Assembly (NCBI GenBank): GCA_000004985.1
Contig: GG738855.1
Reading direction: 5' to 3' (one strand)
Origin: Naegleria gruberi
Lineage: Eukaryota
Length of the DNA: 64,000 bases
Each line of letters opens with the position of its first letter. The stretch's first letter is position 1. Under the pieces are notes generated by a model. That model made no database searches, was not told the origin of the DNA, and saw nothing but the letters and a program-made list of their open reading frames with translations. The position numbers and the translations under genes were made by a program. Positions 1 to 64,000 of the stretch are shown here, one piece after another.

Positions 1-53
1 CGACTCCAAATAATTCCCATCAATCTTCAAGCTTTTTCAATTCATCAACAACA

Positions 54-1337
54 ATGGTAACCAATGATGAAACTGATTGGGAAATTATTGTAAAGAATAG
101 AAATGCTCAACAAATAGCACGTATGGCCTCTGCTACTGGTTTAGTATTTCATAATAATCTATCCTCCTCACCATCAACTACTTCATCTTTATCGTCTTCA
201 AATCTATCAAATCAACATCATCACTGTGTTACCACTCCAAAATTGGATACATCTTCTTTAAATGAAACATCATTCAGAAAGAACTTTATCACTCGACATA
301 GTTCTGATCAGAGAATTGCAATCTCTAGTAATAATAGTAGTGGTAGTACATGTAATGAAGAGTCCACATTTGGTACTGGGTCAAGCAAGCAGAGAAGCAA
401 GACAAGTTTTTTGTGGGGAAGATCTTTAGAGAGGAAGAATTCTGCAAACAGCAATACTTGTATGCCTCCAATAGAGGATTCTAAGAATGCTCAACTCGAT
501 ATTTCGGCCTCTTCAATAGAGAGTAGTGCCACCAATGTTGCATCAGATGAGAGCTTTTTAGAGTTTTTACAGAGTGTAGATTGTCGAATGAATGTTATTT
601 CGATAGAGTCAATTGATTCTGCCTCTACACAAGACACATCATCCAAAGAGACTTTGAAAAAGTCCAAATTTTGGGATAGACTCAAGATTATCAAAAAGGC
701 AATTAAGAAACAGCTTATGGAAGAAGAAAAACCTAACAGCACCCAACAAACACTTCACACTCAACAACCATCTAAACACTCGAGAACCAATAGTATTACA
801 AGTAATCCACATACACTTGATTTGGATTGTAAAAGTACATCATCTTCCTCTCTGACAAGCGTTAGTGATGAAGACAAGTATACGGTTGTTATTACTAAAC
901 CAGCAATAGTCTCTAATAGTGCAATTAGATCTGCTGAGGATGAAATGAGACATTGTCTTAATGATCCAATTTGTTTACAATTATTTGATGAATTTTGTTG
1001 TCAGGAATGCTCTCAAGAGAATTTACTTCTTTGGAAGGAGCTCAATAAGGTCAAGACTAATTTCAAGAAACTTTCAGATAAGAGAAGAAGCAAAACCCTT
1101 CGAACCATTCACTCGAAATTCTTCTCTGAGAAGAATGAAAATTTCGATGTAAATGTTAGTGGTCGAACTAAAGTTCAAATAGAGGAACAAGCAAATAGCA
1201 AGAGAGTTAGTTTAGCATCTGGCGCACACGTTTTAAATAGCTTACAACGAGATTGTATCAACAATTTATGTGACAGCTTTTCGAGGTTTATTCTCACTGA
1301 GGATTACAAACTATGGAAACAAAACTTTGATAGGTAA
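54..1337 (+). CDS. RGS-domain protein with Ser/Thr-rich N-terminus
   Basis: Single 427-aa ORF. The C-terminal ~120 aa match the RGS fold signature (…DPICLQLFDEFCCQECSQENLLLWKELNKVK…SFSRFILTEDYKLWKQNF). The N-terminus is low-complexity Ser-rich, typical of dictyostelids. Confidence 0.75.
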   Translation: MVTNDETDWEIIVKNRNAQQIARMASATGLVFHNNLSSSPSTTSSLSSSNLSNQHHHCVTTPKLDTSSLNETSFRKNFITRHSSDQRIAISSNNSSGSTCNEESTFGTGSSKQRSKTSFLWGRSLERKNSANSNTCMPPIEDSKNAQLDISASSIESSATNVASDESFLEFLQSVDCRMNVISIESIDSASTQDTSSKETLKKSKFWDRLKIIKKAIKKQLMEEEKPNSTQQTLHTQQPSKHSRTNSITSNPHTLDLDCKSTSSSSLTSVSDEDKYTVVITKPAIVSNSAIRSAEDEMRHCLNDPICLQLFDEFCCQECSQENLLLWKELNKVKTNFKKLSDKRRSKTLRTIHSKFFSEKNENFDVNVSGRTKVQIEEQANSKRVSLASGAHVLNSLQRDCINNLCDSFSRFILTEDYKLWKQNFDR

Positions 1338-1515
1338 ATTTTGGAAAATCAATACCCCAAAGTTAAATTTGTGTAAATATTTGAAGAGAGTGAATTCAAA
1401 AGGATTCAATTATTTCAATTTTCTTTAATTAAACTTGTTTTTAATTACAATTAATTTGATTATTATTATGGCGCCATGATGAACTCGAATTAAAATAAAA
1501 AATAAATATTAAAAA

Positions 1516-2268
1516 ATGTCTCAAGATCAAACGGAAAAGCTTTTGAGAAAAAGATCAACATCAAGTGGTTTGAAGATTATTGGTAATTATCAAATTTTAA
1601 ATGGCGGAATATGTTTATTATGATGATCAGTTCCTGAACCTGTTTTTAAAAAGTTGGATTTACAAACTGTTTCTACTCTGATCGGAAAGGAAAATGCTTT
1701 GTTTATTGATGTAAGGTATGATTATTATTGTTGTATTTTATAAATCAACATCATCATGATTGTACGATCGGATCATCATAGAGATGAAGACTATGAAGGA
1801 GGTCATATTAAGGGATCTATTCATCAACCATTTTCTTCTTTCGATGAGTTGTGTCCATCTCTTGTTACCCTTGTTGAAGAGAAGGCATCCACTTTGGACA
1901 CTCTTGTTTTCTATTGTATGTTTTCGGAACAAAGATCTCCTCAGTGTGCTGCTGCTTTTGCTGAAAAGATTTCTGGAAACAAGGCTTTGGAACATTTAAA
2001 GATGTAAGTTATTGGATAATTTAATGTATGATTAATTGTGATGATCGGATTAATGAATTGTAATATGCTATTATTATAATAATAATATTATAGAATTATT
2101 CTTTCTGGAGGATTTAATTCATTCTTGAAAAAGTATACACCACCAAATGATCTTATTGAGGAATATAATGCTGAATGTTATAAGGAAGTTGATGGACAAT
2201 TATTGCACATGATCGATGCTCAGTATTTGGATGTCATTACCGATAAGAATGTCAGTGTTAGCGAATAA
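1516..2268 (+). CDS. Cdc25/Acr2-like rhodanese-fold phosphatase (about 4 exons)
   Basis: Hand-spliced from the sequence. Exon 1 reads ATG…attattg|gtaatt, followed by a ~48-nt intron ending cag. Exon 2 ends …FIDVR, followed by a 66-nt gtatga…atag intron. Exon 3 encodes DEDYEGGHIKGSIH…LVFYCMFSEQRSPQ, which carries the CX5R active-site motif. A gtaagt…tattatag intron precedes exon 4, which ends …ILSGGFNSF…VSE* at 2266-2268. Confidence 0.65.
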
Positions 2269-2326
2269 AATAGCTAGCTCAGAAATTAAGATCTAGTAGT
2301 AAAACTGCAGATGAGGAACCACAATT

Positions 2327-5300
2327 TTATTTCTTTTTTCGTTTGAAAAATTGGAAAGCAGATGAGGAACCACTATCTGAAGAGGAGCCTCCCTTCTCAA
2401 GGGATTGAGTAAGCATTTCAATAATGTCGTCACAAGGAACATGAGACGATTTGGCAATATCTAATGGTGTTTTACCTTGCTTATTTTTCAAGTGTAAAAC
2501 CTTGTACATTAATGTTTGTTTTGGTTCTACTCTTGGACTCGATAGATTTGTAGTTGAAGCACTTCTACTATTTTCTCTTGGTGTTGAAAGGAGACCTCCT
2601 GAAGTTGGAGTGGTATTTTGATTTGGTGATAAATTTGCAACAGAGCTAGCTGCAACACTAGGTCTCTTGTTCATTTGAACACCAACAATATTATACAGTG
2701 ATAGGAGATATCTTACAGCAAATGTATTGCTGTCGCTACAAGCATATGCAAGACAAGTTTGATGTTTGTCATTATCTGGTTCCATCAACAACTCATTGAG
2801 GACTTCAATATTTTCTTGAGACTCTTCGTCATATTTTTGTTTTTCTGCAAGCTTTTGTTCTGGTGTGAGCTCTACATTCTTTGGTGCTAATCTGAGGGCC
2901 GATCCTAATGTACTCTTTCTAGGTTGAAGTAGCTCATTAATAATCAATTGCATGGATTTCAAATCACCCTTAATTACACAATCGTGTAGAATATTTCTTC
3001 CATGATAATTTTGACTCTTCAAAACTTTAATGAATTGCTCTCTAGAAATGTATGGCAAAATTGCCTCCAAAATTGGTTGTTTTCGTTTCAGTACACTGTT
3101 GTTGTTACTTTCTGTTGATGAATTGTTGGTTTGAGAATTATTCTTGCTTAGTTCAGGATTGAGTTTCTTAGCTCTCTCTGAAGGATCATTGTAAAACAAG
3201 TCACGAGCCTCTTGTTCACTCAAGCCATAGAATTTTTTAGCTGAGAGAATGAGTGTCTTGGTTGACCATCCCATTTGAGGAACAAGCAACTCCATGGCTT
3301 TGAACATAATATTCTTCTTCAATTGGAATTCATCTTGAAGGAAGTGACTAATGTGATTAGGGAATCTAGAACCATTTGTATTGGTTTTGGAATTGGCTGG
3401 AGAGGGTGATGAATTATTTTGAATTGGGCTTGATTTAATCTTGATAGAATCTTCAAGAAGGACACCTTGTTGATTACTGGTATAACCTCCTCCTGCCATT
3501 CCATTAATACCTGAAAGAGCAGCCAATGAGTCTGATCTCATTTTGAGTGCAGCAGGAAGCTTGAGAGGTTCTCTCTTCTTTCTTCTATCGTTTGTTAAGA
3601 GTTTGTTCTTATTTTCATAATTGACTTCACCAGATTCACCAACAAACATTTCATCCAATTCTTGGAAAATATCAGCAGAAACGTCAGTATCACAACTAGA
3701 AACACTAGTTGTTGGTGATGGAGCTCTATTCGAAATTGGAGTATTATCACTATGTTCTGATGATTGTTTAACTGAGTCAACTCTAGGTGAGTCATATTTA
3801 GTTGATTCATTGATGGTATCCTCATCTTTTTCCTTGGACATTTCATGTTCGAGAAGGAATTCTTCAATCAAAAGTAAATCTTCATCTGGTACTTGAGATG
3901 ATTCTCTCTTTGATTCTACCGATTTTTCATCAGCAGCATTAATTACATCCTTTGTTGAGTTTTGTGAGGAGAGAGTTCTTGGTGAAGGTTGAGTTGGCAC
4001 TTGTTGTACCTCAACTTCTCTCCCAACAAGATTGAAGAGTGGAACACATCCTTTTTGATCCTTCTTTAGTAAAATAGCTCCCTTCTGAATGAGATAAACT
4101 ATTCTATCCAATGGTAATTCGAAACAAGCACGGTGCAACATGGTTTCACCTCCACGAATTGTAGTATCCAATGAAGCACCAAACAAAATGAGCATGTCAC
4201 ACACTGCAAAGCAACCTCTCTTCAATGCTACATAAAATACATTGTATCCAAATTCATCATCCACTTGTTGAATAATCTTTTCCAATGCATTGTTATTATA
4301 TGGAGATGAAGCTCCAGTAGCAGGAGATGAACTAGTTGGTGAAGGAACATCTGCCTTATTCTTATTACCGAAAAAGCTCTTTCTTCCAGAGCCTCCTCCA
4401 CTATTAGAATGTGGATTGGCCACAAGTTCTGATCCATTTCTAGCTCTTGAAACTCCTGTCTTGATTGTTGAACTCTTAATTTTCGTACACAAGAATGCAC
4501 AGCTCTCAGTAGCATTAAAGAAGGAAGTATAAAAGAGTGGAGTCATTTTCATGGCATCCGAAACAAATAAGAAATCAGGTCCACATTCATCAAATAACCA
4601 TTCCATAATAACACTCTGATTGTACTTGGATGCCAAGTGCATTAGTGTACACTTTTGAATAGAATTAAACTTGGTATTGAGTAAATATTTAGTCCACAAT
4701 AATTTCAAAGATGGTTCCGTTGCAAATTTAAATTGTTTCCAAGTGTCGAGAACGTCCTCTTTCATGGAGGTAAATTCCTTCCTTGACATGACTTCAACTT
4801 CACGTGTAGGTGATCCAGTACTACTTGATGGACTGCCAAGAGATTGGAGGTCTGCGAATCTAGTACTGTTCCTGTTTAGTTTTATACTATTTCTATTAAC
4901 ACTGAGACTGTTACTGACAGTAAGAGTTGATGATTCGTTACCACTCAATTTCATAGATCCAGTTGTAAAGAAGAAGAATCTAAAGTAGAGTAATTGTTTC
5001 AATCGGTAGAGAGAATGAATAGAAATGTGATAGAGACCACTCAAGTCCATTAAAGCACTTCCCTTTGAAGATAATACCGAAGTTGTGGTATCTAAAATTA
5101 TTGATTTGGCACTAGTTTCCGCAACTGTATCTTTTTCAATCAATGGCTCAACTTGGCTGGTTTCGTTTGCTTTCGAATGCTTTCTGTTAACTTTCTTCTT
5201 CTTGGCAGATAAATGTTGTGATGATGGAACAAAGCAATTCAACACCAACTCCTTCCAAGTATCTTCATCCAACGAAGAAGCATCTAAATTATCAAAGAAT

Positions 5301-5815
5301 TGAGCCACTTTAACAATATCAATATCATTATAAATTGTTGTACTATTTGTACTTCCGTGATAACTGTGAGTAGAACTACTTCTACTCAGAAAACCATTTC
5401 CACTCAACTCTCCCATATCATCGACCAGTTTACCAATTTGGTCTAAATTCATTGGAGTTATTGGAGATGAATAATTATTATTAACATTTTCAATGGATTG
5501 TCTGTTTGTTTGACTCGGTGTTATTGTTGTTGTTGATGGTGGCATCATTGGAGTAGTGTGATTATTATTATTTGATGAAGGAGTTGAAAATTGGTTATTA
5601 TTATTTGGAGGAGAAGTGGTAGTTGAGTAGTGGTGGTTATCAGTTGTTGTTATTATTGAAGAAGTATTCGTCATTATGGAAGCCTTTCGAGGGGTAGAAG
5701 GAGAGTTAGCAGAGTTTAATGTAATGGTTTCATCGGTGGTGGTAGAAGTATTACTAATGGGCTGTTCAGGTTGAGTTATTCTGGATGATGATGTTGATGA
5801 TTCTATTGAAGTCAT
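2327..5815 (-). CDS. Large low-complexity protein with ankyrin-type repeats
   Basis: 1162-aa single ORF. It is Asn/Ser/Thr-rich, and its C-terminal third has ankyrin-like units (…GRNILHDCVIKGDLKSMQLII…, …TCLAYACSDSNTFAVRYLL…, …GKTPLDIAKSSHV…). Confidence 0.7.
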   Translation of the reverse strand: MTSIESSTSSSRITQPEQPISNTSTTTDETITLNSANSPSTPRKASIMTNTSSIITTTDNHHYSTTTSPPNNNNQFSTPSSNNNNHTTPMMPPSTTTITPSQTNRQSIENVNNNYSSPITPMNLDQIGKLVDDMGELSGNGFLSRSSSTHSYHGSTNSTTIYNDIDIVKVAQFFDNLDASSLDEDTWKELVLNCFVPSSQHLSAKKKKVNRKHSKANETSQVEPLIEKDTVAETSAKSIILDTTTSVLSSKGSALMDLSGLYHISIHSLYRLKQLLYFRFFFFTTGSMKLSGNESSTLTVSNSLSVNRNSIKLNRNSTRFADLQSLGSPSSSTGSPTREVEVMSRKEFTSMKEDVLDTWKQFKFATEPSLKLLWTKYLLNTKFNSIQKCTLMHLASKYNQSVIMEWLFDECGPDFLFVSDAMKMTPLFYTSFFNATESCAFLCTKIKSSTIKTGVSRARNGSELVANPHSNSGGGSGRKSFFGNKNKADVPSPTSSSPATGASSPYNNNALEKIIQQVDDEFGYNVFYVALKRGCFAVCDMLILFGASLDTTIRGGETMLHRACFELPLDRIVYLIQKGAILLKKDQKGCVPLFNLVGREVEVQQVPTQPSPRTLSSQNSTKDVINAADEKSVESKRESSQVPDEDLLLIEEFLLEHEMSKEKDEDTINESTKYDSPRVDSVKQSSEHSDNTPISNRAPSPTTSVSSCDTDVSADIFQELDEMFVGESGEVNYENKNKLLTNDRRKKREPLKLPAALKMRSDSLAALSGINGMAGGGYTSNQQGVLLEDSIKIKSSPIQNNSSPSPANSKTNTNGSRFPNHISHFLQDEFQLKKNIMFKAMELLVPQMGWSTKTLILSAKKFYGLSEQEARDLFYNDPSERAKKLNPELSKNNSQTNNSSTESNNNSVLKRKQPILEAILPYISREQFIKVLKSQNYHGRNILHDCVIKGDLKSMQLIINELLQPRKSTLGSALRLAPKNVELTPEQKLAEKQKYDEESQENIEVLNELLMEPDNDKHQTCLAYACSDSNTFAVRYLLSLYNIVGVQMNKRPSVAASSVANLSPNQNTTPTSGGLLSTPRENSRSASTTNLSSPRVEPKQTLMYKVLHLKNKQGKTPLDIAKSSHVPCDDIIEMLTQSLEKGGSSSDSGSSSAFQFFKRKKK

Positions 5816-6243
5816 CTCGTTTGTTTTATTTGAAATAATAATGTGTGTATATATATTCGAAGAAAGTATTACTCGAGGTGTTTTTGTAGAGCAAAATTTC
5901 TTCTTCTTGAAAGATAATATTATATCTTGTGATTTGGCAAACGGTTTTTGAATTTGATTTTTTTAACCGGAATGTTGGTGATGATTGTTAATTTGCGCCA
6001 AGTTTACTTGTGCTATTTTGTGTGGTGGAAAAATGAGAGTGCTGACACTAAACATGGACAAACCAAATGGGTTGTTTGATGCTAAGAAAGTTATTGAACT
6101 CTAACAATTAATTGGCTATTCGTTTCGTTTAGTTTATTTGATGGGATAACAAAATTTCTGCTTTTAAACAGTTTGAAAATCGATCGACTTAGACAATCAT
6201 TAGTATTTAATGAGTTTCATGGATTTTCATTCAAATATGTGTG

Positions 6244-6264
6244 GGGGTCATGGCGCAGTCGGTA
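6244..6264 (+). tRNA. 5' fragment of an elongator tRNA-Met(CAU): acceptor 5' strand plus D-stem and D-loop
   Basis: The sequence ggggtca-tg-gcgcagtcggta is exactly the acceptor strand, positions 8-9, the 5' D-stem and the D-loop complementary to the 3' fragment at 7120-7171. Confidence 0.6.
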
Positions 6265-7119
6265 TTATTAATAGATTTTAGGGTAGGTAACGCTCTCAAT
6301 CTACCTCAACGTAACTTTAAATATAAACTTTATTTATTTTTAGAAAGGGTGGTTTGCGCTCTCAAGCAATGTTGCTCTTTAATGTACTGTTGCTATACTT
6401 TACATTGAATTGAATTTATTGATTAATTATTTCAACTTTTGAAGATTTCTTACTATTTTTCATACTATTAATAATTTTTAATTTTCTTTCTTTTCTTAAT
6501 TCTTCATCATATTCAATTTCTTCTGTATAAAAACTAATATCACTATAATTTAAATTTGATTGTTTGGAATAATTTGGAAAATAATTATTTTCTGATTCAT
6601 TAAATTCTTGAATTGTTTTTGATATTTTTTCAATTTCATTATCAATAAATTCATAAATTTGTTCATGTTTTTTAAAATTAATTTTCATTGATAAAATTAA
6701 ATTTAAAAATAATAATCCTTTTCTAAAAATAGATAAGGTAGGGTTGCGCTTTCATTAATACTCAACGTAACTTTTAAAATAAAAAACTTACCCAAAAATT
6801 TTACATTGAAAATTATCATCTTCAGATTTAAAATTAATTAAATTAATTTCATCTGATAAATTTGTTTCATCAATATGTTCTCTAAAATTTTCATTTGTTG
6901 TAAAAATTAAAAATGAATTTGAATTATGAATTATATCTTCTCCTAATTCATCTGAAATTTCACTAATTCTAATTATTTGTAAATTTTTAATTATTGAATA
7001 TAATCTTCCAAAATTAATACAAATTGGTGAATGTTTACAATTTGATTTAATTATAAATGTATCATTATCTTTTAAATAATAAAATTAGGTAGGGTTGCGC
7101 TCTTAAGTATATCAACGTA
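6265..7119. other. 855-bp AT-rich insertion or intervening sequence splitting the tRNA-Met gene in its D-loop, with TA/GTA at both junctions
   Basis: It lies between the two tRNA halves. It carries four copies of a ~35-nt motif, GGTAGG(G/T)T..CGCT.T…CAACGTA(A/G)C, at ~6283, ~6347, ~6736 and ~7087. It also carries an intron-containing ORF on the minus strand. Confidence 0.5.
6416..7080 (-). CDS. Hypothetical intron-containing ORF inside the tRNA-splitting insertion
   Basis: On the minus strand the reading frame …SEDDNFQCKIFG is followed by gtaagt…tttttag, a ~70-nt intron that contains one repeat copy. It then continues in frame into the 90-aa ORF MKINFKKHEQ…EIINQ*. No upstream ATG was found, so it may be a fragment or pseudogene. 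Confidence 0.3.
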
Positions 7120-7171
7120 GCGCGTAGGTCTCATAATCCTAAGGTCGTGAGTTCGATCCTCACTGACCCCA
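7120..7171 (+). tRNA. 3' fragment of an elongator tRNA-Met(CAU): D-stem 3' strand, anticodon arm, variable loop, T-arm and acceptor 3' strand
   Basis: The fragment reads gcgc-g-taggt-cTCATAa-tccta-aggtc-gtgag-ttcgatc-ctcac-tgacccc-a. The anticodon is CAT with U33 and A37, the T-loop is TTCGATC, and the 3' acceptor pairs with ggggtca at 6244-6250. A T6 run at 7174-7179 gives a Pol III terminator. Confidence 0.65.
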
Positions 7172-7179
7172 ACTTTTTT
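7172..7179 (+). terminator. Pol III oligo-T terminator after the tRNA-Met 3' fragment
   Basis: ttttttg lies 3 nt after the discriminator base. Confidence 0.5.
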
Positions 7180-7718
7180 GCTAGTTGGATCTAACAAATT
7201 CTAGAATAGCACCATTTATTGAAACAGCTTGCCATACAAATTCTCTATCTCTTTTCAAGGCATTAATCAAAATTTTGTGGTTCAAGTTTGATCGATTCCT
7301 ATGCTAATTACCTGTCATATCTAAATTGCTCTCGAACAAACCTCAATACTAACCAATCCTTGAAGGAGTTCAATGTCATTTCTCAATCTTTCAAGAAATA
7401 AACTGAATGGCTAATCCAGATGATTTCAGTCTTTCAATCACTTGATGCATATGTAAACAAGAACCAGTTCCGTCTTCTAAAGATTTATATCCATTAAAGC
7501 AGGTCTCAAGGCTGAATCACCTTAAAGGTGAAACAGTCCCTGAGCTTTAATACCCATTAGTATAATTACTTGTTCTCAATCTTGTTTTTATTAATTTGCA
7601 AGGTAACATCTTCAATTCATTAGATCCATATGAATATGATCTTGGTCTAGAATCTTATTATTCTCTGAGAAGGATTTATGTTTTGCACGATTTTGCCTTA
7701 ATTGCAACATACACACCA

Positions 7719-7801
7719 GCCCGCGTAGCAGAGTGGTCAAATGCGTAAGACTTAAGATCTTATCCCGAATGGGTTCGTGGGTTCGAACCCCACCGCTGGC
7801 A
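7719..7801 (+). tRNA. tRNA-Leu(UAA), class II with a long variable arm
   Basis: A cloverleaf can be drawn. It has acceptor gcccgcg/cgctggc (6 of 7 pairs), an A-box tagcagagtgg, D-arm gca/tgc, anticodon stem taaga/tctta with loop cTTAAga, variable hairpin cccgaatggg, T-arm gtggg-ttcgaac-cccac, a B-box ggttcgaaccc, discriminator a, and a downstream T-rich stretch. Confidence 0.75.
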
Positions 7802-8081
7802 TTTCCTTTTCTTTTTTGTTTTCTGTGCATTGGTGATGTCTTTGCAACTTGAATGGAAAGTTTTCTGAATTTGAATTATATTCTTATAGACCAGATGCTT
7901 TTCCAATAACTATAATAACTCATAAAAACAGATTCCTTCCTTGAAAAAGCTTTTAATTATATTAATTTTCCAAGAGAGAATTCAAAGAGCTATTTTCTAC
8001 ATGGCTTGTCCATTATGATTGATTCAAAACTCATAAGGTCTTTGCCTTAATTATATTTTCTTTATTTATTACAACAACTGA

Positions 8082-8830
8082 TTAATCTTTACTGATATAC
8101 CGAATTTCACAATCTTTAAAAAAAAATGAAATATAACAAAAAAATCTACACAATCCTTCTAAGGTATCTAGATTTGTGCAATATATATCAACCTCATTAA
8201 TTAATCTCTCACCCATTAGAATGAAGGCAATATAAACTCTCTCGTAATTCATCATAAAAAATAAATTATTACTTGATCTCTTGTCCACACTTTTTTCGAA
8301 ATGGTATTTCAGCATAGAAAAGAATAAATTCTTTACCTCAGTTTCATTTTCAAAATCACAATTATCCAAATTACGTTTTGAAAATTTACCATAAATATTA
8401 TTTCCAATTACAATCATTTCTTCATCCAATCAAACATTTTTTTGGTTGATACTTCTTGTTCTTTTCCTTGAGAGGAAGAAACCATTTTGATAATACTATT
8501 TCTATAATACTATCCTGAACAATATAACTCTACTGCTGTAGTATTACCCGTATGATCATATATGGTTTCCCACCACGAAGACGTCTTTTCCTCATCCAAT
8601 GAACATTTATGCAAAAATTCAACCCATGGATGTCAAGGTTCACTCTCTATCATGTCGAGAGGAATTTTATGATTAAATATTCCCAATTTTTCATTGAATT
8701 TATACTGAGGGTCTTTCTGATAAAACGTGTTTTCCTCAATTCCGAAGGTGTAAATTTGTGCATTATTTTTACTTAATTTTACAAAACTAAGGAGTGACTT
8801 AGGAATCATCCAACCATTGTGTAGGATTTA
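8082..8830 (-). CDS. Hypothetical multi-exon gene of unknown function
   Basis: 115-aa ORF MDEEMIVIGNNIYGKF… plus an upstream protein-like minus-strand reading frame (…NGWMIPKSLLSFVKLSKNNAQIYTFGIEENTFYQKDPQYKF…, …HPWVEFLHKCSLDEEKTSSWWETIYDHTGNTT…) separated by intron-like AT-rich stretches. Boundaries are not resolved. Confidence 0.3.
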
Positions 8831-9096
8831 TAAACATGTATTGATGGCTGAACAACATGAGTATTATGTCTAAATGTACACAACCTCAGCCAATAAAAAG
8901 TCATCAATTTGTTATAATAGATATATATTATGAGTGGTAAAATATTTATTTGCCAACAGTAGATGGTGATAGTTAAAATTGATCAACAATAGTTGCTCCA
9001 CAAATTGAGGATCATCCACTACTGAAGCGCTTATGAAGTTTGTCGCACAAAAACGCAATCGATTATCAACAATCATTACAAAATTCTAAAAAAAAA

Positions 9097-10290
9097 TGCT
9101 CTCTTGGTTAAATGGTGATTCAGCAAATGTTTTTTCCTTTCCGTCTAAACCAGAGGTAACAATTTTGAAGGAACCACAAAGTTCTGACTCTCCTATTATT
9201 GTTGATGGTATTAAATTATTTTCATACAAGGGTTTGTTTTAATTGCATGTCATGATGGATTGACCAGTAGTATAATAACTGTAACTCTCTTTTGTATTGA
9301 AAACTTCATCAAATTAATTATCAATCATTTGATACAAACAAACAAATGGAATTACAATGTTGGTTGGTTAATGAATCATTGAAGATATACTTGCCATTCG
9401 TGAGGAAATAGCAAACGAGGAGGATTATGAAATTCTCTATGAGGAACCTGAAAATTATCGTAAAATGTTCATCAAGAAGAGAGGAGAGGGTTCAACAGGT
9501 GAAATTAAACGACACAAATATACTAGAACAAATTTTCCATCCTCTCCAAAGGAAATGTTTGTTGCTGTTAGGGATTTTGAGAGGAGAAAGAGTTGGGATG
9601 ACAGACTGGAGGAGAGAAATGTCATGAGAGTTTTTAAATTTACTGATAAGGAGTAGGTTTCTTTTTGATGATTGGATAATCTTATCCTAAACCTATTTTT
9701 GTTATTACGGATCGATGTTATATTGTATCACAATACTACTCTACTATATTAATTACTGATGATAATTTAAATTATAACTATGATGTAAATAATTATTTAG
9801 AACTGGTAAAGTTGTTATCAATTCAATTGAGAGAACTGCACATAAGGGTGCTTTTCCTGTTCAAGGAAGAGATTTCATATCTCTTACTGGTGTTGTTATT
9901 ATGAATGAAAATCACTACTTGACTCGTTCTCATGCCCTCGAATACAGTTTACTTCCATACGCCACAAATGGAAATAAGAAGGAAAATCCACCTCCTCTTC
10001 CACAAGATAAATATGGACCTTCTGAGGGTTTCAATGGTTACATTAGAGGTTGTAACAAGTTTTTTGCAAATGAATGTTTTGGAAATGAAACAACAACTAC
10101 TTACACAACAGTTTTAGAGACTGATGTTCGTGGTTGGGTTCCATCAACAGTTTATAATTGGTTTGTAAAATTTATTCCTGCCAATGGTGAAGTCAATCTA
10201 GGAAAAGGATTGGAATGGAGAAGGACAAACTCAATTTCAAACGAATTGAATGATTTTTATTATAATATTGATTCACCATTGTTTAAATAG
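9097..10290 (+). CDS. START (StAR-related lipid-transfer) domain protein, multi-exon
   Basis: Exon segments encode …YEILYEEPENYRKMFIKKRGEGSTGEIKRHKYT…PKEMFVAVRDFERRKSWDDRLEERNVMRVF… and …GKVVINSIERTAHKGAFPVQGRDFISLTGVVIMNENHYLTRSHALEY…WVPSTVYNWFVKFIPANGEVNLGKGLEW…, which is a START/PCTP-like pattern. The exact start and splice sites are uncertain. Confidence 0.5.
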
Positions 10291-10398
10291 TGGATTACAT
10301 CCATGTAATTAATTGTATATATAGAACTATACTTGTAAATATATTCCTTTAAATTATTTGATTTTATAAATCAGTTTGTAATAAATTTCCGTTACAAT

Positions 10399-12093
10399 TT
10401 ATTTACGATTGATAAATTTTTGAATTGGAATTGCACCACTATCACTACCTGTTGCGATACATTTAATAAATTCAGTTGGTTCCAACATTGTAATATCACA
10501 AAAGTATTTAAATCTATTTGCAACATATTGAGCTTCCTTATATCCCATAAATTGAGTGAGATAGTCAACTTGTTGATCGTCCTCTTGGTAGCTTTGTTCC
10601 AATTTCTTCAAAAATGACTGGACAAGTAGTGAATTAATAAAGTGTGCTTCCTCAAAAAGTGTTGGGAACGCCTTAGAAAAGGTATAGCCCTTCTTCCATA
10701 CTGCATTTCTCTTTTGATTACTCGAGTAAATGTCCATATAATATTGATCATAATCCAAAATTAGATATTTCTCACTGTAGTACAAGGTTCTGAATCCTAC
10801 ATTATTGGAAAATACTGGCGAAACTGACAATCCAACCATGGCAAAATTATTCTTGGTGTTACCCAAATCATTAACCTTATTGGGTTGTTGGTTTCTGAAT
10901 AATCTGAATTGATCCTTATGCAAGTGACCGTACAGAATGGTGGTAATCATTTCACTATATTTTGACACAAGTGCCAAGAATTGAGATTCATACATTGGCT
11001 TCCACAATGATTTGTTATCAAATGAATTTTGACTTGCTGGAATATGGGTTACAATGTAAACAGTTACATCTCTAATTGAGAGTTCACTTCTTGCCTTTAA
11101 CAATTCCATTTCCATCCAGGCAAGTTGTCCTGATGGATCACTTGGTGGCTCAGCTCCATTTGTCATATTTGGATATCTATTCGCAGAGTATAAAAGTGAA
11201 TTTAAAACAAGAATAACCAACTTGGATTCTCTTCCCTGAGAAGTCTTGACAATTTCATACTTGTAATATCCACCCTTCAAGAAGGTATTTCTTTGATAGT
11301 CCTCAGTGAGTCCAAACATTTTTCCCCATCCAACAGGTCCAGTCCACAAACTTTGATACCAAGTCAAAGCTTCATTTCCATGATCAGGATCTTCAATATA
11401 TGGCAAATAATAATCAGGATACAAATCATTATTTCCAATGCATGGCAATATTGGCAAATCATAAACATTTAACTGTTTTGCCAAGGTAGATTGCAACATT
11501 TTCGTCACATCCAATGTATTTTGCAAAACAAATGATCCATTAGGCAAGTGATGAGCATTGTAATCTCCATTCATGACAATAAAATCTGGTAAAATTCCAT
11601 TATGCTCCCTAATAACTTGTGCAATTTGTGAAAATGTGCTTTCCACAAGTGTCTTTGGAGCATCACATCCATATCTTCCGTACATTGCATAATCAGTAAA
11701 ATTCGTATCAATTCCCTCGAAAGAAGGTGAACTAGAATTACGAATCAAAATTTTTCTCTTTTCCTCAATAAACAAAAAATCTTGGATTTTTTGTTTGGTA
11801 TTTCTCAAATGATGAAACTCTTGTTGAACACGTTCTGGCTGATTTTCCGTAACTACTTGTTGTGGTTTTCTACAAAAGTATTGATGATTAGGAATGGTTG
11901 GATCATAGAATGGATCATAGTGAATATCAGTCATCCACAAAAAGTAACCAAATGCCGATTGTTCTCCTCCTCGTGATTTTAATGATGAGAATTTATTAAC
12001 TTGTTGTGTTGTTGAACATATTGTTGAAGAAAACAACAAAATGATGAAGAAGGAGAATAAATAATTGGGTGATGATGAAACATGTTGAGACAT
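10399..12093 (-). CDS. Acid-sphingomyelinase-like phosphodiesterase (calcineurin-like metallophosphoesterase), secreted
   Basis: 564-aa ORF with an N-terminal signal peptide. It carries WMTDIHYDPFY, GDYNAHH and GHLHKDQF metallophosphoesterase motifs in the order typical of SMPD1/ASM-like enzymes. Confidence 0.8.
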   Translation of the reverse strand: MSQHVSSSPNYLFSFFIILLFSSTICSTTQQVNKFSSLKSRGGEQSAFGYFLWMTDIHYDPFYDPTIPNHQYFCRKPQQVVTENQPERVQQEFHHLRNTKQKIQDFLFIEEKRKILIRNSSSPSFEGIDTNFTDYAMYGRYGCDAPKTLVESTFSQIAQVIREHNGILPDFIVMNGDYNAHHLPNGSFVLQNTLDVTKMLQSTLAKQLNVYDLPILPCIGNNDLYPDYYLPYIEDPDHGNEALTWYQSLWTGPVGWGKMFGLTEDYQRNTFLKGGYYKYEIVKTSQGRESKLVILVLNSLLYSANRYPNMTNGAEPPSDPSGQLAWMEMELLKARSELSIRDVTVYIVTHIPASQNSFDNKSLWKPMYESQFLALVSKYSEMITTILYGHLHKDQFRLFRNQQPNKVNDLGNTKNNFAMVGLSVSPVFSNNVGFRTLYYSEKYLILDYDQYYMDIYSSNQKRNAVWKKGYTFSKAFPTLFEEAHFINSLLVQSFLKKLEQSYQEDDQQVDYLTQFMGYKEAQYVANRFKYFCDITMLEPTEFIKCIATGSDSGAIPIQKFINRK

Positions 12094-12522
12094 TTTTTAA
12101 TAATTTAAAATTTTCAAATAACTATTTTGAAAATCTACCAATATTTTCACATGGTGCATGTGCTGAGAATGTTAATATTGCTGATATTTGAATAATTTAA
12201 TTTTATTAAGGAATTTGTAAAATTTTATTAAAAATAATTAAATATTCGTTTTTAAAAGAAAAGGAGAAAATTAAGAAATAAACCCTTAACTCCTTATCTT
12301 ACACAACAAAACAATCAAAATAAACACTATTAATATTGATAATACTAATAATATATCCAGATGAAAAAGAAGAACTTTTAATATCCATTTTTGAACCTTT
12401 CCAATCTTTATGAACAAAAACAGGCTCCAAAATAAATTTTTAGAAAACTAGTCGCACAAAATGCCGACCTTAAAATATCCAAATAAGCGCAGTAAATTTG
12501 TATAAAATAAAATCATAAAAAA

Positions 12523-13896
12523 ATGCAACAACTTAATACTAATTTATCATCTGCTACCACTGGTCAAGAGCAACCACATACTCCAAAGACACCAAAAACA
12601 CCAGGTTCTTTCCCTGTTGTTGCTGCCACTGGTAAATCAAGTCAAGATGAAGCAGTTCCAATCTTTTGTAGACAATACAAGATTATTTGTAAGAATTCTA
12701 TCGGAAAGGTTGTTTTGAGAGAATTCGATTCTATTGAATGTGATGGTACTGTTGTTATTGAAGGTTTGTATTTTAAAATTTGTTAAGCTTAACACAATCT
12801 TGTTAGGTTTCCCATCTGAAGAAGGAATGACTGCTATCATGACTGCCAATTATATTATTAAACAATTACAGCTTCCATTGGTTGGTGATATTGTTTCTCC
12901 ATACTTTACTCCTCTTGGTGTTGTCAGAGATGGTTTGGTATGTTTAATACAATTAATTGCTAATTATCTAACATTTATTTTAATGATTGGACTTTATTGT
13001 GTGTTGTATAACATTTAATTGTTATTGTATTAATCATCAATATTAAATTGATGTAAAATTTTACTATCCTACCATTCACCATGTGTTGAACAAAATAATA
13101 ATCAACATGATGACAAATATTATAACACAATGTTCTTGTTAAATTTAATTATTTAAAGCCTTCTCATGGTATTAGAATTTATGGTAACAAGAAGATTGTT
13201 GTTTTCGTTTCTGAATATGAAATCAAGGATCCAGAAATTCAAAATGATGTCATTGATGCTGTTTATGATTTCTGTCAAAGACACAGATCCAAGTGTTTAA
13301 TTTCTGTTGATGGTTTGGACATGGACCCAACTGTTAAGAAACAACCTTCCGATGATATCAAGATTGGTATTCAAGCTGCTGGAGGTGCTGGTGAAGAAGG
13401 TGATGATGAAGAAGGAGAAGATGAAGAAGGTGATGAAATGATGAGCTTTGAAGATGAAGATGCTCCAAAGACCACAGAAGAACTTCTTAAACTTTTGGAA
13501 CAAGAAGATTACAAGGAAAAGGTTTGGTATGTTACCAACAATGAACATTATGCCAAGAAATTGCAAGAAATGAACGCTACTGTCGCAATTGAAGTTGCTT
13601 GTACAGGTATCAGTGGTGGTATTCTTGCTGAAGCTCCATTTAGAGGTGTTCCAGTTTTGAGCTTGTTCGCTCCACTCAATCGTTTCCTCAAGATTGGTAC
13701 CAGAGCTAGTATTGCTCTCATTCATGCTCTTAACAAACTCATCAGTGAAGATCAAACAAGTATTCTCATTGATACTTCTGAATTGGATAAGACTGCTAAG
13801 GAATTGGAATCTAAGTTAAAGGATGTTTTGGGTAAGATGGGTGCTACTGGTGATGAAAAGGTCCCAGGTTCTGCATTCCACTCAATGTATATGTAA
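12523..13896 (+). CDS. Possible PAC2-family (proteasome assembly chaperone 2-like) protein, 3 exons with an acidic insert
   Basis: The exon ORFs are 12523-12786, ~12790-12950 and ~13160-13896. The reading frame across them reads …TVVIEGL|FPSEEGMTAIMTANYIIKQLQLPLVGDIVSPYFTPLGVVRDGL|KPSHGIRIYGNKKIVVFVSEYEI…. This resembles the PAC2 N-terminal pattern. A poly-Glu/Asp tract follows. The assignment is tentative. Confidence 0.4.
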
Positions 13897-14272
13897 ATTT
13901 AATTGTAAAAATTGTAATTATAATTTTAAGGGAATTGTTTTTAATTCGATTGATAATCATTCAATTGAGCTCATTTTACTGTTGAATTGTTTCCATCAAC
14001 ATTTGATATTTGCAAATGTGAATATCGTCATTGGAAAGGTGTGAAAACAACAATGTGATTCTCAAAATCCCTTATGTCCAAAAGCAGACCTATCCAATTT
14101 TGCCAATTGTGATTTCTTTTGACCGAAATAAGACTCGAGTATCTAGTTTAGTTTAGGTTCTCTTCAACAATTTCAAAAAAAAAAAATATGACACCACTTA
14201 CTAGAGAAGACTTTTCAACCTTCACAACCGATCAAGTGTGAATTTTTCAAACAACACAAGTGTCCAGACAGA

Positions 14273-15094
14273 GTGTTGAATTGTAAGTTTTCAATTTATT
14301 TGACGACTCTTAATTTCTTTCTTTTTATTATTTATTTTGTTAATTTCTATTCGAAAGTATTGCGTGAGAAAGATTATAATGGAGTTAAAGTTCTCTCCTC
14401 CACAAAGGACGACTATTTGAAGGAGGGAATTTCACAGGCCTCTTGTGTGCTATTGGTGAGGGAATTGGAAAAGGTTCTCAATCCAACTATTAACAATTCA
14501 GTTTCTACACAACCTGCATTGGAAACATCGGCAGAAACTAAAAAGTTATTAGAAAAAGGAATGAAATGTATGGAAAATAATGATCTCCAAGGATGTTTTA
14601 ATGCCTTCTTTGATGCCTCACAGAATTTGGATGATCCAACCATAATTACTGAATATTTTGACAAGCTATATAAGGCAGGATTCACAGATGAAAAATCGTA
14701 TGCACTCCTCATGGAGTATTTTCTGATTCAGGCTGAAACTGGGGATGCATTCTCATCTAATATGATTGGACAACTTCATTGTGGATATTGTGGACATGCA
14801 AAGGAAAGTAAAAAGGCCTTATTATGGTTTGAAAAGGCAGCTAAACAAGGAGAAGTTTCTGCTCAATTCAATTTAGCTAAATTATATTTGGATGGAGATG
14901 GTGAGCATGTACCAATCGATTATTCAAATGCTCTGAAATGGTTCAGAAGAGCAGGTTTAGAAAATTCACATCCAGACTCACTTTACTACCTCTGCACAAT
15001 GTATGAAAAAGGTTTAGGTGTGAGTGCAGATTTGAATTTAGCAGAGGAATATTTTGAAAGAGCTAAAGCTTTGGGTTCAATACTTACTCAATAA
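14273..15094 (+). CDS. Sel1-like (TPR-like) repeat protein; the first exon probably lies upstream
   Basis: Sel1 repeats are present (…AQFNLAKLYLDGDGEHVPIDYSNALKWFRRAG…SLYYLCTMYEKGLGVSADLNLAEEYFERA…). The first ~28 codons of the listed ORF look like intron sequence (a gtaagt donor at ~14278 and a cgaaag acceptor at ~14355). Confidence 0.6.
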   Translation: MLNCKFSIYLTTLNFFLFIIYFVNFYSKVLREKDYNGVKVLSSTKDDYLKEGISQASCVLLVRELEKVLNPTINNSVSTQPALETSAETKKLLEKGMKCMENNDLQGCFNAFFDASQNLDDPTIITEYFDKLYKAGFTDEKSYALLMEYFLIQAETGDAFSSNMIGQLHCGYCGHAKESKKALLWFEKAAKQGEVSAQFNLAKLYLDGDGEHVPIDYSNALKWFRRAGLENSHPDSLYYLCTMYEKGLGVSADLNLAEEYFERAKALGSILTQ

Positions 15095-15248
15095 TTAGAG
15101 TAAATCAGTGTAATTTATTTTCAAACATTTTTGAATACCATTATGAACACAATATTCAACCTGGGGACCAACCCAGCAAAACTCTTCCTTTATGATGATT
15201 TCAAATCTAGACATGTTTAGAGAAAATCCAAAACATCCTACTTATAAT

Positions 15249-16734
15249 TTACATGATAGTACAACAACCCTTTTTACCTCCACCTTCACAGTTGGCAAGC
15301 TTCTTTTCTAATTCCTCAATTCTAGCCTTCAGCTTCTTTTCGTTTTCTAAAAGCTCAGCAATCTTTTCTAACCTTGGATCTCCTCTAGAAACTCTGAGTT
15401 TGTTCTTAATTTGCTTGGCTCTATCAGAAAAGTAGAGAGTGCTCAAGGTCTCTTCACTATTTACATCTGCTGAAGAAACACATGATATCATTACACAAAA
15501 TGCATTACCTCCAATGGAATCTTTCAATAACCGAGTCAGGATTGAATTTCTGTATGGTACAAAGTTTGTTTTCTTCACAAGGGCATTAATGACATTACCC
15601 AAGTTGGATAAACTGAGATTGATATTTGCTCCTTCCTTCAACCGGTCTCCTGTAGCTTCTGTTGATGAGGCTCTTTCACTACCAGCAAGATCGACCAGTG
15701 AAATCTTGTTGGATCTCAAACTGAGACCATCTTCATCACCTTTATCAACTTGATCCATGTAAATTGTCAGAACAGCGTGAGATCTTGAGGAGAATTGATT
15801 CATTTTGGTTTCGCCAACAGTTCTCCTACTAGCTCCTTCATCCAACAACTCGTTCAATTCCTCTTCACTTCCGATTGGCCTTTCAATGAGATTTGTAACA
15901 ATAATTCCCTTCACCTTATCTTCTCTAACATCATATTTTAACTTTTCAGTTCTATTGTGGAGAAGATCGTGAATATTTTCATTATAAATTTCAATATATG
16001 AAGCCTTAATGGTAATATCCGTTTTCTTTTGTTCCTTTCTCACATATTCAAAGAGCTCTCTCACAAAACGAGTCATTATTCCTTGTTGTTGTTGATCTCC
16101 TTTCACACCTTCCATTGTGTAGGTTTTTCCACTTGATGTTTGACCGTATGCAAAGATACAAGCCTGAATTCAAATACAACCTTAATGAAAAGATTAGTCT
16201 TTAAAAACATACATTATATCCCAATATAAATCTCTCCAAACACATTGCTCCTGTAGCTTTATAAATTTCAGTTTGAGCAGAAGTTTCATCAAAAACTCCA
16301 TCAAAGAAAAATTCCTTATCTTCCTTATCCTTTCTCACCAGTTTGATTTTTCCTTCCGATTTGCCTATCGATAAGCAAGAACTACTCTTGAGAGATAATT
16401 CTCTCTGATTCAATGGTCTTGATCTCACCACAACTTTAATATTAGTCTCGTCAACTGCTGACACCATCGTATTGATAGCTTCTAAAGCAACTTGTTGTGA
16501 CTTTTCTTCCTCCTTCCTAGGCGAAACAATAATGGTTGTGGTACCAGCACTCAATTTTGAATTATCCTTCTTTTCATTATTTGTTGATGAAATTGCCGAT
16601 CCAGGAGCACTTCCTGCCTTCTTCTTCTCTACTGCAGTGGTTGTAGCAGTAGCAGTGGAGGGACTCTTTGCTGCTTTAGGATTTTTGTTATTAGTATTAG
16701 CAGCAGGCGCATTTGTTCCTTTTGATGCAACCAT
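15249..16734 (-). CDS. Kinesin motor protein (2 exons; intron ~16164-16212)
   Basis: Exon 1 (16213-16734) reads …IKVVVRSRPLNQRE…FFFDGVFDETSAQTEIYKATGAMCLERFILGYN. A gtatgt…gaattcag intron follows. Exon 2 reads ACIFAYGQTSSGKTYTMEG…LVDLAGSERAS…NINLSLSNLGNVINAL… followed by a short coiled coil. These are canonical P-loop, switch and neck motifs. Confidence 0.9.
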
Positions 16735-17167
16735 TTTTTTTAAAGAATTTTTTGAGGTCAGTTAAGGTCGGTTGAGGTGGTTATTGTTTGGCGTAGGTGT
16801 TTTTGGAAAAATTTAAAGTTCCTTAAAGATATGTGAAGAATAGGAGAATTGGAAGGAAATTTGAAATACATATATGAATGGGCCAAACCTCTTATAGTTG
16901 ATTAAGAATAAGTATTCATTGCATGATATCAAATGTAATGTTGAACATTCAACTCAGATACTCTCAATTAATGTCATTTCTCCAAATCCAAGTATCACTG
17001 TGAAACCAGTAGCCCATTTTACAATAAATTCAATATTGAAATTAATCTTACAACAGTAACATGAAAATCAATGAGCGCGCGATACTACATTTGCGGTGGT
17101 TGTTTCAATCAAAACACAGATTTTTTCTTGAATTTTTAAAAAATACAAAAAAATCAATTTCATCATC

Positions 17168-19213
17168 ATGCACAACAATAAAACATTTGCCTGTTGTTGT
17201 GCAACTCTCTTGGTGGTGCTATTGAGCATTTTGATGATCTCATCGAGGGATGCTCTCGTATTTGGAAAGTTTATCATCAACAACAAAAAAGTAATGCCAA
17301 CCATTACTTTTGAAGAGTTGAAAAAGTTATTGCCAAAGGAAGATTTGAGCAAGTTGAAGGCCGAAGCCTTGATTAATACAGTATCTATTTATTGTTCATC
17401 ATCAGCATCATCAACAAGTAAATATTATTTGAAGGAAACATCGACATCATTTACCTATACATTTGGTAATTATGATTTTGATAAAGCCATCGCTGTTGGT
17501 ATTCTCTATGATGGTTATTCACCAGTTTTGAATAATCAAACTGATGCTGTTGATGGTTGGATGCGTTTGTGGGTCTCTACCTTCACCAATGTTAATAGAG
17601 AATCAAGTGGTGTTGATGCTTGTTATAAATCGGAAATTAACAGACAATATGCTGCTGGTATGGTTGAAGGTTTATTGACACAACCACAAATTTACAACTT
17701 TTTCCAAAATCAATATAGTAATTGGAAGTTTGCAAAGAATAATGTGGATTTGAAGGCCAAGTTTGGTGACAATAATGAATGGGTCAAGTCACACGAAAGA
17801 TTCAGGTCATCTCAACAACAAGGAAGAAATAGTTCTAATTATTATTTCCCATCTGCATTGGTTGCCTACATGCAAGACAATTACAATTGGTTGAATCAAC
17901 AAGTTGCTTCCAATCCAACATCTAATTATTGGAAACAAGTTGGTGGAACTTTGACTCAATTCAATGGTCTTGTTCAAGGTTATACTATTCGTGCCGAACA
18001 AGAAAAGAATGAAGTTTATGGAAGTTTGAATTGGTTGGATTTATACTTTTTACAAGCTGCAGGTGATATGGAAACTTTGGAAACAGCTATTAAGGATCCA
18101 TCAACCACTACCAGATCCAGAAATAATAATAATAATAATGGAATTGTTCTCCCAGATGAAGAAACCATGACTGATTGTAGTGCTCTCATTAAGATTACAC
18201 CAGATTGCCTTAACCTTTTCGCAGGACATACAACATGGAGAGGATACAACATTATCAACAAGATGTACAAGGTCTATAGTTTATTGTTGAACAATGTTGC
18301 CTCAAAGACTGTATCATTTGCTTCATCTCCAAGCTTTTTGAGTAGTAAGGATGATTTCTATGTCACTGAAAATGGTCTCGTCACTATGGAAACAACCAAT
18401 GATGTTTTCAATGAAACCCTCTTCCAATATATTACACCAAAGAGTGTCTTGTGTTGGGTTCGTTCCATTGTTGCCAACAGACTTGCTACAACCTCTAAGG
18501 AATGGGTCTACTATTTTGGACTCTACAATTCTGGTACTTATAACAATCAATGGATGGCTTTGGATTACAAGAACTTTAAACCTGGAGTATGTCATTTGCC
18601 AAAGGATTCTTTCTGGATTTTGGAACAAATTCCTGGATCCGTCATGACTAGAGATGTTACTGATGTTTTGAATAAGCAATCCTTCTGGAGCTCTTTTAAT
18701 ATTCCTTATTTTGAACATATTTATAACATTTCAGGATATCAACAAGCCAAGCAAAAGTTTGGTAATGATTATGATTATAATTTGTGTTCTAGAGCTCTCA
18801 TTTTCAAGAGAGAACAAGCCAAGATTGGAGCTGATAGATCTAAACCAGTTGATTATAAGGATTTCGGTAGAGTTTTACAATTCAATGAATGGAAGACTGA
18901 TCCATACAGTTTAGGCGATCCTAGCAAAGCTGTCTCATCTAGATATGATTTGAGAGATCTAAGATTCGCTGCCTTTGGTGGTATTGATACTAAGGTTACT
19001 GACTATGTCAAGAATTTGAAACACACTTCCATGTGGGGTATTTGTGGTCCTACCCATCAAGACGAATCTCAAACTCCACCATTCACTTGGACTGATAAAT
19101 TCAAGGCCACCCATTTGGGCCAACCTCAAACTTATAATTTCGATTGGGTTGATTTGGAAGATGTTGACTCCTTCTATTCCTCTCTTTCACAAAAATCTAA
19201 AAGAAGAAATTAA
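17168..19213 (+). CDS. Phospholipase B-like (LAMA/PLBD family) protein, secreted
   Basis: 681-aa ORF with an N-terminal hydrophobic leader. Its overall composition and motifs are typical of dictyostelid PLB-like proteins (…CSALIKITPD…LFAGHTTW…). Confidence 0.75.
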   Translation: MHNNKTFACCCATLLVVLLSILMISSRDALVFGKFIINNKKVMPTITFEELKKLLPKEDLSKLKAEALINTVSIYCSSSASSTSKYYLKETSTSFTYTFGNYDFDKAIAVGILYDGYSPVLNNQTDAVDGWMRLWVSTFTNVNRESSGVDACYKSEINRQYAAGMVEGLLTQPQIYNFFQNQYSNWKFAKNNVDLKAKFGDNNEWVKSHERFRSSQQQGRNSSNYYFPSALVAYMQDNYNWLNQQVASNPTSNYWKQVGGTLTQFNGLVQGYTIRAEQEKNEVYGSLNWLDLYFLQAAGDMETLETAIKDPSTTTRSRNNNNNNGIVLPDEETMTDCSALIKITPDCLNLFAGHTTWRGYNIINKMYKVYSLLLNNVASKTVSFASSPSFLSSKDDFYVTENGLVTMETTNDVFNETLFQYITPKSVLCWVRSIVANRLATTSKEWVYYFGLYNSGTYNNQWMALDYKNFKPGVCHLPKDSFWILEQIPGSVMTRDVTDVLNKQSFWSSFNIPYFEHIYNISGYQQAKQKFGNDYDYNLCSRALIFKREQAKIGADRSKPVDYKDFGRVLQFNEWKTDPYSLGDPSKAVSSRYDLRDLRFAAFGGIDTKVTDYVKNLKHTSMWGICGPTHQDESQTPPFTWTDKFKATHLGQPQTYNFDWVDLEDVDSFYSSLSQKSKRRN

Positions 19214-19410
19214 ACTGCCAAAAATCAATAAATATTTATTGAACCTGTACAGATTTTCTCTTGATTTTCACCTTCTCCAACTCATTGAACCAACACTTTC
19301 ACTTTTTCACACCCACTCAACCAATTCATTTCAACACACACAATGTTAACTATTTAACTCGACGCTAAAAAGAATCACACATTGAAAAATATCTTTGAAA
19401 TTAAAAAAAA

Positions 19411-20619
19411 ATGCCAAACACGCGCCACCATCACGTAATTTCCAAATATTTATTTACTCACTTTGAACGGAGAGATCTTTCGTTATTGATGAATGGTTAT
19501 GTAAATTATCAACAAGATGATCAGATAAATACTCTTCCGTATGTAGCATCCATTCCGATTGATATATCGGAAGATGAAGGGTTGATGGGAGGTAAAATTG
19601 GTACATTGGTTGGATTATTTATTTTGAGTGTTGTATTTGGTATATTGCCATATATTGTTCATCATTTATCTCAATTGGAAAGATTGAAAAAGTTAAAGAA
19701 GGCACTTCATATTGTTCAACTTATTTTCGGATATTGTAATGCTATTGCTGCTGGTGCAATTTTGGGAAGTGGATTGACTCACTTGTTACCTGATAGTATT
19801 GAATGTTTTAATAATTATTTTGAATTGTATAATCATCAGTTTGATAATTCAACATTGAGTTCAGTAGTTTTTGGTGATTCACCAACTACTAATGGTACAT
19901 TTACTCCAATTTCGGATACAGTTGTTGATTATCCTTGGTCAATGATGATTGCTGGTACTATTAGTTTGTTTTTGGTTGGTTTGGATAGAGTTTTCTCTGA
20001 ACATTCACATGGATCTTCGAATAGTTATGGAGGACATTCTCACTCACATAAAGGAGAGGAAGACCATTTAATTGTAAATTCTGAGGAAAGACATGAAATG
20101 TACAGTGAATTGGAACATGAAGAAAATAAGGAACGTCACAAGTATTCCTTCCTTGTCAAATCATTGCTTTTTACATTTGCTATTTGTGTCCATTCAGTTT
20201 TTGAAGCATTTGCACTTGGGTTGGAGACAAATACTGAATCATTTGTATCCTTGCTAGTTCCTATTGTAGCTCACAAGGGTTTCGAATCATTGACAACAGG
20301 ATTCATTGTATTGAGATATACATTGTGTAAATCATGGTTCCAGGTTCTTATTTTGATACAGGTTGCCATCTATGCATTGAGTACACCTATTGGAATGGGA
20401 ATTGGTATGGCCATCAGCAGTGGCGATTTGTCCTTTTCTTACTATATGATTTCAGGTATTATTCAAAGTATTGCTTGTGGGTCTTTCCTTTTCATTGCTT
20501 GTTTCGAAATTATTCCAACAAGTTTGGAGGAAAATTTTGGATTGTGGGATAGAGCTTTGAAAATGTTCTTGATTTGTTTAGGATTTGGAGTCATGTGTAT
20601 TTTGGCTGCCTTCTCATAA
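19411..20619 (+). CDS. ZIP (Zrt/Irt-like) metal transporter
   Basis: A multi-TM protein with a His-rich cytosolic loop (HGSSNSYGGHSHSHKGEEDH) and a conserved HSVFEAFALG-type motif in the TM core. Confidence 0.8.
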   Translation: MPNTRHHHVISKYLFTHFERRDLSLLMNGYVNYQQDDQINTLPYVASIPIDISEDEGLMGGKIGTLVGLFILSVVFGILPYIVHHLSQLERLKKLKKALHIVQLIFGYCNAIAAGAILGSGLTHLLPDSIECFNNYFELYNHQFDNSTLSSVVFGDSPTTNGTFTPISDTVVDYPWSMMIAGTISLFLVGLDRVFSEHSHGSSNSYGGHSHSHKGEEDHLIVNSEERHEMYSELEHEENKERHKYSFLVKSLLFTFAICVHSVFEAFALGLETNTESFVSLLVPIVAHKGFESLTTGFIVLRYTLCKSWFQVLILIQVAIYALSTPIGMGIGMAISSGDLSFSYYMISGIIQSIACGSFLFIACFEIIPTSLEENFGLWDRALKMFLICLGFGVMCILAAFS

Positions 20620-20675
20620 ATCAATTTATTAGCTTTGAAATCTCGATTACTTGCATCCAAATTTCTAATCAAGCA

Positions 20676-21836
20676 TTATTGTTGTAACTGGTTTCGGATT
20701 GTGTTTGCTTCATAAGAAGAGATAATACTTCTTCCTCTAGTTTTCCTAGTTACTGCTTCCTCTTTTTGTTCGATACTTTGTGCAGAGGTCCTCATAAATT
20801 CATTCATTTCTTCATCGGTTGGCATTGGTTTCGTGTGGTGTTCATCATTCAGCAAGTAACATTTTGTCATTCCCTTTCCTTTCACTTCGATATTCCTCTC
20901 CTCAAAAACAAATCCCAAATCATGAACTCTCTCATAGGTTGATCTGGTTATCTGTATTCTTCCTGAAAGAGATGTTGATTCCATTCGAGAAGCTGTGTTA
21001 ACTGCATCACCCCACAAATCGTAGGCAAACTTTTTGGTTCCAATCACACCAGCCACAACTGACCCAGTATTGATACCAATGAATGTATCACCTCTCTTCA
21101 ATCGTTGGGCAACTGATTCAGGTAAGATATTCTTCAATAGATTTTCAGAGTGTTTCTTCTCGTCTTCCAACAGAGCTGCTGCCTTTTTTTCTGAGGTGAT
21201 ATCCTTTATGGTTAAAATAATTAGAACGCCCTTTCCTGATACCTTAACTGTGAAAAGATTGAGTTTTGTTGGGAATTTTGTTCCATTTTTTCTTAAACAT
21301 TCGGATTCTAATGAATCATGACCTCCACTATCATTTCCTGAAAACTCATTTACGAGGGCACTCACTGATTTTCTGACAGATTCTTTTGTTTTCCCTTCCT
21401 CGAATATGGAATAGAAGGAGGTTCCAAGGATTTCCTGTGTTGCAAGACCAAGCATATTAAGGGCTGGTGTGTTGATTAGTTCCACTTCTCCTTCTGTATT
21501 GATGATTATTGAACCATCAACACTTGAATTAATTACAGAGCATACGCCCGAATAAGATCCTTGTCCTTCATCTGATTGCCTTTCTGATTTTAGACTAAAC
21601 TTATTAGACAATGGATCTGAGAATAGATTGTAGAGTGCTAAATTCTTCAATCTCTCATTGTTTTCGAGAGTTTCAATAGGAATATAATTCAATAGCATCT
21701 TTGTGTAGTAATATTGATTAGAATTCGACCCCATAATTGAGAGAATCAATTTACAAAAAATTAAAGAAATACAAGTACCCAAAATAGTAAATAACAATAC
21801 AGAAACATAACTGGATTTCTGAAGAAACTCTTGCAA
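20676..21836 (-). CDS. C-terminal part of a receptor-type protein: TM, PAS domain and a truncated class III nucleotidyl-cyclase homology domain
   Basis: The PAS-like segment reads …INTEGEVELINTPALNMLGLATQEILGTSFYSIFEEG…. Then …LPESVAQRLKRGDT is joined directly to FIGINTGSVVAGVIGTKKFAYDLWGDAVNTASRMESTSLSGRIQITRSTYERV…FEERNIEVKGKGMTKCYLL. Only the second half of a cyclase catalytic domain is present. Confidence 0.7.
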   Translation of the reverse strand: MQEFLQKSSYVSVLLFTILGTCISLIFCKLILSIMGSNSNQYYYTKMLLNYIPIETLENNERLKNLALYNLFSDPLSNKFSLKSERQSDEGQGSYSGVCSVINSSVDGSIIINTEGEVELINTPALNMLGLATQEILGTSFYSIFEEGKTKESVRKSVSALVNEFSGNDSGGHDSLESECLRKNGTKFPTKLNLFTVKVSGKGVLIILTIKDITSEKKAAALLEDEKKHSENLLKNILPESVAQRLKRGDTFIGINTGSVVAGVIGTKKFAYDLWGDAVNTASRMESTSLSGRIQITRSTYERVHDLGFVFEERNIEVKGKGMTKCYLLNDEHHTKPMPTDEEMNEFMRTSAQSIEQKEEAVTRKTRGRSIISSYEANTIRNQLQQ

Positions 21837-22182
21837 ATTCTTGCATAAATGATGCTAGTTTTAGAGAGAGAGGATATGACCTAGCTTGATTAGTGTAATG
21901 TTCAAAAAACAAGGTACTAATTTCTTGCATTGTAAAGTTGGTTGACTGGTATTTGTAGAATTTCTTAGTTAACTCAGACACTTTGGATGAAGTTGAAACA
22001 AATTCAGACATCATATATTCGACACCAATACAATAACTATAGTAATTTTGCACATTAAATGTAAAATTATTTGCTTGCAAATATTCAGTACAATTATCTG
22101 AAACTCCAAATTTCAATGTCTTGTCCATCGATGGATAGATACCAACAAGAGGTGTATCGTATGCTAAATATTATGGAAATTA

Positions 22183-23181
22183 TCAGTAATTAAATTGAGG
22201 TTGAAACTTACGAATATTAATATTACCAAATATCAGATCCGTATAATTAGACGAAAGTCCATCAATTTGATCCAAAAGAATGTGGCTCAGCTCGTCAAAT
22301 GTAGAACTAGTTCTTAAAAACGGATGGGCAATGTTAGTAGCCCCAAAGTTGTTGGTATTTCCTAAACCATAAACGGATAAAAGTTCTGATAAGTAGTATC
22401 CACAAATTTGTACAAAATAAATTACTCTAGCTCCAGCTTGAATATTATAATAAGTTTTGAGTGCGCTTACTGCATTTCCATTAATTTCATTATAAAACAT
22501 TCCCAAACAAAATGGGTTGACTAAAACCAAAACCATGACTGAAACTATGAGGGTGTACTTGGCTTTGGTAATTTTCGAAATCAAACTGGAATCAAGTGAA
22601 GAGTCAATAGATGATTGCTTGGAAAGTGACTGATATATTCTAGCTATCTTGTCTCTTGGAGTCTCCTTCTTGATTGTTTTTACCAATCTTTTAAGGTAGT
22701 ACTGTCTGTAAAGAACAGTAATAATGAAGCACATAGCGATTGGCAACAATGCTAAACTACCAGCTACGAGATAGATTTGAAAATACGATAATAATGAAGT
22801 TGTGGATAATTGGCTAGAATCTACATAATTCGAACAAAATGCAGACAGAACATCAAATGCATTATCTCTGTTACTCCAATAATACATGAAACTATAGTCC
22901 TGTATAGAATTCATGAAAGTACCATTAATAACAGACCTAACGAGCTGATCTCTTGTTGATTGAGAAATTGTTGTGGAGTTGGACAATAACAATAAATCAT
23001 TGAGAGGAAAACTTTCTTGGATTCTTTCTAAGAAGCTTTTCAGATTATTGGTAAATTCATTGACTGATATTCTTCTTATTTGCACTGTACCTGAATAGTA
23101 TCCATTGTCTCTAATCGTAGGAATTAATGCTGTGTGTTCTCCTGCACCGTAACTATTTATGAAATTAGCAAAAGAGCTCAA
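22183..23181 (-). CDS. Middle exon block (extracellular/luminal plus TM) probably belonging to the same receptor-type gene as 20676-21836 and 23344-25563
   Basis: 332-aa ORF with a C-terminal TM helix. It is flanked by short gtaagt…ag introns (for example an intron at ~23140-23178 and a donor at 23338-23343). Confidence 0.5.
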   Translation of the reverse strand: MSSFANFINSYGAGEHTALIPTIRDNGYYSGTVQIRRISVNEFTNNLKSFLERIQESFPLNDLLLLSNSTTISQSTRDQLVRSVINGTFMNSIQDYSFMYYWSNRDNAFDVLSAFCSNYVDSSQLSTTSLLSYFQIYLVAGSLALLPIAMCFIITVLYRQYYLKRLVKTIKKETPRDKIARIYQSLSKQSSIDSSLDSSLISKITKAKYTLIVSVMVLVLVNPFCLGMFYNEINGNAVSALKTYYNIQAGARVIYFVQICGYYLSELLSVYGLGNTNNFGATNIAHPFLRTSSTFDELSHILLDQIDGLSSNYTDLIFGNINIRKFQPQFNY

Positions 23182-23343
23182 TAAACTTACGCTGTATAGA
23201 TAGGAGCATCAAAAACACCTTTTTGTGCAAGTAATATCAAATCGTGTAGAACATTCTTGTCATTTTCCATTCTATGAAGATAGTTTTGGATATATTCCTT
23301 TAGTAAGAGTTAGAGAATGTTATATTGGAGGGATACTACTTAC

Positions 23344-25563
23344 CTGAAAGGTTTCTGTTGGGAGACTATCATATTCTGTCTTCCAATCACTTCCATAATT
23401 AATATAATAATTAATTGCACTTTGCATACTTCTGACATTTCTTATTACAGACATTCCAACTTCCTCAGTCAAACAAGCAGAATTCAAGTTTACAACACCA
23501 ACTCTAATCGAAGATCCAATGTAAATAGCAAAAGAAGCGCCTCCTAAACCAACACTGAAAATGATCACAAAAATTAAAATAAACAGACTGTTTCTCAAAC
23601 TTTCGTTTGGTTTGTTCCTAATTCCATTCCTGAACAATAGGTCCTTGTGCATTTCATGTTCTTCTTCTTCGTCTACCTCACTTACTGGTGCTTCAGAGAA
23701 TAAATCAGATTCGGTAGGATCGAATGAAGTTGGTACTACTTGTGACTCTTTTCTAGGCCTTTTAGCACTCATGTACAAACCTCTTGCATCCTTTTCCAAT
23801 CGATTGGCTTCTTCATAGAGGGTTTCAGATTTCACCTTGTCAAACTGAAAAAGCTCAACGTACGTGGCATACAACCTGAGAATCTGTTTACTTCTCTTAC
23901 TTCCCATTAATTCCTCAAACATTTGATTACATTCCACTGTAATCTCTGCAATCTTATTTGCAATCTTTTCAATGGTCGAGTATTGTGGTGATTCTTCAAT
24001 AAGTTCCTTCCAAAAGTCTCTGTGGAGAGACAGAAGCATATCCTGATTGTATTTCAATTCTTTGATGGTTCCATCGTCACCCAAATCAGAACTATTAATT
24101 GATGAGATATTTAGCCTATGCTCTTGCAATTCTAATGATTTGTATAGGGAAATAGTTCTCATAAAAATATTCTTTGAATGTCTAACAATATGGTAGAGTA
24201 TATCAATGGATTTGTCCAAATTGATGCTCTCATCTTCTTCTGCATGAGCTAACAGCATGGAAATGTAAAATAAACATTTAGGATCTCTGATATTCTTATT
24301 TATGAGCGTCTTGGCAGTAAGTAAATATAATTCCCTTTCTGTCACATCTCCAGCAACAATTGCATGCTTTATTCTATGGTATTGACTAAAATAGAAGCTT
24401 AATTTAGAGAAATATCCTCTTCCATGATTCTCTTGCATAATATTTGTACAATTTACATCAACGCATGCAAGAATTGACTTTCTGTCAGATGATTTCAGAT
24501 CAATCCCACTGAGTAGGGTTTTTCTGACTGAGTTGATTATCAAGCGCTGGTACAATTCCATCAAGATTATGAAAATAACAAAGAAAATGATTGCCAAGCC
24601 AAATGTCAAAGGCAGGCCAATTATTTGTAAATAGAAATTATTTCCCTTCAGTATAGTAGAAACCAGTGAACCAATAGAAACGCCTGTTCTAGCACCTGCA
24701 ACAGCAAATAATATTGAATTATCAACAGTATTAAAACATGTCTTGAAATAGAATGTAACTGAAGCAAATATCAAGCTCATTACAATATTCAATGAATCTG
24801 AGATGATCTTGTATTCCAATGGAATTGAAAATATGAGTAATACACCCATAAAGTTTACAATGTCAAGCGTCATAATATGAATGGGATAAGATGAGCAAAA
24901 AGGAACCCTATCATAAGTATTCATGTCACTAACAATCAATCTATTCAGGATTATTAATGCAAAGAGTATTGCCAAACATCCAATAGCTAATACAATTACT
25001 ACCATGTTTCCAGAATCAATACAAGATACTTGATTGTACCTGTACAATAGTCGCTCCAATGTAGTTTCATTAATGAGATTCGAACAATTATAAAATCCCA
25101 CCAGTATGTTTACGAAAAGAGGAGAAAGTACAAGAAGTAAATTACCAAATATCCATAATCCTATTCTTACATATCTAATATTATCGAGTGCTTTCGTAAC
25201 TACCCACACAGAGGCAATGCAAAGAACCAAATTCATCATGACAAACATCATAACACCCAAACCTATTCCAATACTTGCATAATATCCCCACATGTCCACC
25301 AGCAATGTAATGGGGAAATTGATTATTGAATATATTATATTCGAGTATAACTCTCCTACCTCTCCATTTCTAATCGAAGGAATAAACACAGAAATATACA
25401 GAAATAAGGAATGAAACAATAGAGTTGATAGATACCATTTCCATCCACGCTTTGAACCCTGTATCTTTACGGAAAGGAATGTGGAGAGAGTATTTTGGAG
25501 AGTCTTATTATTGAGGTTGGCTCTAATCAAATTCTGACTAATCGAACTGCCAATATCAGTCAT
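23344..25563 (-). CDS. N-terminal multi-pass membrane region of the putative receptor-type gene
   Basis: ~740-aa ORF with at least 8 hydrophobic helices. It ends at a GTAAGT donor (minus strand, 23338-23343) rather than at a genuine stop codon. An ~83-nt micro-exon follows at ~23189-23271. Confidence 0.55.
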
Positions 25564-26058
25564 CCTTTTTTTTAATTTCCTACTCTGATGAATTGTAGAT
25601 GATGAGAATATTAGAAAAATTCATTATATAATTGGAGAGATTATAATTATTATGGATGATTATTGAATCTCTAGAAATATATATATTATGAAATAGAGAT
25701 GGAGATGGAATAATTATAATTTAATAATATTAGCTGTTACGTATGATGGTTAGTGCTGTTTTCCTAATTTTGATCGGATCGTAGCAGTAAAGTGCTCACT
25801 AGCCATCAAACATTTTTACATTTTTTTAATTGTTATGTTTAACGAGAGAAGTGAATTGGTGGTGATATTATTTCCACGTTCCTGTTCAATTACAACAAGC
25901 AATGTTACATCATTCTAATCTAGAATTATAGTGATGATACTCGACTTCCACTATTGAAAACAAGTGAAAATTAAAAACTTTTTATAAATTTGTAAGTTTC
26001 TCTTAAATTTGTTCGATTTGACAAATTGTAAATGGAAATTAAAAGTTACAATTATATC

Positions 26059-29000
26059 TTATGCAACATTCTTTGCCTTCTTCATTCTGGCTCGTATGAA
26101 AAGTGCAATCACAACAGCAAGAAGAACACCAGCAACGCACACGACAACTACTCCACCAACTGATGAGGCTACTACAGCAATTAACACTGTGTTGTCGTTC
26201 ACTAGGATTGGTTCTGAGTTTTCTGGTTCTCTTCCCTTTGTGTTTGCCTTTTTATAGTTTTGGTCAATTACTGCAAAGGAAGTCAAGTGACTAGTTCTGC
26301 AACTCATTGAAAAAGTAACAATATTTGAGGAGGGAGAAAATTTCAAATCATTAATTGTCGTTTCTATGCCGTCTGTCTTCCACTCCTTGTCTGAATTATC
26401 AAAAAACATGCAGGTGAAATTTAATAACGCATTTGTATCTTTGGCAGTTGACAAATTGGAGAAGTACAATTCGATAGGTTCTTCCAGGTCAACTATTGGA
26501 ATTTTCTCATCATTGATATTGAACATGGAAATTGTTACCACTGAACTAATTGCATAAGCTTCCTCACTTGAAGGACCACTTGAAGAAGAAACTGAGCTAA
26601 TCACCTTTACCACCTCAGTTGAATTAAATCCTCTTTCATTGATAAGATAATCTTTCACTGCTGTAGGAAAATTGACTGTTACTGAACTTCCAAACTTTGT
26701 GAACGTGATATTCTGGTTATTAACCTCTTTTAACGAATAAATCAATTCTTTCGTCTCAATATTTCCATTTTGTCCACCACATTTGAAGGTGTTATTGACC
26801 AATTCTAAAGTTCCAATACAGTAAGGAGTGGTACAATTTCTACCAATCCATCCTTCCTTACAAATGCAATTATCAGGTCCAATACATGTTCCTTGATTAC
26901 AAACTCTTTGATCAATCGAAGGAATTCCAAAACAAATTGGAACAGAACAGTCCGAACCAGTATAATTGGCATTTCAGAGACAAGTATTTAATCCAACACA
27001 CGAACCATGTGAAGAACAAACTGCCTCATTATTTTCTGGTATTTCATTACATGAAACCATTTGACATTCCGAGCCAAAATACCCAACCTCACATTTACAA
27101 ATGTTGAATGATTGGCATGAGCCCTTTCCTCTGCAAACTGATGAAGAATTACTTGATTTTCCATAGCAAGATGTGAAATTACATTGAGGACCTGAATAAC
27201 CTTCCTTACAAAGACACGAATCCTTATTGAAACAAGTTCCGTGTGAAGAGCAAGCAGTCAACTCATTCTTTCCAATACCAAAACAATAGAACTGATCACA
27301 TTGGTTACCATAATAACCTAATTTACAAGTGCAGGAATTAGGCGAAGAGCAAATTCCATTTGATGAACAAGTAGAAACGTTTCTATTAGAAAGTCCAAAA
27401 CAAATTGGAATGTCACATGCAACACCAGTGAAATTTGCATTACATTCACAAGTATTGACATTGACACATGAGCCATTTCTAAAATTACAAACTGAAGAGT
27501 CAGTGGATGGGATTGAAAAACAAAGAGGAAGTTGACATGAATTTCCTGTAAAATTTGGATCACATTTGCAAGTGTTCAATTCTGTACAATTTCCATTTCC
27601 AGAACAAACTGAACTATTCGAATTCTTCAAACCAAAACAATAGAAATTTTCACAATTATTACCAAAATAACCTGAATTGCAGTCACAAGTATTGAACCCG
27701 CTGCATTTTCCTCTTCCTGAGCAAACATTAGTTTCATTATTTCGAATTCCATAACAGGAAGTCAACTCACAATTAGATCCTTCATAGAACTCATTACAAA
27801 TACACTTATTAGGTGAAACACACGTTCCTTTCCCACTACAAACTTTAGAATTGATGGCAACAATACCATTACACATTTGAATATCACATTCTGGTCCTCC
27901 ATATCTATTCGAAAGTGAACAGTTACATGTATTATATCCTACACATGTTCCATTTCTATTACAAACGTTTGGATCATTAGAAAGTTTCCCAAAACATACT
28001 GGAAAGCAAGGAGAAGGTGTTCCATCATCATTACAAACTAATCTATGAAATTTCTTAATGGAAGTTCCATCAATGAATAGAAATTGATTATTATCTATCA
28101 TTGTAATACCCATTATGCTTTTTAGAGTTGGAATAGTTCCATCTGGAAGAATAGCTTTTCCTCCAATACCAACAAGTGTTGAGATTATTCCATTGTCAGG
28201 AGAAACCATACGAATCCTTGAATTGTCTGTATCTGCCACATATAAAGTGCCATCTGGAGCCAAAACTGCCGAATGTGCTCTATTTATCGATGCACTATAT
28301 AATTGTTAAAAGAAACATGTATTCGATTTAGACTAAAGTGATGTTAACTTACCTTTTAGCTGGACCGCCATCTCCACTAAATGAAAATGATCCACTCCCA
28401 TCTCCAACCAATGTTGAGATAATATCTGTCGCTTTGCTAACAACTCGTATAGCTCCACTGAAAGTGTCAGCAATCACCAAATCATCTTTTTCACTCAATG
28501 AAATTCCATAACTGAAATCGATTTGAGTTTGAGAGCCAACTACTTGACCATCCCCAGAATAACCTCTTGTTCCACCAATATAGGTATATATAAAACCTGT
28601 TGTTGGTTTGATATTTCTAATTCTGGCATTATTGGTATCAAGAATGTAGACTAAACCAGAGGTATTACTGTAAGCAACAGAGTAAGGGGTGTCAAGTTTA
28701 GCTGCAATGGCTAGCTCTCCATCTCCAGTAAATCCTGCTGATCCAGTTCCTGCAATAGTTGAAATAAACCCATTAGAAACCTTTCGAATTCTATTGTTAT
28801 AAGAATCTGCAATATAAACATCACCTTTGAATGGATCTACAGAAACACCTCTTGGGAAATACAACTTTGCATTGATTGCCAGCACTCCATCTCCAGAAAA
28901 CCCTCCACTTCCAGTTCCGGCTATGGTTGTAATCGTACCATTCAATTAATCTTTCGAATTTTGTGAGCATTTGCATCTGCAATATATAATCTCACCATTA

Positions 29001-29185
29001 GCATAGGCAATAGCATGTGGAAATAAAAATTTAGCCAAGAGAGCTTGACCACCATCTCCAGAATCACCACTTGAAGATGATTGTCCAGCAATTGAAGTGA
29101 CAAGTGTCAGATCATAAACTGCATTGACATGCATAATAGTAATACAAAGAAGAACAATGATCAACAAGAGCACCTCTTTTGCCAT
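26059..29185 (-). CDS. Type I membrane protein: signal peptide, NHL repeats, ~13 tenascin-like EGF repeats, juxtamembrane domain and TM. The reading frame is disrupted.
   Basis: The signal peptide is MAKEVLLLIIVLLCITIMHVNA. NHL units of the form YIADSYNNRIRKV…TIAGTGSxGFSGDG are present. A 60-nt intron lies at ~28271-28330. EGF modules of the form C.G.G.C…N.C.C..GY.G..C are present. The C-terminal TM is …VVVVCVAGVLLAVVIALFIRARMKK. The ORFs 26974-28263 and 26059-26802 share one frame and are separated only by a TGA at 26974-26976. An apparent 2-nt loss in a (TA)n run lies at ~28960-28975. Confidence 0.7.
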
Positions 29186-29336
29186 TTTGTTTCTAAGATA
29201 ATATTGTCAAGTAGTAAGAAATCTACATTTCATTTCGGCTAGTTTCGGGATGTTGAATCTCATTCGAAATAATCTTCCTTTACACCTGAAAAGCGACTCG
29301 TCATCAATGATCAATCTCATCAAAATGACAGTTTAT

Positions 29337-30476
29337 TTAAATTACAACAAGATTTTTCAATACATAATTACATTTGCCATCAAATACTGTTCCTGAAGGT
29401 GATTTGAATCCATTGGTTGTAATAAACAAGACAATTGTGTCAACCAATGAATAAGATTCACTTTCCAATTCGTATTGAACGAATCCATCAGTAAGTTTCT
29501 TTTGAGTAATGCTAAAACTTGGATTGTCTAATGTGTTCATGTACCAAGTTGAGTAACTTGAGCCACTGTTAACAACATTAGTTGGTTTTGAATTTCTGAC
29601 GAAATAACGTTTGATACTCAAGTTGATTGTATCAGTATATGGACAGGATCCACCATTCGCAATTTCAAAACGAATCTTCTTAATAGTTGCTGATCTTGGT
29701 AGTTCAATAGTTAAAGGAGTTTGTGTGAAAGTTCCAATTGAATATTGACTACTACTAGAAGTTAAAGAATGATAGTAATAATCACATCTATAACTATCAG
29801 AAGCACAATATGTAAATTGATTACCAATCAAGAAAACTTTTCCTGCTTTCAAAATGGTAGCATCATGATAAATTCCAGTAAATGAGCTAGTCTTTCCTTC
29901 AATGAATTCAATAAGAGCATTGTCATTGGAAGTGATTTGTCTATTCTTTGCAATCTTGTTAGAAGATCCAGGCTCTAAAAACCATAATCTTTCTTTCAAT
30001 TCTGCAATATCCTTATTCATCACGTCAAACATCAAATCAATTTTTTCTTGTTGAGATATTTCAATCTTCTCCAACTTGAAATTGTACATTAAAAGTGAAT
30101 CTGATGGATCTGGCAATACAATATTAATGACATTTCCATTAATGGAATAGGAAGGTTTGACAACACTCATTGAAACACAACTTTTGTAATATCTAAATTC
30201 TGCCAAATTAGAATTACCATCTTGATAGATGTATTTGTTGTATTGAAGGGAAGTTTCCATTGTGAGGAGAGTTGCGTTTAGTTTCATTGTTACTTGAATT
30301 GTATTCGAATCTTGTTTCTTTTCAATGGTAAAGACGAATTGACCAAAACCTGGACCATCTAGACCTGGTTGACCACGAAGGTGTAGTTGTTTTGCAAGTG
30401 GTGGTTGATATTGCGCACTTGCACAACTGAATAGAACAACGAAAACTAAAGAGATTAGGATAATGTTTAGTTTCAT
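29337..30476 (-). CDS. Secreted protein of an uncharacterised family, paralogous to 46674-47627
   Basis: It has a signal peptide and a short collagen-like GQPGLDGPG segment. Blocks are shared with ORF 46674-47627 (FRYYKSCVSM/FKYYKTCLMN; DVMNKDIAELKERLWFLEPG/EVMMKDIAQLKGMLWFTDRD). Confidence 0.65.
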   Translation of the reverse strand: MKLNIILISLVFVVLFSCASAQYQPPLAKQLHLRGQPGLDGPGFGQFVFTIEKKQDSNTIQVTMKLNATLLTMETSLQYNKYIYQDGNSNLAEFRYYKSCVSMSVVKPSYSINGNVINIVLPDPSDSLLMYNFKLEKIEISQQEKIDLMFDVMNKDIAELKERLWFLEPGSSNKIAKNRQITSNDNALIEFIEGKTSSFTGIYHDATILKAGKVFLIGNQFTYCASDSYRCDYYYHSLTSSSSQYSIGTFTQTPLTIELPRSATIKKIRFEIANGGSCPYTDTINLSIKRYFVRNSKPTNVVNSGSSYSTWYMNTLDNPSFSITQKKLTDGFVQYELESESYSLVDTIVLFITTNGFKSPSGTVFDGKCNYVLKNLVVI

Positions 30477-30839
30477 TTTTTTGTTTGTTTATTCGTTGTA
30501 GTACAAGTGCTGACAGATTCTTAATTGGAAACTAATTAGGATTTTGTAAAGATCTTCAAATTCCAATATGTTTTTAATTGTATTCATTGAAGACATTTGA
30601 CGTATTGAACTGTTGGGAATTCTCATTTTGTATTCTGCAATTAATTTTCAAATCTCTCTTCACTTTATTAATTACAAATTAACTATTTCAATTCTATTTT
30701 GTAGATTGAATTTTAATTGAATTTAATTCGAACAGAATGTTTCTGAAGAACTCTTTCGAACAATTTCGTGTCAAGTTCACAACCCGCCCAAGCTATCAAA
30801 ATCACAGCTCCACTCAAAAACATCTCGCCACACTGTTGG

Positions 30840-33773
30840 TTGTTGAACCACATCAAAAAAATATTCGAAACATGAATCGCACCAACACGCTTTCGTTTCT
30901 TCTTCTTCTGACATTATCCATTCTTCTTTTAACACTTTCGCGTATCCATGCAGCCATCAAAACTTCATCAATTCTTGCCTTTGGCTATAATCATAGATGG
31001 TAAATTCGGTCAGACACCAAATTTTGGTCAAAAATTACCTGTCAGACATTTGACTCTCGAACAGATATTGTTCAACTCTACTGAATCCATCAAAAAAGCA
31101 AAGATATCATCTAGTAACTTACCAGATAGTCTTCTTCCAGTGTTATCGCATGTGAGTGGAAGTAAACAAGGAGGAAATTTTGTGTTTCATGTCAAGTATA
31201 TGAATAATGGTCAATTTGTGAATCAGACAGTGTTTTCATGTGGGAAAATGGGAAAGTTAACACCTCTAGTACCTATTTCGTCAACGCCGATGCCATCTTA
31301 TGGATTTGTGAGTGAAGGAGTTTCGAATTATGGAGACGAAAGATTGGTCAATCAAGAAATTATTAGTTTAAATTGCAAATATTCTTGTATTGCTGTAACT
31401 AATCAAGGATTATTATTCATCAAGTGGCACAATGAAACTAGTTGGAAATTAGTAGAGTTGCCATCAACCTTCACAAATCCATCAAATTATGAAAATGTCA
31501 ATTTGAGAATTTCACAAGCAGTCATTGGAGTTTCCTTAACTGAAGGATCTAACATTGAAGAAACCTTCCTATTACTGACTGATTCTGGATTTGTTTTGAG
31601 TTTTGGATATTGTAATAGTGGTTTGAGAGGTGATTCAACAAGTGCAACAGATTCTCTTTCGTCTAATTCATTCTATACCTTTACTACACTTTCAAATATT
31701 AGCTCCATTGGAGTTGGACCAGGTATTGGCTATGCCATCAATAGCACTGGTCAATTACACGTGTGGGGAAACAATCAAAATGGAATTCTAGGCGATCCTG
31801 ACCCAAATCTCATTCTTTCAACTCCAAAACATTTGGAATTTAATTGTTTCATGAAGAAATTGTCATTTGGTGAGAGTTTTTGTTTATATTTGTGTCAGGA
31901 TGGAAGAGTTTTTGGTAATGGACAAGATGCTGAAGGTGAAATATCAGCAGCACCTGGATCAATTATTTACACTCCTGTGGAAATTACTAGCTCGTTATCT
32001 GCTACATTTAATAGTGATATGATTATTGACATTTCGACTAGTGAAAAAACCAGTTTGGCTCTCACATCAACTGGTAAGATAGCAACATGGGGAGATGATA
32101 GTCAGCTCGCATTTGGAAGAGAAGGAAATGGTGGATACACAATTCCAGCAACATTTAGTTCTCTAAATATTGTAAAGGCATTTTTTGTTTACAATATTGG
32201 AATTGCAATTACAAATACCAATGAAACTTATTATTGGGGATCTAATAGTGCTGGAGAAGCATGTTTGGGTGATTTGTGGTTTGCTGCCAAGCCAACTGTC
32301 ATTCCAACATTGTCAGATGTTTCACAAACACATGTCAATGAAATTTATTTAAGAGCTGCTTGTGGAATGATGCTATCCACAGATGGTATCACCAGTTCTA
32401 ATATCACATACTGGGGGAAATGTAGTTCTGGATTGGATGGTCAATATGTTGATCCAACAGTCGCAGTTTCTGCCACAACCTTTGACAACTCACTTTTTAA
32501 TAATGAAATTCTCAAAAAGTTTGCTCTGTTTAGAGGAACAGCTGTTGTTAACTCTATTTCTGGGAACAGTTATGGATGGGGAGAAGGTAGAGATTATCAA
32601 TTGGGAGATGATTCAAGTCATCCTGTTCCATTAGCACTATCAGTGAATGTTACTGATATTTTTAGCTCTAATCAATTTACAATTTTGGTTAAAAACGATG
32701 GTGGTGTTTATGGATTGGGGACTGTATCTAGCTCTGGAGCATTTGGTTCGTCCGTGCAAATGTTAACCACACTCACAAAATTGGACACTGATTACGTGAC
32801 AAGTGATGGAAGCTCTGTAATTCAAGTTAAAGCTCTAGAAGGTATATCATATCTATTGACATCAAGTGGAAAGGTCTATGGTGCTGGATCCAATGCAAAT
32901 CAACTCATTATTAACAATTCCACAACCAAATTCGAAAACTTTGTAAGAATTAGTGGAGATGATTTACCAGATAATCACAGAATTCGAAAGATTATTGTCT
33001 TTCCAAATTCTCCACTAATATTTATTACCTATGAAGGAGATGCTTATTATGTCTATCAAGGTATTCACAAGTTTCAGCTCCCAAATTCAAACGATTCATT
33101 TGTAATTCATGCATCTTCAAATTATTTGAATTTCTATGTTATTACAAAGAAAGGAAATGTTTACGCTATGGGAACAACTAATGAATTTATGGAAATTTCT
33201 CAAAATCCAATGGTTTCAAGTTTGAATAACATGACATTGTATGCAACAAAGGAATCTCTTGGTGGTGTGCCTTACTTTATTTCCCCTGAAACCAATTTAG
33301 CCATTTTGGCCATCTCTAATGGATGGACATGTAATGGAACAGCCTCTACCAGTGATTCTGTTTGTAATGGACATGGAGCATGTGTCGATCAGGATGTATG
33401 TGCCTGTAAAGAAAATTATGATGGATCCTATTGTGAAAAGTTCACTTGTGGCGGAATTTCCAATGAGGATACAACCACTGTTTGTTCTGGAACAGGAAGT
33501 TGCACATCATTTGACACATGTGTTTGTAAACAAGGATATAGTGGAGCAAATTGTGAAATTCCTTCTTGCTTTGGAGTAGCAAGTAGCAACACTGGAATTG
33601 TATGTAGTGGAAGAGGTCAATGTATGGGATTAGATAAATGCAGTTGCATGACTGGATATTTTGGATCCAAGTGCGAATACAAGGCATGTTATTTTGAAAG
33701 TATAAGCGCCGGTACAGGAGCTATTCTATCAATCAAGAACAAGCTTTGTAGAGATATCAATAAATATCTTTAA
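30840..33773 (+). CDS. Secreted protein with RCC1-like beta-propeller repeats and C-terminal tenascin-like EGF repeats
   Basis: The signal peptide MNRTNTLSFLLLLTLSILLLTLS… is in one frame and the mature protein is in the next frame. The ORF track starts the ORF at 30948. The apparent 1-nt frameshift is near 30990. It has RCC1-like units (HVWGNNQNGILGD, TWGDDSQLAFGREGNGG, YYWGSNSAGEACLGD, GWGEGRDYQLGDD). Its C-terminus is CNGHGACVDQDVCACKENYDGSYCE…CSGRGQCMGLDKCSCMTGYFGSKCE. Confidence 0.7.
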
Positions 33774-34379
33774 TTTTGGAATGTTGTTGGTGCATGTTCT
33801 TTTTTCTGTTGTTTACAAACCATGTTTCTAATTGGTCATGGATACTCTTTCCAGTCGTTCGTCCTTTTCATATTCATTTCTATTAACTGCATTGGATTCG
33901 AATTGAGGAGACTTCCTTCAATTGTTGACTTTTCTAGAATTGGATAATTTATCGTAAATTTATTAAATTATGGTGATGTAAATCTGATGGTGCCATAATT
34001 ATTTGAGCTCCCGCTTCAATCAATTAAGAAATCTTTGGCCAAGTTATAAAATAGGAAGAATAGCAATTATTGGCGCTAAAAAAAGGAAGTTATCTACGGT
34101 TATTTGAATTGAACACCATTTCTAATTCAAAGTAATTGTAACGTGTTGTGAGGAGATTCTTTTGTTTTCCTGTTATCACAATGTGTTGTTTGGAAACTTT
34201 AGCCCATTTACAGTAATTTGTCCTACGCTAGTCGTTTGTTTACCAATTCGGATTGTCATCATTAGAAACTGTACGAAACTTAATTAAAAAAAACACACAA
34301 CAGTTCCTTCTCCATTTCCATCTCATTACTATTCTCACAACTAGGCCTTCTATCAACAACATCAACACCAAAATACTGT

Positions 34380-35982
34380 TTGACAACAACTCCTTTTGAA
34401 ATGACACAAGACCCACAACCAACATCTCAGCCAACTACTATCTCTACAAGTAATGACAAGCTCCATCCACCATCAACATCAACAACACAACTCCATCATC
34501 CAACAGAGAGCCATACTAAAAAAGATGCAGATAACGAATCCAATAAATCATCTACTAAGAGCAGTTTCAGAAGAAAGCAAAAACAACGAGGCTGCTTATG
34601 TTTCCGAGGAGGGAAAGCAATTAAAGTGAACACTTGTTGTGGTGTTTTGGAATTGTCTTGGATCAAAGTATTGGCCATTGTTGGTATGGCTCTTAATTCC
34701 TTCACATTTCTTGTATTATTGGCCTTGTTAATTTTCAGTCAAAACTCAAATGCAGCCACTAATATTGATCTCTTAGCAATAAGAAGTGATTTATATCTGT
34801 ATACAGCTTGGGTGGATGCTTATACACTTGTTGCTGCCTATTCCCAAAATAAGACCTATTTGAACTATTACTACAATTACCGTGATACCCTTAACACCTT
34901 GAAAGATGAACTTGTTTCAAAATTACCCTCCACTCTAGTGTCTCAACTCAATTCAACAGAAAGTTATCAATATTCTACATATTTAGAAGCTGCTGATACC
35001 CTGGCTGTGAATATGATGGAGAATGGAAACTATTCGGGTGCTGTTTCTGTACTCACATCTGGATTCTACTATGCTACAAAGTTAAAATATAGAAATTTGC
35101 TGGATATTATTCTCAAATATATTCTGGATTCGCAAACAGAGGCAGAAAATTTATCGGATGCAGCTGTCATTTCTTCACTGGTCATTATAATGTGTAGCTG
35201 TTGCAGTGACAGTCCCTGCCATTCTGTTCATCTTTGCATTCGCTATCAATAGAGAAGCATTAATGGCACAAAGATATAAAAAGGCAAGAGCTGTTGAATT
35301 GATGGATACAATGAGTAATGAAAAATTGAGAGCTCTCTTCCAAAAACACTGTATTAAGGAATTGAATAATGAAAACTTTGAATTTTTGGAAAAAGTTAAT
35401 GAATATAAGAGATTGGTAGAACATCAAATTGAGTTGGTTCAATTATTGAGTGATGGAGATTCAATCCATTCCAATGAATTAACTCAATCTAGTTCCAATG
35501 TCTCAAGTAGTCAAATAAGTGCTGCCGAAGAACCCACTACAGCCAATACAAACACCAACAATTCATCAGATTCTAAAAAGAAGAAGCATACAATGACATC
35601 AGTCAAGTCCATTTCTGATTTGGAAAATGAGTTGGAAGAAATTGAAGGAAAAAAGTTTGCACTTGCCACTGAAATTTACAATAACTTCCTCGATTTGAAA
35701 GGACCAAAGACTGTCAACACCACCAAATCCCATGCTGATAAGGTAAAGATTGAATTGGAGTATTTCAAGAGCAAGCAAATTCATTCCTTGTCCGATGATT
35801 TGTTCACATCTTTGGAGAGTGAAATTTCCATAGTCCTTCTCGATTCACATTATAGATTTAAAGAATCGATGGAATTTTTGAAGGAAATGAGAGTGAAGAG
35901 AATTAAAGATATCAATGAAAAGAAGAAGATTAAATCCAATCAACACCACGATCAACACCATCATCACAATAATGGACATTAA
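34380..35982 (+). CDS. Two-TM membrane protein with a cytosolic RGS domain
   Basis: ORFs 34380-35252 and 35206-35982 overlap in different frames within one hydrophobic helix (…AAVISSLVIIM | VAVTVPAILFIFAFAI…). The shift lies at an atgtgt(gt) dinucleotide run. The downstream RGS domain reads …LRALFQKHCIKELNNENFEFLEKVNEYKRL…ATEIYNNFLDLKGPKTVN…. Confidence 0.65.
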
Positions 35983-36200
35983 ATTATACTATTAATTATG
36001 TTGAAAAATTTGATTAGATTTGTGGTGTTCCATTTAAAATATTGGAAAGAGACAATCCATAAAATTAATGCCGATAATAATATTCAAGTGATGAAGGAAA
36101 TTTCTCTGATTTTGGATGATGATTTGGAAATATTCCCATTCTATTTGATAAAACCTTTTATGGGCTTTATTGATAATTTTTTTTAATAAAAAAAGATTTA

Positions 36201-36959
36201 ATGTTATCATCACACAACAATCATTATCAACCAACTCTGAGGGTGAGAAACATCTCATCCGATGATTTTGAACATGAGCAACATCCACCACATCATCACG
36301 ATGAAGAAGAATTGGAAATGAGAACAACAGGAGAGCCTCCACACTTTTTAAAAGATAATTTCGATTATGCACACTTTGAAAAATTGGCTCTTAGTAATGT
36401 GGGATTAAAACACGATGAGCATGATGATCACTCGGAGGGACACTACTTGGAGAGATCTTATGTGAGCAAGGGTGGTCTGGTGGTGAATATTCCACAACAA
36501 CAAGAGGATGGAAATAATAACGGAAATGGAGAAACACTGGTAGCCTTTCAAGAACATTCTGACGATGAACAACAACAGCAATTCTCAAGTAAATTACCAA
36601 AGGTACCACTTCTTAAGGAGATGAATAATACATCAACTGCTGCTGGAAATCATGATAATATTACGAACAAGCCAGGAAGACACTACTTTGCACCAGTGGA
36701 AGCAACACGAGAGGAAAAGTTAGCGTACGTGAAGAAGGTAGCAAGAACCTTGTTCATGATCTTTCTTGTTATTCTCATGAGTGCTATGGTAGTCATTGAT
36801 TACATCTCCAATCCAAAGAATACCTGGGTGATTAGGTTGAGTATTTTCGTGTCGATGGTCATCTTGTGGAGGTTTCTGTATGAATACCTCTTTGAAATTA
36901 TATTTGAGTGGATATTGGAGTATCTTGTTTACAAGGAGAAGAAGCAAACCTCTGTCTAA
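36201..36959 (+). CDS. Hypothetical His/Glu-rich protein with a C-terminal pair of TM helices
   Basis: 252-aa ORF with an acidic, His-rich N-terminus. Its C-terminus reads …LFMIFLVILMSAMVVIDYI…IRLSIFVSMVILWRFLYEYLFEIIFEWILEYLVY. Confidence 0.5.
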   Translation: MLSSHNNHYQPTLRVRNISSDDFEHEQHPPHHHDEEELEMRTTGEPPHFLKDNFDYAHFEKLALSNVGLKHDEHDDHSEGHYLERSYVSKGGLVVNIPQQQEDGNNNGNGETLVAFQEHSDDEQQQQFSSKLPKVPLLKEMNNTSTAAGNHDNITNKPGRHYFAPVEATREEKLAYVKKVARTLFMIFLVILMSAMVVIDYISNPKNTWVIRLSIFVSMVILWRFLYEYLFEIIFEWILEYLVYKEKKQTSV

Positions 36960-37134
36960 TGCTTTTACCTTCTACTAACAACATGTGGTTCCATACAACT
37001 TCCGACTTGCGACTTTTGAGACAATGAGTGGTTTTATTTTTTTTGAAAAGGTAAAAATTTAACGGCTAGTTGGGGCGCACCTTGAAAATATACGAAGTTC
37101 TTTCCATCACAAAACAATTTTCCACATCAACAAA

Positions 37135-40100
37135 ATGCCGTCATTCCTCTCCAAGGGCAACAAACAACAACAGAGGGCCAGATCTTCTTCATCATCCAGT
37201 TACTACAACAGCCGAAATAAACATGATGGTGAATTACGTTTTCATGATGATGACGATGATATTGACAATTTCTTGGAACCTTCACATGACGTTCAACAAC
37301 ATCACGAAGCGGAATCAAAGAGAAAAAGTATTACTCTTGCAGCACAATCAGTACCTGCCATAGTTTCAAATTCTGTTATTGGATGGCTTTCTGCTGTATC
37401 ACTCGTTGTTCACTTGATAGTTTTAATAGCTTTTATTGCACTACCTCTCTTTTTAATATTTATTCATTTTGATTTTTGTTTCAAATGTGGAGGAGCAGAG
37501 TTTTTAATAATATTTCTGATGAGTTTGTTTGGAGTGGGATTACTCTTGTTTGGAATGCTGTATCCTCTCCGACAATATATTATTGAAAGGAGGAAACAAT
37601 CAAAGTTAACACAAGAAGATATCATACAACAACAATTGGAAGCACCTCTAGAAGATATGGAAGATGGTGAACATGGTATTGATTTTGATGAATATCATCA
37701 TGATAATCAATTTGATGATGCACCAGCGGATCGTGGTTTGACAAGTGGAAAAATTTCAATCTCCCTCGCTAGAGCAAATAGTAATTCTGGTTGGTTTAAG
37801 AGATTTTTCGATATTTCAGAGTTTTTAAAAACAAGTAAGAAGGAAAAGGCTGCATGTTGTGTTTTCTCTACTTGTAGTATTGCTTCCTTCATTTGGTTGG
37901 CAGTCACAATCATTGTATTTTTAACATTTATTTTCTTTGTGAGGTCAACTAGAGTTAACAAATCTGGACACATTTATTCATCAGTTATTTCTGGTAAAAA
38001 GGTTAGGATTGAGAGAGAACCTACAGGTATGGTTCACGTTGCTGCTGAAAATATTAATGACCTTGCTTTTGGTCAAGGTGTTGCTGCTGCTCAAGACAGA
38101 CTCTTCCAAATGGAACTCTACAAGATTATTGGTAAAGGCTCATTGGCAGAGATTGTTGGTTCGGATGCTCTCATTTTGGACAAGCTTTCACACGTTCTAG
38201 GTTTAAGAAAGTATGCTGAGGAGAATTTAGCAAATATTCCAAAGGATATAGTTTCTATTATTCAATCCTATGTTGACGGTATTAATGCATATATTGAATC
38301 AGGTCCTGCTCTGAGTGCAGAATTTTCTCTTGTTGGTTTCAAACCAACTAAATGGGAAGTTATTGACGTTTTGACATTTGAGAAATTATTTGCCTTACAA
38401 ATGACTTACAACTACATTTTTGAATTGGCAAGATTAGTTGTTTTGGAGAGAGGTGCTACATTGGAGAGAGTAACAGAGCTTTCATCACCAATGTATGCTA
38501 ATTATTTCACAGTTTTCAATAGGGAAGAATTAAAGATGAATATCACTGATGAGGAGGCTGAAGAAATTGAGAAAAAGTTGTGGGATCAATCAGGTGCTTA
38601 TATTCCATCTTCCACAAATTCTGGTGACGAACATGTTCATAATTTTGGAGAAATGCTGTATGAGAAGCTATCAAATGACAAGTACCTCAAATTACTTTTA
38701 CCAACCAAGAAGGGAAGTAGCAGAGGTTCAAATAATTGGGTTGTCGGCAAGAGTATTTCCGATTCCTCAAGTGGTTACAATGTTAACGATCCTCATTTGG
38801 ATATTATGGCTCCCGTTATTGTTCAACAAATTCACTTAAAGATTGTTAAGGATATTACTGCTGTTAATGATATTACATCAGTCAAGATGGAAGAGAATAC
38901 ATTTGAATTGATTGGAGCAAGTTTCCCTGGATTACCAAGTGTTGGTATTGGTAGATCAGCTTTTATTTCTTGGAGTATTACCTTGTCTTTTAGTGATGTT
39001 CAGGATTTGTATGTATTGACTCCATGTCCTGATCAACCAGACACTCACTACATGGTAGATGGTAAACCAGAAGAATACAAGATTAGAAAGGTTAATATCA
39101 AGGTTGCTGGTGAAGAGAATGTGGAATTGGTAGTTAAAGAAAGTAGATTCGGTCCTGTTATTAATGACCCATTGATTACCATTGCTCATGCAGATGTAAA
39201 GACTCAAAAGCCAATGGCTCTCAAATGGACTGCTCACTTACCAAATGATACTTCTATTATGGGTCTGCAACAAATGACTAATGCAAAGACTATGGATGAG
39301 TTCGCCAAGGCTACAAGGTTACTCACAGCTTTACCTTTTAGCATTGTTTTCACTGATAGAAATGGTAATATTGGTTATTCGTTGACAGGTACAACACCAA
39401 TTAGACAACAAGGACATACTGGCATGTTTGCAATGCCTGGTGATATTTCCAAATATGAATACAAGGGATACGCCACTGGTGATCAAATAACAGTTATTAA
39501 TCCACCAAAGGGTTATATTATTACAGCCAACAACAGAATCACACCTGGTGGATTCCCTTATATTGTTAGCAACGATAACGAATTTGATTATAGAGCTAAA
39601 AGAATTGATGAAATGATTAGAAATGTTTTAGATGTAGAAAATAGAAAGATCACACAAAAAGACATGATAGAGGCACAAAATGATGTAAAGAGTTTGATCT
39701 ATGAAGAGCTCAAGTTTGTACTCAGAAATATTTCTCAATCACTCAAGGAAGATCCATATGCCAAATATGTTAATGGTTTGCTCAATGATTGGGACGGAAA
39801 GATTCTTAGAGAATCTACTCATGCCACTTTATTTGAATTTTTCCTTACAAATCTTATCAAATTACCTGAGCATGAAGTCGGAAAGAAGTACTGGAATGAT
39901 TTCTTCTATCTAAGAAGAGCTTTATCCAGTAATGGCGATATTGCTTGCACAGTCCACAGAAAGCAAACTTGTCAAGAGTTTGCAGTGGCCACTTTTAAGG
40001 AAACTGTTGACATTTTATTGAAACACTTTGGACAAATTCCTCCTTGGAAAGTTGTTCACTATATTGATGCATCCCATCCATTATTGGGATTGACACCACT

Positions 40101-40437
40101 TTCTTGTTTATCTGACAGAAAGATTCACTCCAATGGTGGCACATACACTGTGAATATCAACAATTTTGTCTATGATAAGGTTACTGAAACAACTATTCCA
40201 ACTGTAAATGCAGCAGTTTATAGACAAATTATTGGTGGAGGTGAATTCTCTAATTCTAAAATTGAAGGACAAGATGATTTATGGATCTCACCACTTGGAC
40301 AAGATGGAAATATGTTTTCAGAACACTATGACAACTTTATTGAAAAGTATATTGAGGGATCCTATCTCCCACTCACCACTGAGGCCAAGTACTTGTCTGA
40401 CGTTTTTGAAATTCTTCCAACAGAAAAGTCGGATTAA
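37135..40437 (+). CDS. Penicillin amidase / acyl-homoserine-lactone acylase family Ntn-hydrolase with an N-terminal low-complexity plus TM extension
   Basis: 1100-aa ORF. The predicted autoproteolytic N-terminal nucleophile lies in …KKGSSRGSNNWVVGKS…NDPHLD…. These are the SNxW and NDPHL motifs of PGA/PvdQ-type acylases. The ~300-aa N-terminal region has two hydrophobic helices. Confidence 0.8.
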   Translation: MPSFLSKGNKQQQRARSSSSSSYYNSRNKHDGELRFHDDDDDIDNFLEPSHDVQQHHEAESKRKSITLAAQSVPAIVSNSVIGWLSAVSLVVHLIVLIAFIALPLFLIFIHFDFCFKCGGAEFLIIFLMSLFGVGLLLFGMLYPLRQYIIERRKQSKLTQEDIIQQQLEAPLEDMEDGEHGIDFDEYHHDNQFDDAPADRGLTSGKISISLARANSNSGWFKRFFDISEFLKTSKKEKAACCVFSTCSIASFIWLAVTIIVFLTFIFFVRSTRVNKSGHIYSSVISGKKVRIEREPTGMVHVAAENINDLAFGQGVAAAQDRLFQMELYKIIGKGSLAEIVGSDALILDKLSHVLGLRKYAEENLANIPKDIVSIIQSYVDGINAYIESGPALSAEFSLVGFKPTKWEVIDVLTFEKLFALQMTYNYIFELARLVVLERGATLERVTELSSPMYANYFTVFNREELKMNITDEEAEEIEKKLWDQSGAYIPSSTNSGDEHVHNFGEMLYEKLSNDKYLKLLLPTKKGSSRGSNNWVVGKSISDSSSGYNVNDPHLDIMAPVIVQQIHLKIVKDITAVNDITSVKMEENTFELIGASFPGLPSVGIGRSAFISWSITLSFSDVQDLYVLTPCPDQPDTHYMVDGKPEEYKIRKVNIKVAGEENVELVVKESRFGPVINDPLITIAHADVKTQKPMALKWTAHLPNDTSIMGLQQMTNAKTMDEFAKATRLLTALPFSIVFTDRNGNIGYSLTGTTPIRQQGHTGMFAMPGDISKYEYKGYATGDQITVINPPKGYIITANNRITPGGFPYIVSNDNEFDYRAKRIDEMIRNVLDVENRKITQKDMIEAQNDVKSLIYEELKFVLRNISQSLKEDPYAKYVNGLLNDWDGKILRESTHATLFEFFLTNLIKLPEHEVGKKYWNDFFYLRRALSSNGDIACTVHRKQTCQEFAVATFKETVDILLKHFGQIPPWKVVHYIDASHPLLGLTPLSCLSDRKIHSNGGTYTVNINNFVYDKVTETTIPTVNAAVYRQIIGGGEFSNSKIEGQDDLWISPLGQDGNMFSEHYDNFIEKYIEGSYLPLTTEAKYLSDVFEILPTEKSD

Positions 40438-41238
40438 GATTCGCACATCTTTAGCCAAACAGGTAAAGGATTTGTTTATTTTGAGCAATCAAAGTTTAAC
40501 GGTGAATACCTCAACTGCAAGATGGGTTATTTTACTTGATGCATTCATTAGAAGAGATTAATTTAATTCAAACAATCATGCATCTTTGGGTCATAAACAT
40601 AAAGCTGATTTACCATATTTACTGATTAACATCGTTCTAAAGTTACTGTTCGACTATCTCTGTATTACCCATAAATGGACATTATTAATCTCTCACTTTT
40701 GAATTACCCTTTTCGAATAACATTGTTTAAATTCTTCGAATAATTTATTATTATTGGTGAGGCAATGGCAAAGAAATTGAGTGTTTCTATTGTGGCTACT
40801 GAAGAAACAAATAGGGAGGTTTCGTCCAAATACTTGGTAAGGTCGTTACTGGTCTTGTCCCACTTGTTAGAAACAAGAAGAAGGAAAAGACGAAAGTATA
40901 CGAAATGGGAGATTCCACTAATGTTGTATGGACGAATGGATGTATGAATTTTGAAATGTATCTGAAAGGAAACTATTCTGATAGTTTGGCTTTACATAGA
41001 GAATTTTCTGAAAAACATCCAGAAGATAAACCAACTCTACAGCTCATCAAAAAAAATCTTAAAGAAACTTCCAAAAATGTTAATGAAACACGGGATGACC
41101 TGAACTGGTCAAAGCTAGTCAACTTCTGCTTGTCACTGATATTTCCTTCCCAAGTCATTGAACTGAAGTGAGATAAACTTGCCGAAACTCATCACGGATC
41201 GCTTCAAAACAATACGAAAAATTGCCTCATCATTGAAC

Positions 41239-43462
41239 ATGCATTCATTATCGGCAATATTCATCCTACTTTTTTACACTATTCTATTCGCAAGGAATTT
41301 ACAGTTCTTTTACTTGTTTTCACATTTCATCAACCGATGCAAAAGTTTGCTCTTCTCGAGGGTCATGCCTTTCTACCAACAATTGCACATGTTCTACAGG
41401 TTTCTACGGAAGTAATTGTCAGTGGAGTGATGATCCAATACTAAACGAACCTACTTTGGATTTATTTGGTTTAGGAATTGGAATTGTTAGACGAAATGTT
41501 TCGAATCCAACCTATGATTTGATGATTTCTGCAACTAAATTAACTTTTCTTGATTCTAAATTGAGAGAATTGATGGGATGTTCATTGGAAAGTGAAAATT
41601 GTTATTCTGTAATTGAATTTAAATGGTCAATTAGTATGAATGCAATTAGTTTGGATTCTTCTAATGGATTTGTGATGGCAAATTTATCCCAAGTTGATGT
41701 ATTGACATTTTCTCCAGTCATTCAATTTCAAAGTAGCAAAGGTTTGATTTCTGGCAGTCAGTTGATTACTTCTATTGAACTAAAGACGAAATATTCTAAC
41801 GTTAACATGAGTACTAAAGGATGTACTCTAANAAGGAACATCACATTGGAAATTGAAAATACAGTAACTTGTCTCTGTTCACACACAACCATGTTCTCTA
41901 CCTTTATTGAACATAACAGTACATTTGCTGTCAAAGTCAAACAACAGCTGTCAACGCTATATTATGCTCAAATAGCTTTTGGTGTATTCTATTTTATCAT
42001 TTCCTTAATAATATTAATTCTATTATTTGCTTTTAGAAAGGAACAACCAATTTCAAGTAGATTAGCAACTCCATTTATGGGAATGATAGCCCTATTGGTA
42101 GAAAGTTGTTTAATTTACATTACTCAGAGAGGAATTTTAGTGAATCAACTGAAATCTAGTAATAATCAAATGTGGGAGAGTGGAGATAATGATTCCAATA
42201 TTATTGCAAATATTGTTACAATTTTTGTAAACTCTTTAAATTTAACAGCAATATTTTGCTATGTTATTCAAGTGGTTAGATTTGAATTGATGAAATTCAT
42301 GTACAAATTAATTCACAAGACGAAAGGAAATGAGTCTAAAAGTGATATAGTATTGAAATCTATTAGAATATCAACATCAACAAGTTTATTCTTACTCTTG
42401 ACAACTTTATTTATGAGTTTTAATCTGGTTTATTGGACAATTTGGGTTGTTTTGAGACGAATTAATGTAATTGAGCCTTCAACTTACACTTACATTGTTT
42501 CCATTTCGTATACTGTCATAATATTCTTCTTGAGTTTAGTAATTGCAACTGTATTAGTATTCGATTTTATTATAACAATTAAAGAAAAGAAAGAAGAGAA
42601 GAAGAATGAGCCCACAGATTCAACAGTGAAAGAAAATCTGGTAAAGAAATCAATCAAGATGAAGAATTCACTCTCAAAGGTTTATGATTTTTTCATTAGT
42701 TTAGATGAGCCACTCTATTTCAGAGTCGAAATGATTCTCTACCTAATATGTTTCGTATTTCTAATAGTGAATCAAGTGATTGGACTCATTGGATTACCAT
42801 ATCGATTCATAGACGAGGAAAATTACAAGACAGCTCTCCAATATGATGTAATTTCATTTATATTTGAAGTTTTATACGTTTTCACCTATATTCTAGTATT
42901 TGGTGGATATGCTTTGTTGATCCTACTCATTTACAAAGTAAAGATTTGGAGAAAATTTTCAAAGAATGGAAAATCAAAGCAGGATGATGGAATGTTGAAG
43001 AATAAGGAACTTTTACTTGTGATTAGGAATGAGGAATCGTACGAATCATTTGAAAAGTTTTGTGAAAAGGAATTTTCCTTAGAGAATCTTTATTTACATT
43101 CAATATTGGAAAAACATTCAAAAATAGTGAATGGAGAGACATTTGAAGGGTTATCAACTCTACTTAATCAAATATTTGAAGGATTCATCCAATCAGGAGC
43201 AACAAATGAAGTGAATATTCCAAACAGTTGTAGAACAAAGATTGTCAACCTCCACAAAAAATATGGTTTTGAAAAGAAGGATTCAGATTTAAAGAATGTT
43301 GATTTAGAAGAAGTGAGACAGGCATTCTTTTCATTAGTTCAACAAGTATTTGTCAATCTTGGTGACACCTTCTCTCGATATTCTCTAACAACTGAATGGA
43401 AAGTTTTCAAAAAGGCAATTGAATTGAAAGAACACATTACGGAGAAAGCAAACTTGTATTAG
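41239..43462 (+). CDS. Adhesion-GPCR-like receptor: signal peptide, tenascin-like EGF, GPS/GAIN-like motif, 7TM and a C-terminal RGS domain
   Basis: The signal peptide MHSLSAIFILLFYTILFA is in one frame. The reading frame then shifts by +1 into …TDAKVCSSRGSCLSTNNCTCSTGFYGSNCQ… and continues into ORF 41456-43462. A GPS-like motif (…VTCLCSHTTMFSTFIE) lies just before seven hydrophobic helices. The C-terminal RGS domain reads …ESYESFEKFCEKEFSLENLYLHSILEKH…AFFSLVQQVF…. One N sits at 41832. Confidence 0.65.
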
Positions 43463-43910
43463 ATTGAAATACTACATTAGATGATAACCTTCAAGAATTC
43501 AAACGGTGGAACGGAATTAATAGAAAATGACATAGAATATTGTTTTTTACTTTTCACCAAATGAGTTGACAATTGGTCCAAACTGCAGCAGAATTAGCCA
43601 CCAATAAAGTAGGCTTTTTGTATTGATAATTTAGTAATCACGTTTTGTCTAATGCAGTTGTACAACATAGCTTAGTGCAAATCACGTTTCGAATAATCAC
43701 GTTTGTTTCGAATATATTGTTGCTGGTGAATAGTTTAATTTATTTCATTTCTCTTGCTTTATTTTCATGCTACAAATGACACTTATAGAACTAAATGGCA
43801 ACTTTTCAAACTTATTCTCATCAATGAGAAAGCTACAACATTGTTCAAAGCCAAAATATTTTACTCATTCCAGTTCATCTTTTGCAAAATTTTTTGTTTT
43901 GAATAATGTT

Positions 43911-45030
43911 CTAGGCGATTTATTTCGCCTAAATTTTAGGCGAAATTTCTGGCGTTCCCAACTCATCGTCCATTCAGTAACACCTTTTTAGTTTTACCAT
44001 TATGGCAACTACTGGTTATTTTTGTTACTGAATGTTTTTGTTGGATTTTTAGCAAAAGGTGTATCACCTTGTGCCCAGCATGTGTGAAGAGACTTCACAA
44101 CTGCTTCATCAATGTACTTATTATTCAGACGGGTAGTAGAACAGATTCTTTCTATTGCTTGCATTTGTTATGGTTCTGTCAATAAAATAAATTTTTTTTT
44201 ACGGAAAGCCAGCTGTCTGATCTGACTTTTCGACTTTAAAATTTTTTCCAATTTTTTGCTAGAAAAATTTTCAAGTCGAAATTCCATAGTTTTTTCCCTA
44301 ATTGATTTCTAAGGCTATTCTCTTTATGAATATTTAATATTTGAAGGAGAAAATTGGTAAATATATTATATATTAATAATATCATAATTTGGTTTTCAAA
44401 CTTCGAATGAAATTGAGAACACACCTGTAGAACATGCTATCTATCACTAACTTTATGTTTGCAGCCTTGGTGGTGATGGAGAAAATATTATTTCTGTAGT
44501 TTTGGTATTTATTTTATAGAGAATTATTTTTATCATACTGAACTTTCTCAGATTATACTCTTGTATGTCTAAAATCATATATATCAGTTTTACATATCCA
44601 TAATATGTACATCATAAGTTATTAATTTATTCTCTAAAATTGGGGATTTTCAAAAATAAAAAATAAAAAATAAAAAAAATTAATAACTCCTTTATTATTC
44701 GATAATTAATGGAAACCATTGATTTTACATTCTGATATGAAACAATATCTTCGGAATTATGTCCCTGATTATGAAATTGCAATAAAAACATCATCTATTT
44801 ATCAAAAACTAATTCTGTATATATTGTTGGAAAGAGGGTGCTGATACCAAATATCAAAACTTTTTCTTAATAATGGTGATTGTCTATTCAGATAGATGTA
44901 GATTATGTTTTAGTTGAATGCTGTTGTTGATTACCAGTTTGGACAACAATCTAAATGCGGTTCAGTAACACCATATTAGAAGTTGGGAACACCAGGAAAT
45001 TTATCTAGGCGAAAAAAATCTGCCTGAAAT
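43911..45030. repeat. Pair of ~60-80-bp inverted repeats (43911-43990 and 44960-45030) flanking ~1 kb of non-coding DNA; possible MITE/TIR remnant
   Basis: taggcgaaatttctggcgttcccaac…ttcagtaacacc at ~43940 is matched in inverted orientation by ttcagtaacacc…gttgggaacaccaggaaatttatctaggcgaaa at ~44963. The motif taggcgaaaaaaatctgc recurs at 46472. Confidence 0.4.
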
Positions 45031-45151
45031 GGTTATGCCAAATTTATCTTTACGGTCATAACTACCATTTAAAGCACTGTACACCAGCAAGAATAAAAAA
45101 CACCATCAAGAAATTTATTAAAAAAATGGTTTAGTTGGTTGTTCCTTAATC

Positions 45152-46090
45152 TTACTTCTTTCTGAAAGGTGGAGAGATTCTATTGGAGGGTCTCTTACTT
45201 CTTCTGCCCCTTACTGGTGTGATGATAACTTCCTCTGATTCGAGTGTGGAAGAAATAGAAGCAACCTTAATGACATCATCCCCATCGGAAGAAGTAGTCT
45301 TTTTGCTTGATATTGGGACGGATTCTGATGGTAAAACATCATTGTTTGCCGAGTCTGTTTCTTGTGACATTTCATCAGAAGGAGACAATTCTTCTTCAGC
45401 TGGTAATGAATTGCTTGTATTTTGGAATGATTCTGATGGTAAAACATCATTTGTTTCTTGAGAGATTTCTTCAAAAACCTCATCATCAAAATTGGCAGCA
45501 TCTTTATCACATCCTAAAACACGAGAGGATAGATATTTAGGATCAATAGGATACTTGCATTGAGTGAATGGAGTTTCTGTAGATAGAAATCCACCAGTTG
45601 CTTGCCATTCAACAACAATTTTGTTACCTTGTGTTAAAGAAAGTACTTTAGCCTTTCTCTTTCTGATCTCTCCGTCATTAATCTTAATTGCCTTTGCATA
45701 TGGAGGCTTGTCAACCATTACCAGTTGATTGATTTTGAAGGTAGATTCTACATTTGCTTTGTGTTTGTTGACTCTTTCGGCTTGCTTTTTAAATCTTTTT
45801 TGGACCGTTTCAACAATTAAAGCAGTGTCAATAATGATTGAGCACTTCTCACGTTCATCACAAAAATCAGATATTCTACTTGGTGCCACCTTATCAAACA
45901 AGTCTTGAGGAGTGAACTTTGTAACACTATGTACCGTGTTATTATGTTTTAAGACAACTTCCTTCAAATGGTCAACCCAAGTTCCAGCGTCGTTTTCATC
46001 AACAATGGATCGAATTTTGACCTCTATGCCATCTTTGGTAGTTCTGTTGCACCTTTCAGCCAATCCGTTTTCTGAGGGACTGTAAGGGTT
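45152..46090 (-). pseudogene. 5'-truncated integrase-domain C-terminal fragment of an LTR retrotransposon
   Basis: The reading frame …SPSENGLAERCNRTTKDG… is the integrase catalytic-core signature GxxER.NRTL. It is followed by a Ser/Glu-rich tail with an internal duplication (NDVLPSES…). No RT lies upstream. The fragment starts at a perfect hairpin at 46069-46116. Confidence 0.55.
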
Positions 46091-46673
46091 GGTAGCTGAA
46101 TCCTTACAGTCCCTCAGAAAATCCTTACAATAATTTGCTCAACTGGCTGAATTGGTGAAACAAAGGGAGTTTGTACTTGTTGACTAATGCTGTTTGGAGT
46201 TTCACTATTTGGAGTACTGTTGGAAATTACAATTCTGTGAGGTTGATTTTGAGTAGCAATATAATTTTGGAATCTACTGAGGAAACTTGGGTCACTGGCT
46301 AGTTGATTAATAAGAGAAACAATCAGTCCTTGGTCCATATTGAATATTTTTTAAGATTTTAACATATTTTACAACAACAGTTAAATTTTTCAATTTATAG
46401 TGGTCAAGGATTATAACTAAGGATTCTTGATTAATTGCAACCGTTCCAATAAAAGTACTTTTTATTTGTTATAGGCGAAAAAAATCTGCATAATGATTCA
46501 TGCAATCCTTAGTTATAAATGAAACCTTGTATCTATTCCTTATTGATGTGGTTACAACTCGTAATGGTTCCCTTGGTTGGACTGATAAACAAGGAATGCA
46601 GAAAAAGAAAACATACACCAAACATTAACTGTCAGGGAAGTTGTCATAGACACATCAAAACAAATCAAAAAAA

Positions 46674-47627
46674 ATGGTCAATTCTCATAGTTATCCATTT
46701 CGGTGCGAAGATGGAGAAGGTAAATTCATAGAATTACATTTATCATTCTCCGAACCCGAACATCTAATTACTCTGTCTTGTACCTACAATTATCACAAGT
46801 ATTTGTTTACTGAAGAAACATCATCTGTAATTCATTTTAAATACTACAAAACATGTTTGATGAACAATGCCATTGATTGCAAGGTTTCTGAGGACAACAT
46901 TACCTTGGTTGTGAAGGAGTGTTCTGATATTGGGTCCAGTGTCAAATTTATTCTTAACAAACAAGAAAGGGATGCTGATGAAAAATTGAATACCATGTTA
47001 GAAGTCATGATGAAAGATATCGCACAATTGAAGGGAATGCTTTGGTTTACTGATAGAGATTTGAATAAGTTCTCCGAGAAATACATTACCAATTGGAATA
47101 GTGTATTTATTAGAGTCAATGGTTCACCTATTCTAGGCAAAATATTCACAAATACTTACTCAAAGAAAGAATTTTATGTTAATACCACTGGTTGTAAAAT
47201 CAAAAAGGATTCAATCAATTCTCCATTATTTAAATCTTATCGTGAATCAGATCTGGAACCTATTATCATTTACTTTAAACAAAAAGTGGATTTCTCAAGA
47301 ATTGAAATTTCTGTTAGTGTTCATCAATCAAACAATCAAGACTTGGTCAAGGTTTATGTTTTTGGAGTAATGAAACCTCAGGGAGTGATTAGAAAATTTG
47401 ACATTGAATTAATTAATGAAAATCTAAGCTCTCATTACCAAGAGCCAAAGGAAGATTGGTTTATTATGCCTAAATTGGAGAAGATTTCAGAACAAGAGTG
47501 TAAGCTAAATGGATTAGTTTCAATTCATTTCGATTCGAATAACGCATATGATGGAATTGGAATTGCAGTAAGAAACCAACGAAACGATATGTTCAACTAC
47601 ACCATTCCTCTTTTAAGAATATATTAA
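46674..47627 (+). CDS. Paralogue of the secreted-family gene 29337-30476; probably lacks its first exon or is a partial copy
   Basis: 317-aa ORF sharing FKYYKTC and EVMMKDIAQLKGMLWF blocks with 29337-30476. No signal peptide is present in the ORF. Confidence 0.55.
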   Translation: MVNSHSYPFRCEDGEGKFIELHLSFSEPEHLITLSCTYNYHKYLFTEETSSVIHFKYYKTCLMNNAIDCKVSEDNITLVVKECSDIGSSVKFILNKQERDADEKLNTMLEVMMKDIAQLKGMLWFTDRDLNKFSEKYITNWNSVFIRVNGSPILGKIFTNTYSKKEFYVNTTGCKIKKDSINSPLFKSYRESDLEPIIIYFKQKVDFSRIEISVSVHQSNNQDLVKVYVFGVMKPQGVIRKFDIELINENLSSHYQEPKEDWFIMPKLEKISEQECKLNGLVSIHFDSNNAYDGIGIAVRNQRNDMFNYTIPLLRIY

Positions 47628-48176
47628 CAATTTTAAAATTATTGATTGTCATATATAAAAGTTTGGTACCTATAACCTCGGATACCTCTTACTCCAATCT
47701 CTTATTGATTTAAGATTTTGAAATTGTTTATTATTGAATTTTTATAAAGAGTATTGACACGAATCAGAAGCTTCTTATTGTGACAACACTTGATAGAAGA
47801 ATGGGAAAGTGGCTGCATTAATTCAACATATTGAAAGTGAACAAGGTTCTCAAGATTTGGAACTCTTCTTCATGAAGAGGAGGTTATTGGGTGGTGACTA
47901 GAGAGAAACATTTCCTTGTAGCTTTTCTACTAGTAAATGATTAATTGACCAAGATGTTGACCTGTAATATGGAAACACAATAAAATTCAATAATACTGAT
48001 AAATACAGTAGTGAATATGAATGGTAATCATAAATCACTGAAAAAATCATGATTGGATCCTTTTTGAGACTTTTGGAAGTCAACTTGNNNNNNNNNNNNN
48101 NNNNNNNNNNNNNNNNNNNNNNNNNNNNNNNNNNNNNTAGTGTCATCACAGACTAAACCTTTAGATAATAATCAAA

Positions 48177-49064
48177 GTGGTTCTGGAAATGACCNCAGTT
48201 TCATCACAAACTAAACCCTTGGATAACAACCAAGGTGGTTCTGAAAAGAACCTAGATGCTATTCTTCACGCCATCACTTCATTGGGTGAGAGAATTAAAC
48301 ATCTTGAAGCAGTTCCACCCATCCTTCAAGAAGCTGATCAACTTGATGACAACTCTGATGAGGATTCTGCTGAAGATTCCACTGGTAAACATTGGGGTAT
48401 GTCAACAATCAAGGAGATTAGAAGACACTACGAAGTTGGCGACAGATTAGCCGATGGAGATGTCTTAAGTTTTGTTTCAGCCAAAACTCTTCGTCGTTAT
48501 CAAACCAATGATGCTCTTTTGAATAGAGTTCAATCATTAATGGCTAGATTTGAATCCGTTATTCATAATCATCGTACTCATCCCCGTTTGCAAGAAATCC
48601 AATCAAAGGGCTTGCAAAAGATGATGGAAATGTTGCATTTGAAATCTAGACTACTCCATTTCGCTTTAAGTCACCCAATGAACGTTGCTAACATCATTGA
48701 AATCACAGAATTAGTTTATCTTCTCTGTGAGGTCGAGAAAATCTTCTTGGAAGAAGGTTTGTTTGATAGTAATTTTGAGGTTGCCACCAATTTCATTCAA
48801 CCATTCGTACAGAGCAATACGTTCGCTGACATAACCGAAAAAGCACGTAGTAAGAAGAGAGAGAAAGCTGTTATCAAGACTGCTTTTGTTGGAAAGATTC
48901 AAAAACCCAACAAAATGAAAGAGAAGTTGAACAAACCCTACACTTCTCAACACAACAGCTACTCTAAGTCTTACAAGAGTAACTCCAATTTTCAAAAATC
49001 AGGAGACTCAAAACCAAAGTACAACAACAACAACGGTGGAGGATCCTTCAGCAAGGACCTCTGA
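48177..49064 (+). CDS. DIRS-like ORF1 (Gag-like)
   Basis: 295-aa ORF immediately upstream of the RT ORF and overlapping it. It is preceded by two ~55-bp tandem repeats at 48140-48250. Confidence 0.6.
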   Translation: MVLEMTXVSSQTKPLDNNQGGSEKNLDAILHAITSLGERIKHLEAVPPILQEADQLDDNSDEDSAEDSTGKHWGMSTIKEIRRHYEVGDRLADGDVLSFVSAKTLRRYQTNDALLNRVQSLMARFESVIHNHRTHPRLQEIQSKGLQKMMEMLHLKSRLLHFALSHPMNVANIIEITELVYLLCEVEKIFLEEGLFDSNFEVATNFIQPFVQSNTFADITEKARSKKREKAVIKTAFVGKIQKPNKMKEKLNKPYTSQHNSYSKSYKSNSNFQKSGDSKPKYNNNNGGGSFSKDL

Positions 49065-50916
49065 CTTGGTGGGTTGTCGTCTTGGCAAGTTTGTAACTCA
49101 GTGGGAGAGTTACAACTTCAACCCATTCATAGTGGATTGGATTCGGAATGGAGTTCCAATCTACTCAAATCCCACCCTTTGGAAAGAATTCAAGCAAAGG
49201 AAGAATTTCTCTCCAAAGGAGACCTCTTGGATGGATCAAGAAATCCAAGAGATGTTGAGTTCCAATGTCATCGAACTTGGAAACAAATCTACGGTACTCA
49301 ATCCAATAAACATTGTCCCCAAGAAGGGCTCAGATCAGTTTCGTTTTATTCTGGATCTCAGGAAAGTAAACTTGGGGATCAAGGATACTTCGTTCAAGAT
49401 GGACAACATTCAAAAATGTTTGAAGTTTGTTCAGAAAGGAATGTGGGCAACAAAGATAGACCTGAAGAAAGGCTATTTTCATGTTCCCATCAGAGAGAGT
49501 CATCGACACCTTCTGGGATTCAAGTACAAGAGCCTTGTATACCAATTCAAATGCCTTCCATTTGGTCTAAGTCAAGCTCCCAGAAACTTCACCAAGATAA
49601 TGAAGGAACTAATGACCAAGTGGAGAAAGCAGGGCATCTTGGTATTCATTTACATCGACGATATATTGATTCTAAGCAACCACAAGGAAACTACCCAACA
49701 ACACACAGAGATAATCTTGAAAGACCTAGAAACATTAGGATGGATTATACAGAAGGAGAAAAGTGTGTTGACACCTTGTCAATGCATAGAATTTCTGGGT
49801 CTGGAATTGGATTTAATATCAGGTTTGGTAAAAATTCCACTCAACAAACAAGCCACTGCGATAAAACTGATCCAAGACTTCTTGTCAGCGAACCAACTGA
49901 ACAGATATGTAGCTTGCAAGAAAGTGGCTCAGTTTCTTGGGAAGATGGAATTTCTAACCCTATCAAACCATTATTTTGCACCATTTCTGGCTCGTCTTCG
50001 AAAGGATATGGTGAAAGTAGTAAACGACAAATCCTGGCACGCATCGATGAGAATATTCAGAGGTGCAACCAAAGACCTCAAGATATTGAAAACTCTGATT
50101 CAGGAAAACAGTGGAGTTCCATTCGAACTGAACTCAATGAACCCGATTCGAGTGAATTCAGATGCTTGCCCAACAGGTTATGGAATCGCAGAATCAACCA
50201 TTACAATTGGAAGATTCAATTCCTCAGAGCACATCAATGTCAAAGAGTTAAAAACACTCCTCATTTTCTTCACACAAGCAGATCAATTAAACCTTTATGG
50301 TCCTGGTCAAGCATTCGAGATAAGAGGCGACAATGTAACAGCAATATCTTATATAAGGAGAGGTTACGGAGTCATCGAAGAACTCTCACAAATAGCCAGA
50401 GATCTCTACAAAATTCTAATGAGAAGAAAATGGTGGATTTCCAAAGTGATTTATATTCCCTCAAAGGAAAACATTTTGGCGGACAGACTGAGTCGTCTAA
50501 CAGAATGGAAATCCTCTCAAGAACTATTGAATCTAGTTCAGACAGAATTTGGAAAACACCACGTGGACAGATTCTCAACATTGGAATCAACCACAACAAT
50601 TCAATTCAATTCATGGATAGAGAACGACACATTTCTGAACCCATGGGAACAAAATCTGATGAGCTATTGTGCTCCTCCTCTGGGTCTGATATCTCAAGCT
50701 CTAGTTCACTGCATCAAGTCAGGAGCCAAAGCGACATTTGTGGTTCCAGATTGGCCCTCTTCGATATGGTTTCCAGTCTTGCTAAAGATATCAGAAAGAA
50801 TGATAACTGTTTCGAGAAAGATGCTTATAATAACGCCCTTATCAGAGTTGCAAGACAAGTTCGAGAATTCGAATTTCCTGGTTGTTCAAGTGCATGGCAA
50901 GTTATTCAAACAATGA
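49036..50916 (+). CDS. DIRS-like reverse transcriptase / RNase H ORF
   Basis: RT motifs are present (…KIDLKKGYFHVPI…, LPFGLSQAPRNF, VFIYIDDILILS). An RNase H-like region lies downstream. Confidence 0.8.
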   Translation: MEDPSARTSDLVGCRLGKFVTQWESYNFNPFIVDWIRNGVPIYSNPTLWKEFKQRKNFSPKETSWMDQEIQEMLSSNVIELGNKSTVLNPINIVPKKGSDQFRFILDLRKVNLGIKDTSFKMDNIQKCLKFVQKGMWATKIDLKKGYFHVPIRESHRHLLGFKYKSLVYQFKCLPFGLSQAPRNFTKIMKELMTKWRKQGILVFIYIDDILILSNHKETTQQHTEIILKDLETLGWIIQKEKSVLTPCQCIEFLGLELDLISGLVKIPLNKQATAIKLIQDFLSANQLNRYVACKKVAQFLGKMEFLTLSNHYFAPFLARLRKDMVKVVNDKSWHASMRIFRGATKDLKILKTLIQENSGVPFELNSMNPIRVNSDACPTGYGIAESTITIGRFNSSEHINVKELKTLLIFFTQADQLNLYGPGQAFEIRGDNVTAISYIRRGYGVIEELSQIARDLYKILMRRKWWISKVIYIPSKENILADRLSRLTEWKSSQELLNLVQTEFGKHHVDRFSTLESTTTIQFNSWIENDTFLNPWEQNLMSYCAPPLGLISQALVHCIKSGAKATFVVPDWPSSIWFPVLLKISERMITVSRKMLIITPLSELQDKFENSNFLVVQVHGKLFKQ

Positions 50917-51821
50917 GAGAAATCAGTATTCTCTCTTCAATAGGTGAAAAAACCTTCAGAACCTACAACAGGATTTATGGTGGTTTTCTTTGGTTTATCA
51001 ATGTGTTCGATCTTACCATTGATAATCCTTTAGCTATTGAATATTACATCTCTTACCTTCTGGTTAATGTTCAAGGTTACAAAGCAAATACTGTGCAAGC
51101 AGCTATTCAATTCTTTGCTAACCTTGATGGCAGAACAATTAATATTTCCGTCTCTTACCCTAAAGTTAAAAAAGGTGTCCTTAAGCTTTATTCACTTTCG
51201 GATAAAGTTTCTCTTCAAAGAGATCCGATAACAATCAAACATTTGACTGATTATTTGAAGTGCAAAGACAAAGTGGATAATTTCACTTTCCGTCTTACAT
51301 CTGCTATTCTAGTAATTGGTTTTAGACTATTTGCAAGACCTGGTGAGGTTGCGCGACTAAAATGGTCATATATCAAGATGCTTAAAAAAGGAAGAATCAA
51401 GATTGATCTCAGTGGTCATAAAACTGACTTCTTCCTTATTGAAAAACCAATTACTATCGAAAGGAATACTAAAGATCCTAATCTTTGCCCAATTTCAATA
51501 CTAAAATCATACATGGATTTGGTTAGGAATTTCAAAGATGCTGAGTCCCCATTATTTTCCTTCGAAAACGACAAATTCTTTGATTCAGATGGTATTTCAA
51601 AAATACTAAAGAATGCAGTGGGTATAGTAGATCAAGGCGTAACAGTCTCAGGTCACAGCCTTAGAATAGGTGCTATCACAGAAGGACTCAGAAAGGGTAT
51701 GTCTACAACTGATCTAATGGTCGGTGCAAGACATAAAAAGGAAAAAAATTTATTTCCTTACCTTAGATCTGAAGGCCTAGCTGGCAAGAATTTCACTAAC
51801 ACTCTATTTTCTCTGGACTAA
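49074..51821 (+). CDS. DIRS-like overlapping ORF encoding a C-terminal tyrosine recombinase
   Basis: It stays open for 915 codons in a frame different from the RT ORF. The YR motifs lie in the last ~170 aa. Confidence 0.7.
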   Translation: MSSWQVCNSVGELQLQPIHSGLDSEWSSNLLKSHPLERIQAKEEFLSKGDLLDGSRNPRDVEFQCHRTWKQIYGTQSNKHCPQEGLRSVSFYSGSQESKLGDQGYFVQDGQHSKMFEVCSERNVGNKDRPEERLFSCSHQRESSTPSGIQVQEPCIPIQMPSIWSKSSSQKLHQDNEGTNDQVEKAGHLGIHLHRRYIDSKQPQGNYPTTHRDNLERPRNIRMDYTEGEKCVDTLSMHRISGSGIGFNIRFGKNSTQQTSHCDKTDPRLLVSEPTEQICSLQESGSVSWEDGISNPIKPLFCTISGSSSKGYGESSKRQILARIDENIQRCNQRPQDIENSDSGKQWSSIRTELNEPDSSEFRCLPNRLWNRRINHYNWKIQFLRAHQCQRVKNTPHFLHTSRSIKPLWSWSSIRDKRRQCNSNILYKERLRSHRRTLTNSQRSLQNSNEKKMVDFQSDLYSLKGKHFGGQTESSNRMEILSRTIESSSDRIWKTPRGQILNIGINHNNSIQFMDRERHISEPMGTKSDELLCSSSGSDISSSSSLHQVRSQSDICGSRLALFDMVSSLAKDIRKNDNCFEKDAYNNALIRVARQVREFEFPGCSSAWQVIQTMREISILSSIGEKTFRTYNRIYGGFLWFINVFDLTIDNPLAIEYYISYLLVNVQGYKANTVQAAIQFFANLDGRTINISVSYPKVKKGVLKLYSLSDKVSLQRDPITIKHLTDYLKCKDKVDNFTFRLTSAILVIGFRLFARPGEVARLKWSYIKMLKKGRIKIDLSGHKTDFFLIEKPITIERNTKDPNLCPISILKSYMDLVRNFKDAESPLFSFENDKFFDSDGISKILKNAVGIVDQGVTVSGHSLRIGAITEGLRKGMSTTDLMVGARHKKEKNLFPYLRSEGLAGKNFTNTLFSLD

Positions 51822-52559
51822 CCCATTGGTTTATCAACGAAATTCTTTATTGTTTTATTTGGAGAAATATGGCTAGTTGCGAGGAACGATGCAACGTTAG
51901 TATTTCGACAAATTGTAAACAATAAAATTGAGTTGATAAATAATTTTTATGCTCAAAAAAATTAAGAAACATGGTAAACACACCAAGCAAAATCATTGCT
52001 GACCCACCCACCCATTCCCTTAATTTCATCAAGAATTCCTTGAATTCTTTCAAATAGTCCTTCACTCCTTGAGTGTTTTTTCCTATTTGTCTTTTAGTTT
52101 GATCTTGGTAAGTGATCCTTCTAAGGATGCAGGATTAGTATTACCTTGTGATACAATAATTTTTATTTCTAACTAACATCATTTGAATAATTCGAAATAT
52201 GCTCGTAAAGTTAGCCAGATTTATTTTTTCAAAAAATATTTCTGATAGAAATTACCAGGCATTTTTTTACAAGCAATTCACTAGTTAAAATAGAGAACTT
52301 TAATGGATTGGAGTTTTTACTGATTTTTTCCTGCAATGCAGGTTTTTTATAGGGGAGTTGTTCTATTTCAATCTCGATTTTGTAAACAACTTTATTAACT
52401 CGGGACAATGCTGAATAAAGTCAATGACCTAAAAGGCAGCATTTCCGAGCAACATACCTCATCCTTTGGATGAAGAATATGTTGAGTGAGCTTCTACCCA
52501 TTGGTTTATCAACGAAATTCTTTATTGTTTTATTTGGAGAAATAATAAAAATCTATATG

Positions 52560-53700
52560 AATTTTCTGAAACAAATGGAATGAAAAATAAATAAAAGGTG
52601 TAAGTTTATTAATGTCTCTTGTATCAATAACGACCTGAGAGACCACACTTTTTCGGCATTTAAGGACTCTGTGCAACATTTGAATGATTTGGGTTAAGAT
52701 TGAGTGCCGTTGAGTGAGTGTGCCTAAAGTAGGCTGATTGGAATTTTGAGTTTTTGATAAAAGGTTGTCGGGAGGGACGGTTGTACCACATAGTGTTTTT
52801 GTAACAATTTTCTAAATAAATGGCGAATGCCTTGTAAATTTCTAGAGCTACAGCCTTAGGAAGTCTTTTGTTCTTTGACCATAAGAGCCTATCGCTGCGA
52901 GAGCAGCTTCCGTTAAAATCAATAATAAGGCAGTTCCTCACTTTGTCTGAAGGGAGACGAATCGGATCGAGGTTAAATTTGGAGGAAATATTGTCCCAAG
53001 TAGCATACAGTTCCTGTTTTTCATGGTTGCTTTTAGAGCACGATGAGAAAACGTGTGTCCAGTCTTCGGCAGTTTGACATGAATCACAGGTTGTATTGTT
53101 ATCTAGAATAATAGCGTGGTGAAGGTTTAGGAAAAGGAGTCTTTGTTGATAGTAGGAGAGATGGAAATTTCTCCAAAAGGAAACAGTTGAAAGGTGCCAA
53201 TTAAGATTTGAATCTAACTGGCCCAACTCTGAGATGGTTTTTTTGGATCTTTTGAGTTCAAGAATATCGTTTCGTAAGTTGGTGATGGGTTTGTGTGACG
53301 ATCTGTCACAAAGAACCCATCCACTCTCTGTTGGATTGAAGTATGCATTGAGTTTGTTGATATTTAAGGCTGCATTTGTCCAGAGAGAGTCTGTAGATTT
53401 GCCTCGGAGAGCTTTTTGAATCGAGGCCCTTGCAATGTTGCGGGTGATTGTGGATGAGGAGTTCACAAATCTACAGACCGATGCTGTGCATTCAATGTCT
53501 AACACATCTACAGGAGACGTGAGACCGAGACCACCATGTCGCTTATCACCATAGATGACAGCTTTGGAAAGTTTGAAATTACACCCTAATTTCTTCTTAA
53601 TAGAACCACTAATATTTGATTCAAGTTTGGTTAACGTGGATAGGGGGACGGCATCAACACTTGATAAGTATCTAGGGATAGAGAGTACTTGGTTTGGGTT
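52560..53700 (-). mobile_element. 5'-truncated non-LTR (LINE/TRE-type) retrotransposon ORF2 3' fragment
   Basis: The minus-strand frame …KLSKAVIYGDKRHGGLGLTSPVDVL… is the GGLGL motif found C-terminal to LINE RTs. A CCHC finger follows (CDSCQTAEDWTHVFSSC). The 3' UTR has an AATAAA near 52560. Confidence 0.5.
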
Positions 53701-56230
53701 TGGTTAGGATTCAGAGTTGATTTATTTGGGTTATTTAAGAGATTACTTAGTGAAGATTCAAATCAATGATTATAATTCTTATCATCTATTAATGATGTAA
53801 ATTTGATGTTTTCATTTCTTATATTGATAGATATTTAAAGGTCAGGTCAGAACTAACTTTTGAATTATGGACTTTGAGAAGTCAAATGTTTGGGACGTGA
53901 ATCTACTCATTAGATTGAATAGGTATTGCTAATAAAGGAACATTTCATTGATTTATTGATTATAACGGTCAAATTGAGTTGAATGGAAGTGAATCACATG
54001 TTGATTCATCGTGGATGGGTAGTTTCGCCACGTAGTGGTGCAACTACCAACCTTTGTAGATTGAATCAGGTTGATTTGCATGCAATATGAATAAGTAACA
54101 TTATCAAGAGTGATTATTCCCCAATTCAACGATCAATATTCAATAATCGGTTTGATTTCAATCAATAGCATGATCATCAAGCTTTGAATTAATATTCCAG
54201 TAATCAACGGCAGTCTATTTTTAAATTTAATCAAAGACCATATATAGTATCTTGACTTTTGTGATCTGGAAACTATCTAGATGTTCTATATTGAATAATC
54301 TATTTGAAAATGAGAAGAATTAACTTCTATTGAGTTTTATTGGTATTGCAAGGTATTACGATTTATAATAATCTTCACAGAAATCACTCTCGAAATATAA
54401 ACTGTACTACAATGTATGAGAAACATAATGGTGGTGGAATTAATCAATAAATCGTTGAAATGACTGAGATGAAATGTAAACTATGGTCTATTTGTTATGT
54501 AATGGTGACTAGACAGTGTCAATTTCATCAAATTATTTCAAACTGGTAAGATTCAATAAAAAACGACTCTATACACCAAACATGCAATACGGAATGAGTT
54601 TCAATATTTAATATCGTGAACTGACTCTGTTGGATACCATCTCTATAAATATAACAATATGAAAAGTGTCAACATTCAATTTCACATGCGTTACTATGTA
54701 GAGTCATCATTATATCATCTAAATAGGTTGTATTTCATGTTTCAGTCACATTGACAGTCTTGATATTGAGATGTGTATACTAAGGTTGATGAAATGGTAC
54801 CTTCACTGATTACTGACATGAATATAACAATTGAATTTATAATTCTTGTATAATTAATTCATTATTCAACGATTTTGATATGATGGTAAAATTTAATTTT
54901 GAAATTAAGGTTCTTCCTAATTGATTACCTTAGATGTTCCTTAGTTGAGTTGAAGATGTTGAGCCATGAATATGAAACTTTCTCAGATTGTTCTCCTCAT
55001 CAAGAGGAGTGTATTCATATTTGATACTTGTATGATATTTTGTAAAATGAATGAGATGGAGTATATTTTATATGTTGAAATGTGACAATTTGACAGATTG
55101 TTATTATTATCATACTGAATTCAACTCTAATAGACTTAAATTGATACCATATGTATAACAGTGTGATTAAATGTATCTGGTAAAGTTACATGATGGTTGG
55201 ATGTACTTTCATTGAGATAGAGTGTACACTTGGATAAAATCAATATTGATATTGAACATTAACTGACTTACTAATTGAAAGTAATACGAATTGGTTCCAA
55301 ACTATATACAATGTATTTAGTTGATGTATACTATATGTGGTATCAATTCTAGATTGATTGTATGTATAATGAGCGAGTTGGAGCATAAGCTTTGATTTCA
55401 TGTCAAAGTTCTATAGTATAGTTGACATTTCGACATCTACTGAACCAATATTTATGAAATTGATACCATATGTTAATTAGAGTGTCTATATATCATGATA
55501 TCAATTTCAGTGAAAATGGAGTTGTTTCTGTACCTTCAGATTTCCATCCATTCTTGAAATATCCCCCATGTACTATCTACTGGATGCATTTATTGAAATG
55601 AAAACATATAATTTGATGAAAGTCCACTTTATTTGAGATGTAGAACTCGATATTATCATTTATTTTGAGATTGGTAACATTCCCTATAGTATCCTTAATT
55701 GTCTTAATTGACTAAAAAAGGTCAAGGAGAGATTTCAAAACATAAAATAAATGATATTTTCGAGATTTACTATCGATTTCCAATCGATTGATATGTATTT
55801 TGTAGATTGAGGATGTAGTTCTCTATTTGAAGATTTCCTCCTGATCTTCTAAGTCACCCTTGATAAATCACTCTTTACCTGAAAGATGGAATGTTCACCA
55901 AAACGTCTAAAAACTGAATTATATACATTATTTGAGATGTGGAACATGATGGTAATGTTTCATAAAGTGATCATTTTCCAGATTTTCATCCATGTACACA
56001 GTTGACTAGTTGGTATGATAGAGTTGAAATCATGAACATGAAAGTGAAAATAAACTTTATATTCTATCTCCACTCATCGAATGGAGCATTTTCATGCATA
56101 TATTGTTGATTGAAGTGATGTATTTGACAGACTTGGTCTGACTTGTCTTTTCTTAAAGTCATCTATAATATATCAACATTTACCTTTCCATGGTACCATT
56201 TCTGATTTATATGATATGAAATTGAATTCT
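53700..56230. repeat. ORF-free AT-rich degenerate satellite-like region, roughly 300-bp periodicity, subtelomeric-type
   Basis: No ORF over 60 aa. Short motifs recur at ~300-500-bp spacing (ttgataccatatgt at 55144 and 55450; gatgaaatg at 54467, 54781 and 55075). The composition is similar to 59390-59990. Confidence 0.35.
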
Positions 56231-56335
56231 AGGGTTGGGAAAGCGTGTTGTTTTGATTTGTTTCTTCTGTGGCTCCATGGTCTTTANNNNNNNNNNNNNN
56301 NNNNNNNNNNNNNNNNNNNNNNNNNNNNNNNNNNN

Positions 56336-57222
56336 NATGGTAAAAGATTGGAGGAAGAACTACTCTTTGTATAAGTTGGATCATCTTCCTTATTGTTTGG
56401 CAATGAGTAACCAAAGTTATTCTCGAGCATATTTTGGTGTGATTCTATAATATTCAAAAGTGTACTCTCAATATTAATGAGTTTGGTAATTTGGTCACAG
56501 ATTTGAATTCTTTGTGCTCTCAAATTCACCTTATTTGAACTCGTTTGGCTATTGGACATGGAGAAGGCAGGAGTTGTTTCCTCACCATCTTCTTCAAAAT
56601 CCATAAGGAAGAGAGAACCAGGTTGCTCTTCATCCATCTCGGTTAAAATTTCCCACAAGTTTGACAACTCCTTGATTCCATTTTCCATTGCGTTTTTCAA
56701 TGTACCCAACTTGTTAATAGAATCTAAACTAACTCTTTTAAGCTCAGTGTATTGTTCGAAACTCTCAGCACCATATAAAGAAGAACCAAAGCTTGTCTCA
56801 CTGTCTTGGTGTTTGAGGACTGCAGCCTTTGCCAAAGTAGTTTTCATTTTGGAAGGAGAATCTTTCTTGTATGGGGATCGACATCTAGAACCATGATTAT
56901 TTGTTGGTCTTTTGGTTCTTCCAGTTGTTGGTGAAACTGGCATCATGTCATTGTTAGTAGAGGAGAAATTAGTATTATTGGTGGAGGGAATTGTTGTATT
57001 ATTGGAGGTACTTGTGTTAGTAGTTGGTTCAACAATAATTGTGGAGGTTGTAGTGGTTGGAGTCTTGCTGTCATTCTCGGATCCAGCAAGTAAAACTTTA
57101 AGAGTGGAGACTTGTTTACGGAAGTGAATTTGTTGGTGGTGAAATTCTCTGATGAGTTCCATCTTGTTGAAAGGAACAGTTGTAGTAAATTGCATCATGG
57201 AAAGGTTCTTAAATATGTACAA
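56336..57222 (-). CDS. Hypothetical Ser/Thr/Asn-rich protein; the C-terminus runs into the N-gap
   Basis: ORF 56284-57222 continues into the 56287-56335 gap. It has low complexity and a possible coiled coil. Confidence 0.4.
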
Positions 57223-57990
57223 GTTTGTCTATTTACTAGTTATGATCACAAGTATAAAGATTGATGAAATCAAGAGATTATGTTGTTCGTATTGAATACG
57301 TTCGTTGTTGTGTGCTCTAAACTAAAAAAAGCTACTCCACTTGAACTTGCTTTGATGTGCACGCTAATTGCCTCTCACGCTTGGTTGGTCACTCAAATAT
57401 ATCAAGCCAAAATGGAGACTTTTTTTAGAGAGAAGAAAAAAAACAATAAGTAAACCAGGGTAATATTTATTACAAAAATGTCTCCCGCTCTCAAACAACA
57501 TCGCTAATTTTATTGAATACCTGCGTTATGGTGCTGAGAGTGTTGGTGTTTTATCAAGCTTGAGGATCTCTTTCAAAAGTGCAGTGTGTGCAACTTTGAA
57601 ACCATGGCCAATGCTTAACAACACAAAATAAATATTACAGAAGATAATTTTCTATCAATATCATTGTAAGAGGTTGACTGAGGAGAGATAACACAATATT
57701 ATGATAAGAATAGATTATTGCCATTTTTAGATTTGGATTCGATTATTTTGATATCTGGCAGTTTAAGACTATGGTCTATAGTCATTTTGGATATGAGGCA
57801 TTGGGCTGGATTTTATTCGTTCCATTTTAGTTTTAAATTGTTATCCTTTTCAATTTTGTCTTTTTTGTAAAGTGTTTGGTTTAGTAAAAAAGAAATTAGC
57901 TATTAAGGAATAAGTATTAAAGAGAAACATATCATATTGTCAATGATCTCNNNNNNNNNNNNNNNNNNNNNNNNNNNNNNNNNNNNNNNN

Positions 57991-58717
57991 NNNNNNNNNN
58001 ATTGGCATTATTGGATGATTCCTTTGATTCTTCTTGTTGTGGAGCATTTTCTTGAGTTTGTTGTTGTTGGGCTGCTCCTGGGAAGAGATTATTCAACAAT
58101 GATGACAAATCGAATGGATTGGCTCCTTGTTGTTGTTGACCATTATTAGGATTATTGAACAAGGATCCAACAACATTTTCAATGAGTGGAGCAAATTGTT
58201 CAAAACCAGCTCCCATACCACCTCTTCTTCTACAACCACCACGTGACCATGGACAACCAGATTGAGGACGAGCATCACCAAATGGACAATGTCCTTGACC
58301 TCTTCTACCACCATGCAAATTGAAATTCTTGAAAATTTCACTAAATGGATCCTTTGGACTATCATTGTTATCAGTTTCACTCTTTGGAACAATATTTTGG
58401 CAGACAATCTTGATAACAGTTTCAGAAGCGAGAATTGAGTTCAAAATCTTCCAATCTTCTTCATCTGACAAGGATACCCAATCATTTTGATCGTCAAGAT
58501 AGAAGAGTTTGAAACTGGTATCTGTGACAATGGATTTGGTTTTCAATTTTTGAACGAATTCCTCAAAGGTAATGCCACTTTGATCCAAAATGAGTCTGTG
58601 GACACTCTTTGGTTTTTCCTCCTTCAAGGTTGTTTCAGAGAGTGGTTGAATTGAGGAGTTTTCATAAAGGAAAACTTTGAAATGTTTACTAGCAGTTACT
58701 TGTTTTGCGCTGAACAT
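57991..58717 (-). CDS. PB1-domain protein with a Gly/Arg/Cys-rich and Gln-rich tail; the C-terminus is truncated by the N-gap
   Basis: The N-terminus reads …FKVFLYENSSIQ…FKLFYLDDQNDWVSLSDEEDWKI…, a PB1-like pattern. Then come GRRGQGHCPFGDARPQSGCPW and a poly-Q tail. The ORF runs into the gap at 57951-57990. Confidence 0.45.
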
Positions 58718-59389
58718 GTTGTTGTGCAGTTTTTTTGTTATTGGAATATTGTGAAGAGAATAGTGTTGAGGACTCCTTTTTATACCTCTTCAAACCGAAC
58801 GTTTTAGAAGTGCTAATGTATGTCTATTATTAATTCTATTTTCCAATAGACTCTTTCCGAGGTACCGTAGCAATTCATTGAGGATAATTGAGCGCAGTTT
58901 TCTTGTTTGATTGAAGTAGAGCACAACATAAGGTCCTTTTGGTTGAAGCGTGCGCACTTTAAGACATTTGAGGCTGAGAGAAAGGGGAAAATGTAAACAA
59001 AGAATATCACCAATTTTCATTCGAACAACTTGTTAATACTTGTTATTTATTTATATTGTTGTTTCATTTGTACAAATTGCACGATAACACCTTCAAATTC
59101 ATTCAGCTTTCTTTGGAATTTCTTATTGAGTTTTTCCAACTTGATAAATTCTCTCCACTTTACATTTGGATTAGTTCCTGTATTATTTGGGAATGTAGCT
59201 GAAGGAAGAGACCTGATAACAGGGCTTGCACCAGTCATTCCAGTTACATCTCCATGCACAGCACAAAACTCGTTGGCCTCTTGTTCATCAGGGATTATAA
59301 CTTCCTGCCTTTTCAAAANNNNNNNNNNNNNNNNNNNNNNNNNNNNNNNNNNNNNNNNNNNNNNNNNNTCTTAATGACATGGGTAGTTC

Positions 59390-59990
59390 ACTAAGGTAGT
59401 CACTTTGTCATATGATAACTATCTAAGATGATATTGAAATCATTCCAAAATTGATTCTATGAGAGTATATGATGATTATAACATGATAGTAATGAATTGG
59501 TGTCGATTCTTACCATTCATGACATGTAAGAATGTTACCTTTGATCAATTGGGACAGTAGCTTGACAGATATTCCAATTATATAGATATTAATTTCTACC
59601 ACTCAAATACGTTATCAATATCATTAATAAGAGTAGTGGTATGATATTCTATCTTGTTGCACATCTTGATATTGACTTGTCATATTGCCATGAGTAGTTG
59701 CTGACATGGTTGAATGACATGAATATTGAATGATGTCTAAATGATATGAAATTGATAGAAACATCATTATATGATATTATTAACATATTGTATCAATTTG
59801 GTAATGAATCTCATTGTCCTTAGGGTACTTCCCTATTGAGGTACTACCTTAATTGACTATCTCAATATTTAATATGAGATATGATATTTATTTCAATTCT
59901 ATCATGTTATATATGTAACTTGAAGCATTTTGATATCATTTTTAATATTTAAATATGATTTATTAGATATTATATATAGCAACTCTTTGA
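59390..59990. repeat. AT-rich degenerate repeat block related to 53700-56230, immediately proximal to the telomere-like array
   Basis: It shares word content with 53700-56230 (atgacatgaatat, tgatattgaaat, gataccat-like). Confidence 0.3.
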
Positions 59991-60020
59991 TTTTCAAAAT
60001 TGACTTTGAGATTCCCTTAT

Positions 60021-60404
60021 AGGGTTTGGGTTTGGGTTGGGTTGGGTTTGGGGTTGGGGTTGTGTTGGGGGGTTGGGGGTTTGGGTTTGGGTTTGGGTTT
60101 GGGTTTGGGTTTGGGTTTGGGTTTGGGTTTGGGTTTGGGTTTGGGTTTGGGTTTGGGTTTGGGTTTGGGTTTGGGTTTGGGTTTGGGTTTGGGTTTGGGT
60201 TTGGGTTTGGGTTTGGGTTTGGGTTTGGGTTTGGGTTTGGGTTTGGGTTTGGGTTTGGGTTTGGGTTTGGGTTTGGGTTTGGGTTTGGGTTTGGGTTGGG
60301 TTGGGTTTGGGTTTGGGTTTGGGTTTGGGTTTGGGTTTGGGTTTGGGTTTGGGTTTGGGTTTGGGTTTGGGTTTGGGTTTGGGTTTGGGTTTGGGTTTGG
60401 GTTT
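60021..60404. repeat. (GGGTTT)n telomere-like array, about 60 units; degenerate at the left and perfect toward the N-gap
   Basis: The sequence reads agggtttgggtttgggttgggttgggtttggggttgggg… and then becomes perfect gggttt hexamers up to the gap at 60405. Confidence 0.85.
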
Positions 60405-63302
60405 NNNNNNNNNNNNNNNNNNNNNNNNNNNNNNNNNNNNNNNNNNNNNNNNNNNNNNNNNNNNNNNNNNNNNNNNNNNNNNNNNNNNNNNNNNNNNNNN
60501 NNNNNNNNNNNNNNNNNNNNNNNNNNNNNNNNNNNNNNNNNNNNNNNNNNNNNNNNNNNNNNNNNNNNNNNNNNNNNNNNNNNNNNNNNNNNNNNNNNNN
60601 NNNNNNNNNNNNNNNNNNNNNNNNNNNNNNNNNNNNNNNNNNNNNNNNNNNNNNNNNNNNNNNNNNNNNNNNNNNNNNNNNNNNNNNNNNNNNNNNNNNN
60701 NNNNNNNNNNNNNNNNNNNNNNNNNNNNNNNNNNNNNNNNNNNNNNNNNNNNNNNNNNNNNNNNNNNNNNNNNNNNNNNNNNNNNNNNNNNNNNNNNNNN
60801 NNNNNNNNNNNNNNNNNNNNNNNNNNNNNNNNNNNNNNNNNNNNNNNNNNNNNNNNNNNNNNNNNNNNNNNNNNNNNNNNNNNNNNNNNNNNNNNNNNNN
60901 NNNNNNNNNNNNNNNNNNNNNNNNNNNNNNNNNNNNNNNNNNNNNNNNNNNNNNNNNNNNNNNNNNNNNNNNNNNNNNNNNNNNNNNNNNNNNNNNNNNN
61001 NNNNNNNNNNNNNNNNNNNNNNNNNNNNNNNNNNNNNNNNNNNNNNNNNNNNNNNNNNNNNNNNNNNNNNNNNNNNNNNNNNNNNNNNNNNNNNNNNNNN
61101 NNNNNNNNNNNNNNNNNNNNNNNNNNNNNNNNNNNNNNNNNNNNNNNNNNNNNNNNNNNNNNNNNNNNNNNNNNNNNNNNNNNNNNNNNNNNNNNNNNNN
61201 NNNNNNNNNNNNNNNNNNNNNNNNNNNNNNNNNNNNNNNNNNNNNNNNNNNNNNNNNNNNNNNNNNNNNNNNNNNNNNNNNNNNNNNNNNNNNNNNNNNN
61301 NNNNNNNNNNNNNNNNNNNNNNNNNNNNNNNNNNNNNNNNNNNNNNNNNNNNNNNNNNNNNNNNNNNNNNNNNNNNNNNNNNNNNNNNNNNNNNNNNNNN
61401 NNNNNNNNNNNNNNNNNNNNNNNNNNNNNNNNNNNNNNNNNNNNNNNNNNNNNNNNNNNNNNNNNNNNNNNNNNNNNNNNNNNNNNNNNNNNNNNNNNNN
61501 NNNNNNNNNNNNNNNNNNNNNNNNNNNNNNNNNNNNNNNNNNNNNNNNNNNNNNNNNNNNNNNNNNNNNNNNNNNNNNNNNNNNNNNNNNNNNNNNNNNN
61601 NNNNNNNNNNNNNNNNNNNNNNNNNNNNNNNNNNNNNNNNNNNNNNNNNNNNNNNNNNNNNNNNNNNNNNNNNNNNNNNNNNNNNNNNNNNNNNNNNNNN
61701 NNNNNNNNNNNNNNNNNNNNNNNNNNNNNNNNNNNNNNNNNNNNNNNNNNNNNNNNNNNNNNNNNNNNNNNNNNNNNNNNNNNNNNNNNNNNNNNNNNNN
61801 NNNNNNNNNNNNNNNNNNNNNNNNNNNNNNNNNNNNNNNNNNNNNNNNNNNNNNNNNNNNNNNNNNNNNNNNNNNNNNNNNNNNNNNNNNNNNNNNNNNN
61901 NNNNNNNNNNNNNNNNNNNNNNNNNNNNNNNNNNNNNNNNNNNNNNNNNNNNNNNNNNNNNNNNNNNNNNNNNNNNNNNNNNNNNNNNNNNNNNNNNNNN
62001 NNNNNNNNNNNNNNNNNNNNNNNNNNNNNNNNNNNNNNNNNNNNNNNNNNNNNNNNNNNNNNNNNNNNNNNNNNNNNNNNNNNNNNNNNNNNNNNNNNNN
62101 NNNNNNNNNNNNNNNNNNNNNNNNNNNNNNNNNNNNNNNNNNNNNNNNNNNNNNNNNNNNNNNNNNNNNNNNNNNNNNNNNNNNNNNNNNNNNNNNNNNN
62201 NNNNNNNNNNNNNNNNNNNNNNNNNNNNNNNNNNNNNNNNNNNNNNNNNNNNNNNNNNNNNNNNNNNNNNNNNNNNNNNNNNNNNNNNNNNNNNNNNNNN
62301 NNNNNNNNNNNNNNNNNNNNNNNNNNNNNNNNNNNNNNNNNNNNNNNNNNNNNNNNNNNNNNNNNNNNNNNNNNNNNNNNNNNNNNNNNNNNNNNNNNNN
62401 NNNNNNNNNNNNNNNNNNNNNNNNNNNNNNNNNNNNNNNNNNNNNNNNNNNNNNNNNNNNNNNNNNNNNNNNNNNNNNNNNNNNNNNNNNNNNNNNNNNN
62501 NNNNNNNNNNNNNNNNNNNNNNNNNNNNNNNNNNNNNNNNNNNNNNNNNNNNNNNNNNNNNNNNNNNNNNNNNNNNNNNNNNNNNNNNNNNNNNNNNNNN
62601 NNNNNNNNNNNNNNNNNNNNNNNNNNNNNNNNNNNNNNNNNNNNNNNNNNNNNNNNNNNNNNNNNNNNNNNNNNNNNNNNNNNNNNNNNNNNNNNNNNNN
62701 NNNNNNNNNNNNNNNNNNNNNNNNNNNNNNNNNNNNNNNNNNNNNNNNNNNNNNNNNNNNNNNNNNNNNNNNNNNNNNNNNNNNNNNNNNNNNNNNNNNN
62801 NNNNNNNNNNNNNNNNNNNNNNNNNNNNNNNNNNNNNNNNNNNNNNNNNNNNNNNNNNNNNNNNNNNNNNNNNNNNNNNNNNNNNNNNNNNNNNNNNNNN
62901 NNNNNNNNNNNNNNNNNNNNNNNNNNNNNNNNNNNNNNNNNNNNNNNNNNNNNNNNNNNNNNNNNNNNNNNNNNNNNNNNNNNNNNNNNNNNNNNNNNNN
63001 NNNNNNNNNNNNNNNNNNNNNNNNNNNNNNNNNNNNNNNNNNNNNNNNNNNNNNNNNNNNNNNNNNNNNNNNNNNNNNNNNNNNNNNNNNNNNNNNNNNN
63101 NNNNNNNNNNNNNNNNNNNNNNNNNNNNNNNNNNNNNNNNNNNTNGAGAAAGTTACTGAGGGAAAGATCACAAACTTTAGAATAATGTTTATTAGAACCT
63201 AAATTGTACTATTTGGAAATTAGAAGAAATTGGAATAATTGAATGGAATGAGAAAGAGAAAGAAAAATATCAAGAAACCAACTTATCATGACTAAATATT
63301 GA

Positions 63303-63968
63303 CTACTGAAACCTCAGTAACTTTCTCAAATAAGGATGGCGATACTGTCTCGACAATTTGTTCACATCCAAATTCAAATCTTCTTCAAAAATTCTCGTTT
63401 CCTCAGTGTTGAGAATTTCGTGTAATTTATCAAAGGTTGGTGGATATCTTTTATCTTGGAGTGAATGCTCAAACCAATCATTTTGTTCCAATTTGATAAA
63501 ATCATGATCCTCCTCAATATTTTTACGTGTATATTCTGAAGCGTCTTGAATATTGGTTGGTGTGTTATTGGTTGGAGTGGTGTCCAATTCTTCAACAATG
63601 TCCTCTTTCTTGTGTGATTGTTCTGAGCGTTCCTTGAGTGAGATAATGATAGCATCTCTTTCCTTATTAGCTGTTTTTCTAATCAAAAAGTAAAGCTCAA
63701 TAATAATTAGAATTACTATTGGAATACCCAACAAATAGGTCATTTTTCTACTCAGTAGAACTGGCATTAGGACAATAATGTAGAATGGTGAAAGAATAAA
63801 GCAAAATCCAATATTTTCTGCAACAGTATTGAGAATCTTTCCATCACTTTCAATTGATCTTTCATACCAATACATGATTAAATACTTTTCAACAATATAT
63901 GTGAATATAAAGTATAAAACTACTGCAATATAAACTAGTGGCATGCAAGTTCCATAAAATAGGCACAT
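63303..63968 (-). CDS. C-terminal part of a multi-pass membrane protein; the gene continues beyond the window end
   Basis: 221-aa ORF with three hydrophobic helices and a charged C-terminal tail. The upstream part lies beyond 63969. Confidence 0.45.
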   Translation of the reverse strand: MCLFYGTCMPLVYIAVVLYFIFTYIVEKYLIMYWYERSIESDGKILNTVAENIGFCFILSPFYIIVLMPVLLSRKMTYLLGIPIVILIIIELYFLIRKTANKERDAIIISLKERSEQSHKKEDIVEELDTTPTNNTPTNIQDASEYTRKNIEEDHDFIKLEQNDWFEHSLQDKRYPPTFDKLHEILNTEETRIFEEDLNLDVNKLSRQYRHPYLRKLLRFQ

Positions 63969-64000
63969 TATTAGTAATGTAATCTTGATGCTATACTCAG

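What the first reader, a model, noticed from the sequence alone, without database searches (positions are those of the whole stretch)
60021..60404. (GGGTTT)n array with degenerate proximal units and perfect distal units, abutting a 2.7-kb gap: a candidate telomere repeat for this species
About 60 hexamer units run G-rich 5' to 3' toward the gap. The telomere-proximal units are degenerate (gggtt, ggggtt, tgtgttgggggg) and the distal units are perfect, which is typical of real telomeres. D. discoideum lacks a simple telomere repeat. A TTTGGG-type repeat would therefore be informative for this taxon. If it is a telomere, the scaffold joins a chromosome end to unrelated sequence at 63144+. That would be a scaffolding artefact or an interstitial telomeric sequence.
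Basis: seen in the sequence. Interest (0 to 1): 0.6.

Follow-up and report, generated by a model that had tools for sequence, protein, structure and literature searches.

The report
Naegleria gruberi TTTGGG telomere repeat array
This is a real 383-base run of the TTTGGG repeat, already published in 2013 as the likely chromosome-end (telomere) repeat of the amoeba Naegleria gruberi, so the motif is not new and the only open point is whether this copy is a true chromosome end wrongly joined to other sequence in the draft assembly.

Summary
Window 60022-60404 holds about 64 tandem GGGTTT units, with the G-rich strand running 5'->3' into a 2,739-N gap. Variant units are concentrated at the proximal end and the rest is almost perfect. 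The organism is not a dictyostelid. A window ORF is 100% identical to a protein of Naegleria gruberi strain NEG-M, on a 613,270-bp scaffold. TTTGGG was already reported as the in-silico candidate telomere repeat of N. gruberi (Fulneckova et al. 2013, PMC3622300), so the motif is already known. Whether this copy is terminal or interstitial cannot be settled with these tools. I favour a real chromosome end plus a scaffolding error (about 0.55). The reasons are the outward G-strand, the proximal-degenerate structure, the three tiny contigs and two retroelement-like ORF sets (one of them only guessed to be transposon-derived) just inside it, a right-hand contig that starts without any repeat, and the absence of the motif elsewhere. 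A true interstitial array (about 0.27) or a haplotype-specific healed break (about 0.1) remain possible. A metagenome scan gave a side result: 21 contigs of one dataset (JAESGV01) all end in outward TTTGGG arrays. Interest is low.

The parts
59369..60021 (+). Unique, AT-rich, apparently non-coding flank lying in the same 1,036-bp contig as the array. It is the subtelomeric junction if the array is terminal.
   Evidence: Contig boundaries come from the N runs. No ORF of 80 aa or more lies wholly in this stretch except artefactual ones running into the repeat or gap. It has no similarity elsewhere in the window.
60022..60076 (+). Proximal part of the array: two perfect GGGTTT units, then degenerate units (GGGTT, GGGGTT, GT, GTT, GGGGGGTT, GGGGG...).
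   Evidence: Sequence read and unit parse. Variants are enriched here, Fisher p = 1.3e-6.
60077..60404 (+). Distal part of the array: 36 perfect GGGTTT, two GGGTT (60293-60302), then 17 perfect GGGTTT. The G-rich strand points 5'->3' into the gap, and the contig ends inside the repeat.
60405..63143 (.). Scaffold gap of 2,739 N. Its content is unknown: it could be more repeat, other sequence, or nothing real if the join is false.
63144..64000 (-). Right-hand contig. It carries the 3' end of an ordinary RSN1_7TM/OSCA-like membrane-channel gene (stop at 63303, gene continues beyond 64000). It begins without any telomere-type repeat. It is context for the array, not part of it.
   Evidence: Pfam PF02714 E = 5.9e-8, ORF 63303-63968, sequence.
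48138..59318 (.). Region internal to the array. It holds a DIRS-like retroelement (about 48.2-52.5 kb), a further ORF at 52660-53505 with no family match (a transposon origin is only my guess), a low-complexity gene (56337-57222, minus strand) and a PB1-domain gene (58001-58717, minus strand). It is assembled as one 8.1-kb contig and two tiny contigs separated by 50-N gaps.

Best explanation
The array is a copy of the Naegleria gruberi telomeric repeat (TTTGGG)n and most likely marks a real chromosome end. By analogy with other eukaryotes, telomerase would add TTTGGG units to the 3' end of the G-rich strand using a CCCAAA-containing RNA template. The distal units are continually lost and resynthesised and so stay uniform. 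The innermost units are never renewed and accumulate changes, which produces the degenerate-to-perfect gradient seen here. On this reading, the scaffold link across the 2.7-kb gap to the gene at 63144+ is an assembly artefact. It could be a false mate-pair join, or a one-read-sized telomere contig dropped into a gap. What is shown: the array, its orientation, its internal gradient, the organism, and prior publication of the motif. What is inferred: synthesis by telomerase, terminal position, and the misjoin.
For: 1. Identity of the motif. The window is N. gruberi NEG-M. TTTGGG was listed among genomes with a 'convincing pattern' of candidate telomeric sequence judged by position and orientation (PMC3622300).
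2. Orientation. The G-rich strand runs 5'->3' toward the contig end and gap.
3. Gradient. 8 of 11 proximal units are variant, against 2 of 54 distal units.
4. Assembly near the array. The contig ends inside the repeat. The last 4 kb before it consists of three tiny contigs (1,614, 1,318 and 1,036 bp), whereas a single 48-kb contig lies upstream. This is what thinning clone coverage toward a chromosome end would give.
5. Right-hand contig. It starts with unique sequence and no repeat, so no read anchored on the right reaches the array.
6. Repeat-element content. A DIRS-like element lies just inside, plus an unassigned ORF that may be transposon-derived, as is common in subtelomeres.
7. Rarity of the motif. 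It is absent from the other 60 kb of the window and from 153 kb of internal loci of N. lovaniensis, N. fowleri, Acrasis kona and Willaertia magna. It is therefore not a common dispersed microsatellite.
8. Independent terminal use. In metagenome contigs, arrays at contig ends point outward 41 times and inward 10 times (p = 1.5e-5). All 21 JAESGV01 contigs point outward.
Against: In the deposited scaffold the array is internal. The assembler found enough linking evidence to place a further contig 2.7 kb beyond it. The window runs to 64,000, so the scaffold continues at least that far. No read-level data, long reads or second N. gruberi assembly could be reached, because N. gruberi genes are not indexed. 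Synteny cannot arbitrate, because the window shares only one gene with the neighbourhoods of its N. lovaniensis and N. fowleri orthologue. Terminal position of TTTGGG in Naegleria has never been shown experimentally, and the 2013 authors themselves ask for experimental tests. Two GGGTT variants sit in the 'distal' part.
Confidence: 0.55

Rival explanations
1. This is a true interstitial telomeric sequence. A block of telomere repeats between 0.4 and about 3 kb long sits inside a chromosome between the PB1-domain gene and the OSCA-like gene. It would be left by an ancestral end-to-end fusion, by telomere capture, or by repair of a double-strand break by telomerase. The scaffold join would then be correct.
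For: The scaffold as deposited places sequence on both sides. The 2013 survey notes that most genomes with terminal candidate repeats also carry internal blocks, some longer than 100 bp. Genes lie close on both sides, 1.3 kb to the left and 0.16 kb inside the right contig.
Against: The right contig does not begin with repeat units, so the array does not demonstrably have a right-hand unique flank. The array is 86% perfect units with variants only at one end. This is the pattern of a maintained terminal array, not of an old decaying internal one. Coverage collapses into read-sized contigs just before it.
Confidence: 0.27
2. This is a haplotype-specific broken and healed end. In one homologue the chromosome was truncated at 60021 and capped by new telomere addition, while the other homologue continues to the OSCA-like gene. 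The assembler would have mixed reads of both, giving a telomere-ended mini-contig sitting inside a genuine link.
For: It would explain both the valid-looking scaffold link and a contig that dead-ends in perfect repeats. The array-bearing contig is only 1,036 bp, about one or two Sanger reads. Abrupt junctions of unique sequence to TTTGGG are seen in the JAESGV01 contigs.
Against: The degenerate proximal units argue for an old junction, not a recent healing event. No read or heterozygosity data could be examined. This is pure inference.
Confidence: 0.1
3. This is an ordinary G/T-rich microsatellite or satellite unrelated to chromosome ends, or a contaminating or chimeric read.
For: Hexamer microsatellites exist in all eukaryotes. 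69 of 120 metagenome hits to (GGGTTT)8 are internal, mostly in high-GC contigs.
Against: The motif is the published candidate telomere repeat of this species. It is absent elsewhere in 213 kb of heterolobosean sequence examined. It has the TxGy form, the outward G-strand and the proximal-degenerate architecture of telomeres. It is contiguous with 653 bp of AT-rich, N. gruberi-like unique sequence in one contig.
Confidence: 0.04

Closest known systems
Candidate telomere repeat TTTGGG of Naegleria gruberi (Fulneckova et al. 2013, Genome Biol Evol 5:468; PMC3622300)
   Same: Same species and same hexamer. That study judged candidates by position and orientation relative to adjacent sequence, and this array shows the expected orientation.
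   Different: That study reports the motif genome-wide. Its Table S5 is not held, so this particular array is not itemised there as far as I could see. Here the array lies inside a scaffold next to a gap, so it may be one of the 'internal' blocks or a misjoined end.
Ciliate telomeres: TTGGGG (Tetrahymena) and TTGGG(T/G) (Paramecium)
   Same: TxGy repeats with no A, a 6-nt period and a G-rich 3' strand. Some proximal variant units here are literally GGGGTT. Background from PMC3622300 and general knowledge.
   Different: Different register (T3G3 against T2G4) and an unrelated lineage (Discoba against Alveolata). The resemblance is convergent drift from the presumed ancestral TTAGGG, as argued in PMC3622300.
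Interstitial telomeric sequences (ITS) of vertebrates, insects and plants
   Same: Telomere-type repeats found away from the end of an assembled sequence.
   Different: A defining right-hand unique junction has not been sequenced here. The array is far more uniform than old heterochromatic ITS.
Terminal TTTGGG arrays on metagenome contigs of dataset JAESGV01
   Same: The same hexamer sits at contig ends with the G-strand outward in 21 of 21 contigs. Some have a few variant units at the inner edge (L042, L043, L086, L102).
   Different: The organism is unknown. Its AFG1-like protein is at most 38% identical to any named protein other than its own near-identical metagenome copy. No sequence similarity to the window's flank was found. 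Arrays are only 50-110 bp because they come from a short-read assembly.

Membership tests
Telomerase-type telomeric repeat array (chromosome end) | Short tandem repeat of TxGy / TxAGy type | tested here: met
   Period 6, consensus GGGTTT, 64 copies, 96% matches.
Telomerase-type telomeric repeat array (chromosome end) | G-rich strand runs 5'->3' toward the end of the molecule | tested here: met
   The G-rich strand is the + strand, and the contig ends in the repeat at 60404. 'End' here means the contig end, not a proven chromosome end.
Telomerase-type telomeric repeat array (chromosome end) | Variant or degenerate units confined to the centromere-proximal edge, uniform units distally | tested here: met
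   8 of 11 proximal units are variant against 2 of 54 distal, Fisher p = 1.3e-6. The exception is two GGGTT at 60293-60302.
Telomerase-type telomeric repeat array (chromosome end) | Physically terminal position on the chromosome | tested here: inconclusive
   The scaffold places a 2,739-N gap and a further contig beyond the array. The right contig has no repeat, and the array contig is read-sized. No reads or second assembly were reachable. Bal31 digestion or long reads are needed.
Telomerase-type telomeric repeat array (chromosome end) | Same motif at many chromosome or scaffold ends of the same genome | not tested
   The rest of the N. gruberi genome is not available in these tools. The literature lists N. 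gruberi TTTGGG among genomes with a convincing candidate pattern (PMC3622300), but the table with counts is not held.
Telomerase-type telomeric repeat array (chromosome end) | Synthesised by telomerase (activity ladder; RNA template complementary to the repeat) | not testable with these tools
   No telomerase gene or telomerase RNA lies in the window. A literature search found nothing on Naegleria telomerase.
Interstitial telomeric sequence | Telomere-type repeats bounded on both sides by sequenced non-telomeric DNA in one continuous molecule | tested here: not met
   The left junction is sequenced (60021/60022). The right side is a gap of N, and the next contig begins with unique sequence and no repeat. 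Continuity rests only on the scaffold link.
Dispersed satellite or microsatellite | Same repeat at multiple internal sites with unique flanks | tested here: not met
   No second (GGGTTT)2+ in the window. None in 153 kb of internal loci of N. lovaniensis, N. fowleri, A. kona and W. magna.

The most novel reading that the evidence does not exclude
The scaffold join is correct and N. gruberi carries a large (0.4-3 kb), almost perfect interstitial TTTGGG block between two ordinary genes. It would be either a scar of a recent chromosome fusion or telomere capture, or one homologue broken and healed by new telomere addition at this exact site. This would give a first handle on karyotype change, or on chromosome breakage and healing, in a heterolobosean.
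Probability: 0.3. Interest if true: 0.35.

Novelty: already known. Interest (0 to 1): 0.15.

Why it matters
It matters little beyond assembly quality control. The motif is already in the literature as the candidate N. gruberi telomere repeat, so the array adds one more instance rather than a discovery. In practice it flags a probable misjoin, or a misplaced one-read contig, in the 613-kb NEG-M scaffold. It also gives a defined unique flank (59369-60021) that could serve as a probe or PCR anchor for the experimental confirmation that is still missing for Naegleria (Bal31 digestion, telomere-anchored PCR, long-read end counts). If the array proved to be truly interstitial it would be modestly interesting for chromosome evolution in Heterolobosea.

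Tried and rejected
1. The phospholipase-B-like ORF is 100% identical to N. gruberi NEG-M XP_002680017.1, and window GC is about 33-36%.
2. A synteny test of the join failed. The orthologue lies deep inside large contigs in N. lovaniensis and N. fowleri. Its +/-10-kb neighbourhoods share no gene other than the orthologue with the whole 64-kb window. Gene order is not conserved enough to say whether left and right flanks belong together.
3. The search for an independent N. gruberi assembly or reads failed. Exact-protein look-ups for three window proteins found nothing on record.
4. The attempt to see telomeres of other heteroloboseans through paralogue loci did not reach an end. Loci from N. lovaniensis (two), Acrasis kona and Willaertia magna were all internal, the nearest 11 kb from a contig end. 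They served only as a negative control for internal TTTGGG.
5. Identifying the organisms behind the metagenome contigs with terminal TTTGGG failed.
   - The L039 Cu-ATPase is 38-42% identical to plant HMA5-type proteins, which fill the top of the hit list, and there is no Naegleria hit among the 120 listed.
   - The JAESGV01 AFG1-like protein is at most about 38% identical to anything named.
   - No nucleotide similarity was found between these contigs and the window flanks.
6. Literature searches for sequence strings, accession prefixes and Naegleria telomerase gave nothing useful. The supplementary table of the 2013 paper is not held.
7. A repeat search of 44-60 kb found no subtelomeric duplication inside the window. 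It found only a 49-nt direct repeat belonging to the retroelement.

Full report
**Observation.**
- Tandem Repeats Finder reports a single array at 60022-60404: period 6, 64.0 copies, consensus GGGTTT, 96% matches.
- A unit-by-unit parse gives 65 units, 55 of them exact GGGTTT.
- The layout is two perfect units, then nine variant units (60034-60076: GGGTT x2, one GGGTTT, GGGGTT x2, GT, GTT, GGGGGGTT, GGGGGTTT). Then come 36 perfect units (60077-60292), two GGGTT (60293-60302) and 17 perfect units up to 60404.
- Variants are concentrated at the inner edge: 8 of 11 against 2 of 54, Fisher p = 1.3e-6.
- The 12-mer occurs 56 times in the window, against 0.42 expected from shuffles. Outside the array not even a dimer of the unit occurs on either strand.
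- The array runs straight into 2,739 N (60405-63143), and sequence resumes at 63144.

**Organism.** That is wrong.
- The intact ORF at 17168-19213 is 100% identical over 681 aa to a protein of Naegleria gruberi strain NEG-M (XP_002680017.1 / EFC47273.1) on a 613,270-bp scaffold.
- The next best hits are N. lovaniensis and N. fowleri at 65-66% identity.
- The window has about 33-36% GC, long intron-poor ORFs and one tRNA-Leu.

**What is already known.** Fulneckova et al. 2013 (PMC3622300) scanned 143 genome assemblies for TnAmGo-type arrays and judged them by position and orientation.
- They state that experimental tests are still required.
- They note that most genomes with terminal candidate repeats also contain internal stretches or blocks.
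- Their supplementary table is not held.
- No other paper in the library deals with Naegleria telomeres.

The motif is therefore already known as a candidate. It is not experimentally confirmed in the literature I could search.

**Anatomy around the array.** The N runs divide the window into contigs:
- 1-48087
- 48138-56286
- 56337-57950 (1,614 bp)
- 58001-59318 (1,318 bp)
- 59369-60404 (1,036 bp, carrying the array)
- the gap
- 63144-64000+

The array therefore sits on a contig the size of one or two Sanger reads, and the 4 kb before it is assembled at about read depth. This contrasts with the single 48-kb contig upstream.

Going inward from the array the features are:
- 653 bp of AT-rich non-coding sequence.
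- A PB1-domain gene (58001-58717, minus strand; PF00564 E = 2.5e-7).
- A low-complexity gene (56337-57222, minus strand).
- An ORF with no family match (52660-53505). A transposon origin for it is only my guess.
- A DIRS-like retroelement. It has a reverse transcriptase (E = 4e-26), a Dam-like methyltransferase region (sub-threshold: 23.1 bits against Pfam's 28.1 cut-off, E = 7e-5) and a C-terminal ORF with a weak tyrosine-recombinase match (E = 0.02, below threshold).

The right-hand contig starts with unique sequence and no TTTGGG or CCCAAA. After 160 bp it contains the stop codon of an ordinary RSN1_7TM/OSCA-like channel gene on the minus strand.

**Terminal or interstitial?** This is the only open question, and I could not settle it.

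*For a real end with a false join:*
- The G-strand points outward.
- The array shows the degenerate-to-perfect gradient expected when only distal repeats are renewed.
- The contig dead-ends in the repeat.
- Coverage collapses just before it.
- Retroelement sequence lies just inside it.
- No read anchored on the right reaches any repeat.

*For an interstitial block:*
- The assembler did link a further contig 2.7 kb beyond.
- Internal blocks are common in other genomes.

*A third possibility:* one homologue may be truncated and healed at this site while the other continues. That would account for both the link and the dead-end contig.

*Independent tests failed:*
- N. gruberi genes are not indexed for contig look-up.
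- Gene order around the phospholipase-B orthologue in N. lovaniensis and N. fowleri shares nothing else with the 64-kb window, so synteny cannot say whether the two flanks belong together.

My estimate is about 0.55 for a true end with misjoin or misplacement. I put about 0.27 on an interstitial array, about 0.1 on a haplotype-specific healed break, and the remainder on a non-telomeric microsatellite or artefact.

**Comparative evidence.** TTTGGG is not a common internal repeat in this lineage. No dimer of the unit occurs in 153 kb of internal loci from N. lovaniensis, N. fowleri, Acrasis kona and Willaertia magna.

- 69 loci have only internal arrays, mostly in high-GC contigs.
- Among arrays within 30 bp of a contig end, 41 point outward and 10 inward (binomial p = 1.5e-5).
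- All 21 contigs of one dataset (JAESGV01; 22-39% GC) carry the array at a contig end with the G-strand outward.
- In those contigs the junctions to unrelated unique sequence are abrupt. A few have variant units at the inner edge.
- Two of them encode PPR proteins with DYW deaminase domains. To my knowledge that combination is rare outside land plants but is known from Naegleria and a few other protists.
- I could not identify the organism. Its AFG1-like protein is at most about 38% identical to any named protein.

This shows that TTTGGG behaves as a terminal repeat in at least one other eukaryote. It says nothing about this particular N. gruberi locus.

**Mechanism.** The mechanism is inferred from general telomere biology and is not shown for Naegleria.
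- Telomerase would extend the 3' G-strand with TTTGGG copied from an RNA template.
- Replication and processing would shorten the end.
- The balance would keep distal repeats uniform while proximal ones drift. The GGGGTT, GGGTT and longer G-runs seen at 60034-60076 fit this.
- The G3T3 register also fits the G3N1-7 pattern for G-quadruplex formation.

**Verdict.** Novelty is 'already known'. The practical value is as a flag for a probable scaffolding error, and as a unique-flank anchor for the telomere experiments that are still missing in Naegleria. Interest is 0.15.

Noticed in passing
window 48138-52544: DIRS-like retrotransposon. It has a gag-like ORF (48201-49064, no family hit). A second ORF carries a reverse transcriptase (PF00078, E = 4e-26) plus a sub-threshold Dam-like methyltransferase region (PF05869, 23.1 bits against the 28.1 cut-off, E = 7e-5). 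An overlapping-frame ORF ends in an HxLR...Y tyrosine-recombinase-like motif (weak Phage_integrase hit, E = 0.02, below threshold). A perfect 49-nt direct repeat lies at 51821-51869 and 52496-52544.
   Followed up: partly
window 56287-59368: Three 50-N gaps in 3 kb cut the sequence into contigs of 1.6, 1.3 and 1.0 kb and interrupt two genes: the PB1-domain gene 57932-58717 and the low-complexity gene 56284-57222. The upstream 48 kb is one contig. Assembly quality collapses toward the array.
   Followed up: partly
window 63146-63161 and 63312-63327: A perfect 16-nt inverted repeat (GAGAAAGTTACTGAGG / CCTCAGTAACTTTCTC) with 150 nt between the arms. The first arm lies 2 nt from the start of the right-hand contig, next to two N calls. 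It occurs nowhere else in the window (0.06 expected). It could be a small terminal-inverted-repeat element, a 3'-UTR hairpin, or a fold-back read artefact at the contig edge.
   Followed up: partly
L006, L014, L015, L021, L026, L040-L043, L052, L059, L061, L065, L071, L081, L086, L089, L090, L094, L102, L109 (metagenome dataset JAESGV01): All 21 contigs end in (TTTGGG)n with the G-strand outward, joined abruptly to unrelated, sometimes coding-looking, unique sequence. Contigs are 22-39% GC. L043 and L109 encode PPR-DYW deaminase proteins. The organism is unidentified: its AFG1-like protein is at most about 38% identical to named proteins. It is possibly an unsequenced protist lineage that uses the same telomere repeat as Naegleria.
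   Followed up: partly
L039 (VFQO010000557.1, 38.6-kb contig): Another low-GC eukaryotic metagenome contig ending in outward TTTGGG. Its P-type Cu-ATPase is 38-42% identical to plant HMA5-type proteins, which fill the top of the hit list, and no Naegleria protein appears among the 120 listed. One of its ORFs is 36% identical to the window ORF at 19405-20616.
   Followed up: partly
window 1-64000 versus L001 and L003: There is no microsynteny. The +/-10-kb neighbourhoods of the phospholipase-B orthologue in N. lovaniensis and N. fowleri are collinear with each other. They share no other gene with the entire 64-kb N. gruberi window.
   Followed up: yes
window 52660-53505 (minus strand): A 281-aa ORF with no internal methionine until near its end and no Pfam match. 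It lies between the DIRS-like element and the genes next to the array. It is possibly the C-terminal fragment of another retroelement.
   Followed up: no
window 7719-7801: tRNA-Leu (anticodon TAA), found by both ARAGORN and Rfam. It is the only RNA family hit in the window.
   Followed up: no
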